Source: a virus (lineage: Duplodnaviria; Heunggongvirae; Uroviricota; Caudoviricetes). Taken from it: 44,713 nt of DNA. The notes beneath the pieces are model-generated. The model had not been told where the DNA came from, did not search any database, and saw only the letters and a program-made list of their open reading frames with translations. Of this stretch, positions 1 to 44,713 are shown piece by piece. The stretch lies in IMG/VR virus record IMGVR_UViG_2531839450_000015; one strand, written 5' to 3'. The translations under genes were made by a program, and so were the position numbers. How positions within the stretch are numbered: the first letter of the stretch is position 1; every line of letters begins with the position of its first letter.

Positions 1-582
1 TTACTCTGCAGGTGAAGTCGGCCACTCAATATCAGGTGCAGTTGATGTGTCAACACGGTTCAGCAATACCCGATACTTCTTCCAGGCTTCCAGCAACGAG
101 GTTTCTTCCTCCGTTGCAATTTCCAGATCTGCAGCATCCTGAAGCGGCGCAATATGCTCACTGGCTACCTGCATCAGGCTTTTTTTTGTTTCTTCCGCCT
201 CCCGGATCCGGAACAGTTTTTCTGCTTCCGTATCCTTCACCCAGGCTGTGCCGTTCCACTTCTGATATTCCCCTCCCGGCGATAACCAGGTAAAATTTTC
301 CGGTAACGGACCGGGTTCAGAAATAAATAACGCGTCGCCGGAAGCCACGTCATAGACGGTTTTACCCCGATGGTCTTCAACGAGATGCCACGATGCCTCA
401 TCACTGTTGAAAACAGCCACAAAGCCAGCCGGAATATCTGGCGGTGCAATATCGGTACTGTTTGCAGGCAGACCGGTATGAGGCGGAATATATGCGTCAC
501 CTTCACCAATAAATTCATTAGTTCCGGCCAGCAGATTATAAATTTTTATGGTCCGTGGTTGTTCACTCATTCTGAATGCCAT
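1..582 (-). CDS. tfa: Tail fibre assembly protein (lambda Tfa-like)
   Basis: 193-aa ORF directly downstream of the side tail fibre gene; stop codon at the window edge (1..3). Size and position match lambda Tfa. Confidence 0.8.
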
Positions 583-2912
583 TATGCAAGCCTCACAATA
601 TAGTTAAATGCAATGTTTTTGACGGTGTTTTCCGCGTTACCCGCAGCGTTAACGGTGATGGTGTGTCCGTGTGAACCAATACTGAAAGAATGGGCATGAG
701 CACCGATAACAACCGGATGCTGGTGCGCACCAATACCAACTGTATGCGCATGTGCACCGGCACTCACGGCTGTACCGGACAATGAGTGACTGTGGCTGCC
801 CTGACTGTCCGTTTTCGATAAATAAGCAATACCCTGTGTGTTGGTTCCTTTAACTGTGGATAAACTTCCTGTAATGGTTGCTGTTCCATACTGACTCCAG
901 CCAGAACTGTTCATCCTTAAACCACTTGTGTGGGCATGAGCACCCGCGGCCCCTGTTGAACCGCTCAGACTGTGAGCATGAGCCCCCGTGTTATTCGTCG
1001 ATTTGGTGCCGTAATCGAAACTGCCTGTTGTTTTCGTCCCGTAATCAAACGACGATGTGGTTTTCGTCCCCAAATCCGTACCGGATGCACTGGCACTGTG
1101 GGTGTGCGACTTAATTCCATCCTGTTCCTGAGACAATACAGCACGACCGCTGGCGGGTTTCCCCTTGATTGTCCAGCCTCGCATATCAGGAAGCACACCC
1201 GATGGATACGCGACAGCAAGTTTTGGGTAGGCTGATTTGTCAAACGCCTGCCCCTGCATCAGGACGTAGCCAGACGGAACGATATCTGATGGCCACGGGA
1301 TCGGCGCACCTGCCGGAAAGGCCGAATTCTCTCCGGCCCCAAGGTATTCAAGAACATCTGCAACGGAATTTTTTGCCAGAATATCCCTGCCAACCTGAGT
1401 CAGTTCAGTCAGGCTGGCGGCATCATTTTCCGCAAAATACGGTAATTTATTTTTCGCCGTGGAAAGCCCTGCCAGCGCCGTCAGTGTCGCATTCTTCGGT
1501 TGTTTACCCGCAAGCGCGTTAGTCATGGTGGTAGCAAAATCTGGATCATTCCCGAGCGCTGCGGCCAGTTCATTCAGCGTATTCAGTGCGTCAGGTGACG
1601 CGTCGATAACATCTGCAATCGCGGCCAGTACAAAAGCGGTGTTCGCAATCTGGGTATTGTTTGTTCCCCTGAGCGCGGTTGGTGCTGTTGGCGTTCCGGT
1701 CAGTGCCGGACTGTCCAGTGGGGCTTTTCTGTTCGTTTCATCCATTACCACCTTAACCGCCTTTGGCGTTGCAGCAAGCGTTTCAGACGTGCTGTTGGTT
1801 GCACTGCTGAGCTGCACTATCCCCTTTCTCGTTGTGTCCGCATCCTCAAGCGCGACAGCTGAAGCTATATCTTCTGCACGTTTTGCCGAATTTTCTGCAC
1901 GTATTGCCGCCGCTTCTGCCGCACTTTTGCTCTGCGATGCTGATACCGCACTTCCCGCAGCCTCTGTCGCCTTCGTGGATGCCGTTGACGCACTCCCCGC
2001 CGCCGCTGTTTTTGCGTCTGCCGCGGCAGAGGCGCTCCGTTCCGCTGCTGTTTCAGATGACCTGGCATTCGTCTCGGACGTTTTTGCCGCCCTGGCAGAA
2101 TTTTCTGCCGCCGTTGCCGAGGAAGCTGCACGACCGGCACTTGATGATGCGTTCGTTTCTGATGATTTTGCTGCCTCTTTTGAGGCCACCGCATCTCGTG
2201 CTGAAGTGGCGGCCTCTGACGCTTTCGTGGCCGCAGTGGAGGCAGACGTGGCGGCTGATTGTTGTGACGCTGCAGCATTCGTTTCTGACGTTTTCGCCGC
2301 ACCGGCACTGGTGGCCGCCGCGTTTTTTGAGGACTCTGCGGCTGCGGCACTTTTTTCCGCTTCAGTGGCCTTTGCTGATGCCGCTTCTGCGCCGGAGGAC
2401 GCTTCCTGAGCTGACGATGCAGCCTGTCCGGCGGACGTGCTGGCGGCGCGTGCTGAGTCAGTTGCATCAGTCACAAGGGCCGCGACCTGAGCAGCTGATG
2501 CACTGGCATCGCCGGCTGATTTCTTCGCGTCTGCCGTACTCTGTGCCACCACGGACGCGTTACGCGCCACCTCTTCCACCATCAGTTCAAGACGACGCAG
2601 CACCTCCGGCCGGGCATCATCCTCCATCATGGCACAGAGAAAATCATTCAGCGTCCCCGGTTGTGAATCTTCATACACGGTGATGGTCCCGGCGTGCGAT
2701 GGTGGAAAACCGTCAACCTGCAGGATGACACTGTACTGACCGTACTCCACATCCATGCTGTAACGCCCGGCTTCATCCGGATTCTCTGAGCCCACCGTGT
2801 TCACCACCACCGTGGTGCTGTTACGTCTGGCTTTCAGCTGAATGGTGCAGTTCTGTACCGGTTTTCCTGTGCCGTCTTTCAGGACTCCTGAAATCTTTAC
2901 TGCCATATTCAC
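582..2912 (-). CDS. stf: Side tail fibre protein (lambda Stf-like)
   Basis: 776-aa ORF with a long Ala/Ser-rich low-complexity middle and a C-terminal His-rich repeat region (GAHAHS/GAHQHP motifs). Sits between lom and tfa as in lambda. Confidence 0.85.
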
Positions 2913-2970
2913 CCCACAAAAAAGCCCACCGGTTCCGGCGGGCTGTCATAACACTGTGTTACCTGGCTAA

Positions 2971-3591
2971 TCAGAATTTATAACCGACCCCAACGATGAA
3001 TCCGTCAGTACGCCAGTCGCCACTGCCGGAGCCTTCATAAGCAATATCAACAACGACGGACGCTGCCGGATTAATCTGTATACCTGCACTCCACGCCACT
3101 GAGGTATGCCGCATTGCACTTTCGTCCCTGGCGGTGGTCGTCTCTTTCATATACCCGGGAGTGATTTCCGTCTTACGGTAATCCCTTGTACTGCCGGACC
3201 ACCGACTGTGAGCCACTCCGGCCATGGCGTACGCACTGACCTGCTTACTGATTTGTAAAACCGGTCCGGCCATCACGCTCACATAACGTCCACGCAGGCT
3301 CTCATAGTGAAACGTATCCTCCCCGGTCATCACTGTGCTGCTCTTTTTCGACGCGGCGAACCCCAGGGAAGCCATCACCCCCACACTGTCCGTCAGCTCA
3401 TAACGGTACTTCACGTTAATCCCTTTCAGATGACTCACACCGGTATCCCCGCCCGACAACGACGGCAATGTACCCGGTTTCACCTGAAAATAGCCCACCG
3501 TAAACGTACCATGTCCACCTTCCGCACGGGCCGGAGTGACTGTCACCGCAAGTGCGGCAAAGACAGCAACGGCAATACACACATTACGCAT
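2971..3591 (-). CDS. lom: Outer membrane protein Lom (Ail/Lom family)
   Basis: 206 aa with an N-terminal signal peptide (AVAVFAALAVTVTPARA), alternating beta-strand-like composition and a C-terminal aromatic residue. Located between J and stf as in lambda. Confidence 0.9.
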   Translation of the reverse strand: MRNVCIAVAVFAALAVTVTPARAEGGHGTFTVGYFQVKPGTLPSLSGGDTGVSHLKGINVKYRYELTDSVGVMASLGFAASKKSSTVMTGEDTFHYESLRGRYVSVMAGPVLQISKQVSAYAMAGVAHSRWSGSTRDYRKTEITPGYMKETTTARDESAMRHTSVAWSAGIQINPAASVVVDIAYEGSGSGDWRTDGFIVGVGYKF

Positions 3592-3652
3592 CGTTCACCT
3601 CTCACTGTTTTATAATAAAACGCCCGTTCCCGGACGAACCTCTGTAACACAC

Positions 3653-6600
3653 TCAGACCACGCTGATGCCCAGCGCCTGTTTCTTAATCACCATAACCTG
3701 CACATCGCTGGCAAACGTATCCGGCGGAATATCTGCCGAATGCCGTGTGGACGTAAGCGTGAACGTCAGGATCACGTTTCCCCGACCCGCTGGCATGTCA
3801 ACAATACGGGAGAACACCTGTACCGCCTCGTTCGCCGCGCCATCATAAATCACCGCACCGTTCATCAGTACTTTCAGATAACACATCGAATACGTTGTCC
3901 TGCCGCTGACAGTACGCTTACTTCCGCGAAACGTCAGCGGAAGCACCACTATCTGGCGATCAAAAGGATGGTCATCGGTCACGGTGACAGTACGGGTACC
4001 TGACGGCCAGTCCACACTGCTTTCACGCTGGCGCGGAAAAGCCGCGCTCGCCGCCTTTACAATGTCCCCGACGATTTTTTCCGCCCTCAGCGTACCGTTT
4101 ATCGTACAGTTTTCAGCTATCGTCACATTACTGAGCGTCCCGGAGTTCGCATTCACACTGCCACTGATATCCGCATTTTTAGCGGTCAGCTTTCCGTCCG
4201 GTGTCAGGGAAAAGGCCGGAGGATTGCCGCCGCTGGTAATGGTGGGGGCCGTCAGGCGCTTCAGGAACACGTCGTTCATGAATATCTGGTTGCCCTGCGC
4301 CACAAACATCGGCGTTTCATTCCCGTTTGCCGGGTCAATAAACGCGATACGATTGGCGGCAACCAGAAACTGGCTCAGTTTGCCTTCCTCCGTGTCCTCC
4401 ATGCTGAGGCCAATACCCGCGACATAATGTTTGCCGTCTTTGGTCTGCTCAATTTTGACAGCCCACATGGCATTCCACTTATCGTTGGCGTCCTTCCACT
4501 CTTTCGAAAACTCCTCCAGTCTGCTGGCGTTATCCTCCGTCAGCTCGACTTTTTCCAGCAGCTCCTTGCCGAGATGGGATTCGGTTATCTTGCCTTTGAA
4601 AAAATCCAGGTAACCTTCCGCATCATCGCTCGCCCGACCGACGGCCTCCACGAATGCCGATTTGCCAACGGTGTTCACACTGCGGATATAAAAGTAATAA
4701 TCATGGCCCGGTTTGATATTGATACTGGCGGCTATCCAGTACAGCGCCGTACCAAGATAACGCGCGCTGGTTTCAACCTGTCTGATATCCGCAATCTGCT
4801 TTTCCGAGAACCAGAACTCAAACTGTACCGTCGGGTCATAAACGGCAAGATGCGGCGTGGCGGTTATCTGAAAATAGCCCGGCGTCAGCTCAATCCTCGA
4901 CGGTGCTGCCGGTGCGGCAATCCGGAACGATACCGACGCCGGATCGCCCTGCTGCCCCCACGCATTTACCGCCCGGACTGTCAGCCTGTAGTTCCCCAGC
5001 GCCAGTTGCGTGAAGCGGTATGTGGTTTCCGTCGTCCGGGCCGTGCTGACCAGCCGCTCACTGCCGTCGTCCGCTGTTACGGTCAGACGGAGCAGGAAGC
5101 TCACGCCCTTCACCACCTTCGGTGTGTCCCATCGCGCCAGCACCTGATATTCCCCGCTGTCTGCAGTGACTTCTGCGGTCAGGTGCTGCACCGCTGGCGG
5201 CGTGACACCATTCACCGTGCCACTCTGTTCGCCGTCAAAGTGCGCCCCGTTATCCACGATGGCCTCTTTTTCCGGCACATGCTGCACGGCGGTGATGGCA
5301 TACGTGCCGTCGTCGTTCTCACGGATACTCACGCAGCGGAACAGTCGCTGGCGCAGCGTCGGCAGCTTCAGCCCCCATACGCTGTATTCAGCAACACCGT
5401 CAGGAACACGGCTCACTTTTACCTTCACGCCGTCGGTGACGGACTGAACCTCCACGCTGACCGGATTGCCACTTCCGTCAACCAGGCTTATCAGCGCGGT
5501 ACCGGAGGATGGCAGCGTGATTTCACGGTCGAGCGTCAGCGTCCGGGTCTGGCTGTTCACCGCCAGCACACGACCACCGGTGCTGATACCGGCATAGTCA
5601 TCATCGCAGATTTCAATAACATCGCCCGGTACATGGCGAAGCCCTTCTGCGCCGACGCTGAAATCCACGGTCTGCGTTTCCAGCAGTTCTGTTTTAATCA
5701 GCCACAGCCCGGCGCGGTGTGCCTGCCCCCGGCTGGTACAGCCAAAGGCATCCATCTTCGTAACATTACGACCGTAACGGGCAATGGCCTGCGTATCTTC
5801 AACAAGCTCTGTCGCCGTCTCCCAGCCGTTGTTCGGGTCAATCCAGTTCACCTCAACGGCATTATGGCGGTCCTTCAGGGCGCTGAAGCTGTAGCGGAAC
5901 GGCGCGCCATCATCCGGCATCACCACATTACTGCGGTTATAGGTCCACGCCTTATCCGACGGTCGGTCCTGCACGAACGTCAGCGTCTGCCCGTTCCATA
6001 CCGGCATACAGCGCATCGCCGAGCAGAAATCGCTGAGCACATCCCACGCCTTACGCTGTGTGGTCAGGTACGCATTACAGGTGATGCGCGGCTCCGTGCC
6101 GCCAAAGCCGTCCGGCACTGACTGGTCGCAGTACTGGCCGATGACATACAGCGCCCATTTATCCACATCCGCCGCACCAAGACGTTTCCCCATGCCGTAG
6201 CGCGGATGGGTCAGCATATCCCACAGACACCAGGCCATGTTGTTGCTGTATGCCGGTTTAAACGTTCCGTCCCAGATACCGCTGTATTGCCGCGTCTGCG
6301 GGTTATAGTTCGACGGCACCTGCAGAATGCGCCCGCGAAGATGATAATTACGACTCACCTGCTGGCTGCCGAACTGCTCCGAGTCCACCTGTACACCGAC
6401 CAGTGCCGTGTTCGGGTAGCCCTGTTTCACATCGATGATTTCGGTGTATGACGACCAGAGCGTTTTGTTCTGCAGCTGGTCTGTGGTGCTGTCCGGCGTC
6501 ATTCTGCGCATCCGGATATTAAACGGGCGCGGCGGCAGGTTACCCACCACCACCGAGGCCAGATACTGCGAGGTGGTTTTGCCCTTAATGGTGATGTCTT

Positions 6601-7051
6601 TTTCCGTCACCCAGCCACCATTACGCTGTATCTGAACCAGCAGACGGACTTCCGACGGATTCCTGTCACCCTTTGAGGTGGTTTCCACCAGTGCCTGCAC
6701 ACCGAAGGTAAAGCGCAGACGGTCGATGTTTGCAGACGTGATGGTCCGGGTAATCGGCGTGTCGTACTTCACTTCCGTACCCAGCACCGTCTCGGAGCCG
6801 GAGGATTCAAATCCCTCCGGCGGTGTCTGCTCCTGCTCACCTGCCCGGAACACCACCGTGACGCCGGATATATTGGTATTCCCCTCACTGTCCAGCACCG
6901 GCGTACTGTTCAGCAGCACGCTTTTTAATCCATCCACCGGACCTTCAATCGGCCCTTCACTGATCGCATCAATCACGCTCAGTAACTGCGTGGATTTCAG
7001 GTTATCTTTCGCTTCGCGAGGAGTGTGCCCCTTGCTGCCACCTTTACCCAT
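3653..7051 (-). CDS. J: Tail tip / host specificity protein J
   Basis: 1132 aa, the same length as lambda J. N-terminus [24 protein letters not shown] and most of the body match my recollection of lambda J nearly residue for residue. Confidence 0.95.
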
Positions 7052-7111
7052 TTATCTGGCTCCATTAACAACAAAACCGCCCGCAGGCGGTTTCACATAA
7101 AACGTTTTACA

Positions 7112-7759
7112 TCAGCGACCAATCACCACAACCTGACCACCATCACCCTCATCAGCAGTACTGATACTCTGTGAAATCACACGCGACCCCACACGCATCT
7201 CACCATACAGTACCGGTAACGGATTCCCCTGGGCGATCATATTATCCAGCGAGGAAAAAAAGGTGTTCTGTTTGCCGTTATCCGCGGACTCCATGGACGG
7301 CGTTTTGATGGCCGGTGTCAGCATCTGCGCTATCCCGCCGAGGATCATACTGGCCCCGGCGGCATACATCCCCGTAAGTGCTGCCGCACCCAGCCAGCCC
7401 GCGGGGTTCCACCAGGCTACCGCAACAACCACAGCACCCAGGATGGTCTGAAAAATTCCGCCATGCTTTGCACCGGCAAGCCGGGGAACAATGTGGAGCA
7501 CCGCACCGTCCGGTAACGGCTCATGGAGCTGTGCCGTTACCCCGGACTCGCTGACATCCCGCCCGGCGATACGTACCTGATACCAGCCGTCACTCAGTTT
7601 CTGACGAAACGACGGAAGTTGTGTGGCCAGCGCCCGGATGGCTTCAGCCCCCGTTTTCACACGAAGGTCGATGCGGCGGCCAAATCGTTGCAAATCCCCG
7701 TAAAGGCAGAGGCGTGCCATGCCCGGTGCCGCCAGAGGGAGTGTGTGCGTCGCTGCCAT
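7112..7759 (-). CDS. I: Tail assembly protein I
   Basis: 215 aa; N-terminus MAATHTLPLAAPGMARLCLYGDLQRFGRRIDLRVKTG and C-terminus TADEGDGGQVVVIGR match lambda I. Overlaps the K 3' end as in lambda. Confidence 0.9.
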   Translation of the reverse strand: MAATHTLPLAAPGMARLCLYGDLQRFGRRIDLRVKTGAEAIRALATQLPSFRQKLSDGWYQVRIAGRDVSESGVTAQLHEPLPDGAVLHIVPRLAGAKHGGIFQTILGAVVVAVAWWNPAGWLGAAALTGMYAAGASMILGGIAQMLTPAIKTPSMESADNGKQNTFFSSLDNMIAQGNPLPVLYGEMRVGSRVISQSISTADEGDGGQVVVIGR

Positions 7760-8400
7760 TTTTCTGTATACCTCTCTCGTTTACTCAGTTGTTCAGGAAT
7801 ATGGTGCAGCAGCTCGCCGTCACCACAGTAAATGGCGGCATGATTCGGCACCGATGAACCAAAGCAGCACAGCAACACATCGCCCGGCTGCGCCGCTGAC
7901 AGGGTGACCGGGTAAAAGCCTGTATCTGCCATGTTGTCCAGGTAAAGATTCTGACCGTTACGCCACCAGTCATCCTCACGATGAAAATCCGGTATCTCAA
8001 TTCCTGCCAGATGATAAGCGTCCCGGAACAGCGTGTAACAGTCCGTCACCCCGTGATCAAAGCGCCTTCCGGTCAGATGTGGCACGCAGCGGAATTTATG
8101 GAGAGCCCCCCGACAGACCAGCCACCACGGCAAATCACTCTGTACCTGCAGCTGACGGTCGGCTTCACTCAGCCAGGGCAGACCACCGGGATGGCTGTGG
8201 ACCAGCGCCACCACCTCGCCCTGTATTTGTGCCCGCAGCCAGTCTTCCGGTACCATCCGGAAACACGCCTCCGGAGTACCGGAGATATTCACGCAGGGAA
8301 GATACCTTTCCCCCTCCGGCGTTCTCACCACGAAGCCGCACGACTCCGCTGGCGCACATCGCCGGGCGTGCGCCAGAATCACTGATTCAGTCTCTGTCAT
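7657..8400 (-). CDS. K: Tail assembly protein K (NlpC/P60 plus JAMM-like)
   Basis: Track ORF trimmed to the internal ATG (cat at 8398..8400) giving MTETESVILAHARRCAPAESCGF. HSHP metal-binding motif present. Confidence 0.9.
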   Translation of the reverse strand: MTETESVILAHARRCAPAESCGFVVRTPEGERYLPCVNISGTPEACFRMVPEDWLRAQIQGEVVALVHSHPGGLPWLSEADRQLQVQSDLPWWLVCRGALHKFRCVPHLTGRRFDHGVTDCYTLFRDAYHLAGIEIPDFHREDDWWRNGQNLYLDNMADTGFYPVTLSAAQPGDVLLCCFGSSVPNHAAIYCGDGELLHHIPEQLSKRERYTEKWQRRTHSLWRHRAWHASAFTGICNDLAAASTFV

Positions 8401-8404
8401 GGAT

Positions 8405-9103
8405 TTACTGCGAAAGTTTATTGATGGAAAGGAAACCGCCAAAGTTACCGACGTTATGACGTGACTTACAGCCACTCAGGCATTTACTGCATTTATCCTT
8501 CGTGATATCAGACGTCGGCTGGTCATATTCATCCGCGACAGCCGGACCGTGATAACCGCACTCATCACCGCGATAGGTCCAGGTACAGGTGTTGGCCAGC
8601 ATGGTACGTCCCGGGAAAACCGCACCGTCTGTCTCCGCTGGCGAGGCCAGAACAAACGTTGCCGTCACCGCCGTCAGATCGCTGCACTGTTCAATACGCC
8701 AGTAACTGATCACCTCCTGTTCCGGATCGGCTTCACTGTTTCCGTTAGTAAAATTCACCGCATCCAGAAAACGGGCGTAAACCTTACGCCGGATCACCGT
8801 TCCGCCAGCCAGACTCTGTAAATCCTCCACCATCCCGGTAACCATCCCGTACAGGTTGGACACCGTCAGGGTGGGGCGGGCGCTGCTTCCCTTGCCTTTC
8901 ATTTCAAACCCTGCTCCCTGAACAGGATACACCTCATATTTCCGGCCCTGCCAGGTGACGGCCTCCCCCTTCTCGTTAGGCTCATTACTGAAAAAATAAC
9001 GCTCCCCGCCAATCTCTGTCAGATCAATTTCCCAGAGTACCAGGCTGGCAGACTGCTCCGTACGGGTACATTCATTCAGTGTTTCCTGCCGGATATCCTG
9101 CAT
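8405..9103 (-). CDS. L: Minor tail protein L
   Basis: 232 aa, the same length as lambda L, with a C-terminal cysteine cluster (CSKCLSGCKSRHN). Position between M and K. Confidence 0.9.
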   Translation of the reverse strand: MQDIRQETLNECTRTEQSASLVLWEIDLTEIGGERYFFSNEPNEKGEAVTWQGRKYEVYPVQGAGFEMKGKGSSARPTLTVSNLYGMVTGMVEDLQSLAGGTVIRRKVYARFLDAVNFTNGNSEADPEQEVISYWRIEQCSDLTAVTATFVLASPAETDGAVFPGRTMLANTCTWTYRGDECGYHGPAVADEYDQPTSDITKDKCSKCLSGCKSRHNVGNFGGFLSINKLSQ

Positions 9104-9112
9104 CCGTCCTCC

Positions 9113-9445
9113 TCATACCACGACCTGTTCAAAATTTGCGGTTACCGTGACCCACAGCGCCCCCACACTGGACGACCATTTACGGCAGACCACCCGGACA
9201 GGTGTCCAGCCATAAGGCGGTGTCCACTGAAACGCCCTGACCCCACCGTGCCGGGCCAGAAAGGCTTCCAGCGCCTGATGCTCCCCTTTACGGACACGGA
9301 TCGTGACACTGTACGTTGGCAACAGAGGATTCAGTCCCGCCGGACGACGCTGTTCATAACCATCACCCAGTTTAACTGTCACCACTTTGGGCTCTGAATC
9401 CACCTTCATATCCGGACGGACTTTCCAGCTAAATATCTCCATCAC
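9113..9445 (-). CDS. M: Minor tail protein M
   Basis: 110 aa; FQWTPPYGW and ANFEQVV motifs match lambda M. Position between H and L. Confidence 0.9.
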   Translation of the reverse strand: MMEIFSWKVRPDMKVDSEPKVVTVKLGDGYEQRRPAGLNPLLPTYSVTIRVRKGEHQALEAFLARHGGVRAFQWTPPYGWTPVRVVCRKWSSSVGALWVTVTANFEQVVV

Positions 9446-12400
9446 CGGTATACTCCGCTTAACTGCCCGCCATCACGGGACTGTTGTTGCATAAAATCTT
9501 CTGCAGCCCTTTTCCCCAGGTTGTAAACCGCCTGCATGACTTCCGGCCCAATCTGTCCGTTCTGGCCATCATTATTGATCTCGATGTTGTACTGCGGCGC
9601 AAACATCACCATCCCCGAACCACAGGTCGCTGCCACAACACCCAGCTTACCGTCAGCCCCCCTGCGCAAGGGCAGGATAGCCTCAGGCCCCGCTTCACCC
9701 ATCACCCCCGCGCCTTTTGCAAAAGCAAAAAACGTCGGACGGTTAACCACCGTGCCACTGTAGCGACTCAAATCAGCAGACTGATAAACACCACCTTCTG
9801 CATTGGTTTTCACATCACCGAAATCAAACCCCATCACACTGCCAATCCCTTTGACAGCCTTCATCATGGTTGCCTGCGCCAGAATTTTTGCCATATCTGA
9901 CAGCACAGATGAGGTGAAAGATTTGAAATTGAGTTTGCCGGTGGTAACAAAAGTTGCCAGACCATTTCCCATACTACTGAAAGCAGACATAAACATCTGT
10001 TCTGCAGTCCCGGCAGCATTATCCGCGTCGGCAGTAAAATTCATGAACGCGCGTTTTGTACCGTTTCTCCACTCCCCCTGCGCAGCATCCATCTGTTGCC
10101 AGTAGCGGCGATTCTCATTCAGTTTCCGGTTCAGACTGTCTGTCAGCGTCTGTTCAGCCTTCCGGTATGCGTCAGAACCATACGAGCCTTTCTGCTTACT
10201 GTCCCGTTCAAGTTGCTCCAGCTGTTGCTGGTACTGCTGTCGTAGACGCAACTGCGACTGGTACCGCTGCCGTTGCTGATCGCCCATTCCTGCCATGGCA
10301 ACGTCCAGATCGTGTTGCTGACGCTGTGCGCGCTCTTCCTCAGCCAGTTGACTGGTCAGCTGAATGGTCTTTTTCTTCAGGTCATTGAGGGCAGTCTGCT
10401 TCTGCAGCTCCTGCTGTTTTGCATCCAGCAGCGTCAGTGCCTGAATCAGCTCATCCTTGTGAGCCAGTACACTTTTTTCATCTGCTGTCAGTTTTTTACC
10501 GGCTAAATCGCTGATACGCTGCTGAAGGGCCAGAAGCTGTTTATGCGCTTCTGTCATCCTTTCAGTAGCCATGCCCGCTGACTGTCTGGCGGCGGCAATC
10601 TGTCCCTCCACCTGCGCCTGTTGCTGGCTGTACTGCAGTAATAGCCGGGTGGCCTCATCATTACGGGTGGCAGGCGTTTTTTTCTTAATGGCTTTTTCGT
10701 AACGTTCATTTTCACGCTGTATCGCTGCGTCCCTGACCGCCTGATCGGCGTACTGCATGGCATTAATACGCGCAATTTCACGCTGATGTCGTGCTGCTTC
10801 CGTTTCGTTCATCCGGTTCAGCGCGGCATTTTCAGCATTCCGGCGTTTCTGCTGCTCCTGATAATTTCGCTCAGCCTGCTCTTTTGCATCCTGCAAATCC
10901 TGCTGGCGTTTTCGCTCTTGCAGCGCATCCAGTTGTTGCTGATCGTATTCCCCCGTGGTGGACGCCTTAGTCCACGGAAATTTCTTCGCCCGCTGAATTT
11001 TTTCCTGCAGCGACGCAATCTGCGCATCAAGGGAATCTTCCCGACCAATGTTCATGGCCGCATCCCAGAACTGCTTCCACCAGTCAGACAAGGTTTGCAG
11101 CGTACTGCCCAGCGCATTGAGGTTATTATCAATATCCGACGTACGTTTACCGGTTTCCTCTGCCAGTGCAGACATGGCTATCCGGGCTGCGTCACTGGTG
11201 CGCCCCTGCTCTCCGAGCACACGGATCTGTTCAAGCTGGGTGGCTGTCAGAAAATGCAGTTCATCATCCAGCGCCTTCGCAGCACTGACCGGATCATCCT
11301 TCAGCCGTTTAAACTGACTGATGGTGTCACTGACAGACTGCCCTACCGAGCGTTCCATCTGTGCGGCAGCTTTCGCCACCATACCAATATCGTTACCGTG
11401 AAATGCACCGCTCCCCACTACCTGCGCCAGTGACCCCGCCATGGCATGTTGCGTGATGCCATTACCGGAAAGATTTTTACTGAGCGCCCACAACTGCCCG
11501 GCTGTCACACCGGCATAGTGTCCGGTGAGCTCAAGCTGCCGGTTAAAGGCTTCGCCTTCTTCCTGCCCCTCCATCCAGGCTTTACCCAGACCAATAACCG
11601 CAGCAGTGATCCCTCCGATAACTCCCCCCACCGCCAGGCCTTTCGGAGTCATTAATTTATCAATCCAGCCGGCACGGTTAGCCAGGGTGATCCCGGAGCC
11701 ACGAAGCGCACCGAAATTACCTCGCGCCAGCTCACCAATCATGACCCCCAGCTCCCGACGGGCTGCCGCACTTTTCAGTCCCAGCGAATGTGTGGTGTTT
11801 CCGGCTTTCTCCATTTTACGGATGTACACCTCCGCGGCACTGCTGCACCCAAGTTGTGCCGCCTTTGCCCGAAGCAGTTCCGTCGTGGTCATTTTCTGGC
11901 GACTTGTCTGTTCTTTCAGCTGACGAATAAATGCGGTTTTCTGGCGGGTGGCCGTTTCCTCTGCCTGTGTCAGAACGCGGGTTTTCGCTGTCACCTCAGA
12001 AATCAGGGCCAGATAATCCTGCTGAGCAATCCCGCCACTGTTTCTGGCCTGTCGGATCTGCTGCTGAATACGCTGTAACTCCTGCAGCCCCGCACTGGCC
12101 TGTTTTACGCTGTCGATCTGACGATAAAATGCGGCAGCCATCTTATCCTGCGCCGCAGCCAGCGCAGCCGCCTGAACCTGCTCCTCCCGCATCTGACGAC
12201 TCAGGGCCTCCATCCGCAGGCGCGCCCTTTCCACATCTTCCGCCAGCGAAACATGCCCCTGCGCATGCTTCACCACGGCCTGAGTCTGTATCACCGTCGC
12301 GCTGGCAGCCTGTTTCTGACTTTCCTCAAACCGTTTCATACGGGCTTCGGCCCGCTCCGCCTCCCTTGCTGTACCATTCAGCAGATTTTTTACACGCGGA

Positions 12401-12465
12401 AGCTGCTCTTTAAAATCGGCGGTATCAATGCTTAAATCAATGACAAGGTCAGCAATCTGGTCCAA
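9442..12465 (-). CDS. H: Tail tape measure protein H
   Basis: 1007 aa, strongly coiled-coil and Q/A/R-rich, with a C-terminal NNDGQNGQIGPE motif resembling the lambda H C-terminus. Longer than lambda H (853 aa by recollection). Confidence 0.9.
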   Translation of the reverse strand: MDQIADLVIDLSIDTADFKEQLPRVKNLLNGTAREAERAEARMKRFEESQKQAASATVIQTQAVVKHAQGHVSLAEDVERARLRMEALSRQMREEQVQAAALAAAQDKMAAAFYRQIDSVKQASAGLQELQRIQQQIRQARNSGGIAQQDYLALISEVTAKTRVLTQAEETATRQKTAFIRQLKEQTSRQKMTTTELLRAKAAQLGCSSAAEVYIRKMEKAGNTTHSLGLKSAAARRELGVMIGELARGNFGALRGSGITLANRAGWIDKLMTPKGLAVGGVIGGITAAVIGLGKAWMEGQEEGEAFNRQLELTGHYAGVTAGQLWALSKNLSGNGITQHAMAGSLAQVVGSGAFHGNDIGMVAKAAAQMERSVGQSVSDTISQFKRLKDDPVSAAKALDDELHFLTATQLEQIRVLGEQGRTSDAARIAMSALAEETGKRTSDIDNNLNALGSTLQTLSDWWKQFWDAAMNIGREDSLDAQIASLQEKIQRAKKFPWTKASTTGEYDQQQLDALQERKRQQDLQDAKEQAERNYQEQQKRRNAENAALNRMNETEAARHQREIARINAMQYADQAVRDAAIQRENERYEKAIKKKTPATRNDEATRLLLQYSQQQAQVEGQIAAARQSAGMATERMTEAHKQLLALQQRISDLAGKKLTADEKSVLAHKDELIQALTLLDAKQQELQKQTALNDLKKKTIQLTSQLAEEERAQRQQHDLDVAMAGMGDQQRQRYQSQLRLRQQYQQQLEQLERDSKQKGSYGSDAYRKAEQTLTDSLNRKLNENRRYWQQMDAAQGEWRNGTKRAFMNFTADADNAAGTAEQMFMSAFSSMGNGLATFVTTGKLNFKSFTSSVLSDMAKILAQATMMKAVKGIGSVMGFDFGDVKTNAEGGVYQSADLSRYSGTVVNRPTFFAFAKGAGVMGEAGPEAILPLRRGADGKLGVVAATCGSGMVMFAPQYNIEINNDGQNGQIGPEVMQAVYNLGKRAAEDFMQQQSRDGGQLSGVYR

Positions 12466-12763
12466 ATCTCATTCCTCCCGATATACCTTCCCCCAGATGC
12501 ATCAGCTCTTCATCCGTGCGTTCAGGGATCACCCTGTCATCCGTAACCAGACTGAAATCATCCGCCGGAATACGTTCACCGGACACCATCTGAACCATCA
12601 GCGACTTCAGTGTGGAAATCTGTGCATCCAGCCAGATATCCCCGAAACTCTGCTTCCGGAAGAAATCCCCCCATTCGCCCAGTTCTGACGCTGACATTTC
12701 TGATAACATCCGCCGCCAGTCTGCCCGCCGGAACTCACGGGCAAGCTGCATCACAAACTGCAT
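12449..12763 (-). CDS. T: Tail assembly chaperone, T segment of the G-T frameshift product
   Basis: 104-aa ORF in the -1 frame relative to G, overlapping the G stop. Standard lambdoid G/GT architecture upstream of the tape measure gene. Confidence 0.7.
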   Translation of the reverse strand: MQFVMQLAREFRRADWRRMLSEMSASELGEWGDFFRKQSFGDIWLDAQISTLKSLMVQMVSGERIPADDFSLVTDDRVIPERTDEELMHLGEGISGGMRFGPDC

Positions 12764-12771
12764 CTCCCGCG

Positions 12772-13161
12772 TCAGGACTTTTCCGGTGTCAGGGGAACCT
12801 GTTCACCGTTCTGAACATCACCGGTGGAGACCGGCATACCACTCAGGGATAAAACCAGACTGCCCCCGTCGCCAAGCGCGTCATAAGACCAGGTGTTTTT
12901 TACATCCTCATTCAGCGCATCCACATCCTGTGACGGGTCCGTATTCCACATTGACCGGGAAACCAGCCAGGCATTGATATCCATCCCCATACGCAGAAAT
13001 TCAATCTGACGATCAGCCACCGGCATGGCATCATCCAGGGCGTCAAACTCAGCTGTCCGTTTCTGGACAAACGCCAGATACTCCACCCGCTGAAGTCCGG
13101 ATAATTCTGTCAGTACCACAGACTGATTACCGTAGTTAAATGTGTCCTGTTTCAGAAACAT
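12772..13161 (-). CDS. G: Tail assembly chaperone G
   Basis: Start refined to ATG (cat at 13159..13161) preceded by GGAGG, giving MFLKQDTF as in lambda G (MFLK...). Ends at the GT overlap. Confidence 0.8.
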   Translation of the reverse strand: MFLKQDTFNYGNQSVVLTELSGLQRVEYLAFVQKRTAEFDALDDAMPVADRQIEFLRMGMDINAWLVSRSMWNTDPSQDVDALNEDVKNTWSYDALGDGGSLVLSLSGMPVSTGDVQNGEQVPLTPEKS

Positions 13162-13217
13162 GTCCCCTCCGTAAACAAAAAACCCCGGCATACCGGGGTA
13201 AAAAACAGACTGCCAGG

Positions 13218-13958
13218 TTAATCACCATTAACGGTAATACCGGCCACAGCAACCTGCGCACCACCCGCAGTCATCCCCACAATCGAGGTGCTGCCCGCTT
13301 TCACACCTTTCACCGTGGCCACCATGCCACTCAGCGTAACCGTGGCGATATCAGGAGATGATGACGCCACGCTCACCGTTTTATCAGAAGCATCTTCCGG
13401 TACTGTGCTGAATGTCAGCGTCGTCGTTGCCCCCACTCTGACACTGGCGGAAACCGGCATTACTGTCAGCCCGGTCACCCCCACAATTTCAGTCCCCTCC
13501 TCAGCCAGATACGGACGCCCCACACCGCTGATTTTAACCGTACGGGTCATCACATCTTTTGACGTAATGGTTTTACCCAGCGAACTCAGCCAGCCGCGGA
13601 ACACATCAACGGTACCGTTAGGGTATTTAATGCGGAATGCACGAACTTCACCGGAATCAAACAACTGAATCAGTTTTTTCTGTCCGCTGTCACCCGGACG
13701 CCAGGCCAGCGTCGCGGATGTATCACCAACAGATTTTTGCCCCTGAGTTGTCGTTTTCCAGTCAGCATTTTCATCATCGAGATAATCGTCATCTTCCGCA
13801 TCTGCAGTCATTTCCCCCGGCTGCAGATCCTTCACCATCGCGAGGCGCAGCCAGTCCGTATCTGACAAAGGATTCGCAAATGCGTCGCCCTTGCCGGTAT
13901 ACATCCAGAACGTCGTCCCCGCCCCTTTCATTTTTTCAAGTGGATTCGGTGTCGTCAT
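13218..13958 (-). CDS. V: Major tail protein V with C-terminal Ig-like domain
   Basis: Start refined to ATG at 13958 (MTTPNPLEKMKGAGTT). YLDDENADW and FRGWLSSLGK motifs match lambda V. Confidence 0.9.
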   Translation of the reverse strand: MTTPNPLEKMKGAGTTFWMYTGKGDAFANPLSDTDWLRLAMVKDLQPGEMTADAEDDDYLDDENADWKTTTQGQKSVGDTSATLAWRPGDSGQKKLIQLFDSGEVRAFRIKYPNGTVDVFRGWLSSLGKTITSKDVMTRTVKISGVGRPYLAEEGTEIVGVTGLTVMPVSASVRVGATTTLTFSTVPEDASDKTVSVASSSPDIATVTLSGMVATVKGVKAGSTSIVGMTAGGAQVAVAGITVNGD

Positions 13959-13968
13959 TTCCCACCCC

Positions 13969-14370
13969 TTAATTTGTATATGTGATTTGATACGTGATTT
14001 CCGCCATCGCCCATGTTGCCATATCGTTATCACGCTGATAGTTAAATCCCCGTGGGATCATGGTATCGATAAGGCCGTAAAGCGCCGGAATATCCTCCAG
14101 TGCCGGGTAAATAATGTTGTCCATCCACGTATCCAGATCAGAATCCGGTGCCTGTGCGCGGATAAAGACGGCGACATGCAGAACTGCCAGCCAGTCATCC
14201 TCATCCGTCATTTTTCCGGTGTACTGTGCATCACTCAGCCACACCGCCACGGCAGGCAGCTCCTGCGCATCAATAAAGGCAGGAAGGCCGTCAAACAGGA
14301 CGGTCTTCTCCCCGCACGTCGTTTTCAGGCGCGACAATACGGCCTGACGAATTTGTGTGTGTCGGTTCAT
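13969..14370 (-). CDS. U: Tail terminator protein U
   Basis: 133 aa; AVAVWLSDAQYTG and DIPAL motifs match lambda U. Position between Z and V. Confidence 0.9.
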   Translation of the reverse strand: MNRHTQIRQAVLSRLKTTCGEKTVLFDGLPAFIDAQELPAVAVWLSDAQYTGKMTDEDDWLAVLHVAVFIRAQAPDSDLDTWMDNIIYPALEDIPALYGLIDTMIPRGFNYQRDNDMATWAMAEITYQITYTN

Positions 14371-14957
14371 CGGGTCAGATATAACCTCAGTTGGTGTTTC
14401 AGGGCATACCCCAGCTGTTTCGGCATCTCGTTATCAATGACGCTTTTACGGGCATCCTCAAATGCCTGTGTCAGCGCTCCGGCCAGCGGGATTTTCACAA
14501 CCTCCACAGGTAGACGATTTTTTTTCGGTCTGCCCTGATGGTCGCGCCCTGTTGCGAAACGCGCTTCAGGAAGACGTCTCAGAACATGCCAGCGACCATT
14601 CGCCAGTTGCCGGATAAACGCGCCACGGAAAAAATATTTCCCCACCCTCAGCCCGTCACCGGCACGCCGTCGCGTTGTGTTCAGTTTGATGGCGGGAAGG
14701 TTGCCACGGTTAATGCGGATCCTGGCATACATTTTTCCGGAAGGGCTGGCACTCAGCATCCTGACGCGCCCCCTGACCAGTTTCAGGGGGATCCCCTTCA
14801 TCTGGTTATCACCGGCTACGGTATCGCGGGCAACCTGTCGGGTAGCCTGAGAAATGGCTTTCTGTGCCACACGATTTATTGCCCAGGCGCTGGCCTGTGG
14901 CACCATACGGGTATCAAGGATGTCCAGATTACGGATGGCGTTTTCAAGACCTTTCAT
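14367..14957 (-). CDS. Z: Tail completion protein Z
   Basis: Start refined to ATG at 14957 (MKGLENAIRNLD). C-terminal KELGYALKHQLRLYLTR resembles the lambda Z C-terminus. Confidence 0.85.
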   Translation of the reverse strand: MKGLENAIRNLDILDTRMVPQASAWAINRVAQKAISQATRQVARDTVAGDNQMKGIPLKLVRGRVRMLSASPSGKMYARIRINRGNLPAIKLNTTRRRAGDGLRVGKYFFRGAFIRQLANGRWHVLRRLPEARFATGRDHQGRPKKNRLPVEVVKIPLAGALTQAFEDARKSVIDNEMPKQLGYALKHQLRLYLTR

Positions 14958-15318
14958 AATATCGCCCCGTACTGATATCACCCCGGGAACTGTCACACCG
15001 TTGCAGGCGGATATAACAGCATCCCCCGTCGTCCTGAGTAATGCGATCCACCCGAAAAAGATCCCCACCAACCTCCAGCGTATCCAGACGGCGCAGTCCC
15101 GTAATATCTGCTGTTTTCACAAACAAAGACGGTGAAGAATCTTCAAACCGTACTCCTCCGGCAACGAACGAAATTTTTTCAGGATCATCAAAAACACCCC
15201 TGAGTGTTTTTCCTTCAAGCTGACCGGACGTAATTACCGCCGTAATCCCCATATGACAAAGAATGACCTCGTCAGCCATGGCGACGGCGGCATCAAACGG
15301 ATTATCGAAATCTGCCAC
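14944..15318 (-). CDS. FII: Head-tail joining protein FII
   Basis: N-terminus MADFDNPFDAAVAMADEVI and GVFDDPEKIS match lambda FII. Confidence 0.9.
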   Translation of the reverse strand: MADFDNPFDAAVAMADEVILCHMGITAVITSGQLEGKTLRGVFDDPEKISFVAGGVRFEDSSPSLFVKTADITGLRRLDTLEVGGDLFRVDRITQDDGGCCYIRLQRCDSSRGDISTGRYYERS

Positions 15319-15331
15319 CTTTCCCCCACAT

Positions 15332-15712
15332 TCAACACATTTTCACGAGGCCACTTTCTACCATGCTGGCTGCCACCACGGCAGATACACGAAACACTTC
15401 TCCCGGACGTACAAATGCCACGGGGTTATCCCGTGTGGCGTGGAGTGCATTGACATGTAACATCACCACAGCTTTGACCATGACCATATCCACAGAATTT
15501 CGGTTCTCACTCTCCCCACGTTCGGATCGTGTTTCGTTTTTTTGTTGTGGTTCTTCATCATCCTTATACAGGCCGTCTGAACCATCACTTAATTCTTCTT
15601 CCCACTCCGCCAGACGTTGTTCAAGATCAGCTTTAGAGCCTGAAATATCGGCATCGCGCCCGAGTACTGCCGCCAGCTCCTGAAGACGCGCTGTTATTTC
15701 TTCTTTTGTCAT
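15332..15712 (-). CDS. FI: DNA packaging / head completion protein FI
   Basis: Start refined to ATG at 15712 (MTKEEITARLQEL). C-terminal HVNALHATRDNPVAFVRPGEVFRVSA matches the lambda FI C-terminus. Confidence 0.8.
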   Translation of the reverse strand: MTKEEITARLQELAAVLGRDADISGSKADLEQRLAEWEEELSDGSDGLYKDDEEPQQKNETRSERGESENRNSVDMVMVKAVVMLHVNALHATRDNPVAFVRPGEVFRVSAVVAASMVESGLVKMC

Positions 15713-15762
15713 CACATCTCTCCTGTGCGATAAAGAAAAAGGCGGGAATATCCCGCCTGACC

Positions 15763-16791
15763 TTATTTCACCTGAACTACCACAAACGCGTCCGGATCCG
15801 GCAACACCATCAACGGCGCAGACTGCGTCATGGTATATTCGCACCCCGGGTCCCCCACCTCTAACCAGTGTTTCGGATAACGAATTGCAGAGGTGATCCC
15901 TTCACTCAGCGCCTGGTTATCCTGGATTGCGCCATAACAACGGACACCCTCCACCTGAGTGTTTCCAAGAATCAGTGTGCCTTCCGGCAGATAACGCTGC
16001 TCATCCCCGTTTTCATCAACATACGTTGTTTTCGCCACCATGATGGCCAGATCACCGTAATAACCTTTAAAAGAAACCACGGAACCCAGATCTTTCAGCG
16101 CGGTTTCCAGTTCAGATTTTGAGCCACGGCGGGTATCCAGTTTTTCACGAAACAGCTTAAAACCGTTCAGCATACGCCAGACAGTACCGTCCATAATCGC
16201 AATATTGATGGTACCGGAAGCAAAATCGCAGTACGCATCCAGATCATGCGTCGGATCAAAGGTGTCAGCATTCTGTTTTGACCATTCGCGTCCCCCTGCC
16301 TGCGTAATGTTATTGGCGGCAGAACGACCAAAATCCACTTCCACCGTCTCAAACTGTTCACCGCTCATGGTGTACTTACCCTGCAGAACAGCGCTGACCG
16401 CCTGCATTTCTTCCACCTGCACAATCGCCTGCTCTTCCTGTTTCAGGTTGTCAGTCAGAATACGCAGGCGACGGTAGGCCGGGTCATTAAGACGGGCCGG
16501 ATCTTCCCCCGGAAGACGCTCCACCGCCTGCTGATAATCCAGCCGGTGTTTTGGTTTAACATAGCCGGGGCGTAACACGCGGGTTTCACCACCACGACTG
16601 CGCAGTACCTTACCTGACACAACCGGAGACACATATGCCGCAACCGGTGTTTTTCCGGTGATTTTATCCAGCATCACTTCCTGAGTATGGAAAGTGACCG
16701 TACGACGAAAAAACAGCTCCAGAAACAGCGCACGGAATTTCACTTTCTGCTCGGTGTAGCCGAGCAACTGACGCGTGGTAAATAACCCCAT
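15763..16791 (-). CDS. E: Major capsid protein E
   Basis: Start refined to ATG at 16791, giving a 342-aa protein. PGYVKPKH, EEMQAVSAVL and SAPLMVLPDPD motifs match lambda E. Confidence 0.95.
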   Translation of the reverse strand: MGLFTTRQLLGYTEQKVKFRALFLELFFRRTVTFHTQEVMLDKITGKTPVAAYVSPVVSGKVLRSRGGETRVLRPGYVKPKHRLDYQQAVERLPGEDPARLNDPAYRRLRILTDNLKQEEQAIVQVEEMQAVSAVLQGKYTMSGEQFETVEVDFGRSAANNITQAGGREWSKQNADTFDPTHDLDAYCDFASGTINIAIMDGTVWRMLNGFKLFREKLDTRRGSKSELETALKDLGSVVSFKGYYGDLAIMVAKTTYVDENGDEQRYLPEGTLILGNTQVEGVRCYGAIQDNQALSEGITSAIRYPKHWLEVGDPGCEYTMTQSAPLMVLPDPDAFVVVQVK

Positions 16792-16860
16792 AATTGACTT
16801 TCCTTTAAAAACACAAACGGGCCGCATCACGACCCGTTTTTTCAGTTAATCACTTCACCA

Positions 16861-17196
16861 TCAGGCGTGGCTGATGGCACTTCCCACAAACGCGTTGGCT
16901 TTTTTCACCGCATCCACCGAATCCGGCCAGACCAGCGATTCGGTGGCAAACGTACCGCTTTTGTAGTACGTCAGTGTGGGCTCGGTCCCTGCCAGCGCCA
17001 GTACCAGCACCCCCACAGCCGTTCCGGCTTTCTGACCATCCCATGCCACCAGTTTTCCGCTGGCGTCATCCAGCATCAGTGGCGTCAGTGAAGGCGTGGC
17101 AACACTGATACCACTGGTACCTGTTGCGGTATATACCGGATCGCTTCCGGCAAAAATGCGCCCGTCCGCGCGCTTTTCTGTGGTGGTTTTAATCAT
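16861..17196 (-). CDS. D: Head decoration protein D
   Basis: Start refined to ATG at 17196 with upstream GGAG. TPLMLD..KLVAWDG and YYKSGTF motifs match lambda D. Confidence 0.9.
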   Translation of the reverse strand: MIKTTTEKRADGRIFAGSDPVYTATGTSGISVATPSLTPLMLDDASGKLVAWDGQKAGTAVGVLVLALAGTEPTLTYYKSGTFATESLVWPDSVDAVKKANAFVGSAISHA

Positions 17197-17236
17197 TTTC
17201 TCAGTCTCCTGATTTATCTGAATCACGGATCCCCGC

Positions 17237-18853
17237 TTACGGCATACTCATCAGCAGTTCTTCTTCCCCGTTCCCGGCAGTTCCGCCACCGGAAACGGCA
17301 CTGGCGGCATGCTGTGCCATGAAGCGCTCAAAAAGTGTTACCTGTGACGGTTGCGATACTGATGGCGCAGCTGCCAGCAGCGTTTTCGCCTGCTCCACTG
17401 TCATTCCAGGTTGTTCAGCCAGCGCCTGTGCCAGTTTTTCGCGTCCTTTTGCTTCCGGCAACGCAATAATTTGATCGCCGGTACTTGCCGTACCGGTTGC
17501 CGGTGCCGCTACCAGTAGCATTTTCGCCTGTTTCACCGTCATTCCCGGCTGTTCAGCCAGCGCCTGTGCGAGTTGTTCACGCCCCTTTGCTTCCGGAAGT
17601 GCCATAATCTGCTCGCCGGTACTTGCCGCACCGGAAACCGGTGCCGCTGCCAGTAACGTTTTCGCCTGCTCCACCGTCATACCCGGCTGTTCAGCCAGCG
17701 TCCGTGCCAGTTGTTCACGCCCTTTTGCTTCCGGAAGTGCCATAATCTGATCGCCTGTGCTGTCAGTACCGGCAACCGGTGCTGCCGCCAGTAATGTTTT
17801 TGCCTGCTCAACTGACATTCCCTGCTGACCTGCCAGCATCTGCGCCAGTTTTTCGCGTCCTTTCGCCTCCTGACAATTCAGGATCCCCATCACGCGCTGA
17901 TTTTCCCGGGACACCGCTTCAGCAACGGTGAGATTTTTTGTTGTCATCGTATTCTCCTGTGTAACAGAGTCGTTCAGAGCAGAAACCATTACATCAACGG
18001 CATCTGCAGCATTAATCAGTTGATCAGCCAGGCCTGTATCAATGCCTGCCTGACCGTCATAAACGGTAGCCTCGGTATTCATCACCGCCTCTGAACTCAG
18101 CCCCGTATAAAGCGCCACCTTGTCGACAAACATCCGGCGGGCCTCATCAATACGGCGCTGAAAATCCGCACGCACACCTGTCGGCAACGCCTGAATACTG
18201 TTGCCGTCAACCTTGTGCTGCCCGGAGTAAATCAGCGTGATATCCACGCCTTCCTGTGCCAGTTGTTTCTCGTAACTGGTGTGCGCCATCATCACACCAA
18301 TCGAACCAATTTTTGCCGTCTGCGTGACCAGCCGACGCGTACAGGCCGCCGCCAGCAACATGGCGGCTGAACAGGCCATGTCATTACACAGCGCCCACAC
18401 GGGCTTCTGTTCCCGCAGACGGTAAATCATGTCAGCACAGTCAAACGCCCCGGCAGCCTGACCACCCGGACTGTCGATATCCAGTAAAATGCCGCGTACA
18501 TCCGGGTCGTTCACCGCTGACTTAAGACGGGCAGTCAGACCGTCATAACCGGTCATACCGGAATATGGCCGCAGGGTACCCATTTTATGTACCAGCGTGC
18601 CGCTCACCGGCAGAATGGCAATACCATTTTTCACCTGGTAACTCTTTACCGGACGCGGACCACCAGTCATATAATCGGTAACCGCCAGCTGCATACCATC
18701 GGCATCAAGCTGAACGGCCTGCTGCGGAACGGCAAGGCTGCCCGCCCCCATCTCCTTACCCAGTGCGCAAAAGAAAACCCGCGCATAGGCGGGTTCCAGT
18801 AAAAGCGGCTCATTAAATGCCATCGCGGCAATATGTGATAAATTACAGCGCAT
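17237..18853 (-). CDS. C: Capsid assembly protease C with Nu3-like scaffold domain (S49 family)
   Basis: N-terminus HIAAMAFNEPLLLEPAYARVFF and a peptidase S49-like core (GIAILPVSGTL, DSPGG) match lambda C. C-terminal scaffold part contains four tandem 46-aa repeats. Confidence 0.9.
   Translation of the reverse strand: MRCNLSHIAAMAFNEPLLLEPAYARVFFCALGKEMGAGSLAVPQQAVQLDADGMQLAVTDYMTGGPRPVKSYQVKNGIAILPVSGTLVHKMGTLRPYSGMTGYDGLTARLKSAVNDPDVRGILLDIDSPGGQAAGAFDCADMIYRLREQKPVWALCNDMACSAAMLLAAACTRRLVTQTAKIGSIGVMMAHTSYEKQLAQEGVDITLIYSGQHKVDGNSIQALPTGVRADFQRRIDEARRMFVDKVALYTGLSSEAVMNTEATVYDGQAGIDTGLADQLINAADAVDVMVSALNDSVTQENTMTTKNLTVAEAVSRENQRVMGILNCQEAKGREKLAQMLAGQQGMSVEQAKTLLAAAPVAGTDSTGDQIMALPEAKGREQLARTLAEQPGMTVEQAKTLLAAAPVSGAASTGEQIMALPEAKGREQLAQALAEQPGMTVKQAKMLLVAAPATGTASTGDQIIALPEAKGREKLAQALAEQPGMTVEQAKTLLAAAPSVSQPSQVTLFERFMAQHAASAVSGGGTAGNGEEELLMSMP
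17351..17869 (-). repeat. Tandem repeat of about 138 bp, roughly 3.8 copies, inside the C/Nu3 coding sequence
   Basis: Protein-level repeats EAKGRExLAxxLAxQxGMxVxQAKxLLxAAPxxGxxSTGxQIxALP at residues about 329..501. Near-identical DNA units are visible by eye. Confidence 0.8.
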
Positions 18854-20414
18854 CGCCTTTTTCTCCCGTTGTCTGTCGGATCTGCTGTTGAAACGCGTCC
18901 TTTATCCAGACCGGACGCGGAAGACCGGCAGCCTGTCGCTCCTGAGTTTCCCGTAGCTGCTGGCGGAAAATCTCCTGATAGTCATCCCCCATCAGGGCCA
19001 GCTCTTTCTCGTATGTACTCAGGCCGCCTTCAATGCGCATCACCGCTTCCTGCACTTCCTTAAGGCCATCAATCGCCATACGACCGGCACCAATCCACTC
19101 GGCACGGCACCACCCGGAACGGGCCTCCCAGAATGAGAAACGGGATTTCGGCGGACGGATCACACCACGAATAAGGGCTTCCTCCAGCCAGCAGGCAAAC
19201 ATCTGTGACGCCAGGCGACTGGCCACAAATTTTCGTTTTCCCATAAAATACCGCCACGACTCATTGGCGGATGCCCTGGCACTGGAATAACTGACCTGTG
19301 AATAATCCCGGGAAAGCTGCTCATACGACACACCCAGTCCGGCAGCAATGTAACGTAACAGCGCCTTTTCCAGTTCAGAAAAACCATTATCCGCATTCTG
19401 GGCTGTCTGCAGATTCAGTGAATCTCCCGGGTAAAGATGCGGAATACGGACCCCGCCCAGTTTTACCGTATTGGTGGCGTAATAACGCGCGTAGCCTTTC
19501 ATGATGGTGTTCAGGGGATTTTTACCTCCATCTCCCACCCCGGCGATATATTCAAACGCTTTTTCCGAATCCAGTGTGGATTCAATCGTGGCGGCATACA
19601 TGGCGCGAACCACCGCCGACTGCAGTTGCGTGGCCTGCAGTGTGTCGAGCATCTTGAGACGCTCCATTACAGAATAAAACTGGTTGGCCCCGCGGGTCTG
19701 CCCGTCTTCCTGTGGCTGAAACACATGGATCATTCCCGGTCGTCCGGAAGGCAGTGTTGCCGTAATTCGTGTCCATTTACTGACACCGTAGCCGGGCCAG
19801 TCATCATCCTGAACATGGTAGGCCAGCGCTTTTCCGTGTCGGTTTATTTCCACCCCGGCACGCATAAAACGATCGCCGGTACCATAACCGGGTGTACTGA
19901 CACGCTTCGGGCTGATGGTTTTGAATTTCGTCCGGAATAATGACGTGGATTCCGCATCCCATACGGGCTGGACAAAAATTTCACCGTTAAACGTATGGAC
20001 CCCCACCCCTTCACGAATGAATTCGGTAAACGAACGACGCCCTTCCACATCCATCGTACCAAACACCGGATCGCAGTATTCCATCCACGCCGCCTCAACA
20101 TCTTCAATAAAAGCATGTGAATCTGCTTCCGACATCCCCAGCCAGCGCCAGTTGGGACGGTAGCTCAGACGAAACATGTGCCCGACAATATGATCCTTAT
20201 GAATTTCCACTGCATTCGATGCAATACCGTTGTTACGGACCAGCTCATCCGCGCGGGCGTTACCCAGATGAATGGAAGGTAAGAGCGCTACGTCGGCACT
20301 TTCCGGTGCAGGCAGCCATTCTGCCATTTGCCCACCGAACCCGGAACCACCACCAGAATATCCCATGCTTTGCCGTAAAGGCTGCCCATGAATATCCACC
20401 AGTTCCCCGTTCAC
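18843..20414 (-). CDS. B: Portal protein B
   Basis: 523 aa; YSGGGSGFGG, FVQPVWD, EDGQTRGAN and LGVSYEQLSRDY motifs match lambda B. Confidence 0.95.
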   Translation of the reverse strand: MNGELVDIHGQPLRQSMGYSGGGSGFGGQMAEWLPAPESADVALLPSIHLGNARADELVRNNGIASNAVEIHKDHIVGHMFRLSYRPNWRWLGMSEADSHAFIEDVEAAWMEYCDPVFGTMDVEGRRSFTEFIREGVGVHTFNGEIFVQPVWDAESTSLFRTKFKTISPKRVSTPGYGTGDRFMRAGVEINRHGKALAYHVQDDDWPGYGVSKWTRITATLPSGRPGMIHVFQPQEDGQTRGANQFYSVMERLKMLDTLQATQLQSAVVRAMYAATIESTLDSEKAFEYIAGVGDGGKNPLNTIMKGYARYYATNTVKLGGVRIPHLYPGDSLNLQTAQNADNGFSELEKALLRYIAAGLGVSYEQLSRDYSQVSYSSARASANESWRYFMGKRKFVASRLASQMFACWLEEALIRGVIRPPKSRFSFWEARSGWCRAEWIGAGRMAIDGLKEVQEAVMRIEGGLSTYEKELALMGDDYQEIFRQQLRETQERQAAGLPRPVWIKDAFQQQIRQTTGEKGDAL

Positions 20415-20623
20415 AGCCCCACTCCTGCCGGGCCACGACGCCGTCCGGATACACCCAGCGCACTTTCCAGCTCTTCAATATACTGACGCAGTTCACCAAT
20501 TGTCGCCCGCGAATACTGAACCTGACGCCCGTCCTTGCTGACGGAAACCACAGCACGTCCGATCATCAGTTCATGTAACGCCCGGCGGGCATCGCATAGC
20601 ATTTCATGCGTATAAATCATCAC
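20411..20623 (-). CDS. W: Head-tail connector protein W
   Basis: 70 aa; ARRALHELMIGR..VSKDGR...RRRGPAG matches lambda W. Confidence 0.85.
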   Translation of the reverse strand: MMIYTHEMLCDARRALHELMIGRAVVSVSKDGRQVQYSRATIGELRQYIEELESALGVSGRRRGPAGVGL

Positions 20624-22543
20624 TTATCCTCCACTCAGAGCAGCCGCGATTTCTTCAATAGTCATTTCATCGTCGTCCTGTTCATCTCTTCTGGCGCGGG
20701 CCAGTGCATCCAGATCCAGTTGCCACCGCTGAACGGAAATGCGCAGCGCTGCATAGGCATACACCAGACAGTCCAGAGCTTCATTACGCCGTTTTCTGGC
20801 ATCCCACTGGAGTTTCACCCGCCCGTTCACAACTTTTTCAACCAGCTCTTCTGCCACGAGTTGTTTAGCTTCAACATCAGAAAAAATGTCCGGGTTATCC
20901 GGAAAACGGAAGGTATACGGTGCGACTTCACTGGCAGATACCACCGGCAGGGCAAAACGCGCATACAGCATTTCCTTGACGGTATCGGAACCCACCTCAC
21001 ACAAAAACACCCCACGCTGGTTTCGCTTTTTTGGCATGGTGATCACCGGCTTGCCGTACACCGACGCCCCTTTGATGGGGAGCACAAAAAAAGTGCCGTG
21101 TTTTCTGGATCGCTGATACACAATGTCCTGGTCAATACCACCGGTATCCCAGCAGACGCGGGAAATGGAAATTTCAGTGCCATCTGCATGACGGTATTTT
21201 TTCCGGATCACGGCATCAACGCGTTTAAGGGTGTCCTCATCTTCCGGTCTCCCCATGATGATCTGCTTGTCAATCAGAAAAGCTTCTTCGCCAGGAGCCC
21301 AGCCCCAGACATAAATCTCATAACGGTTTTTCTGAGAGTCGATCCCTGCGGTCAGGTAAACCACCCGCAGGGGAACCTGCGCATCATAGTGGCAGACTTT
21401 TTCCAGCAATAACTCAAAGCTCAGTTTTTCTGCCACAGCCTCTTCATAAGGCTCCCCCAGCGTGGTGTTAATGAACGTCTTGACGCCATTCGGATCCTTC
21501 AGTGCATCAAGCCAGTCATAAACAATCTGTACCCAGGTGGTGAACGGGCTGTATGCCGTCCAGATGTGGTACGAGATTGAGCGCGGTGGCGGGATTTCCT
21601 CATCACCGGCGCTGTAAAATGTCAGACCGTCACGCGTCCACATCCCGGTATTGTCACAAATCCACCGCCCGTCGGTCTGGTCAAGTTCCGACTGACGGAT
21701 CGCGCAGCCATTATGTTCACACAGGTAATACACCGTCTCCGGCTTGCCCTTCTCCCATTTCAGGCCAAAGGTTGTCGCATCATCGCCAAACTTCAGATAC
21801 TGGGCTTCACCACAATGAGGGCATGGCACATAAAACCGCATAAAATGTGCAGATTCGTTCGCGGCTTTTTCAATCTGGCAAAAACCTTTAATTTTGGGCG
21901 TTGAGCCGCGTATGGATTTAGGCCATACCGAACCTTCGATACGCTTATCGCCAAGCAGAGTTGGTGAACCTTCTTTTTCCACATCCGGTTCAAACGAGGA
22001 GAGTTCGTCATAGCAGACCACATCCACAGATTTTTCACGGTAGTTTTTGGCAGCAGCTCCGCCCAGACACCAGAATCCCACACCGGAGGAGAAACGTTTC
22101 AGGGTAAGCGTGTTGTCCCGATGTTTTCTGCCAAACCACGGAGCCAGCTCCAGTAATACAGGAACGTCTCTTATCGTTGGTTCGACATGGGATTTCATAA
22201 AATCTTCTGCCGCAGAATCTGTCGGCTGAAAAAGCAGGCTGTTACGGGATTTGTGTTCAATAAAATAAGCCTCCACCCCCAACAGCATTTTGGTGTAACC
22301 AACACGCGCCGATTTAATCAGATTAACGGTGCGGATCCGGTCATTCCCCATGCTGTTCATGATGGCAACCTGAAACGGCAGTGTTTCCCATTGCCCGGGA
22401 GTATATGAAGACTCTTTTGGCAGATAATAATGCTGATCAGCCCACTGAACTGTCGTCAGTGGTACCGGAATATTGAGAGATACAAGCCCTGTTGCTATCG
22501 CACCGGCTGCATTAGCTGCCTTCTGTGCGTCTGAAATCATCAA
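20624..22543 (-). CDS. A: Terminase large subunit A
   Basis: 639 aa; [27 protein letters not shown], a Walker-type ATPase region and C-terminal nuclease region match lambda gpA. Confidence 0.95.
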
Positions 22544-23060
22544 TCCACCCGCCTACGTTCTCACCAGCTTTAGCTGCAACGTTGGAGGCTTTTGCGATTT
22601 CAGTTTTCACCACATCAAGGTGTGACGGTGAAATATCCGGATATTTACGCTGTAATGTCAGCGGCACACGTACAAGTATCCCCGAAATCTCCTGTGCCAC
22701 ACGTTGCAGAATGAAGGTAAACAATTCCGTTTCCAGTACCAGCCCTTCTTCGCGGGCATTTTTCAGTTCCTGTGCATCAGCCTGTGCTTTTGTGAGTCGG
22801 TAGCGCTCATAGTCAATGGTGCCGGGTTGTAAATCTGATTCCGCAGCCGCACGCAAATCCTCGGTCTCTTTGCGGAGTTTTTCGTTTTCAATATCGGCTT
22901 CGCGCTGCGCATACCACTGAATTGCCATGGCGGTATCAAATACAGATTCAACCCCCTTACTACCACCAGAGACACAAGAGAGCCCCTGAGACTGCCAGCG
23001 TTCAATCGTTCGTGGATCCACGTTGAAAATTTCCGCGAGCTTCTTTTTATTAACCTTCAT
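22512..23060 (-). CDS. Nu1: Terminase small subunit Nu1
   Basis: Start refined to ATG at 23060 ([27 protein letters not shown]). Winged-HTH N-terminus and [10 protein letters not shown] match lambda Nu1. Confidence 0.9.
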
Positions 23061-23214
23061 AAAACATTTCCATATCAAATGCAGGGTCCGACATGGAAGT
23101 GCTCAAAAACGTCTTTTTCGGGCACTTTCATGTCGGACCTTTTACGGATGTGATTGATGAAAAAACAATGAGTTATACACGAGAAGTACCGACACGCTTT
23201 TTCCCGAAAAATTT

Positions 23215-23260
23215 TCATAAATAGCGAAAATCCGCGCCGCTGCCGCCCCGTGGCAGACCA
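23215..23260 (-). promoter_or_regulatory. cos: cos site (cosN with the start of cosB)
   Basis: Minus-strand sequence GGGGCGGCAGCGGCGCGGATTTTCGCTATTTATGAAAATTTTTCGGG is colinear with the lambda left end (GGGCGGCGACCTCGCGGGTTTTCGCTATTTATGAAAATTTTCCGG, from memory), about 180 bp upstream of Nu1. Confidence 0.6.
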
Positions 23261-23743
23261 CCCCACCGGAAGGACCCGTACAAATAGAGTTATTATTAAT
23301 TACATTTACAGTAGGAATGATGTACATCATTGAAACACCATTCAGTCATATACCGACAGCATTCGGTGTTGCACTTCATAACTCTGCGACTACGGTTATA
23401 AAAGCATTGGCTACTTTTGCCACCGGCAAATCTTCAATGGATTTCCCCTGCCGGTTTTTTATTTTCATCGATGCATAACATTGCTTTTACATCAATAGCA
23501 GCTATTGTCAGTAGTATGTTGTATCGATGCATGGGTGGTATTGGCGATCTTCGCCGACCGGTTCTGTGTAGCTCCCTATGACCGGTTTTTTTATTTCTAA
23601 GATTATAGAAGTCCTTCACTGTATGAAGGACTTCTATAACGCTTCTTACTTTGTAATTTTCGCACCTTCCGGTAATTCCATAGGTTAAAAAAACCTCATA
23701 ATCTCTGACAATTTGATCCTACCCACGTAATATGGACACAGGC

Positions 23744-24610
23744 CTAAGCGAGGTTCTGGTTTTCAAATTGTTCCGGACTGAGGCCGCCACACCAACTGTG
23801 CCGCCGCCACCGATTGTAATCACATTCGATATAATTAAACACCGTTGCCCGCATTATTTCCCGGCTGATAAAGTGTTCTCCATGGATACATTCCACTTTC
23901 AGCGAATGAAAGAAGCTTTCCACGCAGGCATTATCGTAGCAGCAACCTTTTGCGCTCATACTTCCACGCAGATTATGCCGTTTCTGTTGCGCCTGATAAT
24001 CTGCTGAACAGTACTGGCCTCCACGGTCCGTGTGAACGATAACGTTCCGGGGCCTCTTACGCCGCCACAGCGCCATCTGCAGGGCATCGCAGGCCAGTTG
24101 CGCCGTCATGCGTGGCGACATTGACCAGCCAATAACGGCACGTGACCACAGGTCAATGACCACTGCCAGATACAGCCAGCCTTCATCTGTACGTAAGTAC
24201 GTGATGTCTCCTGCCCACTTCTGGTTCGGGCCACTGGCGTAAAAATCCTGCTCCAACAGATTTTCTGACACAGGCAGGCCGTGTGCGCGGTAGCTGACCG
24301 GGCTGAACTTCCGGGAGGCCTTTGCCCTCAGTCCCTGACGGCGCAGGCTTGCCGCCACGGTTTTTACGTTAAAGGGGTAACCCTGAGCACGCAGTTCATC
24401 CGTCAGGCGTGGGGCACCGTAACGCTGTTTTGACCGGGTAAAAGCCGCGAGGACAACGCTGTCGCAGTGTTGGCGGAACTGCTGACGCGTGCTTATCCTT
24501 GTCCGCCGCTGACACCACGTATACCAGCCGCTGCGGGCCACCCGGAGCACGCGGCACATTGCTTTGATGCTGAACTCAGCCTGATGTTTTTCAATAAAGA
24601 CATACTTCAT
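23744..24610 (-). CDS. insF: IS3 transposase OrfB (DDE integrase core)
   Basis: 288 aa; [31 protein letters not shown] and [11 protein letters not shown] motifs of IS3-family OrfB. Confidence 0.9.
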
Positions 24611-24915
24611 TTCAGGCGCTTCGCGAAGTATGTCGCGGCCTTTTGGAGGATAGCCAGCTCTTCATCCCGTTCTGCCAGCTGGCGTTTGAGACGTGCAATC
24701 TCGGTAGACATCTCCAGTTCACGTTCAGAAGACGTCTGCTGATTTTGCTGTTTACTGCGCCAGTTGTAGAGCTGTGATTCATACAGGCTGAGTTCACGGG
24801 CTGCGGCAGTAACACCGATGCGTTCAGCAAGCTTCAGGGCTTCACTGCGAAATTCAGGCGAATGCTGTTTACGGGGTTTTTTACTGGTTGATACTGTTTT
24901 TGTCATGTGAGTCAC
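24607..24915 (-). CDS. insE: IS3 transposase OrfA (HTH)
   Basis: [50 protein letters not shown]. Ends at the A-rich CAAAAGG frameshift window overlapping orfB. Confidence 0.9.
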
Positions 24916-25068
24916 CTCTGACTGAGAGTTTACTCACTTAGCCGCGTGTCCACTATTGCTGGGTAAGATCAATTATCATCCACACAGGATAAAGACATCT
25001 GACCAGATTGCAGTATTAAAAGCTCTCATGCAGACTACGCACCCCATATCATATACAAGGTTATACTG

Positions 25069-25479
25069 ATGGCTCAGGTTGCCCTTTTTAAAGAAATATT
25101 TGATCAAGTGCGGAAAGATTTAAACTGTGACCGATTTTACTCTGAACTAAAACGTCACAATGTCTCACATTACATTTACTATTTAGCCACAGGTAATATT
25201 CACGTTGTATTGAAAAATGATAACGCAGTGTTAATAAAAGGACTTGAGGAGGTTGTGAATGTTAAATTTCGCAGAGACACGCGACTTATAGAAACTTACT
25301 CTCATAAGTTGAAATCAAGAGAAATCACATTTCATGAATACAGGGAAAATCTGGCTAAGGCTGGAGTTTTCCGATGGGTTACAAATGTCCATGAACACAA
25401 AAGGTATTACTATACCTTTGACAACTCATTATTGTTTACCGAAAGCATTCAGAACACGACACAATTTTTTCCACGCTAA
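25069..25479 (+). CDS. DUF1398-type protein (resembles DLP12 YbcV by recollection)
   Basis: 136-aa ORF next to bor on the same strand, as ybcV is in DLP12. Family assignment is from memory of the YbcV sequence. Confidence 0.55.
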
Positions 25480-25703
25480 ACCATATCGCCCGGTTTAATC
25501 CCCCTCACTATCCGGCACTCCCACACAGGAGTTACCAGTCGGTACTGAGGACATAGTTAATCCGGGAATACAATGAAAATACAGCACATCTGGCATACTT
25601 TAATAAACATTAAAAATATGAGATTTCAACTCATTGTTTAGGTTTTGTTTAAATTTCTACAAATACGATTCAACAACCTTAAAAACACAACGGGAATAAC
25701 ACT

Positions 25704-25997
25704 ATGAAAAAAACGCTACTCACTTTCACGCTGGCCCTGCTTATCTCTGGATGTGCTCAACAGACGTTTACTGTTGAAAACCAACCGACAACAGTAACAC
25801 CGAAGGAAACCATCACTCATCATTTCTTCGTTTCTGGAATTGGTCAGAAGAAAACTGTCGATGCAGCCAAAATTTGTGGTGGCGCAGAAAAAGTTGTTAA
25901 GACTGAAACCCAGCAAACATTCGTAAATGGATTGCTCGGTTTTATCACTTTCGGCATTTATACTCCGCTGGAAGCTCGGGTATATTGCTCACAATAA
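25704..25997 (+). CDS. bor: Bor lipoprotein (Bor/Iss serum-resistance family)
   Basis: 97 aa with a lipobox (LLISGCAQQ). ETITHHFFVSGIGQKKTVDAAKICGGAE and TPLEARVYCSQ match lambda Bor. Opposite strand to the late operon, as in lambda. Confidence 0.9.
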   Translation: MKKTLLTFTLALLISGCAQQTFTVENQPTTVTPKETITHHFFVSGIGQKKTVDAAKICGGAEKVVKTETQQTFVNGLLGFITFGIYTPLEARVYCSQ

Positions 25998-26006
25998 TAT
26001 CATAAG

Positions 26007-26028
26007 TTGCCCATCTCGATGGGCAACT
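26007..26028 (+). terminator. Hairpin downstream of bor (GTTGCCCATC..GATGGGCAAC), possible terminator
   Basis: Near-perfect 10-bp dyad directly after the bor stop codon. U-tract is weak on the plus strand and more T/A-rich on the minus strand. Confidence 0.4.
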
Positions 26029-26314
26029 CTATCTGCACTTGATGCGCAAATAACAACCTCCAAAAGAAAAATAGCAAAAGCAGACCGTGTCACATAAAGA
26101 CGTGCAGTTACTTTCTTTTCTATTCCTTTCATAACGGACGGCTTTAAAAGAAGATTTATACGATCTGCCGAGGATTTTTCTCTGTACTCACTGATTCATA
26201 TTCTCCTCTTTGTTTGGTATAAAAACCGAACTCTTTCTCCAGTCGTTTTTCTTGTTCGGTAAGTCTAATAACAAGCTAACCGCAGGTTGGATTTACTGGC
26301 CTCATTAATGCCAA

Positions 26315-26860
26315 CTACACCACCACGCGCTCTTTCATCCAGCCATACACGAACGATTCATTAGCCTCACGTTTTTCTGCCAGTTCAAGGTAGCGATCTC
26401 CCTGCGTACAGTTTAGCGCTGTCAGAATCACCAACTCACCATCCCTGCCACGTTTTGACAAATAGGCGCGTAACGCATTAATGGTACGTGGGCCGATACA
26501 ACCATCTGCATCAATGTCCGGATACAACTCTCCTTTCTGGTTAAATACATTAAGCCAGCGCTGAAGCATTCTGGATGCCACTGACGGCCCCATGTTTACG
26601 CCGGTATCACACAATTCAGCAGCGATCTCCGGAGACAGGCTCGCAACCTTGTGAAAACGTGGCCCGTACCAGTAGTCCGCTTCAAGAATTTCGAGGGCCT
26701 GCCCACGCGTCAGGTCACGAATATCCCCCTGATAACCGTGTGCACGGGCAACTTTTCCAGTAATGCCCCATTTAGTCGGACCACCTTTATCATCAGGGTG
26801 GTTGACGTAGCCGCCCTCTTTGCCAAGAACAGCATCAAAAATTTCATCTTTCGACTTCAT
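26315..26860 (-). CDS. Endolysin, glycoside hydrolase family 108-like with C-terminal peptidoglycan-binding domain
   Basis: EGGYVNHPDDKGGPTKWGIT motif typical of GH108 N-terminal domains. Start refined to ATG at 26860. Third gene of the lysis cassette. Confidence 0.65.
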   Translation of the reverse strand: MKSKDEIFDAVLGKEGGYVNHPDDKGGPTKWGITGKVARAHGYQGDIRDLTRGQALEILEADYWYGPRFHKVASLSPEIAAELCDTGVNMGPSVASRMLQRWLNVFNQKGELYPDIDADGCIGPRTINALRAYLSKRGRDGELVILTALNCTQGDRYLELAEKREANESFVYGWMKERVVV

Positions 26861-26861
26861 C

Positions 26862-27140
26862 TCAGCGCCTTCGTAATACAAAGATTTTTGAAACGTTCCC
26901 ACGAGCACGAACCACCAGCACGCAGAACAGCAGGTTAAAAAACACTTCCAGCCAGCCCGTTGCTAACGGGCGACCACACAGATAGCTGAGGGGCGCAAAG
27001 GCATACAGCAGCATCAGCAACCAGGCCAGCCATGACATCAGCGGTTTATGTCTGGAATCACGACGACGATAAAAAAAGAGCGTCAGCACGATAACCGTGC
27101 ATAACGCCACATTCAGCAATCCGGGAAGGTTACTTAACAT
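26862..27140 (-). CDS. Small multi-pass membrane protein in the lysis cassette (second holin or antiholin-like)
   Basis: 92 aa from ATG at 27140, with 2 to 3 hydrophobic helices and a charged C-terminus (RARGNVSKIFVLRRR). Sits between the holin and endolysin. Confidence 0.45.
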   Translation of the reverse strand: MLSNLPGLLNVALCTVIVLTLFFYRRRDSRHKPLMSWLAWLLMLLYAFAPLSYLCGRPLATGWLEVFFNLLFCVLVVRARGNVSKIFVLRRR

Positions 27141-27522
27141 TGCCGCCTCCTCCACCCCGCAGGCGGGAGAACAGGCCGGACACCAGCGATGCAATATCCT
27201 GCTGGTGGATGAACGAGAGAATCTTCACCGACACCACCGCCACCAGCACCGCACACAGTGCATCCGCCGATGTACCGTCATAACCTGTTTTTGATGCAAT
27301 CCAGGCTGACAGCACATGCGCACCCAGCACGCCAACGATAAACGACACCAGAAAATGCGCTGCCACACGCCAGGCAGATAGTGCCTGCGGCATTGTGGCC
27401 ACAAACAGCGCCCCGGCAAATGCGCCAAACACAATCCCGAAATCCGTTCCGGTAAACAGCCCGAATACCGTCGCCCCGCCGAGCGCCGCAGCCGTGCCGG
27501 AACCGGATAAGGGTTCAGACAT
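27130..27522 (-). CDS. Putative holin
   Basis: 130 aa from ATG at 27522 with upstream AGGAG. Gly/Ala-rich hydrophobic helices and first position in the lysis cassette. Confidence 0.55.
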   Translation of the reverse strand: MSEPLSGSGTAAALGGATVFGLFTGTDFGIVFGAFAGALFVATMPQALSAWRVAAHFLVSFIVGVLGAHVLSAWIASKTGYDGTSADALCAVLVAVVSVKILSFIHQQDIASLVSGLFSRLRGGGGGNVK

Positions 27523-27701
27523 ACTTTTTCTCCTGTAAATAAAAAAGGGCCACTGTCGGCCCGTAAAAAAACAACACCCCGTCAAAGGCACCCGCAGATA
27601 CCTTTTGTGTGGTGTTATCTGATGTGATGTACGCCGGACGTGGCGCGGATATAAAAAAGGCCCGCCGCAGCGAGCCTGTTTTCAATGAGTGCAAAATTCA
27701 A

Positions 27702-28445
27702 TTATTCTTGAGTAACACTTAAACTCATCTCATTGAATGCAGCCATCCTGTAACCTGCCGGTGTAACACCAAAATAACTCCTGAATACGCTGATAAAATA
27801 AGATGTAAAATTATAGCCACACTGAGCAGCGATTCTGTTGATGGCGCAACGAGATTGATTCAACAGCATTGCTGCCATTCTCATTCTCTCTGTAAGCAAC
27901 AACTCACTGAAACAGGTGCCTTCTTCTTTCAGTCTTTTTTTTAACAAACTTTCACTGATACATAACCGCGAAGACACATCTCTCAGAGTCCAGTTTGCTG
28001 CAATGTCCGTACGAAACAATGCACTAAGCCTGTCACTAATATTGCCAATACACGCGGTCAGAAACGACGAAAACATTTTCTCTGATGAGAAAAACGCCAG
28101 ACACGAAAAGGAAAGCATTTCCGCTAAATTGTCCGTATGAATCTTTTCCTCACAAAGATAATCAATCAGGATGCCCATCAATTCTGCCTTGGGAAAACTC
28201 ACGCAAAGATATCGTGGTATTTGCCGGACTAAAACTACATCCTGTTTTTCGTCTCCACACAACAGGTAACGGATAATTGTCGATTCACTGAGACTTATTC
28301 GCCGAAAACATTCCGAAAAGGGCAATAACGATCCAGCTCCCCCCCTGACAAGAAGTGCACTACCACTTTCCAGAGAGAGCTCTTTTCCTTCAAAGAGCAC
28401 AACAAACGGGGAATGAACAAAAACAACAGAACAAGCTTCATTCAT
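27702..28445 (-). CDS. AraC/XylS-family transcriptional regulator (moron)
   Basis: C-terminal AraC-type HTH (WTLRDVSSRLCISESLLKKRLKEEGT...IAAQCGYNFTSYFISVFRSYFGVTPAGY). Low-GC, AT-rich gene. Start may be 28445 or 28505. Confidence 0.8.
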   Translation of the reverse strand: MNEACSVVFVHSPFVVLFEGKELSLESGSALLVRGGAGSLLPFSECFRRISLSESTIIRYLLCGDEKQDVVLVRQIPRYLCVSFPKAELMGILIDYLCEEKIHTDNLAEMLSFSCLAFFSSEKMFSSFLTACIGNISDRLSALFRTDIAANWTLRDVSSRLCISESLLKKRLKEEGTCFSELLLTERMRMAAMLLNQSRCAINRIAAQCGYNFTSYFISVFRSYFGVTPAGYRMAAFNEMSLSVTQE

Positions 28446-28667
28446 ATCAATTGCCCTGACATTACTGGTCACAAGATAAGTATATATCGATTTACAAAAA
28501 TACAAGCCGAAAGACCAGTATTCGCAACCACCAGCGCGTTTAACGTCCTGTACCGTTTTTCAGGCATAAAAAACCCGCTCAGTGGCGGGTTTAAGCTGTT
28601 TGGCGTAGTAACCACTCTTAACAGGATATTCAACTTTTTACGATCGTAAAGCGTTCGGGGAAAATTT

Positions 28668-29156
28668 TTAAAACCGTTCCAGAGTGCATACCATCGCATC
28701 GGCGGGTAGTTTTTCCGTGAAGTCAACCTGACCGTGTTTATCGAAGTGGATCAGTAATGCGCATCCATCATTTTGGGTTGGGGTGTTTTGTGCTGCTGGT
28801 GGTTGTTTTTGGCTGAAATAACAGTCTTCCAGTTTTTCGAACACTTCCCACGCCTGATCGGTTTCCAGCATTTTGGCGTGACGGGCTGCTCCGCGTTCTG
28901 TCCAGAGGATGAGGTGCTTTGTACGCGGTGCAACTAAGTTACTTTGAGTAACCTTGTTCTTAAATTCCCGCAACTCAGCCCCTTCCAATTTGAAGTAGTG
29001 TTTCCCACAAACAAAACGCTCGGCATTGCGTGTATAGTTCACTTTGATGTTATTAGTTTCGGTGCCATAAAGTTGTGCCAAAAGCTCGGTAGTAATGACA
29101 GGGATTTGGTTATGGGTGATCGGGGAAAGAGTTTCAACTGAGATTTGAATAGCCAT
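28668..29156 (-). CDS. ORF6N-domain protein (antirepressor-like family)
   Basis: LLAQLYGTETNNIKVNYTRNAERFVCGKHYFKLEGAELREFK fits the ORF6N consensus pattern (LAxLYGxET...RNxERF...F.L...EL) as I recall it. Confidence 0.55.
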   Translation of the reverse strand: MAIQISVETLSPITHNQIPVITTELLAQLYGTETNNIKVNYTRNAERFVCGKHYFKLEGAELREFKNKVTQSNLVAPRTKHLILWTERGAARHAKMLETDQAWEVFEKLEDCYFSQKQPPAAQNTPTQNDGCALLIHFDKHGQVDFTEKLPADAMVCTLERF

Positions 29157-29315
29157 AGGATGATCCTTTTTCTATGTGAATCATCACCACTGCTGACGCC
29201 AATCAGTATGGTGGTGAACTGTGCAGGGTTGGCGTAACCGGGAAAAAGGAACCGGCGCGGATCGCTCCGCCCCCACACAGCCCACCATTGAGATGTGACA
29301 GTGCAAACGACAATA

Positions 29316-29340
29316 AAAAAGACGCTGGCGCGTCTGTTGT
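29316..29340 (-). terminator. tR'-like intrinsic terminator downstream of Q
   Basis: Minus-strand AGACGC-GCCA-GCGTCT followed by TTTTTTATT, located between the Q stop and the first late gene. Confidence 0.5.
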
Positions 29341-29429
29341 CGCCTTTTTCATCCGGGACGCCAATCCCGACGCCAGATTTTGCTGGCGCGTGAGGAATAT
29401 AGCCCCGGACAATGTGTCTGGTCAAGCTC

Positions 29430-29825
29430 CTACATGATTCGTTCTACGTATCTGTCCATCTCCAGTCGGATATCAAGCATCATCAACATGCCATCAATAA
29501 CCCCTTCCGCTTTCTGCAGGCGCTTGCCAATACAGGTATCCGAACACCCATGCTTTCGTGCCAACCCCATAAAAGTCATTCCACCTACGTAATAATCCAC
29601 CAACAAATCGTGCAAATCCTGATTTTTCTTGTTCAACCGGGCCATACAGCCACAAATTATCATTGCATCATCATCAGAACACTGAGGGCGTGATTTCACT
29701 TTCGGCGGGATTAATCCTTTAAAACCAGCAGCGATTGACGCCCATGACACATCTTCGTGATTGTTCGCAGCCCATGCTCCCCACCGCTCCATAACCTGCT
29801 GAATATCACGCACCATCGTTATCAC
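29430..29825 (-). CDS. Q: Late antiterminator Q (phage-82 / QuuD type)
   Basis: [26 protein letters not shown] and [14 protein letters not shown] match the Q antitermination family of DLP12 QuuD and phage 82. Confidence 0.8.
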
Positions 29826-30177
29826 CTGTAATTTCGTAAATCTTCACGCCCAACCGCCCACCAGGAACAGGCAGTCCGCGCACAATATTGATTTCATCAA
29901 ACTGCTCGTCGTCTATAAGTAGTCCGGCATGCGTCAGCGCATCCAGTGGTGCCTTCAGGATATTGTCCAGGTCGCGGCGGCGCTTATCCGGTGGCTCTGC
30001 AATAATTTTTATTGCCAGCCTTCCGGACAGGTTTAATTTCAGTCGCTGCTGGCGAACAATAAGCGCCACATCACGGCGATAACGCTCACCGGCTTTTGAT
30101 ACAAAATATGTGCTGCCACGACGTCGCCAGTAGGTGTTCACCGTTGGCGGGTAAGGCAAAACAAATTCTATCCCCAT
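29806..30177 (-). CDS. rusA: Holliday junction resolvase RusA
   Basis: [13 protein letters not shown] and [20 protein letters not shown], the RusA catalytic Asp-containing motif. Confidence 0.9.
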
Positions 30178-30189
30178 CAGTAACCTCTT

Positions 30190-31239
30190 TTATCCGAGTA
30201 CGCCTGTTGCAAAGGCGTGATCAAGAAAACGAAAAATTAAATCAACCTGAGAACCATGCTTTTCTTCGAATGCCTGCGGATCCGCATGAAGCTCGTTGTG
30301 ATGCTCCCGACACAGCGGCAACGTAAAAATATCGTGGGCCTTTGTTCCCATCCCTCCCTGACCGTGACCAATCAGGTGATGGGGATCGTCGGCTGGCTTA
30401 CCACAACACGCACACGGCTGTGTCTTCACCCAGCGTGTGTATTTCTCGTTAACCCAGCGGCGACGTTTAGGTCGTTTCATGAAAGATTCCGGAGACTCAG
30501 GATCAACGGCAATGCTGACCACCGTCTTTTCCTGTGGTGGGTTCTGTTGCTGGTGGGCGTGAGGCAACAGCGCAAAATTTTTTGTGCGCTGCTTCAGTAT
30601 GCTGGTGGCTGTCTGTTCTCCCGGTATGATGTCGCTCTCGCGGTAAAGCGAGCGGATTTTCTCCGCCGGTAATCCCAGTGAGCGGCGTAATACAGCCTCC
30701 GGTAGTGCGTCCGCTACCTGATTGCAGACCGCCCACCAGGATAATTCAGCCAGAGATAATTCACGCTCCTGCGTACCGCTTATTGCGTGACCGATGACGT
30801 CAATCATCCATGCTGACAGGTTTTGATGAGCAAGTTGCTCGAGTGATTCGGATGTCTGGTCACGCAGCTGGTTGTCGCAGTGCCAGCACAACACCATTGC
30901 GCCGGTACCATAACGGTGAATGACGGTTTCACTGTGGTGATAATCGCCGTGTGGCCACTGGCAGGATTTAACATGGCGCAGTAACCAGTCAGACAATGCG
31001 CCAGCGCCACCAGCAGCACGAATCACTCGTTCGTCGCTGAAAAATGGCAGTAATGATTTATCCTCCGCCAGCGGCTGGCGAACGGCAGGAACGACCCCGG
31101 ACGGCAGATTACGCATGCTTTTCGGTTCCGGCTCCACCAGTACCCGGGTATTGTGGAATACCGGCATGGATTCACGGCCCGGCTTAACGATCACCAGCCC
31201 GAGTTCCGGTACCAGAACAGGTCGAAGTAATACCCGCAC
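30190..31239 (-). CDS. DUF968-family protein (Qin YdfU-like) with C-terminal His-rich putative nuclease motif
   Basis: 349 aa; CACCGKPADDPHHLIGHGQGGMGTKAHDIFTLPLCREHHNELH. Length and position next to a Rem-like ORF and hok resemble Qin ydfU. Confidence 0.55.
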   Translation of the reverse strand: MRVLLRPVLVPELGLVIVKPGRESMPVFHNTRVLVEPEPKSMRNLPSGVVPAVRQPLAEDKSLLPFFSDERVIRAAGGAGALSDWLLRHVKSCQWPHGDYHHSETVIHRYGTGAMVLCWHCDNQLRDQTSESLEQLAHQNLSAWMIDVIGHAISGTQERELSLAELSWWAVCNQVADALPEAVLRRSLGLPAEKIRSLYRESDIIPGEQTATSILKQRTKNFALLPHAHQQQNPPQEKTVVSIAVDPESPESFMKRPKRRRWVNEKYTRWVKTQPCACCGKPADDPHHLIGHGQGGMGTKAHDIFTLPLCREHHNELHADPQAFEEKHGSQVDLIFRFLDHAFATGVLG

Positions 31240-31240
31240 G

Positions 31241-31630
31241 TTACCTCCAGATGCGTTGCTGGAATGTGCGGGACGGACGCGGTGGGCGTTCGGAGTAAGG
31301 AAGCCTGACGGAGATTATCCAGTGACGGTAGTCGAGGCTAAGGGCTTTTTTAACCTCGTATCCGCGCCTGCGGTAACACTGAATTATCCATTCAGCCTGC
31401 TCTTCAGTGCATGGTGGATGCTGGAACCAGTCCGATTTGAATGCATGAAAACGCCGTCCGCACCTGCTGGCAAAGACGGCAGAATCATCAGAATTGTGTA
31501 ATTTGGTATCGTGCGCCATCGGTTGTCTCTGCTGGCGCAGCAGGTGCCAGTTGTTCAGGCTGGCGTATAAAGTATAAATAAACTGGTTCCAGTGTAAAGC
31601 CCCTACATTAATGGAATAAAAGTCAAACAA
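31241..31630 (-). CDS. Hypothetical protein (Rem-like position); true start may be the internal ATG at 31519
   Basis: Track ORF starts with TTG. An internal ATG gives a 92-aa product. Lies between the ydfU-like gene and hok, as rem does in Qin. Confidence 0.35.
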   Translation of the reverse strand: MFDFYSINVGALHWNQFIYTLYASLNNWHLLRQQRQPMAHDTKLHNSDDSAVFASRCGRRFHAFKSDWFQHPPCTEEQAEWIIQCYRRRGYEVKKALSLDYRHWIISVRLPYSERPPRPSRTFQQRIWR

Positions 31631-31887
31631 CAGATTGCTGGGATAAACACAACGCTTATTATTAAAAGCGATTAGATAAATTAAATTTTAATGTTATGCA
31701 ATTTTACCAGATCACCATAACATCTCGTTTGAAACCACCGAAACAACAACCATATCAATATTGATTATGTTAAAGTGAGTAAATATGGAAAACAACAAAT
31801 CTGCACATTACGCTCCTTTTTTATCTGTAATACTTTTTGTTTTATGCTGTGTGTGGGCATTATTTTTATAAAAATATTTACAGATAA

Positions 31888-31910
31888 AATAAACCCGCCG
31901 AAGCGGGTTA
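31888..31910 (-). terminator. Intrinsic terminator of the hok transcript
   Basis: Minus-strand AACCCGC-TTCG-GCGGGTT followed by TATTTTATCTG. Confidence 0.55.
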
Positions 31911-31977
31911 AGTGCGGGTGCATTGAGGATGCCTGACACATCAGAGGTGGCGAGGGATTTCTCCCTCGCCGGGTCTC

Positions 31978-32133
31978 TTACTCCTCAGGTTCGTAAACTG
32001 TGAAGACAGCGACCTCCGTCTGGCCGGTTCGGATTCGTACCTCGCAGAGGTCTTTCCTCGTTACCAGTGCCGTCACTATGACGGTTAAACAGATGACGAT
32101 CAGGGCGATTAACATCGCCTTTTGCTGCTTCAT
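31978..32133 (-). CDS. hok: Hok/Gef-family type I toxin
   Basis: MKQQKAMLIALIVICLTVIVTALVTRKDLCEVRIRTGQTEVAVFTVYEPEE is essentially the HokD/RelF sequence as I recall it. AAGGAG SD upstream. An overlapping upstream in-frame extension (to 32190) corresponds to a mok-like frame. Confidence 0.85.
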   Translation of the reverse strand: MKQQKAMLIALIVICLTVIVTALVTRKDLCEVRIRTGQTEVAVFTVYEPEE

Positions 32134-32542
32134 AGCCTGCTTCTCCTTGCCTTTCGGCACGTAAGAGGCTAACCTAGATTTGCCGTTCATAGATTGAGCC
32201 TCAGATTAATGTTAAGCGTCTTGCAGGACGCATAATGTTAACTGGGGCTTTTCTCTATCTGCCTTTGGTGTTCATGCTTGAGGCAGATAGCCTCAAGCAC
32301 CCGCAGCAATTTTACTTAACTCCCCTTTTCCCACAAATCGTTTTTATCCCTATTGGTAATGTTCTCCCGATGTGGGATTCCCACATTGGAACGAATTCAA
32401 TCAGTTAAAGACTCATCAGAATCTCACCTTTCTAAGTGCCCACAGGTGAGGCATTGCAATAAAAATAGCAAACGTGTATAAAAGGAGGTAATGCATGTTT
32501 TTCCAGTCTTATCAATCCATTACTGAGAGTTAAGGGGGCGCC

Positions 32543-33337
32543 GTGGATCGGTGCGGTAATTATTTACTTAAAGATGGTCGCAGTTTAGGACAAGGGAGTT
32601 TTGGCGAAGTATTTAAGGTTGATGTCTATAACTTAACCCAGACCCACATGACCACATATGCTCGCAAATACTTTTCACCTTGCCCGGACTTTGACAAGAC
32701 CGCTATAAAAGAGTTGACTGATTTAAGACAGCGTTTTTTAGTTGAGATCAAAACACAATGCACTCTCAATAGAATAAACTATGATTCAATAGCGCCAATA
32801 GTTTTATTTAATACAAATGGTGATAAACCTTATTTTGTTATGGAATTGGCAGAGTGTAATTTATATGAAGCCATCCGCAATGGTATGAATTACGCGGAGA
32901 GGAAGTCTGCTGTTACTCAGATTTTAAAAGGAATTATCACCATACATGAAAACAACTATATACATCGTGATTTAAAACCAGGAAACATACTTTATTATGC
33001 CGATGGAAAGTATAAAATATCTGATTTTGGTCTAGTAAAAGACAGAGATACCTTACGGGCCGAAATCAAAACAAAATTTAAGCCTAATCACATGGGCACA
33101 GATGGATATCGAGCGCCCGAAATACATGATAGCGGTCTTTTTTCTTTTCAAAGCGACATATTTGCAGCAGGTAAAATTATCACTGATATATATCCCACAG
33201 AAAGAAGTGAAAAATTAAAAAGATTGATTGCAAAATGTTGCGCACATTGGCCTGAAGAACGATATCAAAGCACACGGGAGTTACTGGAAGATTTTTTAAA
33301 AGTGACGGGGGAGGTAAATCATGAAGAACATAATTGA
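32543..33337 (+). CDS. Hanks-type (eukaryotic-like) Ser/Thr protein kinase
   Basis: Complete kinase signature set: Gly loop GQGSFGEV, lysine in YARK, catalytic loop HRDLKPGNIL, DFG (ISDFGLV), APE (GYRAPE). GTG start in the track; an in-frame SD-led ATG lies at 32495 but is followed by TAA. Confidence 0.85.
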   Translation: MDRCGNYLLKDGRSLGQGSFGEVFKVDVYNLTQTHMTTYARKYFSPCPDFDKTAIKELTDLRQRFLVEIKTQCTLNRINYDSIAPIVLFNTNGDKPYFVMELAECNLYEAIRNGMNYAERKSAVTQILKGIITIHENNYIHRDLKPGNILYYADGKYKISDFGLVKDRDTLRAEIKTKFKPNHMGTDGYRAPEIHDSGLFSFQSDIFAAGKIITDIYPTERSEKLKRLIAKCCAHWPEERYQSTRELLEDFLKVTGEVNHEEHN

Positions 33338-34036
33338 AATGGCATGTTTTAGCCTAAAACAACCCCAAAAAAAGAAAATGAAGACTTTTATTTACCGCCA
33401 TCTTTTGATAGCGATTTTAACATTGTCTTTGCAGTAGCTGATGGGGTTGGTTCCTCTGAACATTCAATGCTTGCATCTCATGCAGCCATTCGTGGCATTA
33501 GACACACGCTAGGCACTTCCTTTTTCTCAATTGAAAGTGCATTTCATTCAGCTAAAAAAGAAATTGACAATTTAGATATTAGCACTGCCACAACCTTAAC
33601 AATTGTTCAGATCAAAAAAAATGAAGTGTTAATTGGTCATTCCGGTGATTGCCGAGTATACTTCAATAAAAACAATAAACTAAATCAGTTAACCACTGAT
33701 CAAACGAGATATCAAGAACTCCTTGATTCTGGTGAACATAAATTACGTAATTTAAGAAATCATAAAGAACGGCTATCTTCAGTCCTAACGAATGCTTTAT
33801 CAAATACAACGGATTTGAATTTTGAGTTAATGTCTTTTCCGATTAGCCAGCTAATTTATAATGGCTATCTTCAACTCTATGCAATGACTGATGGTGCCTA
33901 TAAGCATTGGGATGTCAGACCAAGGTTTTCTGAGAAGACAATGCTCTCACCAACAGCTTTTGCGAGTAGTTTAAGAAAAAGGATTGAGAAAAACATAATG
34001 GATGATTACACCTTTATAGGCGTAAAAGTAACCTAA
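33321..34036 (+). CDS. PP2C-family Ser/Thr phosphatase; start and body are in different frames (requires -1 shift at 33368..33374, or is a frameshift pseudogene)
   Basis: Body frame shows the PP2C motifs KKENED, FAVADGVGS, GHSGDCRVYF, AMTDGAYK and DDYTFIGV. That frame has no start codon upstream of the conserved motifs. The SD-led ATG at 33321 is in the 0 frame and meets the body frame at A_AAA_AAG. Confidence 0.6.
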
Positions 34037-34672
34037 TTTTAGATATCCAAGATATTTACTCTAATTTAACCATAGTATTCCCAACCTCTTTTTATTGGGG
34101 GTTGGGTTCATTAAAGTCACCATTTTCTATTTCTTTCCCGTTAGAGGATATATTATTTCCAGATAAAGAAAGCAACTTCTTATGCAACTTCATATCACGC
34201 CATGCTTCCACCGCGGTAACTCTACATAGTCCATTAACAGTTCATGCCATTCTTCAAAACTGGCGTTATATTTAGTTGAAGCAAAATCAGCCATTTTATT
34301 CTTCCTCTTCGTCTTTTATTTCGTGATATGAGTAATTGCAGTAGTTAAAGAAAATATCTTTTGCTTCGTCATGTATTTCATCAGGCGTCGCATCATCATC
34401 CACTTCGAATTCATCCTCGAAATCTCCACCGGCTATTCCCGTTTCAATAATTATTTTGAACTTTCGCATTTAACTACCGCCCTGCCGGACAGCCTCCTGA
34501 TGTTCTGAGGGTGCCCCCCCTCCGGTTAAGGATTAAATTTTTAACAGTGCTAAATTTAATTATTCAGTTCTTGATTTTGTCGCCCTGCGTATCCGCGCTT
34601 TCGCGTTACGCTCAATCTGAATTAGCTTTTCTATATTTTTCCGCCTTTCCTGTTCCTCCTGGAGCAATAACC

Positions 34673-34858
34673 TTACATCATCTGCCAGTCTGGTTTCTCT
34701 TTTCGCCACAGAGAGCATCCAGTCAAATGGCTCCACAACTGCACCGCAGATTTTACAGCGGACCTGACGCTCTTTTTCGTCAACCCGGACAGAGGCGTGA
34801 TGACAATATGGTCTTTCCGATGGCTCATAAAGAAAATTAACCTGATTACGAGGGTCAT
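34673..34858 (-). CDS. Small hypothetical protein (nin-region-like)
   Basis: 61-aa ORF whose ATG overlaps the stop of an upstream 37-codon GTG-initiated ORF (ATGA coupling). Confidence 0.3.
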   Translation of the reverse strand: MTLVIRLIFFMSHRKDHIVITPLSGLTKKSVRSAVKSAVQLWSHLTGCSLWRKEKPDWQMM

Positions 34859-34973
34859 CCTCTTTTATCGGAAATAAAACGATATTGCTTAACTAATCCT
34901 CTGGTTTTATTTCCATGCTCCTCTCCTTTGATGCGAATGCCAGCGGCAATTGAAGCCTGATAGCTAATTTCAC

Positions 34974-35396
34974 TCACAGTACCGCCTCCTGAAAATTACC
35001 CTGATAGAAAGCCAGTACACGCTGCATAGCTTCGCTCTTCCGGCACTCGCGACAGATTATATTCAGGCGCCTGTCGTAGCGGCGTATTTCTCCGTCTGGT
35101 AATGACCAGATAAGGTCCGGATCAACCGCAGATGGTTTCTTCGGCTTTGCCCTTGAGAGCTTTTTACGGGCATTTTGCCAGTCCTTACGCGCCTGTTCAG
35201 ACGGGAATAACCCGTAACCAGAATTGTATACATCGCCACTGGCAACCAGCTCTCTGGCCAGAACGCTCATCAGATATCTTGTTGCCCCAGTTTTAGCTTC
35301 CAGTTGTCGTAACGTCTCGCGCCCACTCTGGCGTACGAGTTCAACAACCTGCCCTTTAATTTTTTCCCGCTCTTCTTGTGTAAAAACTTTTGCCAC
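34974..35396 (-). CDS. Hypothetical protein downstream of the replication initiator (P-position gene)
   Basis: 140 aa, GTG start preceded by CAGGAGGG. The same CCTCCTGAAAATTACC upstream element recurs before the next small ORF. Confidence 0.45.
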   Translation of the reverse strand: MAKVFTQEEREKIKGQVVELVRQSGRETLRQLEAKTGATRYLMSVLARELVASGDVYNSGYGLFPSEQARKDWQNARKKLSRAKPKKPSAVDPDLIWSLPDGEIRRYDRRLNIICRECRKSEAMQRVLAFYQGNFQEAVL

Positions 35397-35436
35397 AAGC
35401 CCTCCTGAAAATTACCTCATGACCAGAAATTAACAC

Positions 35437-36513
35437 TTACCCCCTGAAGCCCGGCGGAATTTCGTTATCCGGTTCAGAAATATGATTCACACAACGCTGG
35501 TTGTTCGTGCCGCTTACCGGGAGCAACCAGGGGTTCTCAAAATTCCGGTCCGGTCCAAAAAACGTCGTCGCTCGCTGAACAAATTCCGTTCCCGTTTTCC
35601 CGGTAGCCGCCAAGTATCTTGCGTAACGCCTCACGCCATCCAGCATGGCCTCTGGTGGCACCCCCTCGCGTAATCTGGCCTTCCAGGCACTGAAAGCGGA
35701 TTTCTTCGGGTTTGCTCCGGCACGCAACGGGTACTCCCGCCAGACCTGTTCGAACACATCCGGATAATCCACTCGTCCCACAGACTGCCCGGTGTTTTCC
35801 GGGACTACCCGATCGGCTTCCCGCTGAATGGCGGAATCGGCTTCGGGCTGCTGCAGTTGGTGTGATTGCTCCGGCCTTGCGGTCATCACCTGCTGCACAG
35901 CGCCCGAATCGGCTTTCAGCGCATACGCTGAATCGGCTTCCGGTGTCGTGCCTGCTGGCTGACCAAGATTGACGGTCTGAACATCCCCTGCCTGGTTCGT
36001 GGCGTTTTTTACGCCATGGACCATAGTGTTTTGATCTTCTTGATCTGTATCTTTATCTGTATCTTTATCTGTCGTGACTCGTCGTGACATGTGCGTGACA
36101 TTTCGTGACGCGCCGTGACAATCGCCATTTTGTTCCCGCTTTCTTTCCCTCTCTCGCTGCGCCCTCTTACGCTCTGCAGGAGATTTTGCGGTTTGCGAAA
36201 TATTGCCGTTGTCCTCTTTAAGCACCTGGCGTTTTTCCCATCCAGTGATTAAATCACCATCAAGTACCCGCCCCTGCATCGTCTGCAAAATTGAATCAAT
36301 TACCTCTTCTGTCACGTCGAGCGCACTTGCCAAATCTTCTGTCGTGACATCAATGTGACCTCGCGTGACATTTCGTGACGCGCTCACCAGGAGGTGGATA
36401 TACACTGCCATCACTGTTGCAATTGGCTGCCCTGACACCCTGGCAATTGTTCGCCACTTAGGGTCATTTGGCATGTCATGCCATAATCTGAGCCAGGCGT
36501 TAGCCATACTCAC
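35437..36513 (-). CDS. Putative replication initiation protein (replisome organiser / O-like) carrying the origin iterons
   Basis: 358 aa in the O position downstream of the cro-like and cII-like genes. N-terminal W..L..DMPNDPKW...YIHLL pattern resembles phage replisome-organiser N-domains. Two iteron clusters lie inside the ORF. Confidence 0.5.
   Translation of the reverse strand: MSMANAWLRLWHDMPNDPKWRTIARVSGQPIATVMAVYIHLLVSASRNVTRGHIDVTTEDLASALDVTEEVIDSILQTMQGRVLDGDLITGWEKRQVLKEDNGNISQTAKSPAERKRAQRERERKREQNGDCHGASRNVTHMSRRVTTDKDTDKDTDQEDQNTMVHGVKNATNQAGDVQTVNLGQPAGTTPEADSAYALKADSGAVQQVMTARPEQSHQLQQPEADSAIQREADRVVPENTGQSVGRVDYPDVFEQVWREYPLRAGANPKKSAFSAWKARLREGVPPEAMLDGVRRYARYLAATGKTGTEFVQRATTFFGPDRNFENPWLLPVSGTNNQRCVNHISEPDNEIPPGFRG
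36043..36120 (-). repeat. Putative ori: five CGTGAC iterons at 10 to 11 bp spacing, preceded by a 12-bp AT-rich tandem repeat
   Basis: CGTGAC at 36073, 36083, 36094, 36104 and 36114. ATCTGTATCTTT repeated about 2.5 times at 36043..36071. Confidence 0.6.
36337..36382 (-). repeat. Second iteron cluster (four CGTGAC/TGTGAC repeats)
   Basis: Repeats at 36343, 36354, 36364 and 36374. A 21-bp block GCGTGACATTTCGTGACGCGC is shared with the first cluster. Confidence 0.55.
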
Positions 36514-36578
36514 CTCTTTTGATACCGAATCTTTTTACTCACAAATTGCCGGAAGTGATCCGGTATGAATATTGCGAG

Positions 36579-37004
36579 TCAATGCACAGCCACAATATTT
36601 CCTGCAGGGCCACCACGATTCATCTGGTTGAAACCAGCGATCGCCACTGCGACAAAATCATCAGCGTCTCTCACCAGTCGTTCCCGCGTCTCCACTAGTT
36701 CCCGAAAATAGGCTGAGCTATGACTGCGCATTCGGGCCACCAGCAGAGGTGGCATTGCTTTTTCGATAGCTGGTAACAACGCCTGAATTTTTTTAACCGC
36801 ATCAGGGGTGTCTTTCTCCACCCAGCGGAAAATTTTCTGAGTATTGCGAGCCAGGGCTTCCGGATGGCTGTCGTCATACAGTTCCGGGAACGTCATTCCC
36901 AGCTCGAAATACGCTTTGGTAATTTTCGCAGCCGGTACTTTTTCGCCGTCCGGATGCGCCCAGGCATTCATCGCCATGCGGATGTGTTCATGCTTGATTT
37001 TCAT
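36579..37004 (-). CDS. YdaT-like protein (cII-position regulator of Rac-type switches)
   Basis: 141 aa directly downstream of, and overlapping, the cro-like gene, mirroring ydaS-ydaT of Rac. Assignment is by position and size. Confidence 0.5.
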   Translation of the reverse strand: MKIKHEHIRMAMNAWAHPDGEKVPAAKITKAYFELGMTFPELYDDSHPEALARNTQKIFRWVEKDTPDAVKKIQALLPAIEKAMPPLLVARMRSHSSAYFRELVETRERLVRDADDFVAVAIAGFNQMNRGGPAGNIVAVH

Positions 37005-37255
37005 GAATCAACTCCCATCAGCTTTTTCGTAGTAGTTTTATTCCTGCCAATAGTTAAAATTGCATCGGCAGAAAATAATCCGTTTGATGCAAGAGCGATT
37101 TTTTCAGCGTAATTTGTTTCGCCGGTATATTCTGTGCGAGGCAATTTTCCGTTATCCATCCATTTATAGATTGCTCTTTGGCTGACACCACAAACGTCGG
37201 CCACAACAGCAACGCGAACAGTTTTGATTACATCTTCAAGTGTTTTCTGGTTCAT
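37001..37255 (-). CDS. Cro-like HTH regulator (YdaS-like)
   Basis: Start refined to ATG at 37255 (MNQKTLEDVIKTVRVAVVADVCGVSQRAIYKWMDNGKLP), an HTH motif. Divergent from the repressor gene. Confidence 0.65.
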   Translation of the reverse strand: MNQKTLEDVIKTVRVAVVADVCGVSQRAIYKWMDNGKLPRTEYTGETNYAEKIALASNGLFSADAILTIGRNKTTTKKLMGVDS

Positions 37256-37334
37256 ATCACCCTCACAATGTGAACTTTGAGTACATGCTATAACAGAACT
37301 GACAGTACATTCAAGAGCGAATATCATTGAACTT
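37256..37334. promoter_or_regulatory. Divergent promoter/operator region of the immunity switch
   Basis: 79-bp AT-rich spacer between divergent regulators. Repeated AGTACAT and TGAACTT motifs. Confidence 0.45.
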
Positions 37335-37754
37335 ATGGTTCATGAAGATAAAGCGCGTAAAGAGTTCGCCAGTAGGCTTGCGCTAGCCTGTGAAAACGCT
37401 GGTTATGAACAACATGGAAGGCAGGCAGAAATTGCCCGTCGAATGAAATTAACACCAAAAGCGGTTAGCAAATGGTTTAATGGCGAAACAATTCCTCGCC
37501 GGGAGAAATTAAGGGAATTAGCAACACTAATAGGAACAACACCAACCTATCTTTTGGGAGAGGATACAGAAGAAAGTGGACAGGTACGTTTCTATCAAGA
37601 GTTAAATCCAAGACAAAAAATCATCATTGACCTTCTGGACGAGCTCCCTGACAGTGAGACAGATGAACTTTTAAAAACTCTTGAAGAGAAAAAACAGAAG
37701 TACAATGCAATTTACGAAGAGTTAGCACGAAAGAAAAAACAAAAAGCCTCTTAA
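37335..37754 (+). CDS. Prophage repressor, XRE/CI-like HTH (RacR-like)
   Basis: HTH (QAEIARRMKLTPKAVSKWFNGETIP) at the N-terminus. Divergent from the cro-like gene. Confidence 0.75.
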   Translation: MVHEDKARKEFASRLALACENAGYEQHGRQAEIARRMKLTPKAVSKWFNGETIPRREKLRELATLIGTTPTYLLGEDTEESGQVRFYQELNPRQKIIIDLLDELPDSETDELLKTLEEKKQKYNAIYEELARKKKQKAS

Positions 37755-38049
37755 ACCAGCATAAATCCGGTAGCGCCTTCCTCCGGGTTTGTGCTTCACT
37801 TTATCCCATCTCATTTTTTTTACACACAAAATGTACTAAAAGTACTTTACAACAATGAACGCAAAGTACATTATATACCTGCCACCCACCCCGCCCCAAA
37901 GAATGCAGGGCAATACTTCGAGTTACCAGGCAGTGGTCAGGGGTTAAGTAGCCAGCCCGAGGCGTAAGAACATGACGGCAGGGTTCAACTTTAACTATGC
38001 AGCAGGTTTTTGTTCCGCTACCCCGGCGTTAAGGGGAAATGAGGTCAAC

Positions 38050-38202
38050 ATGGATACTATCGATCTTGGCAACAGCGAATCTCTGGTATGTGGCGTGTTT
38101 CCCAACCAGGACGGTACGTTCACCGCGATGACGTATACCAAAAGCAAAACGTTTAAAACCGAAGCTAGCGCGCGTCGCTGGTTATCCAGAAATACTGACT
38201 GA
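38050..38202 (+). CDS. Small hypothetical protein downstream of the repressor (YdaF-like position)
   Basis: 50 aa from ATG at 38050 with GAGG SD; same strand as the repressor. Confidence 0.4.
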   Translation: MDTIDLGNSESLVCGVFPNQDGTFTAMTYTKSKTFKTEASARRWLSRNTD

Positions 38203-38588
38203 TGAGGTTAACGATGGAATTTAAAGATTTACCAACACCTTTCCAGGAAATGGCAGCGAATATAGTTCGTTCTCAATTGGCGACTCTTGACCTGAGTACC
38301 GTAGAAAAAGAAACCATAGATAATATATCCGGTAACGTGCGCCGTGCCTTTATCGGGTTGTACGAAGAGAAGCAGCACTCTGATAAGCATGATTCCTCTG
38401 AAAAATACTTCCTGGAATTAATGGATATCATTAACAAGGGGTTTGGTTTGTTGATGGAAAAGAAAGGGATTCGAATAGAACCCCTTAAAAACCATTTTAC
38501 TGAGTGCAACATTAATTCCTGTGATTTAAAGCATCCCACTTCAGATGGGAAAGTTGAAGCCAACTATAAAATATCAATTAATCATTAA
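38202..38588 (+). CDS. Hypothetical protein co-oriented with the repressor
   Basis: 128-aa ORF whose ATG overlaps the stop of the preceding ORF (TGATG). An alternative ATG at 38214 has a GAGG SD. Confidence 0.45.
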   Translation: MRLTMEFKDLPTPFQEMAANIVRSQLATLDLSTVEKETIDNISGNVRRAFIGLYEEKQHSDKHDSSEKYFLELMDIINKGFGLLMEKKGIRIEPLKNHFTECNINSCDLKHPTSDGKVEANYKISINH

Positions 38589-38666
38589 GTTCTCCACGGG
38601 TGAGGTGGAGAACATGCGCCGGACACGGATAAATCTCCGGCATGCTCTTTAACATTCTGGATATTC

Positions 38667-39113
38667 CTAACCACAAAGAAATCGCATCAATTTAGATTTT
38701 GTGGGCAGCTTCTCTTGTTGTTCGATGGAAACGCCTATTTTGATCTGTGTTTTTAAGATCGCAATATCTTTAAGTGATGACCAAATATGATCATCCGTTT
38801 TTTCCAGAATTTTTAACTGCATTTTCAATTCAGAATCAGAATATTTTTCTGCATCATCAAAAAGCTGCAAATATTCTGCGGATTTTCTCATGGCGTTACC
38901 TGACTTTTGTCCGAATCCATAAATCGTTTGGACGGTTGCGATCACAACAATAAAAACGCCAGAAATTTCCGGAATGAATCCGCCAATGACAGATGAACCG
39001 AGGATAATACTCACCACTGAGAGAAGTTTATCGAGACGACCAGTCGCTACAGAAAATAGTTGCTCAAGAAAATAGCCATATAAAATTCTGTCAAGAATAT
39101 CATCCCGGTCCAT
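38667..39113 (-). CDS. Two-TM membrane protein in the sieB position (candidate superinfection exclusion protein)
   Basis: 148 aa with central hydrophobic helices (LLSVVSIILGSSVIGGFIPEISGVFIVVIATVQTIYGF). Convergent with the repressor operon, between repressor and early-left operon as sieB is in Rac. Confidence 0.45.
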   Translation of the reverse strand: MDRDDILDRILYGYFLEQLFSVATGRLDKLLSVVSIILGSSVIGGFIPEISGVFIVVIATVQTIYGFGQKSGNAMRKSAEYLQLFDDAEKYSDSELKMQLKILEKTDDHIWSSLKDIAILKTQIKIGVSIEQQEKLPTKSKLMRFLCG

Positions 39114-39578
39114 ACATCATCACCTGCTTGTTTGGTTGTTGCTGTTCCCCCTCTCCTCCGAAGGAGCTGGAGATGGTTTTGGTCGAATGTTTTTCTCTGG
39201 TATGTGATCCCAGACTGTTTTATGTGTCGAATTGCCACCACCTGCTTGTGCTCTTTGCTCTGTCATATGATTTCCTTGGATCGTTGGGGATATCCAGATT
39301 ATACAGATTTCTTGTCGTTGGGGAATGACAGGAACCACCTCGCCTGACGTGGTTAAAAGCAGGCACACAACACGAAAGCGCACGGCGAAGTCATTTCTCC
39401 CTCTGTTGCGTGTCGCCGGTATCTTCGACCGTGCGCTTCCGGTTGTGGCACTCCGCGAAATGGCGCGGCGGTAAGTATGGCGGGGTTATCCTTACCCCCA
39501 CTGGTAGCACCGGGTTGTCAGGTTGACCATACGCCTGAGTGACAACCCCGCCACAACATCTCCATGTTGAGGCTTGTG

Positions 39579-39619
39579 TGAGACCTTTGGCGGCATCAGT
39601 TTAATTGCTGGCTGATGTC
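39579..39619 (+). terminator. Intrinsic terminator ahead of the early-left promoter region
   Basis: GGCGGCATCAG..CTGATGTCCGCC stem followed by CTTTTT. Confidence 0.5.
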
Positions 39620-39633
39620 CGCCCTTTTTAAAG

Positions 39634-39794
39634 TGAATTTTGTGATGCGGTGAATGCGGCTAAGCGCACGCGGAACAGTTAAAAAGCGATTAGTTCCCCC
39701 GTATCGGGTGTTTATGGGTTTCCCTGTATCCGGCGTTAATTGTTAACTGGTTAACGTCACCTGGAGGCACCAGGCACCGCATCACAAAATTCAT
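39634..39794. repeat. Perfect 19-bp inverted repeat pair (TGAATTTTGTGATGCGGTG / CACCGCATCACAAAATTCA) flanking 123 bp
   Basis: Exact reverse-complement copies at 39634..39652 and 39776..39794, immediately upstream of the first early-left gene. Confidence 0.6.
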
Positions 39795-39810
39795 TGTTGA
39801 GGACGCGATA

Positions 39811-39993
39811 ATGGAAACGTTATTACCAAACGTTAATACGTCTGAAGGTTGTTTTGAAATTGGTGTCAGAATCAGTAACCCTGTATTTACTGAAGATGCC
39901 ATTAACAAGAGAAAACACGAACGGGAGCTATTAAATCAAATATGCATTGTTTCAATGCTGGCCCGTTTACGCCTGATGCAAAAAGGACGCTGA
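39811..39993 (+). CDS. Small hypothetical early protein
   Basis: 60-aa ORF with GAGGA SD 7 nt upstream. Confidence 0.35.
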   Translation: METLLPNVNTSEGCFEIGVRISNPVFTEDAINKRKHERELLNQICIVSMLARLRLMQKGR

Positions 39994-39995
39994 CA

Positions 39996-40187
39996 ATGAA
40001 TACAGCATTTGCACTCGTTCTGACAGTTTTTCTTAATACAGGCGAACCAGTCGATCTTGTTATTGGTATACATGACTCAATGAAAGAATGCATGGCTGCC
40101 GCAGCGGAACAGAAAATTCCCGGCAACTGTTATCCGGTTGATAAAGTTATTCGCATGGACAATAACGAAATCCCGGCAGGTCTTTAA
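39996..40187 (+). CDS. Small hypothetical early protein with N-terminal hydrophobic segment
   Basis: 63 aa from ATG at 39996 with AGGA SD (MNTAFALVLTVFLNTGEPV...). Confidence 0.35.
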   Translation: MNTAFALVLTVFLNTGEPVDLVIGIHDSMKECMAAAAEQKIPGNCYPVDKVIRMDNNEIPAGL

Positions 40188-40279
40188 AACAGTTCCGTAA
40201 TAAACATCCGATTTCATTCTTATATGCCAGCAATGGCAGGGATTTGTTCACCCTTAAATCTGTAATGAGGTAAAACAAA

Positions 40280-42751
40280 ATGAGTAAAGTCTTTATTTGC
40301 GCCGCCATTCCGGACGAACAGGCAATAAAGGAAGAAGGTGCAGTCGCTGTAGCCACTGCCATTGAAGCCGGTGATGAACGTCGCGCCCGCGCAAAATTTC
40401 ACTGGCAATTCCTGGAACATTATCCGGCTGCTCAGGACTGCGCTTATAAATTTCTTGTTTGCGAGGATAAACCCGGTATACCCCGCCCTGCCCTCGATTC
40501 CTGGGATGCTGAATATATGCAGGAAAACCGCTGGGATGAGGAGTCTGCTTCCTTTGTCCCGGTTGAGACTGAATCAGATCCGATGAGCGTCACTTTTGAC
40601 AAGCTGGCCCCTGAAGTACAGAACGCTGTCATGGTTAAGTTCGACACATGTGAAAACATCACCGTTGATATGGTGATTAGCGCGCAGGAATTGTTGCAGG
40701 AAGACATGGCAACATTCGACGGACATATCGTTGAAGCGTTGATGAAAATGCCAGAAGTTAACGCCATGTATCCGGAGCTTAAGCTGCATGCCATCGGGTG
40801 GGTTAAGCATAAATGTAAGCCTGGTGCCAAATGGCCCGAAATTCAGGCAGAGATGCGCATCTGGAAAAAACGTCGCGAAGGTGAACGCAAAGAAACCGGG
40901 AAATACACGTCTGTTGTTGATCTTGCCCGCGCCAGAGTCAACCGGCAGCACACTGAAAACTCAGCAGGAAAAATCAACCCCGCCACTGCCGCCATTCGTC
41001 GCGAATACAAGCAGACATGGAAAACGCTGGATGAAGAACTGGCCTACGCTCTGTGGCCTGGCGATATTAATGCCGGAAACATTGACGGCAGCATCCATCG
41101 CTGGGCAAAAAATGAAGTTATCGACAAAGATCGCGAAGACTGGAAGCGCATTTCCGCATCAATGCGCAAACAACCCGATGCCGTTCGCTACGACCGTCAG
41201 ACTATTTTTGGCCTTGTCCGTGAGCGTCCGATCGACATTCACAAAGATCCTGTGGCGCTGAACAAATACATCACTGAATACCTGACTACAAAGGGCGTGT
41301 TTGAAGATGAAGGAAGAAATCAGAGCACAACTAATACTCTCCCGTCGCCAGTACCAGAAGCTGATGCAGTGGAAACGGCAATGCCGAACAACGAAAAAAC
41401 CGAATGCAAAGTGGAAGTCGAACCATCTGTAGAGCGTGAGGGGCCGTTCTACTTCCTCTTCACCGACAAGGATGGCGAAAAATACGGTCGCGCAAACAAA
41501 CTTTCTGGTCTGGATAAAGCACTGGCTGCCGGGGCTACTGAAATCACGAAAGAAGAATATTTCGCCCGCAAAAACGGTACATACTCAGGTTCACAACAAA
41601 ATACTGGTGCATCTGACACGACCGCACAACCAGGGCCGGTAAAAGTTACCGCTGACGAAGTAAACAAAATTATGCAGGCAGCCAATATCAGCCAGCCTGA
41701 CGCCGATGAACTGCTTGCAGTATCACGTGGTGAATTTGTTGCAGGGATTAGCGATCCGAATGATCCGAAATGGGTGAAGGGGATTGAAACCCGCGATTCT
41801 GTGAACCAGAACCAGCAAGAAACGGAACAGAACGACCAGAAAGCGGAACAAAACAGCCCAAATACGCAACAAAACGAGCCAGAAACGAAACAACCTGAAC
41901 CAGTAGTGCAACAGGAACCGGAAAAGATCTGCACCGCCTGCGGTCAAAGCGGTGGCGGCAACTGCCCTGATTGTGGTGCAGTGATGGGCGACGCAACATA
42001 CCAGGAAACATTCGATGACAAGAACCAGGTTGAAGTTCAGGAAGACGATTCGGAGAAAATGGAAGGCGCTGAACATCCACACAAGGAGAATGCTGGCAGC
42101 GCTCAGGATCACGCCAGCGATAGTGAAACTGGCGAGACGGCAGATCCCTTAATTACGGTGAACGGTCATCGCGTTATCACATCCACCAGCAGGACGTGTG
42201 ACCATCTAATGATCGACCTTGAAACCATGGGAAAAAATCCTGATGCCCCGATTATCTCAATAGGTGCAATATTTTTCGATCCGCAAACCGGAGATATGGG
42301 ACCGGAATTTAGTAAGACTATCGATCTGGAAACTGCTGGCGGAGTCATTGATCGGGACACCATTAAATGGTGGCTTAAGCAATCACGCGAAGCGCAATCT
42401 GCCATTATGACCGATGAAATCCCGTTAGATGATGCACTGCTACAATTGCGGGAATTTATCGACGAAAACTCCGGTGAATTTTTTGTTCAGGTCTGGGGAA
42501 ATGGAGCCAACTTCGACAACACGATTTTGCGCCGTTCATACGAACGGCAGGGGATCCCCTGCCCGTGGCGTTACTACAACGATCGCGATGTACGCACAAT
42601 CGTTGAGCTGGGGAAAGCCATAGACTTCGATGCCAGAACGGCTATTCCATTCGAAGGTGAGCGCCATAATGCACTTGATGACGCCCGTTACCAGGCAAAA
42701 TACGTTTCAGCTATCTGGCAAAAACTGATCCCGAGTCAGGCTGATTTTTAA
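40280..42751 (+). CDS. Large exonuclease-domain protein (RecE/exodeoxyribonuclease VIII-like annotation class) with C-terminal DnaQ-like fold
   Basis: 823 aa. C-terminal 200 aa carry DEDD-like acidic motifs (MIDLETMG, VWGNGANFDNTIL, HNALDDARY). A Q/N/E-rich linker and a CxxC..CxxC zinc ribbon (CTACGQSGGGNCPDCG) lie in the middle. Confidence 0.55.
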   Translation: MSKVFICAAIPDEQAIKEEGAVAVATAIEAGDERRARAKFHWQFLEHYPAAQDCAYKFLVCEDKPGIPRPALDSWDAEYMQENRWDEESASFVPVETESDPMSVTFDKLAPEVQNAVMVKFDTCENITVDMVISAQELLQEDMATFDGHIVEALMKMPEVNAMYPELKLHAIGWVKHKCKPGAKWPEIQAEMRIWKKRREGERKETGKYTSVVDLARARVNRQHTENSAGKINPATAAIRREYKQTWKTLDEELAYALWPGDINAGNIDGSIHRWAKNEVIDKDREDWKRISASMRKQPDAVRYDRQTIFGLVRERPIDIHKDPVALNKYITEYLTTKGVFEDEGRNQSTTNTLPSPVPEADAVETAMPNNEKTECKVEVEPSVEREGPFYFLFTDKDGEKYGRANKLSGLDKALAAGATEITKEEYFARKNGTYSGSQQNTGASDTTAQPGPVKVTADEVNKIMQAANISQPDADELLAVSRGEFVAGISDPNDPKWVKGIETRDSVNQNQQETEQNDQKAEQNSPNTQQNEPETKQPEPVVQQEPEKICTACGQSGGGNCPDCGAVMGDATYQETFDDKNQVEVQEDDSEKMEGAEHPHKENAGSAQDHASDSETGETADPLITVNGHRVITSTSRTCDHLMIDLETMGKNPDAPIISIGAIFFDPQTGDMGPEFSKTIDLETAGGVIDRDTIKWWLKQSREAQSAIMTDEIPLDDALLQLREFIDENSGEFFVQVWGNGANFDNTILRRSYERQGIPCPWRYYNDRDVRTIVELGKAIDFDARTAIPFEGERHNALDDARYQAKYVSAIWQKLIPSQADF

Positions 42752-42803
42752 TGTTCAACCGTCGCCAGTTGTCGTTGGTATTCTGCAACTGGCGCGTTCC
42801 GGA

Positions 42804-43082
42804 GTGATAGCCATGAGCGAACAGTACCTGATAACGCTCGATGAGTGGAAGCCAAAACGGTTCAGTCTCCCAATAACAAACACTACCCTAGTGAAATACG
42901 GAAAACTAGGATACATCGTTCCAAGACCACAAAAAATTCGTGGGCGTTGGCTGATAGATCGCCGAGCAGTATTTGTTGGACCTGGTGAAACAGGAATTGC
43001 GCCGGAAATTCATACTGGCGATGATGATGCACTGAAGGAGATTTTAACTCATGTCACCGAGGCCACGAAAAAACAGCACTGA
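42804..43082 (+). CDS. xis: Excisionase (lambda Xis-like)
   Basis: YLITLDEWKPKRFSLPITNTTLVKYGKLGYIVPRP resembles the lambda Xis winged-helix region. Overlaps the int start. Confidence 0.65.
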   Translation: MIAMSEQYLITLDEWKPKRFSLPITNTTLVKYGKLGYIVPRPQKIRGRWLIDRRAVFVGPGETGIAPEIHTGDDDALKEILTHVTEATKKQH

Positions 43083-44169
43083 CGTAGCCGGACTTTACGA
43101 AAAATTTGATCGCAGAACTGGCAGAGTTTACTACCAGTATAAAAACCCTGTGACTGGAAAATTTCACGGGCTCGGAACAGACAAAGGTAAGGCAGAAAAA
43201 ATCGCTTCCACAGCCAATCAGCGAATAGCTGCAGCAGAGGCTGAATATTTCATGCGCAAAATTGATGAAAGTCCGTCAGCAACAAAGCGTCGGGGTATCA
43301 GATTAAAGGCATGGGTTGATCGATATCTGAAAATACAGGACACGCGACTGAAAAATGGAGATATTGCAGCTACAACTCACAAAGAAAAAGCCCGAATGGC
43401 TGCATACCTGGTTTCCCGTCTGGGAAACCACCCATTGAAAGAACTGGAAGTAAGAGACTTTGCATTAATACTGGATGAGTGGCTGGATAAAGACATGGTC
43501 AGCACAGCGAGAGTAAATCGTGGATTATGGGTTGATATTTATAAAGAAGCACAGCATGCAGGGGAAGTTCCTCCTGGATGGAATCCTCCGGAGGCTACCC
43601 GTAAACCGATCCCTAAAGTAACTAGAGCCAGGCTCACCCTGGAAGACTGGCAAAAAATTTACAACGCAACGCCTGAAAAACACTTTATCCGTAACGCAAT
43701 GCTTCTTGCGCTTGTTACTGGTCAGCGCCGTGATGACATTTGCCACATGCGTTTTTCAGATGTGTGGAACGAACACTTGCATATCACCCAGGGAAAAACC
43801 GGAATGCGTCTGGCGTTACCGCTTACACTACGCTGTGATGCCATTGGGATAACGTTAAAAGAAGTTATTGATGGGTGCCGAGACAGAATATTAAGTCCAT
43901 ATCTAATCCATAGTCGGCACCAGAAACAACCAAAGCCGATGAGTAAAGACAACCTGAGCGACTACTTTGCCAAAGCACGGGATCTGGCTGGGATAACTCC
44001 ACCAGCAGGAAAAACTCCGCCAACATTTCATGAACAACGCTCCCTGTCAGAACGACTGTACCGCGCGCAGGGTATTGATACAAAAACATTACTGGGACAT
44101 AAAGTCCAAGCAACCACCGATCGTTATAACGATACTCGTGGTCAGGAATGGGTTAAATTGGTTGTTTGA
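43051..44169 (+). CDS. int: Tyrosine integrase (lambda Int family)
   Basis: 372 aa with lambda-Int-like N-terminal arm-binding region and a catalytic domain (R in TGQRRDD, HEQRS, terminal Tyr in TDRYND). Confidence 0.9.
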   Translation: MSPRPRKNSTDVAGLYEKFDRRTGRVYYQYKNPVTGKFHGLGTDKGKAEKIASTANQRIAAAEAEYFMRKIDESPSATKRRGIRLKAWVDRYLKIQDTRLKNGDIAATTHKEKARMAAYLVSRLGNHPLKELEVRDFALILDEWLDKDMVSTARVNRGLWVDIYKEAQHAGEVPPGWNPPEATRKPIPKVTRARLTLEDWQKIYNATPEKHFIRNAMLLALVTGQRRDDICHMRFSDVWNEHLHITQGKTGMRLALPLTLRCDAIGITLKEVIDGCRDRILSPYLIHSRHQKQPKPMSKDNLSDYFAKARDLAGITPPAGKTPPTFHEQRSLSERLYRAQGIDTKTLLGHKVQATTDRYNDTRGQEWVKLVV

Positions 44170-44216
44170 CGAAATAAATACAGCTGAAAAATGTTGATAT
44201 TGCTTTGCTAGTGTAA

Positions 44217-44240
44217 AAACCCCGGCATCAACCGGGGTTC
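44217..44240 (-). terminator. Intrinsic terminator between int and the convergent membrane protein gene
   Basis: CCCCGG-TTGATG-CCGGGG followed by TTTTTAC on the minus strand. Confidence 0.5.
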
Positions 44241-44245
44241 AGAGA

Positions 44246-44713
44246 CTAATCTTGATCAGGTTCCTGCTTAGAATAATGTTTTCCAACAATAAATGCCGTA
44301 ACCAATGCAACAAGATCTATTGAAACGAGAGTTCCGGCAAGAACTGTCTCCCCCATGACGCCAAAGACAGTGGCAGCTAAGATGATCAATATTGCCAACC
44401 AAAAAGCCTTTGTTTGACCATCTCTGGCAATATCAATGCTATCAGCCACTGTTTTATGGCGATGAGCCTGCTCTTTTTCGGTCAACTCAACAAGTCGATT
44501 TGCAAGCCCAGGCACCAGTTGATCATACTTTTTAAGCATTGAAGGTGGCGGAACAGGCCCCTGAAAATGCTGGCAAACAATAGCCCGCACCTGCGGACTA
44601 TCCAAAACCCTGTTTAAAACCTCTGGATTTTCGATTACTCGAGAAACCAGTTCATTATCCTTTTGTTCTTCACAAGTGAGTTTGGTGTTCTCACTTTCTT
44701 TTTGATCTGGCAT
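44246..44713 (-). CDS. Hypothetical membrane protein, possibly flanking host or att-adjacent cargo
   Basis: 155-aa ORF with C-terminal TM helices. Its ATG lies at the last three bases of the window, so upstream context is unseen. Confidence 0.45.
   Translation of the reverse strand: MPDQKESENTKLTCEEQKDNELVSRVIENPEVLNRVLDSPQVRAIVCQHFQGPVPPPSMLKKYDQLVPGLANRLVELTEKEQAHRHKTVADSIDIARDGQTKAFWLAILIILAATVFGVMGETVLAGTLVSIDLVALVTAFIVGKHYSKQEPDQD

Follow-up and report, generated by a model that had tools for sequence, protein, structure and literature searches.

An IS3 insertion between the lysis genes and cos of a lambda-like Escherichia coli prophage was probably tolerated

Analysis of a viral DNA sequence of 44,713 nucleotides (IMG/VR record IMGVR_UViG_2531839450_000015, the whole of which is referred to here as the window) suggests that a complete IS3 element lying in the path of the late transcript of a lambda-like prophage was tolerated and that the phage remained transmissible, a reading to which we give a probability of about 0.7. 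The insertion itself is an ordinary one: nothing about the element, its family or its location is of a new kind, and nine complete genomes already have it annotated in RefSeq. The only aspect that seems mildly unusual is that an IS-carrying lambdoid phage has spread over several host lineages.

Results

The IS3 element and its empty site

The element in the window and its parts are as follows.

23714..24971, minus strand: complete IS3, 1258 bp, 99.68% identical to K-12 IS3A and labelled by RefSeq as 'IS3-like element IS3 family transposase' in nine genomes
23711..23713: left copy of the ATT target-site duplication, from the sequence and the single ATT of the C41 empty site
24972..24974: right copy of the ATT target-site duplication, from the same evidence
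23714..23752: IRR, the right terminal inverted repeat of IS3, cos-proximal, from inverted-repeat pairing
24933..24971: IRL, the left terminal inverted repeat of IS3, DUF1398-proximal, from inverted-repeat pairing
24607..24906, minus strand: orfA, 99 aa, HTH_Tnp_1 (Pfam)
23744..24610, minus strand: orfB, 288 aa, rve/rve_2 integrase core with DDE, and HTH_21 (Pfam)
24640..24644, minus strand: A-AAA-G slippery site, predicted from the sequence to fuse OrfA and OrfB by a -1 frameshift

The element belongs to the IS3 group of the IS3 family by its size, sequence identity, terminal repeats, two reading frames with a slippery site and 3-bp target duplication. It begins with 5'-TG and finishes with CA-3' (the ends read TGATCC...AAGATCA), and its imperfect terminal inverted repeats have arms of ~39-40 nt that are 73% complementary; the ends were assigned as IRR and IRL from the direction of orfA and orfB. 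A -1 shift at the slippery site would give an open OrfAB frame of 387 aa, which is the length of the 'programmed frameshift' CDS (1163 nt) that RefSeq annotates at this locus in nine genomes. When the element was compared to IS3A of K-12 (insE1/insF1; IS3 family, IS3 group), there were 4 differences over 1255 bp, and the terminal repeats, orfA/orfB, the A-AAA-G site and the 3-bp duplication were all alike. The two copies differ in genomic location, and K-12 IS3A is annotated as 1255 bp, with the alignment leaving out the first 3 bases of the window element. In the copy carried by strain VG48B2 (locus L008), an A-to-T change in the orfB stop codon (window 23746) makes the annotated transposase CDS 1211 nt long instead of 1163 nt. 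It was also considered that read-through RNA might hide the ribosome-binding site of orfA; a hairpin does cover the Shine-Dalgarno sequence, yet the fold is no better than that of shuffled sequences (z = -0.22) and the idea was rejected.

The initial annotation of this DNA had proposed a comparison with related prophages lacking the IS. The empty site was rebuilt by joining both flanks with one ATT, and the resulting 1000 bp were searched against complete E. coli genomes. This comparison found C41, ZYB62 and A2, which match the reconstruction at 99% and unbroken, and the unoccupied site of C41 has one ATT and is equal to the reconstruction base for base in the 85 nt inspected. Together with the K-12 match and Pfam, the empty site confirms in every detail the description first given of the element, an intact IS3 of exactly 1258 bp with both repeats, orfA/orfB and an ATT duplication.

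The lysis-to-cos region

The prophage is lambda-like and, in the annotated carriers, is integrated between potB and potC. The following features surround the insertion.

29430..29813, minus strand: Q-family antiterminator gene, intact (RefSeq annotation)
29425-29396, minus strand: candidate pR', TTGACC-18-TATATT (consensus scan only)
29335-29320, minus strand: candidate tR' hairpin with T-run, directly downstream of Q (consensus scan only)
26315..27522, minus strand: lysis cassette with a GH108 lysin gene (26315-26860) and two holin genes (26862-27140 and 27130-27522), intact (RefSeq annotation of identical carrier genes)
25704..25997, plus strand: bor (Pfam)
25069..25479, plus strand: DUF1398 (YbcV/YdfO-like) moron gene (Pfam)
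23765..23839, minus strand: published promoter signatures of the right end of IS3, directed outward to cos and Nu1 (motif location)
23237..23248, minus strand: cosN cohesive-end position, GGGCGGCAGCGG (alignment to the lambda cos junction)
22512..23060, minus strand: Nu1-like terminase small subunit gene, the first late gene past cos (annotation, alignment)
20624..22540, minus strand: A-like terminase large subunit gene (annotation)

Along the late strand, Q is followed by the candidate pR' and tR', an ORF6N pseudogene, an HTH gene, terminator-like hairpins at 27677 and 27562, the holins and the lysin. Carrier annotation and alignment give the order lysis genes, cos, Nu1, A, head and tail on a single strand, with a cos of the lambda type. 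The alignment with lambda also shows conservation of the TACGGGTCC-TTCCGGTG motif that immediately precedes cosN and that we take to be cosQ. One end of IS3 sits 97 bp upstream of the DUF1398 ATG and its nearest edge to cosN is 466 bp away, and neither a gene nor a recognisable packaging signal is disrupted. The position between the lysis/bor region and cos, as originally proposed, is borne out by the lambda alignment and carrier annotation. The same is true of the proposal that the element lies on the same strand as the late transcript and in its path, as the transposase genes are on the minus strand and co-directional with the holins, lysin, Nu1 and A.

The cos-proximal end of the element is the right end of IS3, for which outward promoter motifs have been published (PMC12095673). 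Its signatures are found at 23839-23813 (TTTAAT-15-TACAAT) and at 23795-23765 (TTGGTG...CAATTT) on the minus strand, and they agree with the earlier statement that an outward-reading IS3 end, here a putative promoter end, would be placed next to cos. A generic consensus scan of the window did not flag these right-end signatures.

The Rz-bor-cos region of phage lambda has a like layout, in which the lysis genes are followed by bor on the opposite strand, a long and mostly untranslated stretch, cosQ/cosN/cosB and Nu1, and its cos sequence is clearly homologous to that of the window. However, lambda has Rz/Rz1 and lambdap78/79 and has neither an IS nor a DUF1398 gene. No Rz/Rz1-type spanin is annotated in the lysis cassette region (window 25998-27522, minus strand) of any carrier. 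The distance from the lysin stop to bor is only ~318 bp, and a 47-aa ORF with a hydrophobic stretch is found at 25989-26132 on the minus strand.

Other observations were made in this region. Between IS3 and cos, at 23603-23639, there is a perfect inverted repeat of 16 bp whose loop has 5 nt (TTATAGAAGTCCTTCA ctgta TGAAGGACTTCTATAA); it is also inside the 1000-bp empty-site reconstruction that C41, ZYB62 and A2 match at 99%. A truncated ORF6N-domain pseudogene (28668-29156, minus strand) between Q and the lysis genes is kept in all carriers, which suggests an older lesion that has not stopped spread. Additionally, the contig IMGVR_UViG_2698536590_000004 has ~2.7 kb of extra DNA (6031-8726) between lysin and bor, at the equivalent of window 26266-26282, possibly as the result of a further insertion into this permissive stretch.

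Carriers of the insertion and their mosaicism

Of 5426 complete E. coli genomes, 9 have the exact insertion. These carriers come from cattle, milk or farm sources in China, Switzerland, Germany, Japan and the USA. The exact junction is also present in one metagenome contig and in six from IMG/VR, which seem from their names to derive from isolates; all of these contigs are uninformative on packaging. No match to this insertion or to any full IS3 was found among 50,697 sequenced phages, and no paper was found describing the prophage of strain 1303, one of the carriers.

The eight carriers examined do not differ at the junctions, and their IS3 copies are 0-7 bases apart from the window copy. A block of ~6.4 kb around the IS (~23.5 kb to 29.9 kb) is near-identical in all carriers, with at most ~12 differences. 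Among the prophages with this insertion, at least five early regions and two cos/head/tail modules can be told apart, and the immunity/replication regions differ among EC11, VG35A2, N61, ARS-C101, XJ34/VG48B2, 1303/VG12A2 and the window. The terminase, portal and tail genes are different as well in 1303 and VG12A2, with an abrupt switch at ~23.0-23.5 kb, between the IS and Nu1. As judged from this alignment, the switch is a recombination breakpoint that joins the IS3 block to a different cos/terminase/head/tail module. Compared to the window, the 1303 and VG12A2 prophages (L004/L009) have 86 differences in 23000-23499 and 2-3 in 23500-23999.

None of the eight carriers is matched by the window over its whole length, and the window is thus another mosaic. 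Its immunity/replication region (31566-37884) has no match in any of these complete-genome carriers. The int-xis-exo end of the window (37884-44713) is shared with 1303/VG12A2 at 99.9% identity, and its late half resembles EC11/N61/ARS-C101.

On the parsimonious reading of these data, IS3 entered the Q-lysis-moron block once, in an ancestor, and modules were exchanged extensively afterwards. The presence of one insertion within many early regions and two head-tail modules suggests that the insertion is older than much of the mosaic exchange. The element had been described in the initial annotation as relatively recent and unrearranged. It is indeed intact, but the rest of that description does not hold for prophages with at least five early regions, two cos/head/tail modules and 0-7 SNPs among the IS3 copies.

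Late transcription and the morphogenesis genes

A consensus scan found no terminator-like site or hairpin inside the IS on either strand. Three terminator-like sites are present on the late strand upstream of the lysis genes, at 29335, 27677 and 27562, which means that the late transcript must be antiterminated anyway, and Q of lambda is a published polarity suppressor. Between the lysin stop and the Nu1 start there would be 1993 nt without a late-sense gene if the IS were absent, and the IS lengthens this stretch to 3254 nt; the equivalent untranslated gap in lambda is 2265 nt.

All 22 of the 22 morphogenesis genes are intact in the window and in EC11, VG35A2, N61 and ARS-C101, and pairwise dN/dS for these genes among the five is 0.10-0.25. 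The segregating codons comprise 135 with synonymous changes only and 54 with amino acid changes, and there are no stops and no frameshifts. By this codon evidence, the morphogenesis genes among the carriers are under purifying selection, and the low dN/dS could come partly from tracts imported by recombination out of IS-free functional phages.

Spread after the insertion

Two pairs of strains allow the divergence of the prophage to be set against that of its host. The IS3-bearing prophages of XJ34 and VG48B2 are 0.19% apart whereas the host flanks are 1.3-2.5% apart, and in 1303 and VG12A2 the prophage (~32 kb including IS3 and ISEc20) is ~0.04% apart whereas the host flank is 0.9% apart. In both pairs the prophage is 7-20x less diverged than the adjacent host chromosome. 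Host SNPs restart 4-100 bp from the 14-nt att core TGAATAAGAAGGTG on the left side in 1303/VG12A2, and 161-363 bp from the att core in XJ34/VG48B2. The low divergence of the prophages and the presence of host SNPs near the att core suggest lysogeny of new hosts after the insertion, and the closeness of those SNPs to the att core fits site-specific integration and not the import of a chromosomal segment.

The second element of the 1303/VG12A2 prophage, ISEc20 (IS110 family), is in the early region (14244-15440 in L004 for 1303; 37347-38543 in L009 for VG12A2). This prophage with two IS elements is near-identical in two diverged hosts and seems still to have spread.

Two carrier lineages have clearly defective prophages, in which most of the morphogenesis genes are gone. 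XJ34 and XJ6-3 have a deletion from Nu1 to the tail fibre (L005, XJ34 26189-26759), and VG48B2 has one from terminase A to J/lom (locus L008, 24300-27022). The fact that XJ34 and VG48B2 have different large head/tail deletions suggests that the phage entered both lineages complete and already with the IS. These deletions look like independent decay after acquisition and are unrelated to the IS.

Genome length with the IS is ~45.4 kb, as estimated from the window and the distances to the XJ34 att cores, and is below the 48.5 kb of lambda, so that it does not exceed the published packaging limit of ~105% (PMC3429520).

IS3 elsewhere in the lysis-to-cos interval

Other lambdoid prophages also hold IS3 in the lysis-to-cos interval, in both orientations and near ybcV/ydfO-type DUF1398 genes, with terminase genes intact alongside.

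GB089 (DLP12-like): IS3 in the lysis-to-cos interval, duplication GTT
F8: IS3 in the lysis-to-cos interval, duplication ATA, 16 bp from the MFDS1016424 event
MFDS1016424: IS3 in the lysis-to-cos interval, duplication ACC
NCTC11121: inverted IS3, ~25 bp from the homologous window position, duplication GAT
2013C-4991 (Qin-like): inverted IS3 in the lysis-to-cos interval

The positions and duplications of these five differ from those of the window, and each is found in few genomes. A sequence-specific hot spot, or a target resembling the IS3 terminal repeat, was therefore rejected, as the other events differ in position and duplication. An orientation bias towards the late-gene direction was also considered. 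The search joins same-strand pieces only, and a control was run with an artificially inverted IS3. It found 13 genomes with inverted IS3 plus DUF1398 compared to 29 in the native orientation (9 of the 29 having the insertion described here and 2 a chromosomal ycgX insertion), which shows the apparent bias to be a search artefact, and it was dropped. As far as the mapped events indicate, the lysis-to-cos interval behaves as a permissive landing zone, as expected of non-essential moron DNA.

In USMARC-49610 (locus L025, 2501-3758), IS3 lies 113 bp upstream of ycgX, a chromosomal DUF1398 paralogue. The gene pdeG is truncated on the other side of IS3 and there is no matching duplication (ATA and ATC), which suggests an IS3-mediated deletion at this locus.

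Discussion

The explanation favoured here starts with a single IS3 transposition into the non-coding spacer of a lambda-like prophage at potB/potC, which would have created the ATT duplication. The IS would then be part of the Q-dependent late transcription unit and would read in its direction, with no gene cut and with cosQ, cosN and cosB intact. As RNA polymerase modified by Q is resistant to termination of both the intrinsic and the Rho-dependent kind, late transcription probably crosses the IS. The same polymerase presumably already has to traverse ~2 kb of untranslated and partly antisense RNA between the lysin gene and Nu1. Read-through by Q-modified polymerase and a gap that is already crossed would together explain why the insertion was tolerated. 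The block of Q, lysis genes, bor, DUF1398 and IS3 would later have recombined with different early regions and with a different cos/head/tail module, and the IS3-bearing phages would have lysogenised several diverged cattle-associated E. coli lineages, in some of which the prophage later seems to have decayed independently by deletions.

Tolerance does not have to mean the lack of any cost, and a moderate drop in late expression or burst size could still accompany the insertion. A stronger form of this view, that the IS attenuates late expression or burst size, or that the outward promoter perturbs Nu1 and A, and that spread occurs mainly by way of helper lambdoid prophages or recombination that rescues modules, is the alternative that survives best, although we consider it unlikely. 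It is in line with the extensive module exchange among the carriers, with the rarity of the insertion (9/5426 genomes) and with reports that IS elements are generally counter-selected in phages, which are poor IS shuttles (PMC3429520). Helper-assisted packaging and transfer of defective lambdoid prophages is also known in O157 Sakai, where defective but mobilisable prophages such as Sp4 carry IS elements and are still packaged and transferred, and by analogy the spread of the IS3-bearing phages could have been helped by co-resident helper prophages (PMC2669165). The IS of Sp4 is inside nu1 and disrupts the terminase gene, and IS3 in the window disrupts no gene. Against attenuation, purifying selection on the prophage's own 22 morphogenesis genes argues for their use. 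The insertion is also more widespread than the other mapped IS3 insertions in the interval, which are found in 1-3 genomes each.

The initial annotation took the insertion to be likely polar and the prophage to be possibly defective. In its full form this would mean that IS3 is strongly polar on Nu1, A, head and tail, that no particles are made and that the prophage persists only as a carrier of cargo (bor, lom, DUF1398 and others). IS elements were, after all, first discovered as polar insertions. The late transcript must also pass this spot, as a CRISPRi roadblock at lambdap79 near cos of lambda scored as essential though the gene itself is dispensable (PMC10695390). Additionally, the insertion is in none of the 50,697 sequenced phages searched, and two carrier lineages have deleted morphogenesis genes, which decay after a loss of function would give too. 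Against these points, Q-modified polymerase suppresses polarity and the IS is without a terminator-like site, a comparable untranslated stretch of ~2 kb is crossed even without the IS, and the late genes of five carriers are intact with dN/dS of 0.10-0.25. In two strain pairs the hosts have also diverged for much longer than the IS3 prophage, and host SNPs reach the att core, which points to entry into diverged hosts after the insertion. The claim of a polar and defective prophage is thus unsupported, and we regard it as improbable.

Another alternative is that the IS3 prophage moved between host lineages in chromosomal segments, by conjugation or generalised transduction and homologous recombination, and not as its own particle. 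All carriers do hold the prophage at potB/potC, and E. coli core genes are known to recombine. However, host SNPs resume within 4-100 bp of the att core in one pair and 161-363 bp in the other, and crossovers would have been needed almost exactly at both prophage ends, twice, which makes this route quite improbable. Finally, it is very hard to believe that IS3 hit the same target independently in different prophages, for although IS3 insertions cluster around DUF1398 genes, with three events (window, NCTC11121 and the ycgX locus) falling within ~40 bp upstream of DUF1398 paralogues and two (F8 and MFDS1016424) falling downstream, 16 bp from each other, the carriers share a base-exact position, orientation, ATT duplication and near-identical 6.4-kb block, and the other events use other positions and duplications (ATA, ACC, GTT and GAT) in both orientations.

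If the insertion was tolerated and the phage remained transmissible, as favoured here, an IS that a lambdoid late transcript has to cross should not by itself be taken to show that the prophage is dead. The comparative data, the antitermination by Q and the recurrent IS3 hits in the interval all argue that such insertions are tolerated. A bolder proposal is that the IS3-bearing phage is fully functional alone and serves as a natural vehicle of IS3, circulating on several continents in E. coli associated with cattle; we consider this possible, at somewhat less than an even chance. As orfAB runs in the same direction as the Q-antiterminated late transcript, transposase transcription might then surge upon lytic induction. 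The general view is that phages are poor vectors for IS elements, and this family of prophages is a natural system in which to test the spread of an IS by phage. A functional IS3 vehicle of this kind, if it is one, would be an exception to the rule that phages are poor IS shuttles.

Follow-up and report, generated by a model that had tools for sequence, protein, structure and literature searches.

YdeO and GadW are core GAD regulators of Escherichia coli. Among the regulators carried by prophages, PatE and PsrB activate gadE/hdeA(B), PatE acting on gadB/C/E and hdeAB (PMC10877973), and AppY is a direct activator of gadE, gadY and nhaR (PMC10057817). PsrA and PsrB are described as AraC-like regulators that occur only in prophages; they increase GadE/YhiF and acid resistance and repress type III secretion (PMC10877973, PMC8565820). 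Prophage AraC-like regulators plug in this way into the GAD network of E. coli and, in EHEC, modulate type III secretion. We have analyzed a locus in which a gene of this kind sits in the prophage slot that is most strongly controlled by the antiterminator Q. On balance, and with no more than moderate confidence, we read its product as a functional transcription factor of the GadW/YdeO/AppY/PatE subfamily, carried by a moron of about 850 bp, expressed in the lysogen at a low or conditional level and acting as an activator of acid resistance, while the neighboring ORF6N gene is a separate antirepressor.

The window, i.e., the whole stretch of 44,713 nucleotides that was analyzed, is a nearly complete lambdoid prophage of E. 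coli, and positions 26001-30200 are 99.8% identical to a prophage of E. coli 1303, a bovine mastitis strain. The genes of interest follow each other on the minus strand in the order DUF968 protein, RusA, Q, ORF6N gene, AraC-like gene, PF16931 holin, 3TM holin and GH108 muramidase, and beyond the lysis genes are found Bor, a DUF1398 protein and an IS3. The RefSeq annotation of E. coli 1303 has the identical gene order and starts the regulator at the ATG at 28445. No tRNA genes were found in the window. The preliminary description had placed an AraC-family gene and an ORF6N gene between Q and the lysis genes, and both are indeed there: the minus-strand ORFs at 27702-28445 (open to 28505) and 28668-29156 are real, with Pfam matches to HTH_18/HTH_AraC and to ORF6N, respectively. 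The coding features of the region are the following:

29430-29825, minus strand: antiterminator Q (Phage_antitermQ Pfam 2.5e-52; phrog_79; RefSeq start 29813)
28668-29156, minus strand: ORF6N-domain antirepressor, Ant/AnrP type, without its last 24 residues (Pfam ORF6N 1.2e-21)
27702-28445, minus strand: AraC/XylS-family regulator, 247 aa, assigned to the GadW/YdeO/AppY/PatE subfamily (Pfam, NCBIfam, BLASTP, PHROGs, AF2 model)
26315-27522, minus strand: lysis cassette with the PF16931 holin, the 3TM holin and the GH108 muramidase (Pfam; RefSeq coordinates)

The regulator matches HTH_18 (PF12833, 1.4e-13) and HTH_AraC (PF00165, 4e-13). The best NCBIfam models were YdeO (1e-42) and GadX (6e-28), both far under the equivalog cutoffs; in the case of the YdeO equivalog NF007407 the score of 146.5 bits missed the curated cutoff of 348, and the protein is thus no orthologue of YdeO, GadW or GadX. 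Its identity to PatE of O157:H7 Sakai, also of 247 aa, is 39% over 234 residues from the first residue on, in agreement with a start at 28445, and the full-length identities to YdeO, GadW and AppY are 37, 36 and 30%. In the BLASTP alignments residues 1-232 were colinear with PatE, GadW, YdeO and AppY, including the N-terminal domain (~130 aa); the 40-43% identity to GadX is found in the DNA-binding domain only. The MxxxCSV N-terminus and the SESLLKKxLK recognition-helix region are common to the regulator and the subfamily. Taking full-length colinear similarity and a size of ~240-255 aa as defining the subfamily, both of which were found here, the alignments assign the regulator to this small enterobacterial group.

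A HMMER search of 1.84 billion representative proteins gave eight clusters at E <= 1e-30, and about 25 that aligned over the full length. The regulator forms its own cluster at 50% identity, its 90% cluster contains 241 E. coli members with generic names throughout, and the ten nearest clusters also carry generic names only, so that no characterized name is available for it. In PHROGs it corresponds to phrog_1450 (1.8e-55), of unknown function there. By these comparisons the gene represents an uncharacterized further lineage of the prophage-borne AraC-like regulators, next to PatE, PsrA/B and AppY. One of these ten, P0213, is located in an integrase-associated island and not in a prophage. We also came across a 46%-identical fragment in a record labeled as phage with an O157 host; this is actually adiY-adiC of a non-E. 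coli chromosome and was discarded as a prophage gene.

In the AF2 model (pLDDT 87.5) the N-terminal domain is beta-rich, and the C-terminal domain (residues 136-245) consists of seven helices. In Foldseek the model matched Rns and CsvR (E ~4e-12) and ToxT (3e-9) over ~250 columns, with a full-length TM of only 0.42 because the orientation of the domains differs. The C-terminal domain superposes on the DNA-binding domain of GadX (3mkl) with an rmsd of 1.0 A and a TM of 0.91-0.93, and also on the DNA-binding domains of MarA and AraC. The predicted architecture is that of Rns and ToxT, a beta-rich N-terminal regulatory domain packed against a C-terminal DNA-binding domain.

By analogy with PatE, PsrB, AppY, YdeO and GadW, the regulator most likely binds AT-rich sites through two helix-turn-helix motifs. 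Once bound it would switch on acid-resistance genes of the host (gadE, hdeAB), and other regulons would be affected in turn. Given the roles of PatE/PsrB, AppY, YdeO and GadW, it is most probably an activator that feeds into the acid-resistance network. We infer this action from homology at 30-39% identity, and with an identity of at most 39% and a YdeO score far under the cutoff the target specificity is not transferable with confidence. An active regulator could have other targets than the GAD genes, i.e., fimbrial or virulence operons (as in the case of Rns, CsvR and ToxT), other prophage genes or promoters of its own phage, as would fit full-length fold matches that are precisely Rns, CsvR and ToxT, the distance to the regulators of the GAD circuit and the separate 50%-identity cluster. 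Nevertheless, the two-domain sequence similarity is clearly highest to GadW/YdeO/PatE, Rns reaches only 20% identity in the fold alignment, and all the characterized members of the GadW/YdeO/PatE group feed into gadE/hdeA, which makes targets outside the GAD genes rather unlikely.

The regulator gene is present (at least 80% coverage) in 65 of the 5,426 complete E. coli genomes (~1.2%), 42 of them with at least 95% identity and 23 at ~90.7%, while the whole 2-kb arrangement was found in only 12 genomes. The sources of the genome matches listed were mostly cattle, pig and farm environment. Among deposited phage genomes none carries the gene, the best phage matches being paralogues with at most 40% identity. 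A DNA search sensitive to 65-70% identity matched 168 genomes, and no O157:H7 strain appeared among the 60 of these 168 matches that were listed, an indirect hint that the PsrA and PsrB genes of O157:H7 have no close DNA similarity to it. When compared with orthologues at 75-86% amino acid identity, the dN/dS was 0.23-0.33 and the ORFs were all intact, indicating that the gene is kept by purifying selection. Its rarity, together with the IS3 insertion and the shortened antirepressor of this prophage, might suggest that the prophage is defective and the gene a piece of decaying cargo that no longer has a function. We consider this very improbable: none of the orthologues examined has a disrupted ORF, the same dN/dS range holds across 75-100% identity, the leader and both terminators described below are conserved and the model fold is of high confidence.

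The spacer between Q and the ORF6N gene (273 nt) gave three Rfam matches, all over the gathering score. The elements identified in it are these:

29396-29425, minus strand: sigma-70-like promoter TTGACC-18-TATATT that would start isrK at ~29389 (10/12; the only promoter match in 26800-30000)
29315-29402, minus strand: isrK sRNA / a1-b1 target element with its own terminator hairpin (Rfam)
29207-29292, minus strand: C4-type antisense RNA (Rfam RF01695, 74 bits, gathering 45, full length)
29164-29202, minus strand: a2/b2-like C4 target sites UUGGCGU (29202-29196) and GAAAAAGGA (29172-29164) (exact complementarity)

The isrK match (RF01394) extends over 29389-29315 with 79.4 bits (gathering 50) and the a1/b1 match (RF03163) over 29402-29350 with 52.2 bits. 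A terminator hairpin at 29335-29320 (z = -3.8) coincides with the 3' end of isrK. The promoter at 29425-29396 was first read as pR'; it is better explained as the isrK promoter, the start of which coincides with the 5' end of isrK. The motif GAAAAAGGA is the Shine-Dalgarno region of the ORF6N gene and is exactly complementary to UCCUUUUUC of the C4 RNA, and ACGCCAA of C4 is exactly complementary to UUGGCGU, 24 nt upstream of GAAAAAGGA. Both target motifs recur in isrK. Global RNA duplex energies between C4 and its targets did not differ from those of shuffles. A coupled ORF like orf45 or icd could not be established, the only candidate being a 40-codon TTG ORF (29184-29306) that overlaps C4.

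The ORF6N protein (162 aa) matches the anti-repressor phrog_2379 (2.6e-78) over profile positions 1-163 of 187. It is colinear with, and 79% identical to, a full-length relative of 195 aa and ends 24 residues early; RefSeq flags the gene as a pseudogene with the C-terminus missing. The identity to Ant of Stx phages is 47-90%, and the DNA is 84% identical to ant and its upstream region. The 3' shortening is a deletion between short CGGYTTTAAA direct repeats. Insertion of the AraC module was considered as the cause of the truncation and rejected, the sequence of the related locus L014 being continuous after the gene and the window having a small repeat-flanked deletion.

The organization of the Q-isrK-C4-ORF6N region is that of P1 immI (c4-icd-ant). 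It matches that of the antQ-isrK-orf45-anrP locus of Gifsy-1 (PMC4825925). This organization places the ORF6N gene within the phage induction circuitry, where the C4-type antisense RNA would control its translation and isrK would be the a1/b1 element; it is therefore no candidate for lysogenic conversion. The proposal that it was a second cargo gene has to be abandoned in view of the Rfam and PHROG matches and the complementarity to C4, which point to a shortened antirepressor within an isrK/C4 module. Insertion of the whole module has apparently separated Q from its cognate pR' element.

The Q-ORF6N intergenic region, previously taken for tR', is thus occupied by the isrK/C4 RNAs, and pR'/tR' are more probably located at about 28650-28570. 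From the ORF6N gene to the holins we found:

28623-28650, minus strand: candidate late promoter pR'/qut, TTTACG-16-TATCCT (8/12; homologous to an element of phage PA28)
28565-28593, minus strand: hairpin with U-run, candidate tR' and upstream boundary common to the AraC-carrying loci (stem AACCCGC/GCGGGUU plus U6, z = -2.3)
28473-28505, minus strand: 33-nt leader block at the 5' edge of the AraC-specific DNA, with a candidate promoter/operator TTGTAT-15-TATACT (conservation)
27650-27677, minus strand: intrinsic terminator right after the regulator gene, at the downstream module boundary (hairpin 27677-27658 plus U-run)
27540-27562, minus strand: second terminator-like hairpin, just 5' of the holin ribosome-binding site (terminator scan, folding)

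We compared the window with seven related loci, among them L010, L011, L012, L013, L014 and L019; the Q-type-specific element and the common hairpin were identified from six loci. The ~60 nt before the hairpin (28650-28592) are common only to the loci with a related Q (L012, L013 and L014), and the loci with other Q types have a different sequence in their place. The Q of the window has ~75% nucleotide identity to that of the Stx2 phage PA28, in which a homologue of 28650-28568 directly follows Q, with a 9/12 promoter and then the same hairpin. The hairpin is kept in all the AraC-carrying loci, its stem is fully compensated in a 75% orthologue, and the PA28 homologue has been called a terminator. 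An element that covaries with the Q type, followed by a common terminator, leads us to read 28650-28623 as the late promoter and the hairpin as tR'. This homology and covariation make it likely that pR'/tR' lie between the ORF6N gene and the regulator.

The same comparison delimits the DNA that travels with the regulator. Two loci with a 273-aa PF03589 Q (L010 and L019) and one with a DUF1133 protein (L011) have DNA in common with the window only from 28591/28589 downward. In a locus from a pig strain, where a reversed ompC comes after a related Q, the sequence in common runs from 28650, and a tRNA-Gly segment is inserted after 27654, the position of the module boundary in L012. L014, with the order Q-isrK-ORF6N and no AraC gene, has 28676-28503 in common and then continues with other genes. 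From these boundaries the AraC-specific DNA extends over about 28503-27654 (~850 bp). The gene is found directly behind three further antiterminator types, and behind a related Q type with the reversed ompC in between.

The GC content of the regulator gene is 41.7% (GC3 39.5%), while the window has 50.4%, the adjacent holin 59% and Q 47%. The gene had been described as markedly AT-rich; its lower GC content is real but the deviation is only moderate, ~1.5 SD under the mean of 744-nt windows, 10% of which are equally low. A similarly low GC content is found in the other cargo genes, Bor and DUF1398. The terminator after the gene is strong (8-bp stem with 6 GC pairs and U6; -17.8 kcal/mol, z = -3.4). 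Of the features of a moron, presence or absence between related phages (L014), deviating GC and an own downstream terminator are found here, which supports a separately acquired compact unit made up of the leader block, the ORF and the strong terminator.

The location is also supported as the first position of the late operon, the slot in which Shiga-toxin phages carry stx. In the free phage Lambda_ev203 a paralogue with 37% identity separates Q from the holin S, and in phiSTEC1575-Stx2k another one, with 36% identity, is located between Q and tRNA-stx2. When PsrA and PsrB were looked for by tblastn with eight family members, no AraC homologue was detected in Sakai Sp6, in Sp10 up to 1,970,900 or in the central part of EDL933 CP-933N. 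The earlier suggestion of an AraC-like moron in the stx slot is supported by the module boundaries, by the PA28-homologous element upstream and by the paralogues located between Q and the holin or stx2.

The expression of the gene is a different matter: unlike the domain content, subfamily, fold, constraint, boundaries, terminators and position, its promoter activity and expression regime are what we infer. Placed behind a terminator, the gene might be silent in lysogens. A sigma-70 scan 5' of the regulator found no promoter of at least 9/12, and the best relaxed match (8/12, TTGTAT-15-TATACT) has a 15-nt spacer. This match sits inside the nearly invariant 33-nt leader block. In an orthologue with a dS of 0.59 only 2 of the 33 positions of the block are changed, and such a strong constraint on non-coding sequence favors, as far as conservation can indicate, Q-independent transcription in lysogens. 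The two terminators between the regulator and the holins, conserved among relatives like the leader, favor the same, since they would serve no purpose if the gene were transcribed by terminator-resistant polymerase alone.

Alternatively, the regulator could be a true late gene without a promoter of its own, made only through Q antitermination at induction, like Stx. It would then serve the lytic cycle and not lysogenic conversion, e.g., by setting the time of lysis or by reprogramming the host as it dies. Its orientation is that of the late genes, and with several Q types no other ORF lies between it and the candidate tR'; the lack of a consensus promoter in the scan and the terminator hairpin 125 nt upstream would also fit. 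Nevertheless, the strong terminator directly behind the stop codon and the other one ahead of the holin are hard to explain in this way, the leader block is far more constrained than synonymous sites, and the characterized relatives PatE, PsrA/B and AppY act in lysogens (PMC10877973, PMC10057817). We regard a purely late gene as improbable, though as a rival to be taken seriously. A related possibility arises because, with at least four Q/pR' types, this is the gene that comes first behind tR': Q may tie most of its expression to prophage induction, as with Shiga toxin, so that an induced subpopulation reprograms its acid-stress or virulence regulons or the conditions of lysis. To this we give a similarly small probability. 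If it were so, induction triggered by SOS or by the antirepressor would switch on a GadW/PatE-like regulator, something different from classical lysogenic conversion.

Returning to the preferred reading of a moron active in the lysogen, the regulator would most likely be expressed there at a low or conditional level, either from a weak or activator-dependent promoter in the leader block or by read-through of the upstream hairpin, and the terminators 3' of the gene would keep this transcription out of the holin genes. Upon induction, the flanking terminators would not stop Q-modified polymerase, and the regulator would be transcribed together with the lysis genes. The position of the gene makes it a clean test case for expression in lysogens versus expression only on induction. 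If the regulator alters acid resistance, the gut passage and persistence of the strains that carry it could change. For the annotation of pR'/tR' in prophages of this type, the consequence is that both the ORF6N gene and the intergenic region next to Q are parts of the IsrK/C4 antirepressor circuit.

Among the known systems, PatE (Z0321/ECs_0287, prophage CP-933H/Sp1 of O157:H7) resembles the regulator in being prophage-borne, in its 247 aa and in the two-domain layout, but is too distant in sequence for assuming identical targets. Besides, patE is not located between Q and the lysis genes: it lies past the tail-fibre and pin region, at the far end of the prophage, and the same holds for the copy in phage mEp332. 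AppY, encoded by the DLP12 prophage of E. coli K-12, belongs to the same subfamily, although it is further away in sequence than PatE, GadW and YdeO, and appY is found at the prophage end beside ompT, beyond tail-fibre remnants. YdeO, GadW and GadX are chromosomal, while the regulator is carried by a phage and differs from them in the sequence of the N-terminal domain. PsrA and PsrB (O157:H7 OI-50 and OI-57), the prophage-encoded secretion regulators, are by their description likewise AraC-like regulators of prophages. With the isrK locus of Gifsy-1 and with P1 immI the region has in common Q, isrK with promoter and terminator, a C4-like RNA and an antirepressor upstream of the lysis genes; it differs from them in the predicted pairing of C4 directly with the ORF6N Shine-Dalgarno and in an antirepressor that has lost its last 24 residues. 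Finally, stx and other pR'/tR' morons occupy the same slot in the same orientation, but the cargo of the stx morons is a toxin, whereas here it is a regulator with its own terminators after the gene.

The gap between the antiterminator gene Q and the ORF6N antirepressor gene contains a promoter, an isrK/a1b1 element and a C4 antisense RNA, which together occupy window 29207-29425 (-). Every Rfam match to isrK/a1b1 and C4 exceeded the gathering score, and the Shine-Dalgarno sequence of the ORF6N gene is complementary to C4. The antirepressor itself is a shortened version, its last 24 codons being gone (window 28668-28680 (-)) when compared with positions 4702-4770 of L014, a related locus with the same Q-isrK-ORF6N arrangement that is devoid of the AraC gene. 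The loss is a deletion between short direct repeats, CGGYTTTAAA. The whole 2-kb arrangement around the AraC and ORF6N genes was found in 12 complete genomes at identities of at least 99.7%, which implies that all of them carry the same shortened allele.

On the other side of the AraC gene, we compared the window (27654-27676) with L012, a pig-strain prophage locus that also carries this gene. Here a tRNA-Gly segment is inserted 3' of the AraC gene (L012 5744-6700), and the same terminator hairpin borders the segment on either side. Terminators thus seem to be the points at which modules join by recombination. The same subfamily has a 252-aa paralogue (33% identity) at L021-L023, 6001-6759, with TPR and GGDEF proteins as its neighbours; its location is an integrase-associated island, not a prophage.

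Between the lysis cassette and the tail-fibre end of the prophage the following features were located:

25069-25997 (+), Bor lipoprotein gene and DUF1398 (YbcV-like) gene, 3' of the lysis cassette and on the opposite strand
23744-24915 (-), IS3 element, transposase with programmed frameshift
41-239 (-), IS009 RNA match (Rfam, 223 bits), at the tail-fibre end

The Bor and DUF1398 genes, both of low GC (42.5 and 35.5%, respectively), are additional cargo genes. Behind the GH108 muramidase, Rz/Rz1 spanin genes are not evident: the stretch up to Bor (25998-26314) has a single ORF, of 47 codons. The IS3 element is inserted with the cargo genes on one side and the small terminase on the other, and the prophage carrying it may be defective.

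In the nin-like region, a hok-family toxin ORF (31978-32190 (-)), annotated as hokD in the matching prophage of E. coli 1303, overlaps a match to the sok antitoxin RNA (32128-32302, Rfam RF01794, 112 bits), both together spanning 31978-32302 (-). The gene at 32543-33337 (+), on the strand opposite to the early genes and in very AT-rich surroundings (GC 32-36%), encodes a Ser/Thr protein kinase of the eukaryotic type (Pkinase 1.4e-31, phrog_2361). This kinase gene may be a Stk-like exclusion gene.

Follow-up and report, generated by a model that had tools for sequence, protein, structure and literature searches.

The stretch of DNA analysed here (hereafter the window; 44,713 nucleotides of IMG/VR record IMGVR_UViG_2531839450_000015, a virus of the Caudoviricetes) carries a Hanks-type (eukaryote-like) Ser/Thr kinase gene directly followed by a gene of the PP2C phosphatase family. 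We propose that the two genes form a mobile cassette with a predicted promoter of its own, which may act as a phosphorylation-based anti-phage or toxin–antitoxin module; we give this reading a probability of about one half. A role in defence or exclusion is the best reading because of the genomic context and the analogy with the KKP system. If it is a working module of this kind, the cassette would be the simplest phosphorylation-based immune system known, consisting of one bare kinase and one phosphatase in 1.5 kb of coding sequence, and would offer a tractable model of how infection triggers a sensor-less kinase.

The kinase and the cargo cassette

The kinase gene (32543..33337, + strand; 795 bp, 264 aa) has a GTG start, with the Shine-Dalgarno sequence AAGGGGG 5 nt upstream. 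The original prediction had begun the pair at 32370; the 170 nt between this position and the true start at 32543 represent the 5′ leader and a promoter-like region. The protein scores 110.3 bits with the Pfam Pkinase model (PF00069; cut-off 31.7, E = 1.4e-31), and every catalytic signature previously read in it is indeed there: the glycine loop LGQGSFG (G16/G18/G21), the lysine of YARK (K42), HRDLKPGN (141–148), DFG (161–163) and APE (191–193). HRDLKPGN and GTDGYRAPE are motifs of the Ser/Thr rather than of the Tyr type. Among 26 homologues, conservation is complete or reaches at least 90% at G16/G18/G21, K42, E68, H141-R142-D143-L144, N148, D161-F162-G163, A191-P192-E193 and R240, and D205 is invariant or nearly so. 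Structure prediction, suggested earlier as a check, returned a kinase fold (AF2 model; pLDDT 87.7, pTM 0.86), for which the top Foldseek matches are protein kinases (TM 0.7–0.76), with at least 2000 PDB kinase chains at E ≤ 0.001. The enzyme is of the RD type, and its activation loop is disordered and contains Thr residues. It is also a bare domain, since all Pfam matches above threshold are kinase-domain models and the kinase fold fills the protein; no sensor domain was found in the Pfam search or in the AF2 model. Judging from sequence and model, the product is thus a Hanks-type Ser/Thr kinase with complete predicted catalytic machinery. The identical protein is encoded by E. coli O103:H2 12009, ETEC1730 and the IMG/VR copies, and occurs on at least 1000 public contigs.

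The pair lies within a segment of variable DNA (32350..34204, a region without strand; 1855 bp) bounded by conserved prophage flanks. Homology with the empty-site phage vB_EcoS-640R1 ends at 32349 and picks up again at 34205, this phage having 793 bp of different cargo in the equivalent slot. As had been predicted, the segment is AT-rich, with a GC content of 36.2% as against 49.4% in both the left and the right flank, and the two genes form a + strand island within a block of − strand phage genes extending from about position 1 to 37327. The cassette is therefore antisense to the early-right operon of the lambdoid prophage, and it has the same orientation in all close E. coli relatives. Its left neighbours, outside the cassette and part of the conserved flank, are a hokD/mok toxin ORF (31978..32190, − strand; Pfam HOK_GEF, E = 6.4e-22) and a hok/sok regulatory RNA region (32128..32302, − strand; Rfam RF01794 sok, 112.5 bits against a threshold of 59), in line with the hok gene noticed earlier. 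On the right, the conserved flank begins with a DUF7167 gene (34296..34469, − strand; Pfam DUF7167, E = 7e-15, and PGAP annotation). Comparison with K-12 confirmed that, as proposed earlier, relBE occupies the equivalent position in Qin: relB–relE directly adjoin hokD there, on the same backbone.

A promoter-like element (TTGCAA, 17-nt spacer, TATAAA; 32454..32482, + strand), read by eye, may drive the two genes. A similar element, TTGCGC-N17-TATAAA, is kept together with a 5′ leader of ~55 nt upstream of a P4-borne copy (L091) in an otherwise unrelated context, and this conservation is the one support for the element beyond inspection by eye. A scan with a strict sigma-70 consensus yielded zero promoters upstream of the kinase, and overall fewer sites than in shuffled sequences; the element is absent from its output because the −10 hexamer ends in A. 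In the copies of phiES15 and Vibrio, terminators can be seen upstream. Downstream, a 10-bp G+C-rich hairpin (34080..34106, + strand) lies 44 nt past the PP2C stop and is followed by a weak U tail (UUCAUU); it could act as a terminator, the predicted RNA fold of 34037..34130 having an energy of −21.3 kcal/mol (z = −2.57). We also considered a 12-codon ORF with a strong Shine-Dalgarno sequence (32495..32533) as a conserved regulatory leader peptide. This candidate was rejected: the ORF is missing from the P4 copy and from other homologues, and its Shine-Dalgarno sequence would fall upstream of the predicted transcription start.

Deviant GC content, sharp boundaries at 32349 and 34205, other cargo at the same place in vB_EcoS-640R1 and Qin, and a predicted promoter and hairpin of its own all mark the segment as moron or hotspot cargo, in agreement with the moron proposed at the outset; the analogy with the hokD/relBE slot is backed by profile, structural and comparative evidence. 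The kinase–PP2C cassette is, by sequence comparison, a horizontally acquired and apparently self-contained cargo of a Qin-like lambdoid E. coli prophage. It represents the third type of cargo in the slot beside hok/sok in Qin-like prophages, after relBE and small ORFs of unknown function, which makes this slot a hotspot worth mining.

The PP2C gene and its frameshift

The intact allele of the phosphatase gene encodes 238 aa (717 bp) from an ATG at 33321, so that its first 17 nt also belong to the kinase gene. In the window, frame 0 starting from this ATG (33321..33437, + strand) encodes MKNIIEMACFSLKQPQKK, then runs into out-of-frame residues and ends, 38 codons on, at a stop (33435..33437). 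Alignment with intact alleles and the lengths of the A tracts locate the lesion in a homopolymer of seven A residues (33367..33373, + strand), where intact alleles have eight, i.e. a one-base deletion. The rest of the coding sequence (33374..34036, + strand) continues in the −1 frame from ENEDFYLPP through the stop. A conventional ORF call recovers only 33467..34036, and in the near-identical ETEC1730 locus PGAP resorts to an ATT start corresponding to 33422. The former ORF begins downstream of the NED (D22) and ADGVG (D41) motifs; because the tract is A7 instead of A8, no conventional ORF of the window holds the first two metal-binding motifs. The original prediction had overlooked this frameshift: the PP2C motif set that it described is present in the reading frame but not in any ORF with a conventional start.

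Profile searches, also proposed earlier, gave correspondingly divided results, placing the kinase well above threshold but the phosphatase only after repair. The window ORF 33467..34036 reaches 18.8 bits with Pfam PP2C_2 against a threshold of 24, while the repaired 238-aa protein reaches 41.5 bits (PF13672, E = 1.4e-10) and matches the NCBIfam Stp1/IreP model (E = 8.6e-19). Among 28–29 homologues, D22 (NED), D41-G42 (ADGVG), G109-D110, D191-G192 and D228-D229 are invariant, and the intact allele has the full set of Asp residues that coordinate metal in motifs I, II, VIII and XI; reading D22 and D41 in frame in the window would require a bypass of the A7 frameshift. The AF2 model of the intact protein (pLDDT 94.6, pTM 0.92) adopts the PPM beta-sandwich fold, its best PDB matches being MsPP, PstP, tPphA and Stp1 (TM 0.72–0.78). 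The PP2C is thus, on sequence grounds, real as a gene family, and its intact alleles encode a complete predicted catalytic machinery; the window copy is frameshifted.

Of the 33 complete E. coli genomes that have both genes, 30 carry the intact gene with A8, as do seven IMG/VR copies. The A7 variant occurs in the window, the three genomes ETEC1730, ETEC1717 and ETEC1718, and an IMG/VR provirus (L114). In all five, an intact kinase accompanies a frameshifted phosphatase, which would be awkward if the unopposed kinase were strongly toxic; sequencing error or low-level −1 frameshifting could account for the combination. Either the window copy is an allele deficient in, or strongly down-tuned for, the phosphatase, or its tract reflects a homopolymer sequencing error.

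These data also bear on the idea that the module of the window is a decaying remnant, with a phosphatase pseudogene and a silent or irrelevant kinase. With the frameshift, a product initiated in the conventional way does lack D22 and D41, and the identical lesion recurs in the three ETEC genomes and the provirus. We nevertheless regard decay as improbable. Strains with an intact pair encode exactly the same kinase (100% identity), and the remainder of the PP2C frame is open, its divergence staying at the synonymous level (2 SNPs between the window and ETEC1730 over 2101 nt). In L114, moreover, both A8 tracts are contracted, and such a double contraction is the signature of homopolymer miscalling. 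Finally, the A tract and the next G (33368..33374) read A_AAA_AAG in frame 0, a sequence on which a −1 slip would restore exactly the wild-type PP2C. A search for elements that might stimulate such a slip yielded, downstream, just a weak 6-bp stem formed over a long distance (z = −1.8) and, upstream, no Shine-Dalgarno-like element; hence, we do not claim programmed frameshifting.

Distribution and possible functions

The kinase gene immediately precedes the PP2C gene, on the same strand, in 77 of 80 IMG/VR loci. We saw this order wherever we looked at the genomic surroundings, namely in Xenorhabdus, Vibrio, Acinetobacter, E. coli P4, Dickeya and Enterobacter, and it recurs in two isolated phages, Flotzy and phiES15. 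Kinase and PP2C thus form an obligate pair of conserved order across Gammaproteobacteria. The IMG/VR loci were gathered by a scan with PP2C patterns, and the other contexts come from contigs encoding homologues. A scan of genome contigs with the kinase alignment was swamped by generic kinases, one of its patterns being the universal HRDLKxxNIL; only one of its loci (L004, Pseudomonas koreensis, 36% identity) looked related to the cassette kinase.

The sites occupied by the cassette are varied. A copy with 84% identity lies between psu and int of P4-like satellites, a locus known as an anti-phage hotspot (Rousset et al. 2022). Further homologous cassettes are found in the gap between lysis and terminase genes, in the gap between Q and the lysis genes, in immunity regions, and beside toxin–antitoxin systems, including TacAT and YafO. 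At ~61 diverse viral loci, the dominant neighbours are lysozyme/Rz, Q/RusA, cI/N/Cro-type regulators, the small and large terminase subunits and integrase, which are classic moron slots. Outside phage genomes, the pair resides in Vibrio mobilisable islands, on the Acinetobacter chromosome and in P4 satellites. The sequence comparisons thus show a pair that moves among sites known to collect cargo and defence genes, in temperate phages as well as in P4 satellites and small integrative elements. Carriers include prophages of Shiga toxin-producing E. coli (STEC), namely O103:H2 12009, O145:H28 RM13514, some O157:H7, O45 and O121. These strains are polylysogens, the flanks of the cassette being matched at up to 6–7 places per record. 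In such clinically important lineages, the cassette could shape superinfection, the behaviour of co-resident prophages and perhaps Stx-phage dynamics.

How the module might operate can be sketched by analogy with characterized systems. A Hanks-type Ser/Thr kinase gene, a translationally coupled PP2C gene and a hairpin would form one unit whose own promoter is active in the lysogen, since the convergent phage PR operon is repressed there. The PP2C would continuously undo autophosphorylation of the kinase and phosphorylation of its substrates. Infection by a phage, or the loss of the element, would shift the balance, for example by inhibition or titration of the phosphatase or by direct activation of the kinase, which would then phosphorylate many host and/or phage proteins and bring about growth arrest, following the abortive-infection or toxin–antitoxin logic of KKP and Stk2. 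The absence of a sensor domain from the kinase counts against the defence reading, in which infection would have to be sensed. A more specific version, which we put forward only tentatively and think rather doubtful, would make the pair a distinct minimal immune switch, forming a family apart from KKP, Stk2 and PD-T4-6. Here, the sensor-less kinase would be restrained solely by the PP2C, itself guarded and sensed by phages; the A8 tract (codons 17–18) would serve as a slippage-prone dial, and in A7 alleles a dnaX-type −1 shift on A_AAA_AAG would set the ratio of phosphatase to kinase and thereby the trigger threshold.

Alternatively, the pair may be a regulatory switch of the prophage or host instead of an immune system, in which the balance of kinase and phosphatase would set how far some regulator, for instance a phage repressor or a nucleoid protein of the host, is phosphorylated, and would thereby tune the maintenance of lysogeny, the induction of this or co-resident prophages, or host physiology (lysogenic conversion). 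Such a function would accord with the second role of KKP, exerted through phosphorylation of MvaU (PMC11341870), with the position of some viral copies in the immunity region next to cI/N/Cro-type genes, and with the polylysogeny of the STEC carriers. It is, in our opinion, unlikely: the cassette is cargo of very different elements and hosts, from P4 satellites to Vibrio mobilisable islands and the Acinetobacter chromosome, which argues against a partner-specific regulatory target, and no gene for a DNA-binding protein or other partner travels with it.

Many copies point the same way as the late genes among which they lie (Q, lysis, terminase), an arrangement that also fits a role in the phage lytic cycle. 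The pair could then benefit the phage itself, the kinase remodelling or disarming the host in the manner of the T7 Gp0.7 kinase and the phosphatase limiting or timing the effect. The pairs of Flotzy, the Xenorhabdus prophage and phiES15 are co-directional with the late operon, following Q or Rz; lysis and terminase genes are the commonest neighbours; and one report describes the T7 kinase as a broad disarmer of defences (PMC13645617). We judge this explanation very unlikely, however, because lytic transcription would oppose the antisense cassette of the window and of its close E. coli relatives, because the copies in the P4 hotspot and on chromosomes have no lytic programme to serve, and because upstream terminators and a predicted promoter of its own are hallmarks of morons. 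An anti-phage or toxin–antitoxin function remains our preferred reading.

Comparison with known kinase systems

The original prediction could not place a kinase with a cognate PP2C in this type of region. The pair is less isolated than that suggests, given the abundance of the kinase on public contigs: both genes already carry names in the PGAP annotation of 33 complete E. coli genomes, and a related module, KKP, was published in 2024 (PMC11341870). Our literature search found no functional study of a two-gene kinase–PP2C phage cassette. The supplementary tables of Rousset et al. list ‘Pkinase + PP2C’ as an untested cargo of a P2 hotspot, along with a three-gene phosphatase + kinase + kinase construct.

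Several single-gene systems are likewise built on a eukaryote-like kinase. Stk2 of Staphylococcus epidermidis (Depardieu et al. 2016) and PD-T4-6 of E. coli (Vassallo et al. 2022) are defence kinases of the abortive-infection type. Both are eukaryote-like Ser/Thr kinases, and their PADLOC profiles match the cassette kinase (E = 2.6e-25 and E = 1.2e-32, respectively). These are generic kinase-domain matches, covering positions 16–202 of 327 in the PD-T4-6 profile and, in that of Stk2, 162–360 of 500, the kinase part only; the mad6 profile matches the same domain. As functional precedents, the three matches speak for a defence role. MADS was ruled out, as its other components are absent and the PADLOC search gave no match for the PP2C. 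That the kinase matches are generic and the phosphatase has none counts against a defence role. The cassette is not represented as a system in PADLOC 2.0, so that current censuses of defence systems probably miss it. PD-T4-6 (436 aa, with ~150 aa C-terminal to the kinase domain) and Stk2 (with extra domains) have no cognate phosphatase, in contrast to the bare cassette kinase with its PP2C partner.

Stk of phage 933W, brought up in the original prediction, is likewise a eukaryote-like kinase of a lambdoid prophage, is expressed in the lysogen and has been implicated in the exclusion of the heterologous phage HK97 (Friedman et al. 2011). It proved to be merely a distant analogue. Membership of the cassette kinase in its family was rejected, as identity is 27% over 197 residues of the C-lobe only (pairwise E = 5e-10) and HFD replaces HRD in Stk, which has 347 aa, is encoded between cI and N in the immunity operon and lacks a phosphatase partner.

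The enzymatic logic of the cassette is shared with chromosomal pairs such as PknB/PstP and Stk1/Stp1, and YegI/PphC is a chromosomal kinase/PP2C signalling pair of E. coli itself. The best NCBIfam matches of the two cassette proteins are indeed models of the Stk1 and Stp1 families, yet with scores far below the respective cut-offs (88.9 against 450 bits and 68 against 230 bits). Moreover, PknB/PstP- and Stk1/Stp1-type pairs are conserved chromosomal operons, whereas the cassette resides on mobile elements and is devoid of PASTA and transmembrane sensor domains.

KKP (PfpC–PfkB–PfkA) is the closest characterized system, Stk2, PD-T4-6 and 933W Stk being looser analogues. This kinase–kinase–phosphatase module, carried by Pf6 and by numerous prophages of the P2, P4 and Mu-like kinds (Guo et al. 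2024, PMC11341870), was demonstrated to be both a phosphorylation-based toxin–antitoxin and an anti-phage system in which the kinases are toxic and the PP2C is the antitoxin; Gp59 of phage T4 inhibits its phosphatase (PMC11341870). Like the cassette, KKP is borne by prophages and satellites, combines Hanks-type Ser/Thr kinases with a PP2C_2 phosphatase and occupies similar cargo slots, including P4 psu–int. The two differ in architecture. KKP has three genes of 900–1300 bp each in the order PP2C, kinase, kinase, whereas all loci homologous to the cassette have two, a kinase (795 bp) and then a PP2C (717 bp). The KKP kinases bear FHA (PfkB) and cold-shock (PfkA) domains, the cold-shock kinase being described as its defining feature, whereas the cassette kinase is bare and has no second kinase beside it. 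This distinction relies on gene architecture and the published description of KKP. By architecture, the cassette belongs to none of KKP, Stk2, PD-T4-6 and 933W Stk; it is a real, functionally uncharacterized variant of the known kinase/phosphatase modules, already annotated by PGAP.

A minimal cargo module beside hok/sok

The Ser/Thr kinase gene and the PP2C phosphatase gene make up a minimal kinase–phosphatase cargo module, carried on an insert of 1,855 bp at window 32350..34204. Its boundaries (32349/32350 and 34204/34205) come from a comparison with phage vB_EcoS-640R1, which has both flanks in common and holds 793 bp of unrelated small ORFs at this place (2652..3444 of its locus L102). As originally predicted, the pair consists of two + strand frames embedded in an extended run of − strand prophage genes and is AT-rich (36.2% GC for the insert vs 49.4% on either side). 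The left flank is the hokD/mok and sok RNA region (Pfam HOK_GEF, Rfam RF01794) and the right flank a DUF7167 gene. The statement that Qin carries relBE next to hokD also proved accurate: in K-12 Qin, which has the same backbone (ydfU-rem-hokD ... dicC-dicA-ydfABC-dicB), relB-relE lie directly beside hokD (L185 5347..5873). With relBE in Qin, kinase/PP2C in the window and unrelated small ORFs in vB_EcoS-640R1, the hok/sok-adjacent site is a variable cargo slot of Qin-like prophages. Since the cassette flanks match in >4,000 complete E. coli genomes, this slot is open to systematic mining. Beside the cassette, in the immunity and replication region, the PGAP annotation for the near-identical locus of ETEC1730 puts a 'toxin' of the YdaT family and a regulator like YdaS/Cro at 36579..37327 and 37335..37754; dicB, ydfB and ydfC follow further right, which makes this an early region of Qin/Rac type.

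The kinase gene (32543..33337, + strand, 264 aa) begins at a GTG preceded by an AAGGGGG Shine-Dalgarno sequence; the start at 32370 in the original prediction falls in the 5′ leader. All the catalytic motifs named there are present, HRDLKPGN and GTDGYRAPE being Ser/Thr-type forms, and the protein is placed in Pfam Pkinase with 110.3 bits (E=1.4e-31; cut-off 31.7). In an alignment of 26 homologues, with identity down to 36%, the G-loop glycines, K42, E68, H141-R-D-L, N148, D161-F-G, A-P-E, D205 and R240 are invariant or nearly so. The AlphaFold model is confident (pLDDT 87.7, pTM 0.86), with disorder confined to the activation loop (171-178) and the final seven residues, and in the PDB it resembles ordinary protein kinases. 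The kinase domain makes up the whole protein and leaves no room for a sensor domain.

The cassette looks like a transcriptionally autonomous unit, because it has its own promoter-like element upstream of the kinase (TTGCAA-N17-TATAAA, 32454..32482), relatives in phage phiES15 and in Vibrio have an obvious terminator just upstream, and a 10-bp GC hairpin (34080..34106) lies 3′ of the PP2C stop. The copy borne by P4-like satellites, in a wholly different context, retains both the promoter-like element and the leader behind it. Oriented against the early-right operon, the cassette would be expressible while PR is repressed and opposed by convergent transcription once the prophage is induced. A terminator scan also flagged a short G+C-rich hairpin around the kinase GTG (GCGCCG...CGGTGC, 32538..32557), with a fold energy no better than that of shuffled sequences, which could modulate translation initiation. 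A gap of 9 nt separates the kinase start codon from the end of a 12-codon ORF (MFFQSYQSITES, 32495..32533), whose Shine-Dalgarno (AGGAGG, 6 nt upstream) is near-perfect. Neither the P4-borne copy nor other homologues conserve this ORF, and it would sit at or before the predicted transcription start.

The phosphatase gene and its A7 tract

In most carriers, O103:H2 12009 among them, the intact PP2C has 238 aa, its ATG overlaps the kinase stop by 17 nt and its gene contains the run CCCC-A8-G. In the window the tract is A7 (33367..33373), so that frame 0 terminates after 38 codons at 33435..33437 and the remaining residues (ENEDFY... to 34036) lie in the −1 frame. The original prediction overlooked this frameshift. 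It was right that the next gene encodes a PP2C, as the protein, once repaired, scores above the PP2C_2 threshold (41.5 bits, E=1.4e-10) and has an NCBIfam match to Stp1/IreP (E=8.6e-19); the sole conventional PP2C ORF in the window (33467..34036, + strand) starts downstream of both the NED and ADGVG motifs and reaches only 18.8 bits, under the 24-bit Pfam threshold. Across 28-29 homologues D22, D41-G42, G109-D110, D191-G192 and D228-D229 are invariant; such Asp residues hold the binuclear metal centre of PPM phosphatases. Structure prediction agreed with the assignment of both proteins, the PP2C model being very confident (pLDDT 94.6) and superposing best on the bacterial PPM phosphatases MsPP, PstP, tPphA and Stp1. 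A match to PHROG phrog_5650, a 565-position phage protein family of unassigned function, is confined to its C-terminal half (profile positions 273-517), which suggests that some phages encode a larger, possibly fused protein with this type of PP2C.

The main internal tension is that an intact kinase stands alongside a frameshifted phosphatase in several assemblies. Simple decay of the copy in the window is one of the rival readings of the cassette. Among the 33 of 5,426 complete E. coli genomes that have the pair, 30 carry A8 and 3 carry A7, the latter being three ETEC genomes from one study, and the kinase protein is identical between A7 and A8 carriers. Relative to ETEC1730 the window has 2 SNPs in 2,101 nt and so represents a separate assembly that also shows A7. 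The PP2C gene has a second A8 tract (window 33614..33621), and IMG/VR provirus IMGVR_UViG_2529292906_000015 (L114) shows A7 at both (about 4500 and about 4740). This double contraction looks like homopolymer miscalling and therefore lowers confidence that the window A7 is a true mutation; A7 may be either a lineage-specific mutation or a recurrent sequencing artefact. Frame 0 of the A7 allele reads CA-A_AAA_AAG (33367..33374), A_AAA_AAG being a −1 slippery heptamer of the dnaX/IS911 type. On a reading of the sequence, a −1 slip here would yield ...QPQKK-ENED..., exactly the wild-type PP2C; a search for stimulatory signals found no convincing SD-like element or downstream hairpin, and programmed frameshifting is not claimed.

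An obligate pair on mobile elements

Homologues of both proteins are bare-domain (kinase about 255-265 aa, PP2C 235-250 aa) and occur in Enterobacterales, Vibrionaceae, Aeromonas, Shewanella, Acinetobacter and Pasteurellaceae. Among 1.84 billion representatives, a profile search gave only 61 PP2Cs at E<=1e-30, with a steep fall after about 20, ahead of the general PP2C continuum, which points to a small, distinct subfamily. The pair is obligate: a kinase homologue lies directly upstream on the same strand in 77 of the 80 IMG/VR loci retrieved for this check (134 were confirmed overall by PP2C patterns), and the same arrangement recurs in all the cellular contexts inspected. At least 1000 public contigs encode this exact kinase, and prophages of major STEC lineages are among the carriers of the cassette.

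The settings are varied. The cassette lies between Rz and HNH/terminase in a Xenorhabdus prophage, from Rz to terS in the isolated Escherichia phage Flotzy, between Q and lysis (the stx position of Stx phages) in the isolated Cronobacter phage phiES15, on a small integrative mobilisable element of Vibrio (Mob_Pre plus integrase, beside a P4-like element), on the chromosome in Acinetobacter, beside YafO/antitoxin in Dickeya and beside TacA/TacT in Enterobacter. In P4-like satellites of E. coli, Klebsiella, Salmonella and Enterobacter it lies between psu and int, with a kinase 84% identical; Rousset et al. (2022; PMC9122126) described this interval as the anti-phage hotspot of P4. The P4-borne variant (PP2C 82% identical; E. 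coli satellites L091-L094) is common to E. coli, Klebsiella pneumoniae, Enterobacter roggenkampii and numerous serovars of Salmonella enterica, where many entries are partial proteins at contig ends.

A Pfam census of two genes on either side, at about 61 non-redundant viral loci, found lysozyme (17), Rz (11), Q (10), RusA (6) and cI/S24/YdaS/N/Cro-type regulators upstream, and small and large terminase subunits, DUF1441, holins and integrase downstream. The cassette thus turns up again and again in slots that temperate phages classically use for morons and exclusion genes. The copies in late operons suggest a rival reading, a lytic-cycle host-takeover function.

Mode of action and relation to known systems

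The pair comprises two enzymes of opposite activity, both catalytically complete in the intact allele, with coupled translation. Inheritance and transfer are as a single unit with its own regulatory DNA, enriched at cargo and defence sites of mobile elements. We give about even odds to a phosphatase-restrained kinase: PP2C would keep phosphate off both the RD-type kinase and its substrates, an infection or the loss of the element would shift the balance, and the freed kinase would phosphorylate many targets, halting growth or phage development. The same logic has been demonstrated for KKP, the prophage kinase-kinase-phosphatase module (PfpC-PfkB-PfkA), in which toxicity lies with the kinases, PfpC is the PP2C and acts as antitoxin, and defence is set off when T4 Gp59 inhibits the phosphatase; E. 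coli gained protection against T4 and T-odd phages from four KKP modules (Guo et al. 2024; PMC11341870). A second precedent comes from the kinase-only systems Stk2 and PD-T4-6. A regulatory switch of lysogeny or of the host, instead of defence, is a rival reading that corresponds to KKP's other role. The cassette is a cheap and good candidate for a defence or toxin–antitoxin system. The original prediction, largely right in its observations apart from the frameshift and the start coordinate, offered a reasonable but unproven interpretation in proposing exclusion or a switch.

Membership of PD-T4-6 and Stk2 was rejected, as the PADLOC profile matches are restricted to the kinase domain; PD-T4-6 is a single gene of 436 aa, whereas the cassette is kinase plus PP2C, and the PP2C had no PADLOC match. 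Relatedness to 933W Stk is limited to the kinase superfamily. The signalling pairs PknB/PstP and Stk1/Stp1 are alike in working, but the cassette scores far under their family cut-offs. The searchable literature yielded no study of a two-gene kinase-PP2C cassette. Rousset et al. (2022; PMC9122126, files 2, 3 and 6) list at least one P2-hotspot 'Pkinase + PP2C' cargo (WP_029392161 + WP_029392160) as untested; their P4/P2 hotspot catalogues also carry KKP-like 'Pkinase | Pkinase | PP2C' triplets at 10 loci, and their construct pFR102 is described as 'Phosphatase + kinase + kinase'. The pair had seemed to be without precedent; it is less so given KKP and the PGAP labels, which already name both genes correctly. 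After KKP, the cassette is unlikely to surprise specialists. It is not a KKP: it differs in the number and order of its genes and lacks the FHA and CSD fusions by which KKP is defined.

What the first reader, a model, noticed from the sequence alone, without database searches (positions are those of the whole stretch)
33321..33480. PP2C gene needs a -1 shift at a dnaX-type A_AAA_AAG heptamer to join its SD-led start to its catalytic body
An ATG at 33321 with an ideal SD (GGGGGAGG, 7-nt spacer) opens an 18-codon frame (MKNIIEMACFSLKQPQKK). At 33368..33374 this frame contains A_AAA_AAG, the heptamer used for programmed -1 frameshifting in dnaX and IS elements. The -1 frame then reads ENEDFYL...FAVADGVGS, the canonical PP2C N-terminal motifs, and stays open to 34036. 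The body frame has no ATG, GTG or TTG between its upstream stop (TAG at 33350) and the conserved motifs. So this is either programmed recoding that sets the phosphatase:kinase ratio, or a homopolymer-tract frameshift mutation that inactivates or phase-varies the phosphatase and leaves the kinase unopposed.
Basis: seen in the sequence. Interest (0 to 1): 0.75.

Follow-up and report, generated by a model that had tools for sequence, protein, structure and literature searches.

The report
One-base deletion splits prophage phosphatase gene
The phosphatase gene appears to need a ribosomal frameshift only because this genome has seven A's where almost every other carrier has eight and a single unbroken gene, so this is an ordinary homopolymer frameshift (a real mutation or a sequencing miscall), not programmed recoding.

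Summary
An SD-led ATG (33321) opens a frame that meets A_AAA_AAG at 33368-33374, and the -1 frame carries the whole PP2C catalytic body to 34036 with no start codon of its own. The interpretation as dnaX-type programmed recoding is not supported. Of 33 complete E. coli genomes with this locus, 30 have A8 and one continuous 238-codon ORF, including a lineage only 91% identical. The intact protein is on at least 1000 public contigs, against about a dozen A7 contigs. Scandinavium and Buttiauxella relatives encode the same N-terminus in one frame with the heptamer destroyed (CCC GAA/GAG AAA AAT GAA). Phage homologues have no A-run. Neither dnaX stimulator is present: no upstream SD-like element, and downstream folding z = 0.17. 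A7 sits on at least five SNP backgrounds, each with an A8 twin that is identical or one SNP away, so the base was lost or miscalled repeatedly. The three complete A7 genomes are nanopore-only assemblies, and some A7 contigs carry many homopolymer errors. The window's own assembly (ADUR01000032.1) is clean at 77 of 78 other testable runs. Real deletion versus isolated miscall remains unresolved, roughly 55:40. Interest is low.

The parts
32543..33337 (+). Hanks-type Ser/Thr protein kinase gene (264 aa), intact; its 3' end overlaps the phosphatase start by 17 nt
   Evidence: Pfam Pkinase 1.4e-31. RefSeq annotates the same CDS, WP_000373318.1, in relatives. HRD and DFG motifs are visible in the translation.
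33307..33314 (+). Shine-Dalgarno GGGGGAGG, 6 nt upstream of the phosphatase ATG
   Evidence: Read directly.
33321..33437 (+). Frame-0 ORF as it stands in this genome: the true phosphatase start plus 17 authentic codons, then 21 out-of-frame codons and TAG (38-aa product)
   Evidence: This 38-aa peptide is called as a gene on 2 public contigs. In A8 genomes the same ATG starts the 717-nt CDS.
33367..33373 (+). A7 run: a one-base-short version of the A8 tract found in intact alleles, and the site of the frameshift
   Evidence: Alignment with O103:H2 12009 and AREA_497 (A8) and ETEC1730 (A7). 30 of 33 complete genomes have A8. Tract lengths measured in all fetched loci.
33368..33374 (+). A_AAA_AAG heptamer in frame 0, created incidentally by the A8 to A7 contraction; a possible site of low-level spontaneous -1 slippage
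   Evidence: Absent in relatives from other genera. No stimulators. Bare motifs give about 0.1-0.5% frameshifting in E. coli reporters (PMC4066793).
33374..34036 (+). PP2C (PPM) phosphatase body in the -1 frame, carrying all catalytic motifs (ENED, ADGVGS, GHSGDCR, MTDGA, DDYT)
   Evidence: Pfam PP2C_2. Matches solved PstP and tPphA-type phosphatases. 81-85% identical continuous ORFs in Scandinavium and Buttiauxella.
33422..33424 (+). ATT that PGAP uses as the start of a truncated 204-aa CDS in A7 genomes; no SD upstream; the product lacks the ENED motif
   Evidence: ETEC1730 CDS 2523-3137 of L001 maps to window 33422. The same 204-aa product is called on the window's source contig.
33467..34036 (+). 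First canonical-start ORF in the body frame (189 aa); lacks the first two PP2C motifs; this is what gene callers report for A7 alleles
   Evidence: All six fetched contigs that carry this product have A7.
33614..33621 (+). Second A8 run in the same gene, intact here; used as an internal control for homopolymer instability or miscalling

Best explanation
The phosphatase gene normally has one continuous reading frame. It starts at the SD-led ATG, which overlaps the kinase stop (translational coupling), and contains an A8 run at codons 16-18 (CAA AAA AAA GAA). In this genome the run is A7, a one-base contraction of the kind produced by replication slippage in homopolymers, so the start and first 17 codons are out of frame with the catalytic body. 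Shown: A8 with a single ORF is the ancestral and overwhelmingly common state, and A7 is derived and recurrent. Inferred: in this strain the deletion is real. Standard translation then yields a 38-aa peptide and essentially no active PP2C, because any internally initiated product (ATT 33422 or ATG 33467) lacks the first metal-binding motifs. The contraction happens to leave A_AAA_AAG in frame. Spontaneous, unstimulated -1 slippage there, or RNA polymerase slippage on the A-run, could therefore restore a trace (order 0.1-1%) of protein identical to wild type. That is an accident of the lesion, not an evolved signal. My estimate is about 0.55 that the deletion is real in the strain. My confidence that the site is not programmed recoding, whether the deletion is real or miscalled, is about 0.95.
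For: A8 and a continuous 717-nt CDS in 30 of 33 complete E. coli genomes, including four that are only about 91% identical. The intact 238-aa protein is on at least 1000 contigs; the truncated forms are on 5-7 and 3 contigs. In Scandinavium and Buttiauxella the N-terminus MNNIIEMSCFSSKQPEKNENEDFY is conserved in one frame, with the site reading CCC GAA/GAG AAA AAT GAA. Phage Flotzy and phiES15 homologues are single ORFs with no A-run. A7 lies on at least five SNP backgrounds, each with an A8 twin that is identical or one SNP away. No SD-like element upstream; the first 30 nt downstream are unstructured; the 80-nt fold has z = 0.17. For a real deletion rather than a miscall: the window's source assembly shows no indels over 22 kb against two complete genomes, all 36 runs of 6 or more bases there have matching lengths, and in the second half only this run disagrees with all non-nanopore references. 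The second A8 run in the same gene is called correctly.
Against: Whether the deletion is real in this strain cannot be established without reads. The three complete A7 genomes are nanopore R9.4.1-only assemblies. Several A7 contigs show other homopolymer errors. Other A7 carriers are early-2010s drafts of unknown platform. No A7 is seen in the roughly 27 complete genomes outside the one project confirmed as nanopore-only (the platforms of those genomes were not checked). If the phosphatase is an antitoxin to the kinase, as in KKP (PMC11341870), a true null with an intact kinase might be expected to be costly.
Confidence: 0.55

Rival explanations
1. Sequencing or assembly miscall: the strain really has A8 and an intact phosphatase gene, and the consensus under-called the homopolymer by one base.
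For: All three complete A7 genomes (ETEC_1730, 1717, 1718) come from one nanopore R9.4.1-only project with no short-read polishing. Contigs from SRR12298848 (six homopolymer indels in 2.2 kb, tract 1 = A9, tract 2 = A7), SRR094143 (several runs shortened, including both A8 tracts) and ERR10498365 (two) show that this region is miscalled in public data. A7 alleles are otherwise identical, or one SNP away, from A8 alleles on several backgrounds, as random technical errors would be. The source is an early-2010s draft (ADUR01); from my own knowledge that era was dominated by pyrosequencing, but the platform was not verified.
Against: The window's assembly is clean: zero indels in 22 kb against two complete genomes, and 77 of 78 other testable runs of 6 or more bases, including five 8-mers, agree with at least one reference. 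ETEC_1703, from the same nanopore pipeline and differing from ETEC_1730 by one SNP in this region, was called A8. Several A7 contigs have no other indel.
Confidence: 0.38
2. Contingency (phase-variable) switch: the A8 tract is maintained as a hypermutable on/off switch for the phosphatase, tuning an otherwise unopposed prophage kinase. The A7 OFF state would be leaky because it creates A_AAA_AAG.
For: The tract lies in the 5' coding region. A7 recurs on at least five backgrounds. A8 is kept in both E. coli lineages, 99% and 91% identical. Tract-1 A7 is seen more often than A7 at the equal-length tract 2 in clean contigs, roughly 6:1. A PP2C acts as antitoxin to prophage kinases in KKP (PMC11341870).
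Against: OFF alleles are about 1% or less of occurrences, and many are plausibly technical. A8 is short for a high-rate switch in a mismatch-repair-proficient E. coli (my own knowledge). The tract is interrupted in relatives from other genera (GAG AAA AAT). A9 was seen only in an error-ridden contig. The 6:1 asymmetry is not significant (one-sided binomial about 0.06) and comes from different detection routes.
Confidence: 0.05
3. Programmed -1 ribosomal frameshifting of the dnaX/IS type, evolved to set the phosphatase:kinase ratio.
For: A perfect A_AAA_AAG lies in frame 0. A strong SD and ATG serve only frame 0. The body frame lacks a start codon. The trans-frame product would be a complete PP2C.
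Against: The two-frame arrangement is absent from 30 of 33 complete genomes and from at least 1000 contigs. The heptamer is not conserved in other genera or in phage homologues. No 5' SD-like or 3' structural stimulator exists. The frame-0 product is a 38-aa peptide with no independent conservation. The trans-frame product equals the ordinary A8 product exactly, which is the signature of a deletion.
Confidence: 0.01
4. The body is expressed by non-canonical or internal initiation (ATT 33422 as PGAP annotates, or ATG 33467) and yields a functional shorter phosphatase.
For: PGAP calls a 204-aa CDS from ATT in A7 genomes. ATG 33467 opens a 189-aa ORF.
Against: No SD precedes either codon. The Pfam domain starts at residue 16. 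The 204-aa form lacks the conserved ENED motif, and the 189-aa form also lacks ADGVGS; both motifs are conserved down to the 32-35% identical phage homologues and form the PPM metal site (established PPM knowledge).
Confidence: 0.01

Closest known systems
Homopolymer frameshift alleles with low-level compensatory frameshifting ('savior/problem indels', e.g. the G7 run of herpesvirus thymidine kinase; Atkins et al. 2016, PMC5009743)
   Same: A one-base indel in a coding mononucleotide run breaks the frame. The run itself is slippery, so a small fraction of product with the wild-type sequence can still be made.
   Different: No evidence here that the indel is selected or that the residual product matters. 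The lesion may not even be real in the strain.
E. coli dnaX programmed -1 frameshift (A_AAA_AAG)
   Same: Identical heptamer in the zero frame, decoded by the same tRNA-Lys.
   Different: dnaX has an upstream SD-like stimulator and a downstream stem-loop, is conserved, and its shift product is the shorter protein. Here both stimulators are absent, the arrangement is not conserved, and the shift would be needed to make the only functional product.
IS3/IS911-family orfA-orfB programmed frameshifting
   Same: An A-rich heptamer joins an upstream short ORF to a downstream catalytic ORF that has no start codon. A real example, an IS3-family element, lies in this same window at about 23744-24906.
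   Different: IS elements conserve the two-ORF layout and a downstream structure across copies. The PP2C gene is a single ORF in nearly all copies.
KKP kinase-kinase-phosphatase prophage module (Guo et al. 2024, PMC11341870)
   Same: A prophage-borne Hanks-type kinase paired with a PF13672 PP2C phosphatase.
   Different: KKP has two kinases with CSD and FHA domains and a phosphatase-first gene order. Here there is one bare 264-aa kinase followed by the phosphatase. No toxicity or defence data exist for this pair.
Slipped-strand phase-variable (contingency) genes
   Same: A homopolymer early in the coding sequence, with length differences among near-identical strains.
   Different: The tract is short (A8), the OFF state is rare (about 1% or less), part of the variation is demonstrably technical, and the tract is not maintained outside E. 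coli.

Membership tests
Programmed -1 ribosomal frameshift site (dnaX/IS type) | Slippery heptamer X_XXY_YYZ in the zero frame | tested here: met
   A_AAA_AAG at 33368-33374 in the frame of ATG 33321. AAAAAAG occurs 18 times in the window against 10.9 expected.
Programmed -1 ribosomal frameshift site (dnaX/IS type) | Stimulatory elements: SD-like sequence about 10 nt upstream and/or a stable stem-loop or pseudoknot 5-9 nt downstream | tested here: not met
   No GGAG/AGGA/GGGG in 33340-33367. The first 30 nt downstream have a predicted dG of 0.0. The 80-nt fold is -12.9 kcal/mol against a shuffle mean of -13.4, z = 0.17.
Programmed -1 ribosomal frameshift site (dnaX/IS type) | Heptamer and two-frame gene layout conserved among homologues | tested here: not met
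   30 of 33 complete E. coli genomes have A8 and one ORF. Scandinavium and Buttiauxella have one ORF with GAA/GAG AAA AAT. Flotzy and phiES15 have one ORF with no A-run.
Programmed -1 ribosomal frameshift site (dnaX/IS type) | Trans-frame protein detected at a defined ratio | not testable with these tools
   Needs a reporter assay or mass spectrometry for a peptide spanning QPQKKENEDFY. That peptide is identical to the A8 product, so the strain's genotype must be known first.
PPM/PP2C phosphatase (Pfam PF13672 PP2C_2) | Domain match above the curated threshold and conserved metal-binding motifs | tested here: met
   Joined protein scores 41.5 bits against a cut-off of 24, residues 16-129. Matches PstP (1txo, 2cm1) and tPphA-type structures (5d2u, 2j82) at 3e-5 to 8e-5. 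ENED, ADGVGS, GDCR, TDGA and DDY are visible and conserved in homologues. This holds only for the joined reading; the ORFs as they stand lack the N-terminal motifs.
Hanks-type Ser/Thr protein kinase (PF00069) | Kinase domain with catalytic HRD and DFG motifs | tested here: met
   Pkinase 1.4e-31. IHRDLKPGN and SDFG are present in the translation.
KKP tripartite kinase-kinase-phosphatase toxin-antitoxin/defence module | Two adjacent kinases (one fused to CSD, one with FHA) plus a PP2C phosphatase | tested here: not met
   Only one kinase gene, 264 aa, with kinase-domain hits only. The flanking genes are hokD and DUF7167. The definition is from PMC11341870.
PD-T4-6 / Stk2 / mad6 anti-phage kinases (PADLOC) | Full-length match to the system's model, and a defence phenotype | tested here: inconclusive
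   Strong but kinase-domain-only matches (mad6 1e-37, profile positions 54-246 of 659; PD-T4-6 1e-32, 16-202 of 327; Stk2 3e-25). The PP2C has no PADLOC hit. The phenotype is not testable here.
Slipped-strand phase-variable contingency locus | Repeat tract whose length varies at high frequency among clonal relatives, with both ON and OFF states common | tested here: not met
   Length varies (A7, A8, one A9), but OFF is about 1% or less of contigs and partly technical. The tract is interrupted in other genera.

The most novel reading that the evidence does not exclude
The first A8 run of the phosphatase gene is a low-rate contingency tract. Contraction to A7 switches the antitoxin-like PP2C of a two-gene prophage kinase/phosphatase module almost off, and the A_AAA_AAG it creates lets a trace of wild-type protein through, giving a 'dimmed' rather than null state that changes the firing threshold of a defence kinase. 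The evidence does not exclude this: A7 recurs on at least five backgrounds, appears more often than at the equal-length second tract, and the source assembly is otherwise clean.
Probability: 0.05. Interest if true: 0.55.

Novelty: already known. Interest (0 to 1): 0.1.

Why it matters
As found, it matters little biologically. It is a single-base homopolymer lesion, or a miscall, in an accessory prophage gene, and RefSeq already annotates the intact form in most genomes and a truncated form in the A7 genomes. It does serve as a caution. A one-base contraction of an A8G run in the right frame creates a textbook A_AAA_AAG 'recoding site' whose trans-frame product looks perfect, because it is simply the wild-type protein. 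Sequence-only scans for recoding will flag such lesions, and comparing the tract length in homologues settles the question quickly. If the deletion is real, this strain carries an intact prophage Ser/Thr kinase with a nearly silent partner phosphatase. That would be a natural genotype for testing whether the pair behaves as a KKP-like toxin/antitoxin defence module.

Tried and rejected
- Nucleotide search of the phage collection found no match. A protein search found only distant homologues, Flotzy and phiES15.
I repeated it with the body read from the window.
- My ORF-fusion scan of all homopolymers used a gain threshold that missed the PP2C site itself. Its nine hits look like chance or shadow frames, because the real genes there are intact in the annotated relatives. 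I replaced it with direct run-length comparison against references.
- Literature searches for the ETEC strain names, DEC11C, and the ADUR and AJVR accessions found no sequencing-platform information. Only the ETEC project could be traced, through its paper and supplement.
- I considered a relationship of the kinase to the 933W Stk exclusion kinase. No Stx-phage hits appeared at E <= 1e-5, so I dropped it.
- I looked for the canonical lambda G_GGA_AAG at the gpG/gpT junction. It is absent; GGAAAAG is present instead. I did not pursue this.
- I considered internal initiation at ATT 33422 or ATG 33467 and rejected it: there is no SD and the catalytic motifs would be lost.
- I did not check the second copies of the locus in strains SJ7 and FWSEC0003.
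- Structure prediction and the large protein homology searches were not used, because the DNA-level comparison was already decisive.

Full report
**1. Observation**

The sequence is as described.
- GGGGGAGG (33307-33314) lies 6 nt before ATG 33321.
- That frame reads MKNIIEMACFSLKQPQKK, with CAA AAA AAG placing A_AAA_AAG at 33368-33374. The A-run is A7, 33367-33373.
- The frame continues for 38 codons to TAG 33435-33437, not 18.
- The -1 frame is open from TAG 33350 to TAA 34034-34036 and reads ENEDFYLPPSFDSDFNIVFAVADGVGS.
- The -1 frame has no ATG/GTG/TTG before ATG 33467.
- The joined 238-aa protein matches Pfam PP2C_2 (41.5 bits, cut-off 24) starting at residue 16.
- The upstream ORF 32543-33337 is a Hanks-type kinase (Pkinase 1.4e-31), and its last 17 nt overlap the phosphatase start.
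- The heptamer alone is not special: AAAAAAG occurs 18 times in the window against about 11 expected.

**2. The same locus elsewhere**

Thirty-three complete E. coli genomes carry the locus.
- A 100-nt probe with A8 matched 26 genomes perfectly.
- It matched four genomes of a roughly 91%-identical lineage with one substitution and no gap.
- Only ETEC1730, ETEC1717 and ETEC1718 showed a one-base gap. A direct alignment confirmed this.

In the A8 genomes, RefSeq annotates one 717-nt CDS that starts at the SD-led ATG and overlaps the kinase. In the A7 genomes, PGAP falls back to a truncated 204-aa CDS starting at ATT, which is window 33422.

In the 15-billion-protein collection:

| Product | Contigs |
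|---|---|
| Intact 238-aa protein | at least 1000 (counting cap) |
| 189-aa truncated product | 5-7 |
| 204-aa truncated product | 3 |

Every fetched contig of the truncated forms that spans the tract has A7.

**3. More distant relatives**

*Scandinavium* (two species) and *Buttiauxella* encode proteins 81-85% identical in one continuous ORF. The N-terminus is conserved in a single frame (MNNIIEMSCFSSKQPEKNENEDFY). The site reads CCC GAA AAA AAT GAA or CCC GAG AAA AAT GAA, so A_AAA_AAG is absent and no shift is needed. Phage Flotzy and Cronobacter phage phiES15 (32-35% identity) keep the kinase-then-PP2C overlapping layout, with a single phosphatase ORF and no A-run. The two-frame layout is therefore derived and rare. 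The 'trans-frame' product is simply the wild-type protein.

**4. Frameshift signals**

dnaX-type sites combine the heptamer with an upstream SD-like element and a downstream hairpin.
- No SD-like motif occurs in 33340-33367.
- The first 30 nt downstream are predicted to be unstructured.
- The 80-nt downstream fold is no better than shuffled sequence (z = 0.17).
- Sharma et al. 2014 (PMC4066793) report a no-stimulator background of 0.055% and motif-to-background ratios of 2.1-10. That gives about 0.1-0.5% for bare heptamers in E. coli.
- Higher values are reported under strong overexpression (PMC1851650).

If the A7 allele is real, it is therefore expected to be slightly leaky. This is the situation Atkins et al. 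2016 describe as an indel plus low-level compensatory frameshifting (PMC5009743). It is not an evolved ratio-setting device.

**5. One event or many**

SNP haplotypes over about 1.56 kb show A7 on at least five backgrounds, each with an A8 twin that is identical or differs by one SNP.

| Background | A7 carriers | A8 twin |
|---|---|---|
| A | window | HCP5S3_I2 (one SNP away) |
| A' (33626 T) | ETEC1730 | ETEC1703 (one SNP away) |
| B | DEC11C, SRR063738, SRR096454 | O103 12009, O157 YB14-1 (identical) |
| C | SRR34878339, ERR10498365 | 23CRST014 (identical) |
| Private SNP variants | AJVR, DRR275247 | none fetched |

The base was lost, or miscalled, repeatedly. This again argues against a conserved recoding allele.

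**6. Real deletion or artefact**

Evidence for an artefact:
- ETEC_1730, 1717 and 1718 belong to PRJNA917806. They were assembled from nanopore R9.4.1 reads only (Bonito, Trycycler, medaka) (PMC10151945).
- The contig from SRR12298848 has six homopolymer indels in 2.2 kb, with tract 1 = A9 and tract 2 = A7.
- The contig from SRR094143 has several runs shortened, including both A8 tracts.
- The contig from ERR10498365 has two homopolymer deletions.

Evidence for a real deletion:
- The window is 100% identical over 12.6 kb to ADUR01000032.1 of GCA_000188855.2, so that contig is almost certainly its source.
- Window 1-22000 aligns to two complete genomes with no indels, and all 36 runs of 6 or more bases match in length.
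- In 22-44.7 kb, 42 of 45 runs were testable. Only the PP2C tract disagrees with every non-nanopore reference.
- Several A7 contigs have no other indel.
- ETEC_1703, from the same nanopore pipeline, was called A8.

I could not find the sequencing platform of the source assembly. I put the split at roughly 55% real and 40% miscall.

**7. Internal control**

Intact alleles have a second A8 run in the same gene, at 33614-33621.
- The product expected from a deletion in tract 2 alone (103 aa) is not in the collection.
- Tract-2 A7 appears only in one partial contig and two error-ridden contigs.
- Tract-1 A7 therefore looks more frequent, about 6:1. The numbers are small and the detection routes differ (one-sided p about 0.06), so I record it as unexplained and not as evidence of selection.

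**8. Context and consequence**

The pair is a roughly 35% GC cassette in a roughly 50% GC lambda-like prophage, transcribed against its neighbours. It sits in a slot between *hokD* and the DUF7167/DUF977 genes that holds other cargo in related prophages. The kinase matches the kinase domains of the anti-phage models mad6, PD-T4-6 and Stk2.

The closest characterised analogue is KKP, in which a PF13672 PP2C is the antitoxin to toxic prophage kinases (PMC11341870). This locus fails the KKP definition because it has a single bare kinase. If the A7 allele is real, the kinase would be largely unopposed. No phenotype can be inferred here.

**9. Verdict**

What is present is an ordinary one-base contraction of a coding A8 run, real or technical. 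Novelty: already known kind. Interest: about 0.1. The most novel reading not excluded is a low-rate 'dimmer' contingency tract for an antitoxin-like phosphatase (probability about 0.05).

Noticed in passing
window 32543-34036 (+), with flanks 31978-32133 (hokD) and 34296-34469 (DUF7167): The kinase-PP2C pair is a roughly 35% GC cassette in a roughly 50% GC lambda-like prophage, transcribed against its neighbours. The slot between hokD and DUF7167/DUF977 holds different cargo in related prophages (EC11: two hypothetical genes; VG12A2: an IS110 element and others). The same overlapping kinase-then-PP2C pair occurs in phage Flotzy and Cronobacter phage phiES15. It is a candidate two-gene defence or toxin-antitoxin-like module that, as far as I could find, has not been characterised.
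   Followed up: partly
window about 12763-12790, minus strand (gpG 12772-13161 / gpT 12449-12763): Tail assembly chaperone G/T junction. The G frame ends ...CCG GAA AAG TCC TGA, and the -1 frame is open from before the stop into the separately annotated T gene. This is the classical lambda G/GT programmed-frameshift position, but the canonical G_GGA_AAG is replaced by GGAAAAG.
   Followed up: partly
window about 23744-24906, minus strand: IS3-family insertion sequence. Its transposase is annotated 'programmed frameshift' (joined CDS) at the homologous position in strains EC11 and VG12A2. It is a genuine recoding site in the same window.
   Followed up: no
window 33614-33621: A second A8 run inside the same phosphatase gene. 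Shortened versions are much rarer in clean public contigs than at the first tract (about 1 against 6 backgrounds). The difference is not significant and remains unexplained.
   Followed up: partly
L027 (SRR12298848), L025 (SRR094143), L012 (ERR10498365): Public run-level assemblies of this locus with multiple homopolymer indels: six in 2.2 kb in L027, including tract 1 = A9. Truncated-protein entries derived from such contigs, and possibly WP_244428430.1, may be technical artefacts.
   Followed up: yes
window 34514-34520 (C7) and 37814-37821 (T8): Runs that are length-polymorphic among close relatives (C6/C7 and larger differences; T7 in HCP5S3_I2), in non-coding or hypothetical-gene sequence. 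At least some of this variation may be assembly noise in the references.
   Followed up: no
window 27422-40036: This stretch is 100% identical (12,615 of 12,615 bases) to ADUR01000032.1 (assembly GCA_000188855.2, 425,728-bp contig), which is almost certainly the source of the window. No complete RefSeq E. coli genome holds the whole prophage mosaic: the best coverage of 20000-44713 is 77%, while 1-22000 is 99.3-99.8% identical in six genomes.
   Followed up: yes
strains SJ7 (NZ_CP044315.1) and FWSEC0003 (NZ_CP031916.1): These two complete genomes carry two copies of the kinase-PP2C locus. The tract length in the second copies was not examined.
   Followed up: no

Follow-up and report, generated by a model that had tools for sequence, protein, structure and literature searches.

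The window, meaning the whole 44,713-nucleotide stretch of viral DNA that was analysed, carries on its minus strand a replication initiator gene at 35437..36513, delineated from the list of open reading frames and PHROG 3729. The reading frame comprises 358 residues when counted from a GTG at 36513; an ATG at 36507, which has GAGG ahead of it and leads to a product of 356 residues, is the likelier start. Residues 3–358 fall on positions 1–356 of the 356 positions of the PHROG 3729 profile, 'replication initiation protein', with an E-value of 5.5e-258, in agreement with an earlier note on this DNA that had taken the gene for a replication initiator. Cluster P0001 (356 residues, 99% identical to the initiator, 5786 member sequences) bears the name 'phage replisome organizer', which is also the NCBI name for the close relatives of the initiator. 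The next gene downstream is DUF977/LygF, which is neither a helicase nor a loader, and no P-like, DnaC-like, or helicase gene was found after the initiator.

The N-terminal winged-helix domain of the initiator (residues about 3–97; 36223..36507, minus strand) is taken from an AlphaFold2 model with pLDDT values of 70–89 over residues 11–90. It consists of the helices 3–13, 18–27, 31–47, 58–65, and 69–79 and a β wing formed by residues 80–88, and it is presumed from this model to be the iteron-binding domain. Against the PDB, Foldseek retrieves only weak matches to generic winged-helix regulators (E > 0.7). The match to PF09681 (Phage_rep_org_N) spans profile positions 1–118 of 121 and stays at 12.7 bits and an E-value of 0.13, the cut-off being 23.3; the relative L030 reaches 17.4 bits. 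The domain is connected to the C-terminal half by a linker that is predicted to be disordered, with pLDDT values below 50 over residues 130–247. The C-terminal domain (residues about 250–358; 35437..35766, minus strand) ends in the tail SEPDNEIPPGFRG and was delimited by a profile match to the DnaT C-terminal domain. Herein, the A2 alignment profile finds the PDB entries 6aep (E 1.2e-7), 2ru8 (4.6e-6), and 9zbt (2.9e-5), which are aligned to the last residue. PF17948 is present in relatives of the initiator, and for the window initiator alone a DnaT-type domain falls below significance in Pfam. Judged by the profile alignments, the domain is a homolog of the ssDNA-binding domain at the C-terminus of host DnaT, and by analogy it is presumably the effector through which the initiator acts on unwound DNA and on the host primosome. 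The initiator is not a DnaT ortholog: the NCBIfam DnaT model matches the last 24 residues only, with 19 bits against an equivalog cut-off of 201.

Two arrays of short direct repeats, located as exact words, are embedded in this gene. Array B (36073..36119, minus strand) contains five direct cores reading GTCACG on the coding strand; on the plus strand, exact CGTGAC begins at 36073, 36083, 36094, 36104, and 36114, which gives spacings of 10, 11, 10, and 10 bp. It occupies nucleotides 395–441 of the gene and encodes residues 132–148 at the start of the disordered linker. Array A (36343..36379, minus strand) contains four direct cores, of which three are exact (CGTGAC at 36343, 36364, and 36374) and one carries a single mismatch (TGTGAC at 36354, GTCACA on the coding strand), with spacings of 11, 10, and 10 bp. 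It encodes residues about 45–57, i.e., the end of the helix 31–47 and the loop RNVTRGHIDVT, which is length-variable and lies on the protein surface in the AlphaFold2 model. In both arrays, a core of 6–7 bp (TGTCACG on the coding strand) recurs once per helical turn. The nine CGTGAC repeats that the earlier note had described, five and four at a spacing of 10–11 bp, are present at their coordinates as eight perfect copies and one imperfect copy. The separation of 260 bp given there is correct for the register of the first copies and not for that of the shared 21-bp block, which is 270 bp; edge to edge, the arrays lie 224 bp apart. The block itself (GCGTGACATTTCGTGACGCGC) is found identically at 36093 and 36363, and the duplicated peptide is likewise there, with ASRNVT at residues 45 and 135 and VTT at residues 56 and 146.

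Two features had been overlooked. First, copies of the hexamer fall in each of the three reading frames, which makes the repeat one of DNA and not of peptide. Second, an inverted copy of the core, revealed by inverted-repeat and word searches, lies at 36311..36316 on the plus strand (within TGTCACG, 36310–36316). In the direction of the gene, it follows array A at a distance of 27 bp, and it encodes the D-V-T of ALDVTE. Nine of the 23 copies of CGTGAC/GTCACG in the window fall within 310 bp (Poisson P ~4e-13 per 340-bp interval), none of 20,000 random placements yielded more than five clustered copies, and CGTGAC is the only non-trivial hexamer of the window with at least four copies in 50 bp.

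The tract that abuts array B is a candidate DNA unwinding element (36029..36072), as judged by stability, tandem repetition, and GC content. It starts at about nucleotide 445 of the gene, has a purine-rich coding strand with GATC sites at 36033 and 36042, and encodes DKDTDKDTDQED. The AT-rich 12-bp tandem repeat that had been reported next to the cluster is recovered by Tandem Repeats Finder at 36038–36072 as 2.9 copies of TCTTTATCTGTA (ACAGATAAAGAT on the coding strand), with the 12-bp unit directly adjoining array B. The least stable 40-mer of the gene (36029–36069) begins 3 bp past the array and has a nearest-neighbour ΔG of −44.7 kcal/mol compared with a gene mean of −58.8 (sd 3.8; z 3.7; 99.6th percentile of the window), and the GC minimum of the gene, 0.33, is at 36020–36079. 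Array A is adjoined by neither a low-stability tract nor an unwinding element. Just past the AT-rich tract follows an imperfect 13-bp inverted repeat (35993..36023). It is reminiscent of ori-lambda, which has a palindrome beside its AT-rich region, and might perhaps belong to the origin; it was rejected as a conserved element, since only 4 of 49 relatives have a strict hairpin close to the AT-rich tract. Between 35300 and 36700, the search for DnaA boxes gives one relaxed match, at 35377 and outside the gene, and the IHF consensus is absent. Counts of internal promoters and terminators in the gene do not exceed those of shuffled sequences, the sole 'terminator' being the imperfect palindrome, and Rfam has no match within the gene.

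The comparative set comprises about 50 related loci from diverse Proteobacteria. For an unbiased test, the hexamer was chosen from the region of array A alone and then sought across the locus. It reappears as a phased array at the position of array B in 37 of 50 loci, and elsewhere on that strand it occurs in 0–2 copies (up to six in a few loci) in ~5.4 kb. By such simple exact-word tests, two clear arrays are not seen in 11–13 of the ~50 relatives, the cores of which may be degenerate or different. The cores differ by lineage, being GTCACG, GTAACG, or GAACG, and within one locus arrays A and B agree. Both arrays are positionally constant and co-vary across Gamma-, Beta-, and Alphaproteobacteria at 35–70% protein identity, with array A kept at anchor +86/96/106/117. 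The hosts of array carriers range from Enterobacterales to Alphaproteobacteria, in addition to a few non-proteobacterial metagenome bins. The inverted copy is present at an equal offset (anchor +149) in 14 GTCACG-type loci; the third base of its Val codon is G in 17 of 17 loci, and in the GTAACG-type locus L024 it reads CGTTAC, which is the matching change. The least stable 40-mer starts −10 to +60 bp from the end of array B in 37 of 38 two-array loci, and relatives contain (GATAAA)n- or (GATACA)n-type repeats downstream of array B.

At the four-fold degenerate sites of array A, the entropy across 20 loci is 0.11 bit in the cores compared with 1.62 outside (Mann-Whitney p 1e-5), and the other synonymous sites are saturated across the same loci. 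Read from these alignments, both arrays are under purifying selection at the DNA level. Because both arrays are ancient, conserved in position, and co-varying in sequence, the two-array layout is, on this comparative evidence, the ancestral design of the initiator family and not a peculiarity of the window phage. The suggestion of a duplicated origin in the earlier note does not fit, since only array B has an adjoining unwinding element and the arrays are of old standing, not the product of a recent duplication.

A natural domain swap is seen in the relative L051. Compared with the window, its cII/YdaT-like gene is 97% identical, its DUF977 gene 93%, and the C-terminal half of its initiator 98%. 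Its N-domain is different, and the arrays are replaced by AAGGGGCT at nucleotides 185/196 and 441/452/463. From this alignment, both arrays have been exchanged together with the winged-helix N-domain of the initiator and nothing else. Of 53 distinct viral-contig variants of the second N-domain family, 52 have retained its two arrays, and the unit of N-domain and arrays is found joined to different C-terminal halves. In this second family, array B is followed by a purine-rich (GAACAG)n tract, and the lowest stability of the gene is not found there. The distance between arrays A and B is about 256–260 bp in both families; this near-constancy may be no more than a consequence of how long the intervening protein domain is. 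As a sign of looping, the helical phase between the arrays is equivocal, since it depends on the assumed helical repeat, with p 0.01 at 10.0 bp and 0.14 at 10.5 bp (22 geometries).

Taken together with the analogies described below, the sequence data make it probable that the region is the replication origin of the prophage, embedded in its own initiator gene. The region shows regular direct repeats, an adjoining AT-rich tract, a position in the linker, and a core that is inherited with the DNA-binding domain, as characteristic of in-gene iteron origins. Array B, presumed by analogy to represent the origin-proximal iterons, is read together with the AT-rich tract as an in-gene iteron origin of an already known kind (ori-lambda/SPP1 oriL) because layout and gene position match those of the proven origins SPP1 oriL and ori-lambda. 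Array A is read as a putative, ancient auxiliary initiator-binding array, and it is the two-array layout that appears to be new.

In the proposed mechanism, binding of the initiator would come after transcripts from the early rightward promoter have passed the cro-like and cII/YdaT-like genes. Initiator monomers would then bind head-to-tail via the winged-helix domain, one per core, stacked on one face of the DNA. The complex on array B, together with negative supercoiling, would melt the adjoining (GATAAA/GATACA)n tract, comparable to G38P at oriL and O at ori-lambda. The DnaT-like C-terminal domains, held on a disordered linker of ~100 residues, would coat the ssDNA and/or dock on host PriA, and by this docking or coating DnaB-DnaC would be brought in. 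Recruitment of DnaB-DnaC by the DnaT-like domains would explain the absence of a P-like, DnaC-like, or helicase gene. Array A, located ~210–260 bp upstream, would most likely join the array B complex by a DNA loop, in line with the looped initiator complex suggested in the earlier note, and thereby stabilise or regulate initiation; its exact role is the least certain step of the mechanism.

A different role for array A is conceivable, if distinctly less probable: array B and the AT-rich tract may be the whole origin, with array A serving the same initiator as a site of negative or accessory control. Such a site could serve titration or handcuffing, as the incA iterons of plasmid P1 handcuff origins; it could be a transcriptional roadblock by which the initiator is autoregulated; or it could be a fork barrier for unidirectional replication or a theta-to-sigma switch, as proposed for G38P at SPP1 oriR. 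Two features are in keeping with a control site, namely that no low-stability tract adjoins array A and that its position, upstream of array B, is within a transcribed gene, and the comparative data show selection and covariation of array A only and not how it acts. SPP1 oriR, as the second G38P site, is proposed to stall forks (PMC6316719; PMC3485210), and in lambda-type phages binding is weak at the iterons that lie farther from the AT-rich tract (PMC7466680). However, the sequence gives no separation of a control site from a positive architectural role, and the spacing of 256–260 bp is kept in both N-domain families despite the different protein elements in which the AlphaFold2 models place array A. 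This may point to arrays A and B being coupled geometrically, and a joint complex of the two would account for such coupling at least as well as a control site. The two explanations overlap and are not mutually exclusive.

It is very improbable that some other protein than the initiator, such as a host factor, the cII/YdaT-like protein, or DUF977/LygF, binds the repeats and that they serve regulation instead of replication. The neighbouring genes do encode DNA-binding-type proteins, yet these are nearly unchanged in L051, where the core is a different one, and the core changes only with the N-domain. A conserved host factor would not account for at least three lineage-specific cores, and the arrays persist from Enterobacterales to Alphaproteobacteria and in the few non-proteobacterial bins. 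The chances are smaller still for an action in the mRNA, i.e., a structure or binding site that affects translation or stability of the initiator message. In the minimum free energy structure of the transcript, the inverted copy at 36311–36316 does pair with a direct copy of array A. However, the predicted folds are no stabler than those of shuffled sequences (z −1.2 for array A and −0.9 for array B), most lineages with a GAACG core are devoid of the inverted copy, and neither a periodicity of one DNA turn nor an adjoining AT-rich tract is expected of an RNA element. Least credible of all is a by-product of protein-level repetition or of recent slippage or duplication without any function of the DNA, for although the peptide ASRNVT...VTT and the 21-bp block resemble a recent duplication or gene conversion and close relatives vary in the copy number of arrays A and B and of the 12-bp repeat, the period of 10–11 bp is no multiple of three, the core is used in all three frames, and its synonymous sites are frozen in 20 distant loci, which together rule out a peptide-level repeat, and the positions and covariation are kept at 35–70% protein identity with the AT-rich tract after array B in 37 of 38 relatives.

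An origin with an auxiliary initiator-binding array thus being the preferred reading, a further idea concerns the protein segment that array A encodes. In the family of the window, this loop is the only segment of the N-domain that differs systematically between core lineages, and no N-domain column outside it is specific to a core class. According to the AlphaFold2 models, array A falls in different protein elements in the two families; in the second family, it encodes a turn and the first half of helix 3, and helix 3 is the canonical recognition helix of the winged-helix fold. Should the array A segment determine specificity, a single physical sequence would be site and reader at once. A change would then spread by gene conversion from one array to the other, the two having the 21-bp block and similar spacers in common, and origin and initiator would switch specificity together. 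It is nevertheless improbable that the DNA read by the initiator also encodes the part of the initiator that reads it. In a weaker version, an obligatory looped complex of two arrays, ~25 helical turns apart, would be a general design of one-protein phage replication modules.

The 430-bp region is found in 2077 of 5426 complete E. coli genomes. It is probably where one of the most common prophage replication modules of E. coli and Shigella, relatives in O157 and in Stx phages included, has its origin. The initiator gene is usually annotated as 'hypothetical protein' or 'phage replisome organizer', and in one inspected phage record the origin is not annotated. A literature search on replisome organizers and iterons, oriJ/Rac, DnaT-like phage initiators, and Eru typing of Stx-phage replication regions yielded no description of the origin or of the two-array layout, an absence that weighs little at its incomplete coverage. 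The module appears to need a single phage protein, a fusion of an origin-binding winged-helix domain with a DnaT-like one. This fusion points to a hijack of the host restart primosome and not to a lambda-P-type loader, and would constitute an alternative route of DnaB loading. One domain family contributes three cores and the second a fourth; the loci form a natural series in which initiator and site specificity co-change in one reading frame, and the comparison delimits the cis elements with sufficient precision for experimental design.

Applied to lambda O and to gene 38 of SPP1, the script used for the window finds the proven origins of both phages. In ori-lambda (PMC7466680), the iterons occupy nucleotides 349–433 of O, and the least stable 40-mer and AT-rich tract follow from nucleotide 436; in SPP1 oriL, 11-bp phased repeats at nucleotides 360–405 of gene 38 precede an AT-rich 9-bp tandem repeat. 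The lambda-like arrangement pointed out in the earlier note, with ori inside the initiator gene, is supported, in that the layout of linker-region iterons and then an AT-rich tract matches O and gene 38 alike.

SPP1 oriL lies, like the region described here, inside its own initiator gene (gene 38, encoding the replisome organizer G38P) and at the same gene position as array B. Its repeats (GAAACGACA/GAAAAAGACA) resemble array B in being short and direct with an 11-bp period, and the AT-rich tandem repeat directly after them encodes a low-complexity linker (INNNDNNENNDNK), as in the window. A 356-bp fragment of oriL is necessary and sufficient in vitro, and the origin-binding protein is, like the window initiator, not AAA+ (PMC5737612). 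G38P also binds a second site, oriR (PMC6316719), in which a likeness to the two arrays may be seen; unlike array A, oriR is ~13 kb away and has its own AT-rich element. No cluster like array A was seen in gene 38, only a single extra AAAAAGACA at nucleotide 292. SPP1 has its own loader and helicase (G39P and G40P), whereas the window has neither and a DnaT-like C-terminal domain instead. Homology of the N-domain to G38P is not supported, with an hhalign probability of 0.2% and a sub-threshold match to Pfam PF09681.

Lambda shares with the window the gene context of cI, cro, a cII-like gene, and the initiator with a Ren-like gene nearby. The lambda origin, like the candidate here, lies mid-gene in the linker-coding region, with iterons at nucleotides 349–433 compared with 395–441 in the window gene. 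Iteron number varies among relatives of lambda and Stx phages (PMC7466680), as it does among those of the window. However, lambda iterons are 18-bp units with inverted symmetry at a spacing of 20–24 bp, whereas the window has direct cores of 6–7 bp every 10–11 bp. No second iteron cluster is found in O or within 2.6 kb when up to five mismatches are allowed. Lambda requires P for the recruitment of DnaB, and the window has no P gene. Membership of the lambda O family was rejected, as Phage_rep_O is unmatched (Pfam, E 0.01) and the direct units of 10–11 bp are not the ~18-bp palindromic ones.

Two separated clusters of one initiator-binding repeat are known from P1 oriR (incC)/incA, F ori2/incC, and P4 ori/crr. 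In these bipartite systems, one cluster lies by the unwinding region and the other acts at a distance via looping or handcuffing; P4 crr is a required enhancer, and P1 incA is a copy-control locus. Two separated clusters of the same core are what is found in the 37 of 50 loci. The clusters of P1, F, and P4 consist of 8–22-bp units that flank the initiator gene or lie outside it, whereas both clusters of the window lie inside the coding sequence, one of them within the region of the DNA-binding domain.

A further likeness is offered by SaPI origins, in which a winged-helix domain reads penta- or hexanucleotide iterons in two sets (PMC9371898). Those sets flank the AT-rich region in opposite orientation downstream of rep, in contrast to the location inside the gene seen here, and the SaPI initiator is itself a helicase, unlike that of the window. 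The iteron-plasmid Rep proteins TrfA and RepE are described as winged-helix initiators that bind direct repeats as monomers and also engage repeated AT-rich ssDNA motifs (PMC4081077, PMC10602881). By analogy, this is a precedent for the hexamer-repetitive tract being more than AT-rich. In TrfA and RepE, it is the winged-helix domains that contact ssDNA, whereas the candidate in the window is the separate DnaT-like domain. The last ~100 residues of the initiator align with the ssDNA-binding domain of DnaT, including the terminal motif SEPDxxIPPGFRG. DnaT has an N-terminal oligomerisation domain and an acidic linker in the place of the winged-helix domain and long disordered linker found here. 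On ssDNA, the DnaT C-terminal domain assembles into filaments, and it also docks onto PriA (PMC13377028).

Two phased arrays of a short core lie inside the minus-strand initiator gene, with array A upstream of array B in gene orientation. Read on the plus strand, array B contains five exact copies of CGTGAC at 36073, 36083, 36094, 36104, and 36114, and array A contains three at 36343, 36364, and 36374 plus the one-mismatch TGTGAC at 36354. The earlier note had described nine such cores in clusters of five and four, 10 to 11 bp apart, and its coordinates hold with eight exact copies and one mismatched copy. The same is true for the common 21-bp block GCGTGACATTTCGTGACGCGC (at 36093 and again at 36363), the duplicated peptide ASRNVT (residues 45 and 135), and the adjoining AT-rich 12-bp tandem repeat (36038-36072). 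An inverted core copy at 36311-36316 had been overlooked. Nine of the 23 window copies of the core are concentrated in 310 bp (Poisson P ~4e-13), and no other non-trivial hexamer in the window occurs four or more times within 50 bp. Read along the coding strand, the core is (T)GTCACG; it has a period of 10-11 bp and uses all three frames (TGT CAC GGC / GCG TCA CGA / AAT GTC ACG). Hence, the repetition is at the level of DNA and not of the peptide.

The tandem repeat coincides with the weakest part of the gene. The GC minimum (0.33) is found at 36020-36079, and the least stable 40-mer spans 36029-36069, with a nearest-neighbour dG of -44.7 kcal/mol compared with a gene mean of -58.8 (sd 3.8), which is the 99.6th percentile of the window for instability. 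Among the 38 relatives in which both arrays are clear, 37 have the least stable 40-mer of their gene starting -10 to +60 bp from the end of array B. The tract following array B in relatives always consists of hexamer repeats with a purine-rich coding strand, e.g., CAGATAAAGATAAAGATA, CAGATACAGATACAGATA, and AGATAAGAGAAGA, coding for low-complexity linkers such as TDKDTDKD, PDTDTD, and IREEE. Two GATC (Dam) sites at 36033 and 36042, 9 bp apart, are located within this candidate unwinding element; the 1.07-kb gene has only one other, and several relatives, including loci L026 and L039, also have GATC in the tract. Just past the tract, at 35993-36023, the imperfect 13-bp arms of an inverted repeat enclose a 5-nt loop; this stretch codes for NTMVHGVKNAT and is reminiscent of the palindrome next to ori-lambda's AT-rich region. 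Its conservation does not extend to distant relatives (4 of 49), although the peptide NT(M/L)VHG.K is retained in enteric relatives despite differing N- or C-terminal domains.

The initiator gene (35437..36513) encodes 358 aa from the mechanical ORF start, GTG 36513. An ATG at 36507, preceded by the Shine-Dalgarno sequence GAGG, yields the 356-aa form of homologue cluster P0001 with its 5786 database members and is therefore probably the true start. The protein has a full-length match to PHROG 3729, "replication initiation protein" (E 5.5e-258). It does not belong to the lambda O family, since there is no Pfam match at E 0.01 and the repeat units are unlike lambda iterons; membership in the G38P/Phage_rep_org_N family is not established. 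The gene setting is that of a Rac/lambdoid early-right operon: a cI-like repressor gene (37335-37754) on the plus strand and, on the minus strand, a cro-like gene (37001-37327), a cII/YdaT-like gene (36579-37004), the initiator gene, and next a DUF977/LygF/Ren-like gene (34974-35396). The Escherichia phages vB_EcoS-689R5, Tritos, and Evi carry nearly identical genes, and a 431-bp stretch (35990-36420) is found in 2077 of 5426 complete E. coli genomes.

Judging by a lambda-type integrase with Arm-DNA-binding and Phage_integrase domains at the right end (43051-44169, plus strand) and by the tail-to-immunity gene order suggested by ORF sizes, the window represents a nearly complete lambdoid/Rac-like prophage. 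Also on the plus strand are an 823-aa protein with a C-terminal Rv2179c-like 3'-5' exonuclease domain (40280-42751) and a eukaryote-like Ser/Thr protein kinase (32543-33337; Pkinase E 1.4e-31). The kinase is followed by a 189-aa ORF (33467-34036) without a Pfam match, whose motif GHSGDCRVY may be PP2C-phosphatase-like. Both genes lie on the strand opposite the replication genes and are probably a moron. Rfam gathering-score matches, all on the minus strand, comprise C4 antisense RNA with its a1/b1 target and isrK (29207-29402; P1/P7-type antirepressor immunity module) and the hok/sok-type antitoxin RNA sok (32128-32302); Rfam also places IS009 RNA at 41-239 (minus strand).

An AlphaFold2 model of the initiator, built from a 13-sequence alignment, is confident for residues ~11-90 only. 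It predicts helices 3-13, 18-27, 31-47, 58-65, and 69-79 and a β-wing 80-88, meaning a winged-helix topology of the modeled N-domain; Foldseek returned only weak matches, to winged-helix regulators. In this model, array A codes for the last part of helix 31-47 and for loop 48-57, which is length-variable in relatives and gains additional cores by insertions such as TCHGVSR. Array B and the AT-rich tract code for residues 132-161, where a disordered linker (130-247) begins. Residues ~250-358 (35437-35766, minus strand) show homology to the ssDNA-binding domain at the C-terminus of DnaT (6aep, E 1.2e-7), up to the terminal motif SEPDxxIPPGFRG, identical in both. The protein scores far below the DnaT equivalog cut-off, which rules out a DnaT ortholog. 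In DnaT itself, the C-terminal domain docks on PriA and assembles into a filament on lagging-strand ssDNA (PMC13377028). The DnaT-like domain and the finding of no loader or helicase gene after the initiator suggest a one-protein replication module that would tap the PriA/DnaT restart pathway.

Scanning genomes with an alignment of full-length homologs yielded 50 loci encoding the window-type N-domain (WLRLWHDMPNDPKW...) from Gamma-, Beta-, and Alphaproteobacteria and a few other metagenome bins. In an unbiased test, the most phased hexamer of each locus was picked using only the array A region, 50-170 nt beyond the DPKW anchor, before all 5.4 kb of the locus were searched for it. A 10-bp-phased cluster of this hexamer occupies the array B position in 37 of 50 loci, with 0-2 copies elsewhere on that strand (up to 6 in a few loci). 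The core is lineage-specific—GTCACG in the majority, GTAACG in L021, L024, L030, L033, L038, and L039, and (C)GAACG in about ten—yet identical between both arrays of a locus. The spacers of a locus's two arrays also resemble each other, which fits gene conversion between them. At four-fold degenerate sites in the array A cores and the inverted copy, mean entropy is 0.11 bit (n = 8; 20 ungapped GTCACG-type loci), compared with 1.62 bit elsewhere in the N-domain (n = 29; Mann-Whitney p 1e-5). These frozen sites are direct evidence, at the sequence level, for selection on the array A nucleotides independent of the protein. Among 40 aligned N-domains from lineages with different cores, no class-specific column occurs outside the array A-encoded loop, and the rest (WLRLWHDMPNDPKWRTIAR, EDLASALD, AMQGRVLDG..GWEKRQ) is nearly invariant; hence, the loop itself (36343-36375) could set core specificity. 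Close E. coli/Shigella relatives (alignment A1) vary by whole repeat units: clusters P0003 and P0022 have additional cores in both arrays, and P0002 lacks one DKDT unit. In P0019 (302 aa), a deletion takes part of array B, the AT-rich tract, and ~40 more residues, so that this prophage is probably replication-dead.

A natural chimera is provided by locus L051, whose initiator (2501-3610; P0032) has the C-terminal 56% in common with the window protein at 98% identity and is flanked by cII/YdaT-like and DUF977 genes with 97% and 93% identity to their window counterparts. Its N-domain differs, and in place of the window core both arrays carry AAGGGGCT, at nt 185/196 (with GGGCTT at 172) and 441/452/463, with no copy elsewhere in 6.1 kb. 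This N-domain (MRDYAKVSPRFW...) belongs to a second, very divergent family of "DNA-binding proteins" (other members L055-L134) with the same two-array layout in its own word, AAGGGGCT, followed by (GAACAG)n; two arrays are kept in 52 of 53 distinct viral-contig variants. Other loci join the window-type N-domain and GTCACG arrays to unalignable C-terminal halves. By this comparison, the N-domain, both arrays, and the tract after array B make up a single cassette, which travels neither with neighboring genes nor with the C-terminal domain. In the AlphaFold2 model of the second family (moderate confidence), array A codes for residues 58-69, the turn and first half of winged-helix helix 3. Although array A thus encodes different structural elements, its distance to array B is 256 bp here and 260 bp in the window—a hint at geometric coupling from two data points and models of moderate confidence.

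The two arrays are under selection, co-vary, and are helically phased, a tract of low stability adjoins array B, and these elements are inherited together with the predicted winged-helix N-domain. Such comparative evidence supports well the earlier proposal of a replication origin inside the initiator gene. Herein, initiator monomers would bind one core per turn, lined up on one DNA face, and the array B complex would open the AT-rich tract. Tethered DnaT-like domains could then coat the single strand and/or dock on PriA, bringing in DnaB-DnaC. A second initiator oligomer, on array A, would reach the array B complex by DNA looping and either stabilize or regulate it. A helical-phase comparison of the two arrays over 22 geometries gave p 0.01 for an assumed helical repeat of 10.0 bp and 0.14 for 10.5 bp. 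Alternatively, array A may be a control site acting by titration, as a roadblock, or as a fork barrier. A duplicated origin, also raised in the earlier note, is unsupported, as only array B adjoins the candidate unwinding element.

The proposed origin around array B was compared with known systems by applying the same script to lambda O and SPP1 gene 38 as positive controls. For lambda O, the script recovered the four annotated iterons (nt 349-433) and placed the least stable 40-mer at nt 436, in line with the described ori-lambda architecture (PMC7466680); no further iteron-like site turned up within 2.6 kb. SPP1 gene 38 contains 11-bp phased GAAACGACA/GAAAAAGACA repeats (nt 360-405), directly followed by an AT-rich 9-bp tandem repeat coding for INNNDNNENNDNK; this region is oriL, of which a 356-bp fragment is necessary and sufficient for in vitro replication (PMC5737612). 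A second G38P site of SPP1, oriR, lies far away and is thought to stall forks (PMC6316719), and in SaPIs a winged-helix domain reads short hexamer iterons (PMC9371898). Array B and the 12-bp repeat (nt 395-485 of the gene) share layout and gene position with ori-lambda and oriL, two experimentally established in-gene origins. An in-gene origin of iterons and an AT-tract is hence already known, and the origin itself is unsurprising to a specialist. Both lambda O and SPP1 gene 38 lack array A. Within an incomplete literature search, no description was found of a second array in the coding sequence of a DNA-binding domain or of such an origin paired with a DnaT-like effector in a one-gene module. 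Two-cluster iteron systems are known from P1, F, and P4. Here, as judged from sequence comparison, the second array is conserved and co-varying across Proteobacteria and recurs in a very divergent N-domain family; the two-array design, frozen synonymous sites, natural specificity series, and prevalence in E. coli render this system worth studying and open to direct tests.

Follow-up and report, generated by a model that had tools for sequence, protein, structure and literature searches.

Anti-phage genes such as rexAB, sieB and BstA have been shown to come from moron slots near the repressor of a prophage. The three open reading frames (ORFs) that occupy positions 37755-39113 of a Caudoviricetes sequence of 44,713 nucleotides (the whole of which is referred to here as the window) lie just behind a repressor gene, and raise the question of whether they are genes of this kind. 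A sequence-only reading of the window had proposed that all three products are candidate superinfection-exclusion or abortive-infection factors expressed during lysogeny, with the two small ORFs probably co-transcribed with the repressor in the rex position, and a convergent 148-aa membrane protein encoded next to them. The ORFs are present as that reading gave them, and profile matches, homologues and, for the 148-aa gene, dN/dS ratios distinguish them from chance ORFs. All three are real genes, and they are split over two different units (Table 1). On balance, and with somewhat more confidence than doubt, Unit A (37755-38588, plus strand) is regarded as the start of an early-left operon, and Unit B (about 38643-39365, minus strand) as an inserted antisense cassette that encodes a SLATT-like membrane protein, with a likely role in abortive infection or exclusion.

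Table 1. Features of the repressor region, the early-left genes and the antisense cassette (window coordinates)
Feature	Position	Strand	Remarks
Prophage repressor, 139 aa	37335..37754	+	HTH_3 domain, without S24 peptidase domain
Hairpin just 3' of the repressor stop	37758..37795	+	Candidate terminator of the repressor transcript (t_imm analogue)
Two operator copies (OL)	37831..37871		37831-37847 (palindromic ATGTACTAAAAGTACTT) and 37855-37871 (ATGAACGCAAAGTACAT), 24 bp apart
Promoter-like site TTTACA-17-CATTAT	37846..37874	+	Promoter scan; PL/dicBp analogue; overlapped by the operators
76-aa ORF	37972..38202	+	50-aa version from ATG 38050, behind GAGG
YdfA/YdaF homologue (DUF1391), 50 aa	38050..38202	+	First early-left gene; longer 76-aa reading from 37972
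128-aa ORF	38202..38588	+	From ATG 38202
124-aa early gene	38214..38588	+	Shorter reading of the 128-aa ORF; occupies the place held by ydfB and ydfC in Qin/Tritos
Backbone hairpins between the convergent genes	38589..38650		GTTCTCCAC-N7-GTGGAGAAC, then GCCGGA-N12-TCCGGC
148-aa ORF, predicted inner-membrane protein, main cassette gene	38667..39113	-	Hydropathy, AF2
48-aa hydrophilic proline-rich ORF	39120..39266	-	Contains WDHIPEKNIRPKPSPAPSEE; AAGGAA Shine-Dalgarno
Cassette regulatory region	39281..39364	-	Repeats around the -10, upstream interleaved motifs
Direct repeat CCCCAACGA, two copies	39315-39323 and 39281-39289	-	Bracket TATAAT (39298-39303)
Invariant GCCTG/CAGGC interleaved with covarying ACCAC/GTGGT	39334-39364	-	Upstream of the repeats
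DicF	39575-39624	Same as YdfA-like gene	45.4 bits (E 4e-8), slightly below the gathering score (48)

The region between the repressor and the small genes

The repressor matches the Pfam HTH_3 domain (E 1.8e-9) and is 29% identical over its full length to DicA from K-12 (E 5e-15), while its score against the DicA subfamily of NCBIfam (56.8 bits) lies below the cutoff. It has been classed as DicA-like because it holds the HTH_3 domain and lacks the S24 peptidase domain. The stop/start overlap that had been taken to link the small ORFs to this gene is found elsewhere: a TGATG overlap joins the two small ORFs to each other, whereas the repressor stop (37754) is separated by 295 bp from ATG 38050 and by 217 bp from ATG 37972. 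Even the TGATG overlap may go unused, since the start of the second ORF in PHROG alignments and in RefSeq is ATG 38214, which is preceded 6 nt upstream by GAGG.

Three elements lie in this gap. The hairpin next to the repressor stop is unusually stable (MFE -19.2 kcal/mol, z = -4.9, with 0/200 shuffles as stable); it has no clean U-tract, and a strict terminator scan did not call it, so some low-level read-through from the repressor promoter may occur. At the equivalent position, a relative with a LexA-type repressor (L001) shows a canonical terminator. The operators follow. The 16-mer TGWACNNNNAGTACWT, allowing at most one mismatch, has five matches in the window, all of them at OL or at OR (37271-37310, between the repressor and cro), compared with 0.46 expected, and 0/100 shuffles reach five; operator type and 24-bp spacing are identical at both sites. 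Just 3' of the promoter-like site that these operators overlap, comparison with E. coli 1303 reveals a joint of the immunity module at 37884: that strain encodes a LexA-type repressor, yet its DNA is 99.8% identical from the joint onward. The layout of repressor, terminator and operator/promoter observed at 37335-37874 is the same in Qin and in L001. From the placement of the operators, together with the experiments carried out on Qin and Rac, we infer that the repressor represses the promoter of the early operon that follows it.

A probable early-left operon of the Qin type

The sequence-only reading had found no assignable motif in any of the three products, a statement that does not apply to the first of them. 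The 50-aa product (the form used in the RefSeq annotation) scores 93.5 bits (E 6.1e-27) with PF07151 (DUF1391), for which the gathering cutoff is 27.3, and shares 88% identity with YdfA from E. coli K-12. Its gene is syntenic with Qin, Tritos and vB_EcoS-666R9 as the first one after the repressor-controlled early-left promoter, before dicF/dicB or kil. A literature search yielded no paper on the function of DUF1391. The second product matches phrog_6937 (E 1e-71) and shares its N-terminal ~60 aa with phrog_1363/2151/9419; its 227 homologues in Escherichia/Salmonella are mostly 124 aa long and none is named. Of the 38 IMG/VR loci that carry the cassette, 13 contain its gene. The idea that it might be a fusion of YdfB and YdfC was discarded, as it has no similarity to either protein. 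Searches of Pfam, NCBIfam and PHROG assigned no named function to the 124-aa, 148-aa or 48-aa products.

On the same strand, the small genes are followed by DicF and by DicB (PF05358, E 1.5e-37). In Qin, dicBp sits between dicA and ydfA, and DicA represses it 22-fold. From this promoter the dicBF operon, with ydfA in first place, is transcribed as a polycistronic ydfABC-dicF-dicB-ydfD RNA (PMC10448788). In Rac, perturbation of RacR raises the expression of ydaF and ydaG 40-70-fold, jointly with kilR and racC (PMC11014345). According to the hairpin, the operators and the promoter-like site in the gap, and to the identity of YdfA, the YdfA homologue and the 124/128-aa gene appear to open a repressor-controlled early-left operon, which would run on to DicF, DicB, a YdfD-like gene and an exonuclease. 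The repressor transcript would end at the hairpin, in front of the OL operators and of an early-left promoter that corresponds to lambda PL or Qin dicBp. In the lysogen, the DicA-like repressor bound to these operators would keep both small genes off, so that their products would be made after induction or infection; they are probably not rex-like.

The order and strands of this operon coincide with those of Qin (dicA, dicBp-ydfA-ydfB-ydfC-dicF-dicB-ydfD) for the short DicA-like repressor, the operators/promoter, YdfA, DicF, DicB and the DUF1482/YdfD-like gene. The differences are the low identity of the repressor to DicA and its other operators, the replacement of ydfB/ydfC by the unrelated 124-aa gene, and the insertion of a 710-bp antisense cassette before DicF.

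The lambda rexAB genes share a transcript with cI and lie upstream of PL, and RexB is a multi-pass membrane protein. The window resembles this arrangement in that accessory genes lie near the repressor of a lambdoid prophage and that a membrane protein is implicated, and the small ORFs are indeed downstream of the repressor on the same strand, behind a hairpin that is no textbook terminator. However, the same-strand genes are here downstream of PL, the gene for the membrane protein is on the opposite strand, and operators and a promoter intervene between the repressor and the small ORFs. In addition, the first of these ORFs is YdfA, the counterparts of both in Rac are derepressed alongside lytic genes, and neither small protein contains a TM segment or matches a defence family in PADLOC. 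For the products considered in the comparison with rexAB, there is no named Pfam or PHROGs match, and no PADLOC model apart from a weak SLATT match. Moreover, DicF and DicB are toxic (PMC10448788), and constitutive read-through from the repressor would lead to the expression of both. It is therefore improbable that all three products are exclusion factors made in the lysogen, with the small ORFs on the repressor transcript like rexA/rexB.

An antisense cassette in the sieB position

The third ORF belongs to an insert of ~710 bp on the minus strand, which is missing in phages that share this repressor, and in Tritos and Qin. Its proposed location at the sieB position of Rac and P22 is borne out by the Rac-like phage vB_EcoS-666R9, which has the same repressor and carries sieB at this point, likewise on the opposite strand. 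The hairpins that separate the convergent genes (MFE -30.1 kcal/mol on the minus strand, z = -4.0) are conserved in Qin and Tritos, both without the cassette, and likely act as its terminator. In every locus examined, including the 38 from IMG/VR, the cassette is antisense to both neighbours; the same orientation was found in nine divergent contexts (Salmonella, Enterobacter, Proteus, Klebsiella, Sodalis and two further assemblies) and in Providencia and Elizabethkingia phages. Its neighbours in divergent contexts are ordinary phage early or late genes. As it is antisense to lysis or early genes in every locus, the cassette appears to stand outside the lytic programme. It is rare, being found in 94 of 5426 complete E. 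coli genomes, and truncated or frameshifted copies occur (P0020, L044). A scan of genome contigs with a profile from a shallow alignment of the 148-aa protein confirmed nothing, and a literature search retrieved no paper on the antisense cassette.

The 148-aa product matches phrog_6315, a family of no named function with 143 cluster representatives, and its gene is under purifying selection (dN/dS 0.08-0.16). Hydropathy predicts two TM segments at about residues 29-47 and 50-68. The two helices noticed in the sequence-only reading are thus retained in the predicted topology as a hairpin, whereas their central placement is not, since the hydrophobic stretch (residues 27-68) belongs to the N-terminal half. 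An AF2 model built from 90 sequences reached a pLDDT of 88 and a pTM of 0.77, and replaced an earlier run with six close sequences that was unusable (pLDDT 59.9). It comprises helices at residues 3-44, 48-65, 67-86, 93-105, 113-126 and 138-147, with two adjacent TM helices flanked by cytoplasmic alpha-helices, the arrangement asked of SLATT proteins, and with a periplasmic loop of only ~3 residues between the first two helices. When this model was compared with BFVD by Foldseek, many of the top 25 matches, including the best viral ones, were SLATT-annotated, with probabilities of 0.91-1.0 (0.99-1.0 for the best SLATT-annotated matches), TMq from 0.45 to 0.68 and E values of 0.011-0.42, none of them <=1e-3. 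Among solved structures there was no specific match, and a search for one of a SLATT protein gave no result. At the sequence level, the protein matches the PADLOC model RTasSLATT weakly (E 0.002); four of the 90 family members match PADLOC SLATT models, with weak matches to CBASS 2TM effectors too, and two of the 90 match each of the Pfam families SLATT_4 and SLATT_fungal (E 0.04-0.08, never at the gathering score). It is thus plausible, from the model, that the protein resembles SLATT two-TM effectors, with a sequence similarity that is sub-threshold, so that the absence of assignable motifs claimed for this product holds only in part. A HEPN assignment for the C-terminal helices, based on weak Cthe_2314 HEPN matches in three of the 90 sequences, was dropped because the consensus lacks the R-x4-6-H motif.

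SLATT proteins are predicted to be pore-forming effectors of defence systems (bioRxiv 10.64898/2026.04.29.721553). The product shares with the effectors of systems such as DRT10 and DRT3 the two-TM hairpin with cytoplasmic flanking helices, and its best fold matches carry their annotation. Known SLATT effectors are accompanied by a signal-generating enzyme partner. In contrast, no such partner (SMODS cyclase or other nucleotide cyclase, SLOG, reverse transcriptase) was found in the divergent contexts examined, where the only conserved partner is a peptide of 26-52 aa. The 2023 release of PADLOC contains no model for the cassette.

With sieB (Rac, P22, lambda; PF14163), the 148-aa gene shares its place and its opposite-strand orientation within the early-left operon, and both products are small prophage membrane proteins. 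They differ in length and helix layout, and SieB lacks an upstream proline-rich ORF. Homology between them was ruled out: the 148-aa protein does not match PF14163 at E values up to 10, while SieB from 666R9 scores 108 bits, and aligning its 90-sequence profile with SieB in hhalign yields a probability of 0.3%. Thus, sieB is a positional analogue of the 148-aa gene and not a homologue.

The conserved partner in the window is the 48-aa ORF, newly recognised here and missed in the sequence-only reading. It stops 6 nt before the start of the 148-aa gene, whose Shine-Dalgarno sequence lies inside it. A small proline-rich ORF with an SD-like motif occupies the same position in 11/11 divergent loci examined, and it has been annotated by the depositors of two isolated phages. 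Its dN/dS ranges from 0.26 to 0.41. A 117-nt deletion removes it in six of the 38 IMG/VR loci, and the 148-aa gene remains intact in five of these six, which argues that the peptide is no indispensable antidote and disfavours the small ORF as an obligatory antitoxin. Upstream, the conserved regulatory element precedes the cassette in nine of the 11 divergent loci; in the nine-locus alignment, 95.6% of cells are paired and two pairs are compensatory. Both copies of the direct repeat change together in three loci (L045, L050 and L054). No match to this element was found in Rfam. The -10 of the cassette promoter is perfect but its -35 is poor, and the promoter scan did not pick it up.

Possible roles of the cassette

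Because the 148-aa gene lies in an insert of its own, behind a separate promoter-like site, it is reasonable to expect, from its sequence, that it is expressed in the lysogen and takes part in exclusion or abortive infection. Most likely, the cassette as a whole would be a lysogeny-expressed module of this kind. Transcribed from its own -10 site, against the early operon, it would produce the 48-aa proline-rich peptide and then the 148-aa inner-membrane protein, a SLATT-type two-helix membrane hairpin with both ends in the cytoplasm. Upon infection of the lysogen by a foreign phage, the membrane protein would open or perturb the inner membrane and the infection would be aborted, as has been suggested for SLATT effectors and in a manner functionally similar to SieB. 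The threshold might be set by the small peptide or by the conserved upstream element, and induction of the resident prophage would silence the cassette through convergent transcription from PL.

A more specific proposal, which should be considered tentative, is that the cassette constitutes a new type of abortive-infection system, minimal and self-contained. A stand-alone SLATT-like pore would be governed by a micro-protein of 26-52 aa rich in proline (or a ribosome-arresting leader peptide) and by a regulatory element borne by the cassette, with no nucleotide-signalling enzyme, and convergent transcription of the early operon would shut the cassette down upon induction of the prophage that carries it. 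The regulatory element in this proposal corresponds to the interleaved GCCTG/CAGGC and ACCAC/GTGGT motifs, with the concertedly evolving direct repeats around the -10.

True superinfection exclusion is an unlikely alternative to an abortive mechanism. In that case, the 148-aa protein would block the entry of DNA, or a receptor or transporter in the inner membrane, in the way of P22 SieA or of DicB on ManYZ, and the infected cell would not be killed. Such a role would suit a predicted inner-membrane protein borne by a prophage at the position of an exclusion gene, and DicB, encoded in the same operon, is described in PMC6832061 as protecting through the inhibition of inner-membrane receptor proteins. 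However, the very short periplasmic loop of the model leaves little surface for incoming phage parts, and the modelled fold appears similar to that of SLATT effectors. Slightly less probable still is a role outside defence, with the phage or the element itself as the beneficiary: the cassette could be an addiction pair of the toxin-antitoxin style (a membrane toxin with a small antidote), or could encode a holin-like or lysis-timing membrane protein. The two-TM, N-in/C-in topology resembles that of class II holins, the cassette adjoins a holin in a Sodalis prophage and in phage EKP1, and two-gene toxin systems typically include a small partner gene upstream. Nevertheless, the protein has no match to a holin family, and its gene differs from those of class II holins in not being co-oriented with the lysis cassette, its antisense orientation being maintained even beside holins (L046, L055); furthermore, the loci with the 117-nt deletion speak against a small antidote. 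Decay offers the least credible explanation. The rarity of the cassette and its damaged copies are what a neutral or decaying passenger with no current function would show, but the low dN/dS of the 148-aa gene, the retention of length and partner ORF down to about 25% identity across Enterobacterales, and the conservation of the non-coding element make this very improbable.

For annotation, these results imply that genes downstream of a DicA-type repressor are to be regarded as early lytic genes under the control of that repressor, and not as lysogeny genes. If the role proposed for the cassette is true, it would represent a compact and easily cloned (~0.7 kb) two-gene anti-phage module, spread over Enterobacterales prophages and not covered by the 2023 defence catalogue of PADLOC. 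It would also provide a SLATT-like membrane effector that works without the enzyme partner that defines the known SLATT systems, so that the trigger of SLATT proteins would become approachable experimentally in a minimal setting.

The repressor-proximal genes and the early-left operon

The sequence-only reading proposed three ORFs, and all are present as it described. The repressor, a short HTH protein, lacks a peptidase domain and can be aligned with DicA from end to end (29% identity). The two small ORFs had been taken for rex-like genes carried on the repressor transcript and overlapping its gene; however, there is no such overlap, since 295 bp separate the repressor stop from the 50-aa start. 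Directly 3' of this stop lies a 15-pair hairpin (-19.2 kcal/mol, z = -4.9), and the gap (37755-37971) also holds predicted operators and a promoter-like site. A search for TGWACNNNNAGTACWT with up to one mismatch returned five matches in the 44.7-kb window (0.46 expected), all of them in the gap or at 37271-37310, between the repressor and cro, with a spacing of 24 bp at both sites.

Although the repressor of E. coli 1303 is of another, LexA type, the DNA of this strain matches the window at 99.8% identity from 37884 onward, and therefore the immunity-specific part ends just past the predicted -10. The joint of the DicA-like and LexA-like immunity modules at 37884 is thus found immediately past the predicted PL -10 (PL being the early-left promoter), so that module exchange would occur at the transcription start. 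The equivalent gap in E. coli 1303 contains a canonical terminator, a TTGACT promoter and its own GGTAAC-N4-GTTACC operator, and in Qin the gap and OR (the operators between repressor and cro) have TGTTAGTCAT in common. In this phage group, the order repressor, terminator, OL/PL, leader, ydfA thus holds generally. The leader, of ~170 nt (37884-38049, + strand), which separates the predicted start of PL transcription from the ydfA-like gene, is 99.8% conserved in the phage with a different repressor and is absent from Qin; it might act as a processing or antitermination site.

For the 50-aa product, Pfam gives DUF1391 (93.5 bits), and identity to YdfA of E. coli K-12 is 88%. Of the more than 200 homologues of the 124-aa protein, almost all have 124 aa and none carries a name. 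The Qin dicBF operon has the same arrangement as the window (dicA / dicBp-ydfABC-dicF-dicB-ydfD), except that the 124-aa gene stands in place of ydfB and ydfC, to which comparison shows no relation. Its N-terminal ~60 aa are conserved and joined to differing C-termini in other PHROGs, a pattern that suggests a modular architecture for this early protein, in which the C-terminal half can be swapped. These ~60 aa also occur in a 133-aa family (83% identity).

In Qin, dicBp (the equivalent of PL) has been mapped experimentally between dicA and ydfA, deletion of dicA leads to 22-fold derepression, and polycistronic ydfABC-dicF(-dicB-ydfD) transcripts starting at dicBp have been detected (PMC10448788). 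Disturbing RacR in Rac raises ydaF, its DUF1391 gene, and ydaG 40-70-fold, and kilR, ydaE and racC increase along with them (PMC11014345). Because of the Qin-type arrangement and these expression data, the 50-aa and 124-aa genes are read as the probable first genes of a repressed early-left operon. The rex-like alternative, which would have both expressed with the repressor, agrees with their position downstream of it on the same strand, but is made unlikely by the predicted operators and promoter in the gap, by DicF and DicB downstream, and by the Qin and Rac data. This unit represents established biology: it is an early operon of the dicBF type in which one gene is uncharacterised.

Several RNA-like elements were also observed. 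The dicF-dicB spacer (39622-39843, + strand) includes a stretch resembling STnc100 (36 bits, E 1.4e-5). On the minus strand, 29207-29402 gives Rfam gathering-level matches to isrK (79 bits) and C4 antisense RNA (74 bits), plus a1/b1 targets. In P1/P7 and Gifsy phages, antisense-controlled regions of this type govern antirepressor or anti-Q genes; this one may bear on the inactivation of the uncleavable repressor. A sok antitoxin RNA (32128-32302, minus strand, 112 bits) implies a hok/sok module within the prophage, and an IS009 RNA match lies at the window edge (41-239, minus strand).

Features of the immunity region and of the opposite-strand cassette
Feature	Position	Strand	Basis or remark
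Operator copies, 16-17 bp	37831-37847 and 37855-37871		pattern search with TGWACNNNNAGTACWT
Promoter-like site TTTACA-17-CATTAT	37846-37874	+	overlapped by the operator copies
50-aa ORF (YdfA homologue)	ATG 38050	+	GAGG 5 nt upstream; start used by RefSeq in a near-identical locus
Second ORF, longer reading of 128 aa	ATG 38202	+	start overlaps the upstream stop as TGATG
Second ORF, 124-aa reading	38214-38588	+	ATG 38214, GAGG 6 nt upstream; start in PHROG alignments and RefSeq
148-aa ORF		-	hydrophobic stretch at residues 27-68, segments ~29-47 and ~50-68
48-aa hydrophilic proline-rich ORF	39120-39266	-	behind an AAGGAA site
Conserved non-coding element, 5' edge of cassette	39281-39364	-	alignment upstream of the small ORF
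DicF	39575-39624	+	Rfam, E 4e-8; 45.4 bits against a gathering score of 48
DicB	39811-39993		Pfam
DUF1482 (YdfD-like) protein	after DicB		Pfam
117-nt deletion in related IMG/VR loci L013-L015, L021, L022 and L044	just upstream of the 148-aa homologue

An opposite-strand cassette in the sieB slot

Compared with phage Tritos, which has the same repressor and 97% identical DNA, and with Qin, the window carries an extra segment from ~38643 to ~39365. Phage vB_EcoS-666R9, also with the same repressor, has sieB at this place on the opposite strand, and so the proposed sieB position is correct, although for the 148-aa gene only. This gene shares slot and opposite strand with SieB but no profile similarity: it was rejected as a homologue, with no PF14163 match up to E 10 and an hhalign probability of 0.3%.

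In all 38 close IMG/VR loci, and in every divergent context, the cassette runs antisense to the gene on either side. Its usual divergent setting is the early-left operon of lambdoid and Cox-type prophages, at a site between repressor and integrase; elsewhere it has the Q antiterminator on one side and the holin on the other. Of 5426 complete E. coli genomes, 94 carry the cassette, in every case on the chromosome. Only 13 of the 38 loci also contain the 124-aa gene, so that the two are independent modules.

The 148-aa gene is under strong purifying selection (dN/dS 0.08-0.16). Its partner, the 48-aa ORF that the sequence-only reading had passed over (dN/dS 0.26-0.41), ends 6 nt ahead of the 148-aa start and contains the SD of that gene. 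Each of the 11 divergent loci examined has an equivalent ORF of 26-52 aa in this position, characterised by (D/S)(I/L)P…H(I/M)P(E)K…(R/K)P.PPP.P; it was annotated by depositors in Providencia phage PSTNGR2lys and Elizabethkingia phage EKP1, and has no RefSeq call in E. coli 1303.

The control region was aligned in nine of the divergent loci, the early-operon subfamily. Its GCCTG…CAGGC is invariant and interleaves with ACCAC/GTGGT, which covaries (95.6% of cells paired, two pairs with compensatory changes, n = 9). In these loci a direct repeat flanks a perfect TATAAT; in the window the repeat reads CCCCAACGA, with 34 nt from start to start, and in other loci both copies change in concert. Rfam returned no match for this region, which may act as DNA or as RNA. 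The anatomy of the cassette, an independently promoted, opposite-strand, two-gene insert, is established.

Family, fold and proposed role of the 148-aa protein

A word-indexed search recovered close relatives only, while an HMMER scan of 1.84 billion representatives yielded 143 (E < 1e-3), almost all of 145-175 aa. Those from the profile search come from Enterobacter, Serratia, Yersinia, Providencia, Proteus, Klebsiella, Edwardsiella and others; every one is annotated as 'hypothetical', and Pfam assigns a domain to none of them. The family falls in phrog_6315. AlphaFold, with a 90-sequence alignment (pLDDT 88, pTM 0.77), models a long N-terminal helix running into TM1 (3-44), a 3-residue turn, TM2 (48-65) and four cytoplasmic helices; the prediction of an inner-membrane hairpin protein with cytoplasmic ends is regarded as established.

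Foldseek matches among viral models are mainly annotated as SLATT (probability 0.91-1.0, TMq 0.45-0.68), with E values of only 0.011-0.42. PADLOC gives a weak RTasSLATT match (E 0.002), which recurs in a few relatives together with a CBASS '2TM effector' match. All matches of the family to Pfam SLATT models are sub-threshold, and PDB structure searches were uninformative. From the model, we call the protein SLATT-like in fold only and do not assign it to the SLATT family.

An abortive role on the membrane has been proposed for SLATT effectors (bioRxiv 10.64898/2026.04.29.721553). We propose that the lysogen would express the cassette, with tuning by the peptide or the upstream element, and that upon infection by a foreign phage the 148-aa protein would act on the membrane to cause abortive infection, a role functionally similar to that of SieB. 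After prophage induction, convergent transcription from PL would silence it. Less probably, the protein could be an exclusion protein that blocks entry, as might be considered for a gene in the sieB slot; the SLATT-like fold is consistent with the abortive role. The cassette could also encode an addiction or lysis function. Its two-gene anatomy, and its place next to the holin in some contexts, could be accommodated by such a function; however, in 6 of the 38 loci the small ORF is lost by a 117-nt deletion between ACAAGCAGGTG repeats that keeps the promoter region, and because the 148-aa gene is intact in five of these six, the natural deletions argue against the small ORF as an indispensable antitoxin.

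In the cassette, a kind of slot already known is occupied by an uncharacterised family whose partner and control region are unusual, and the natural deletion loci are ready-made variants for probing the role of the peptide.
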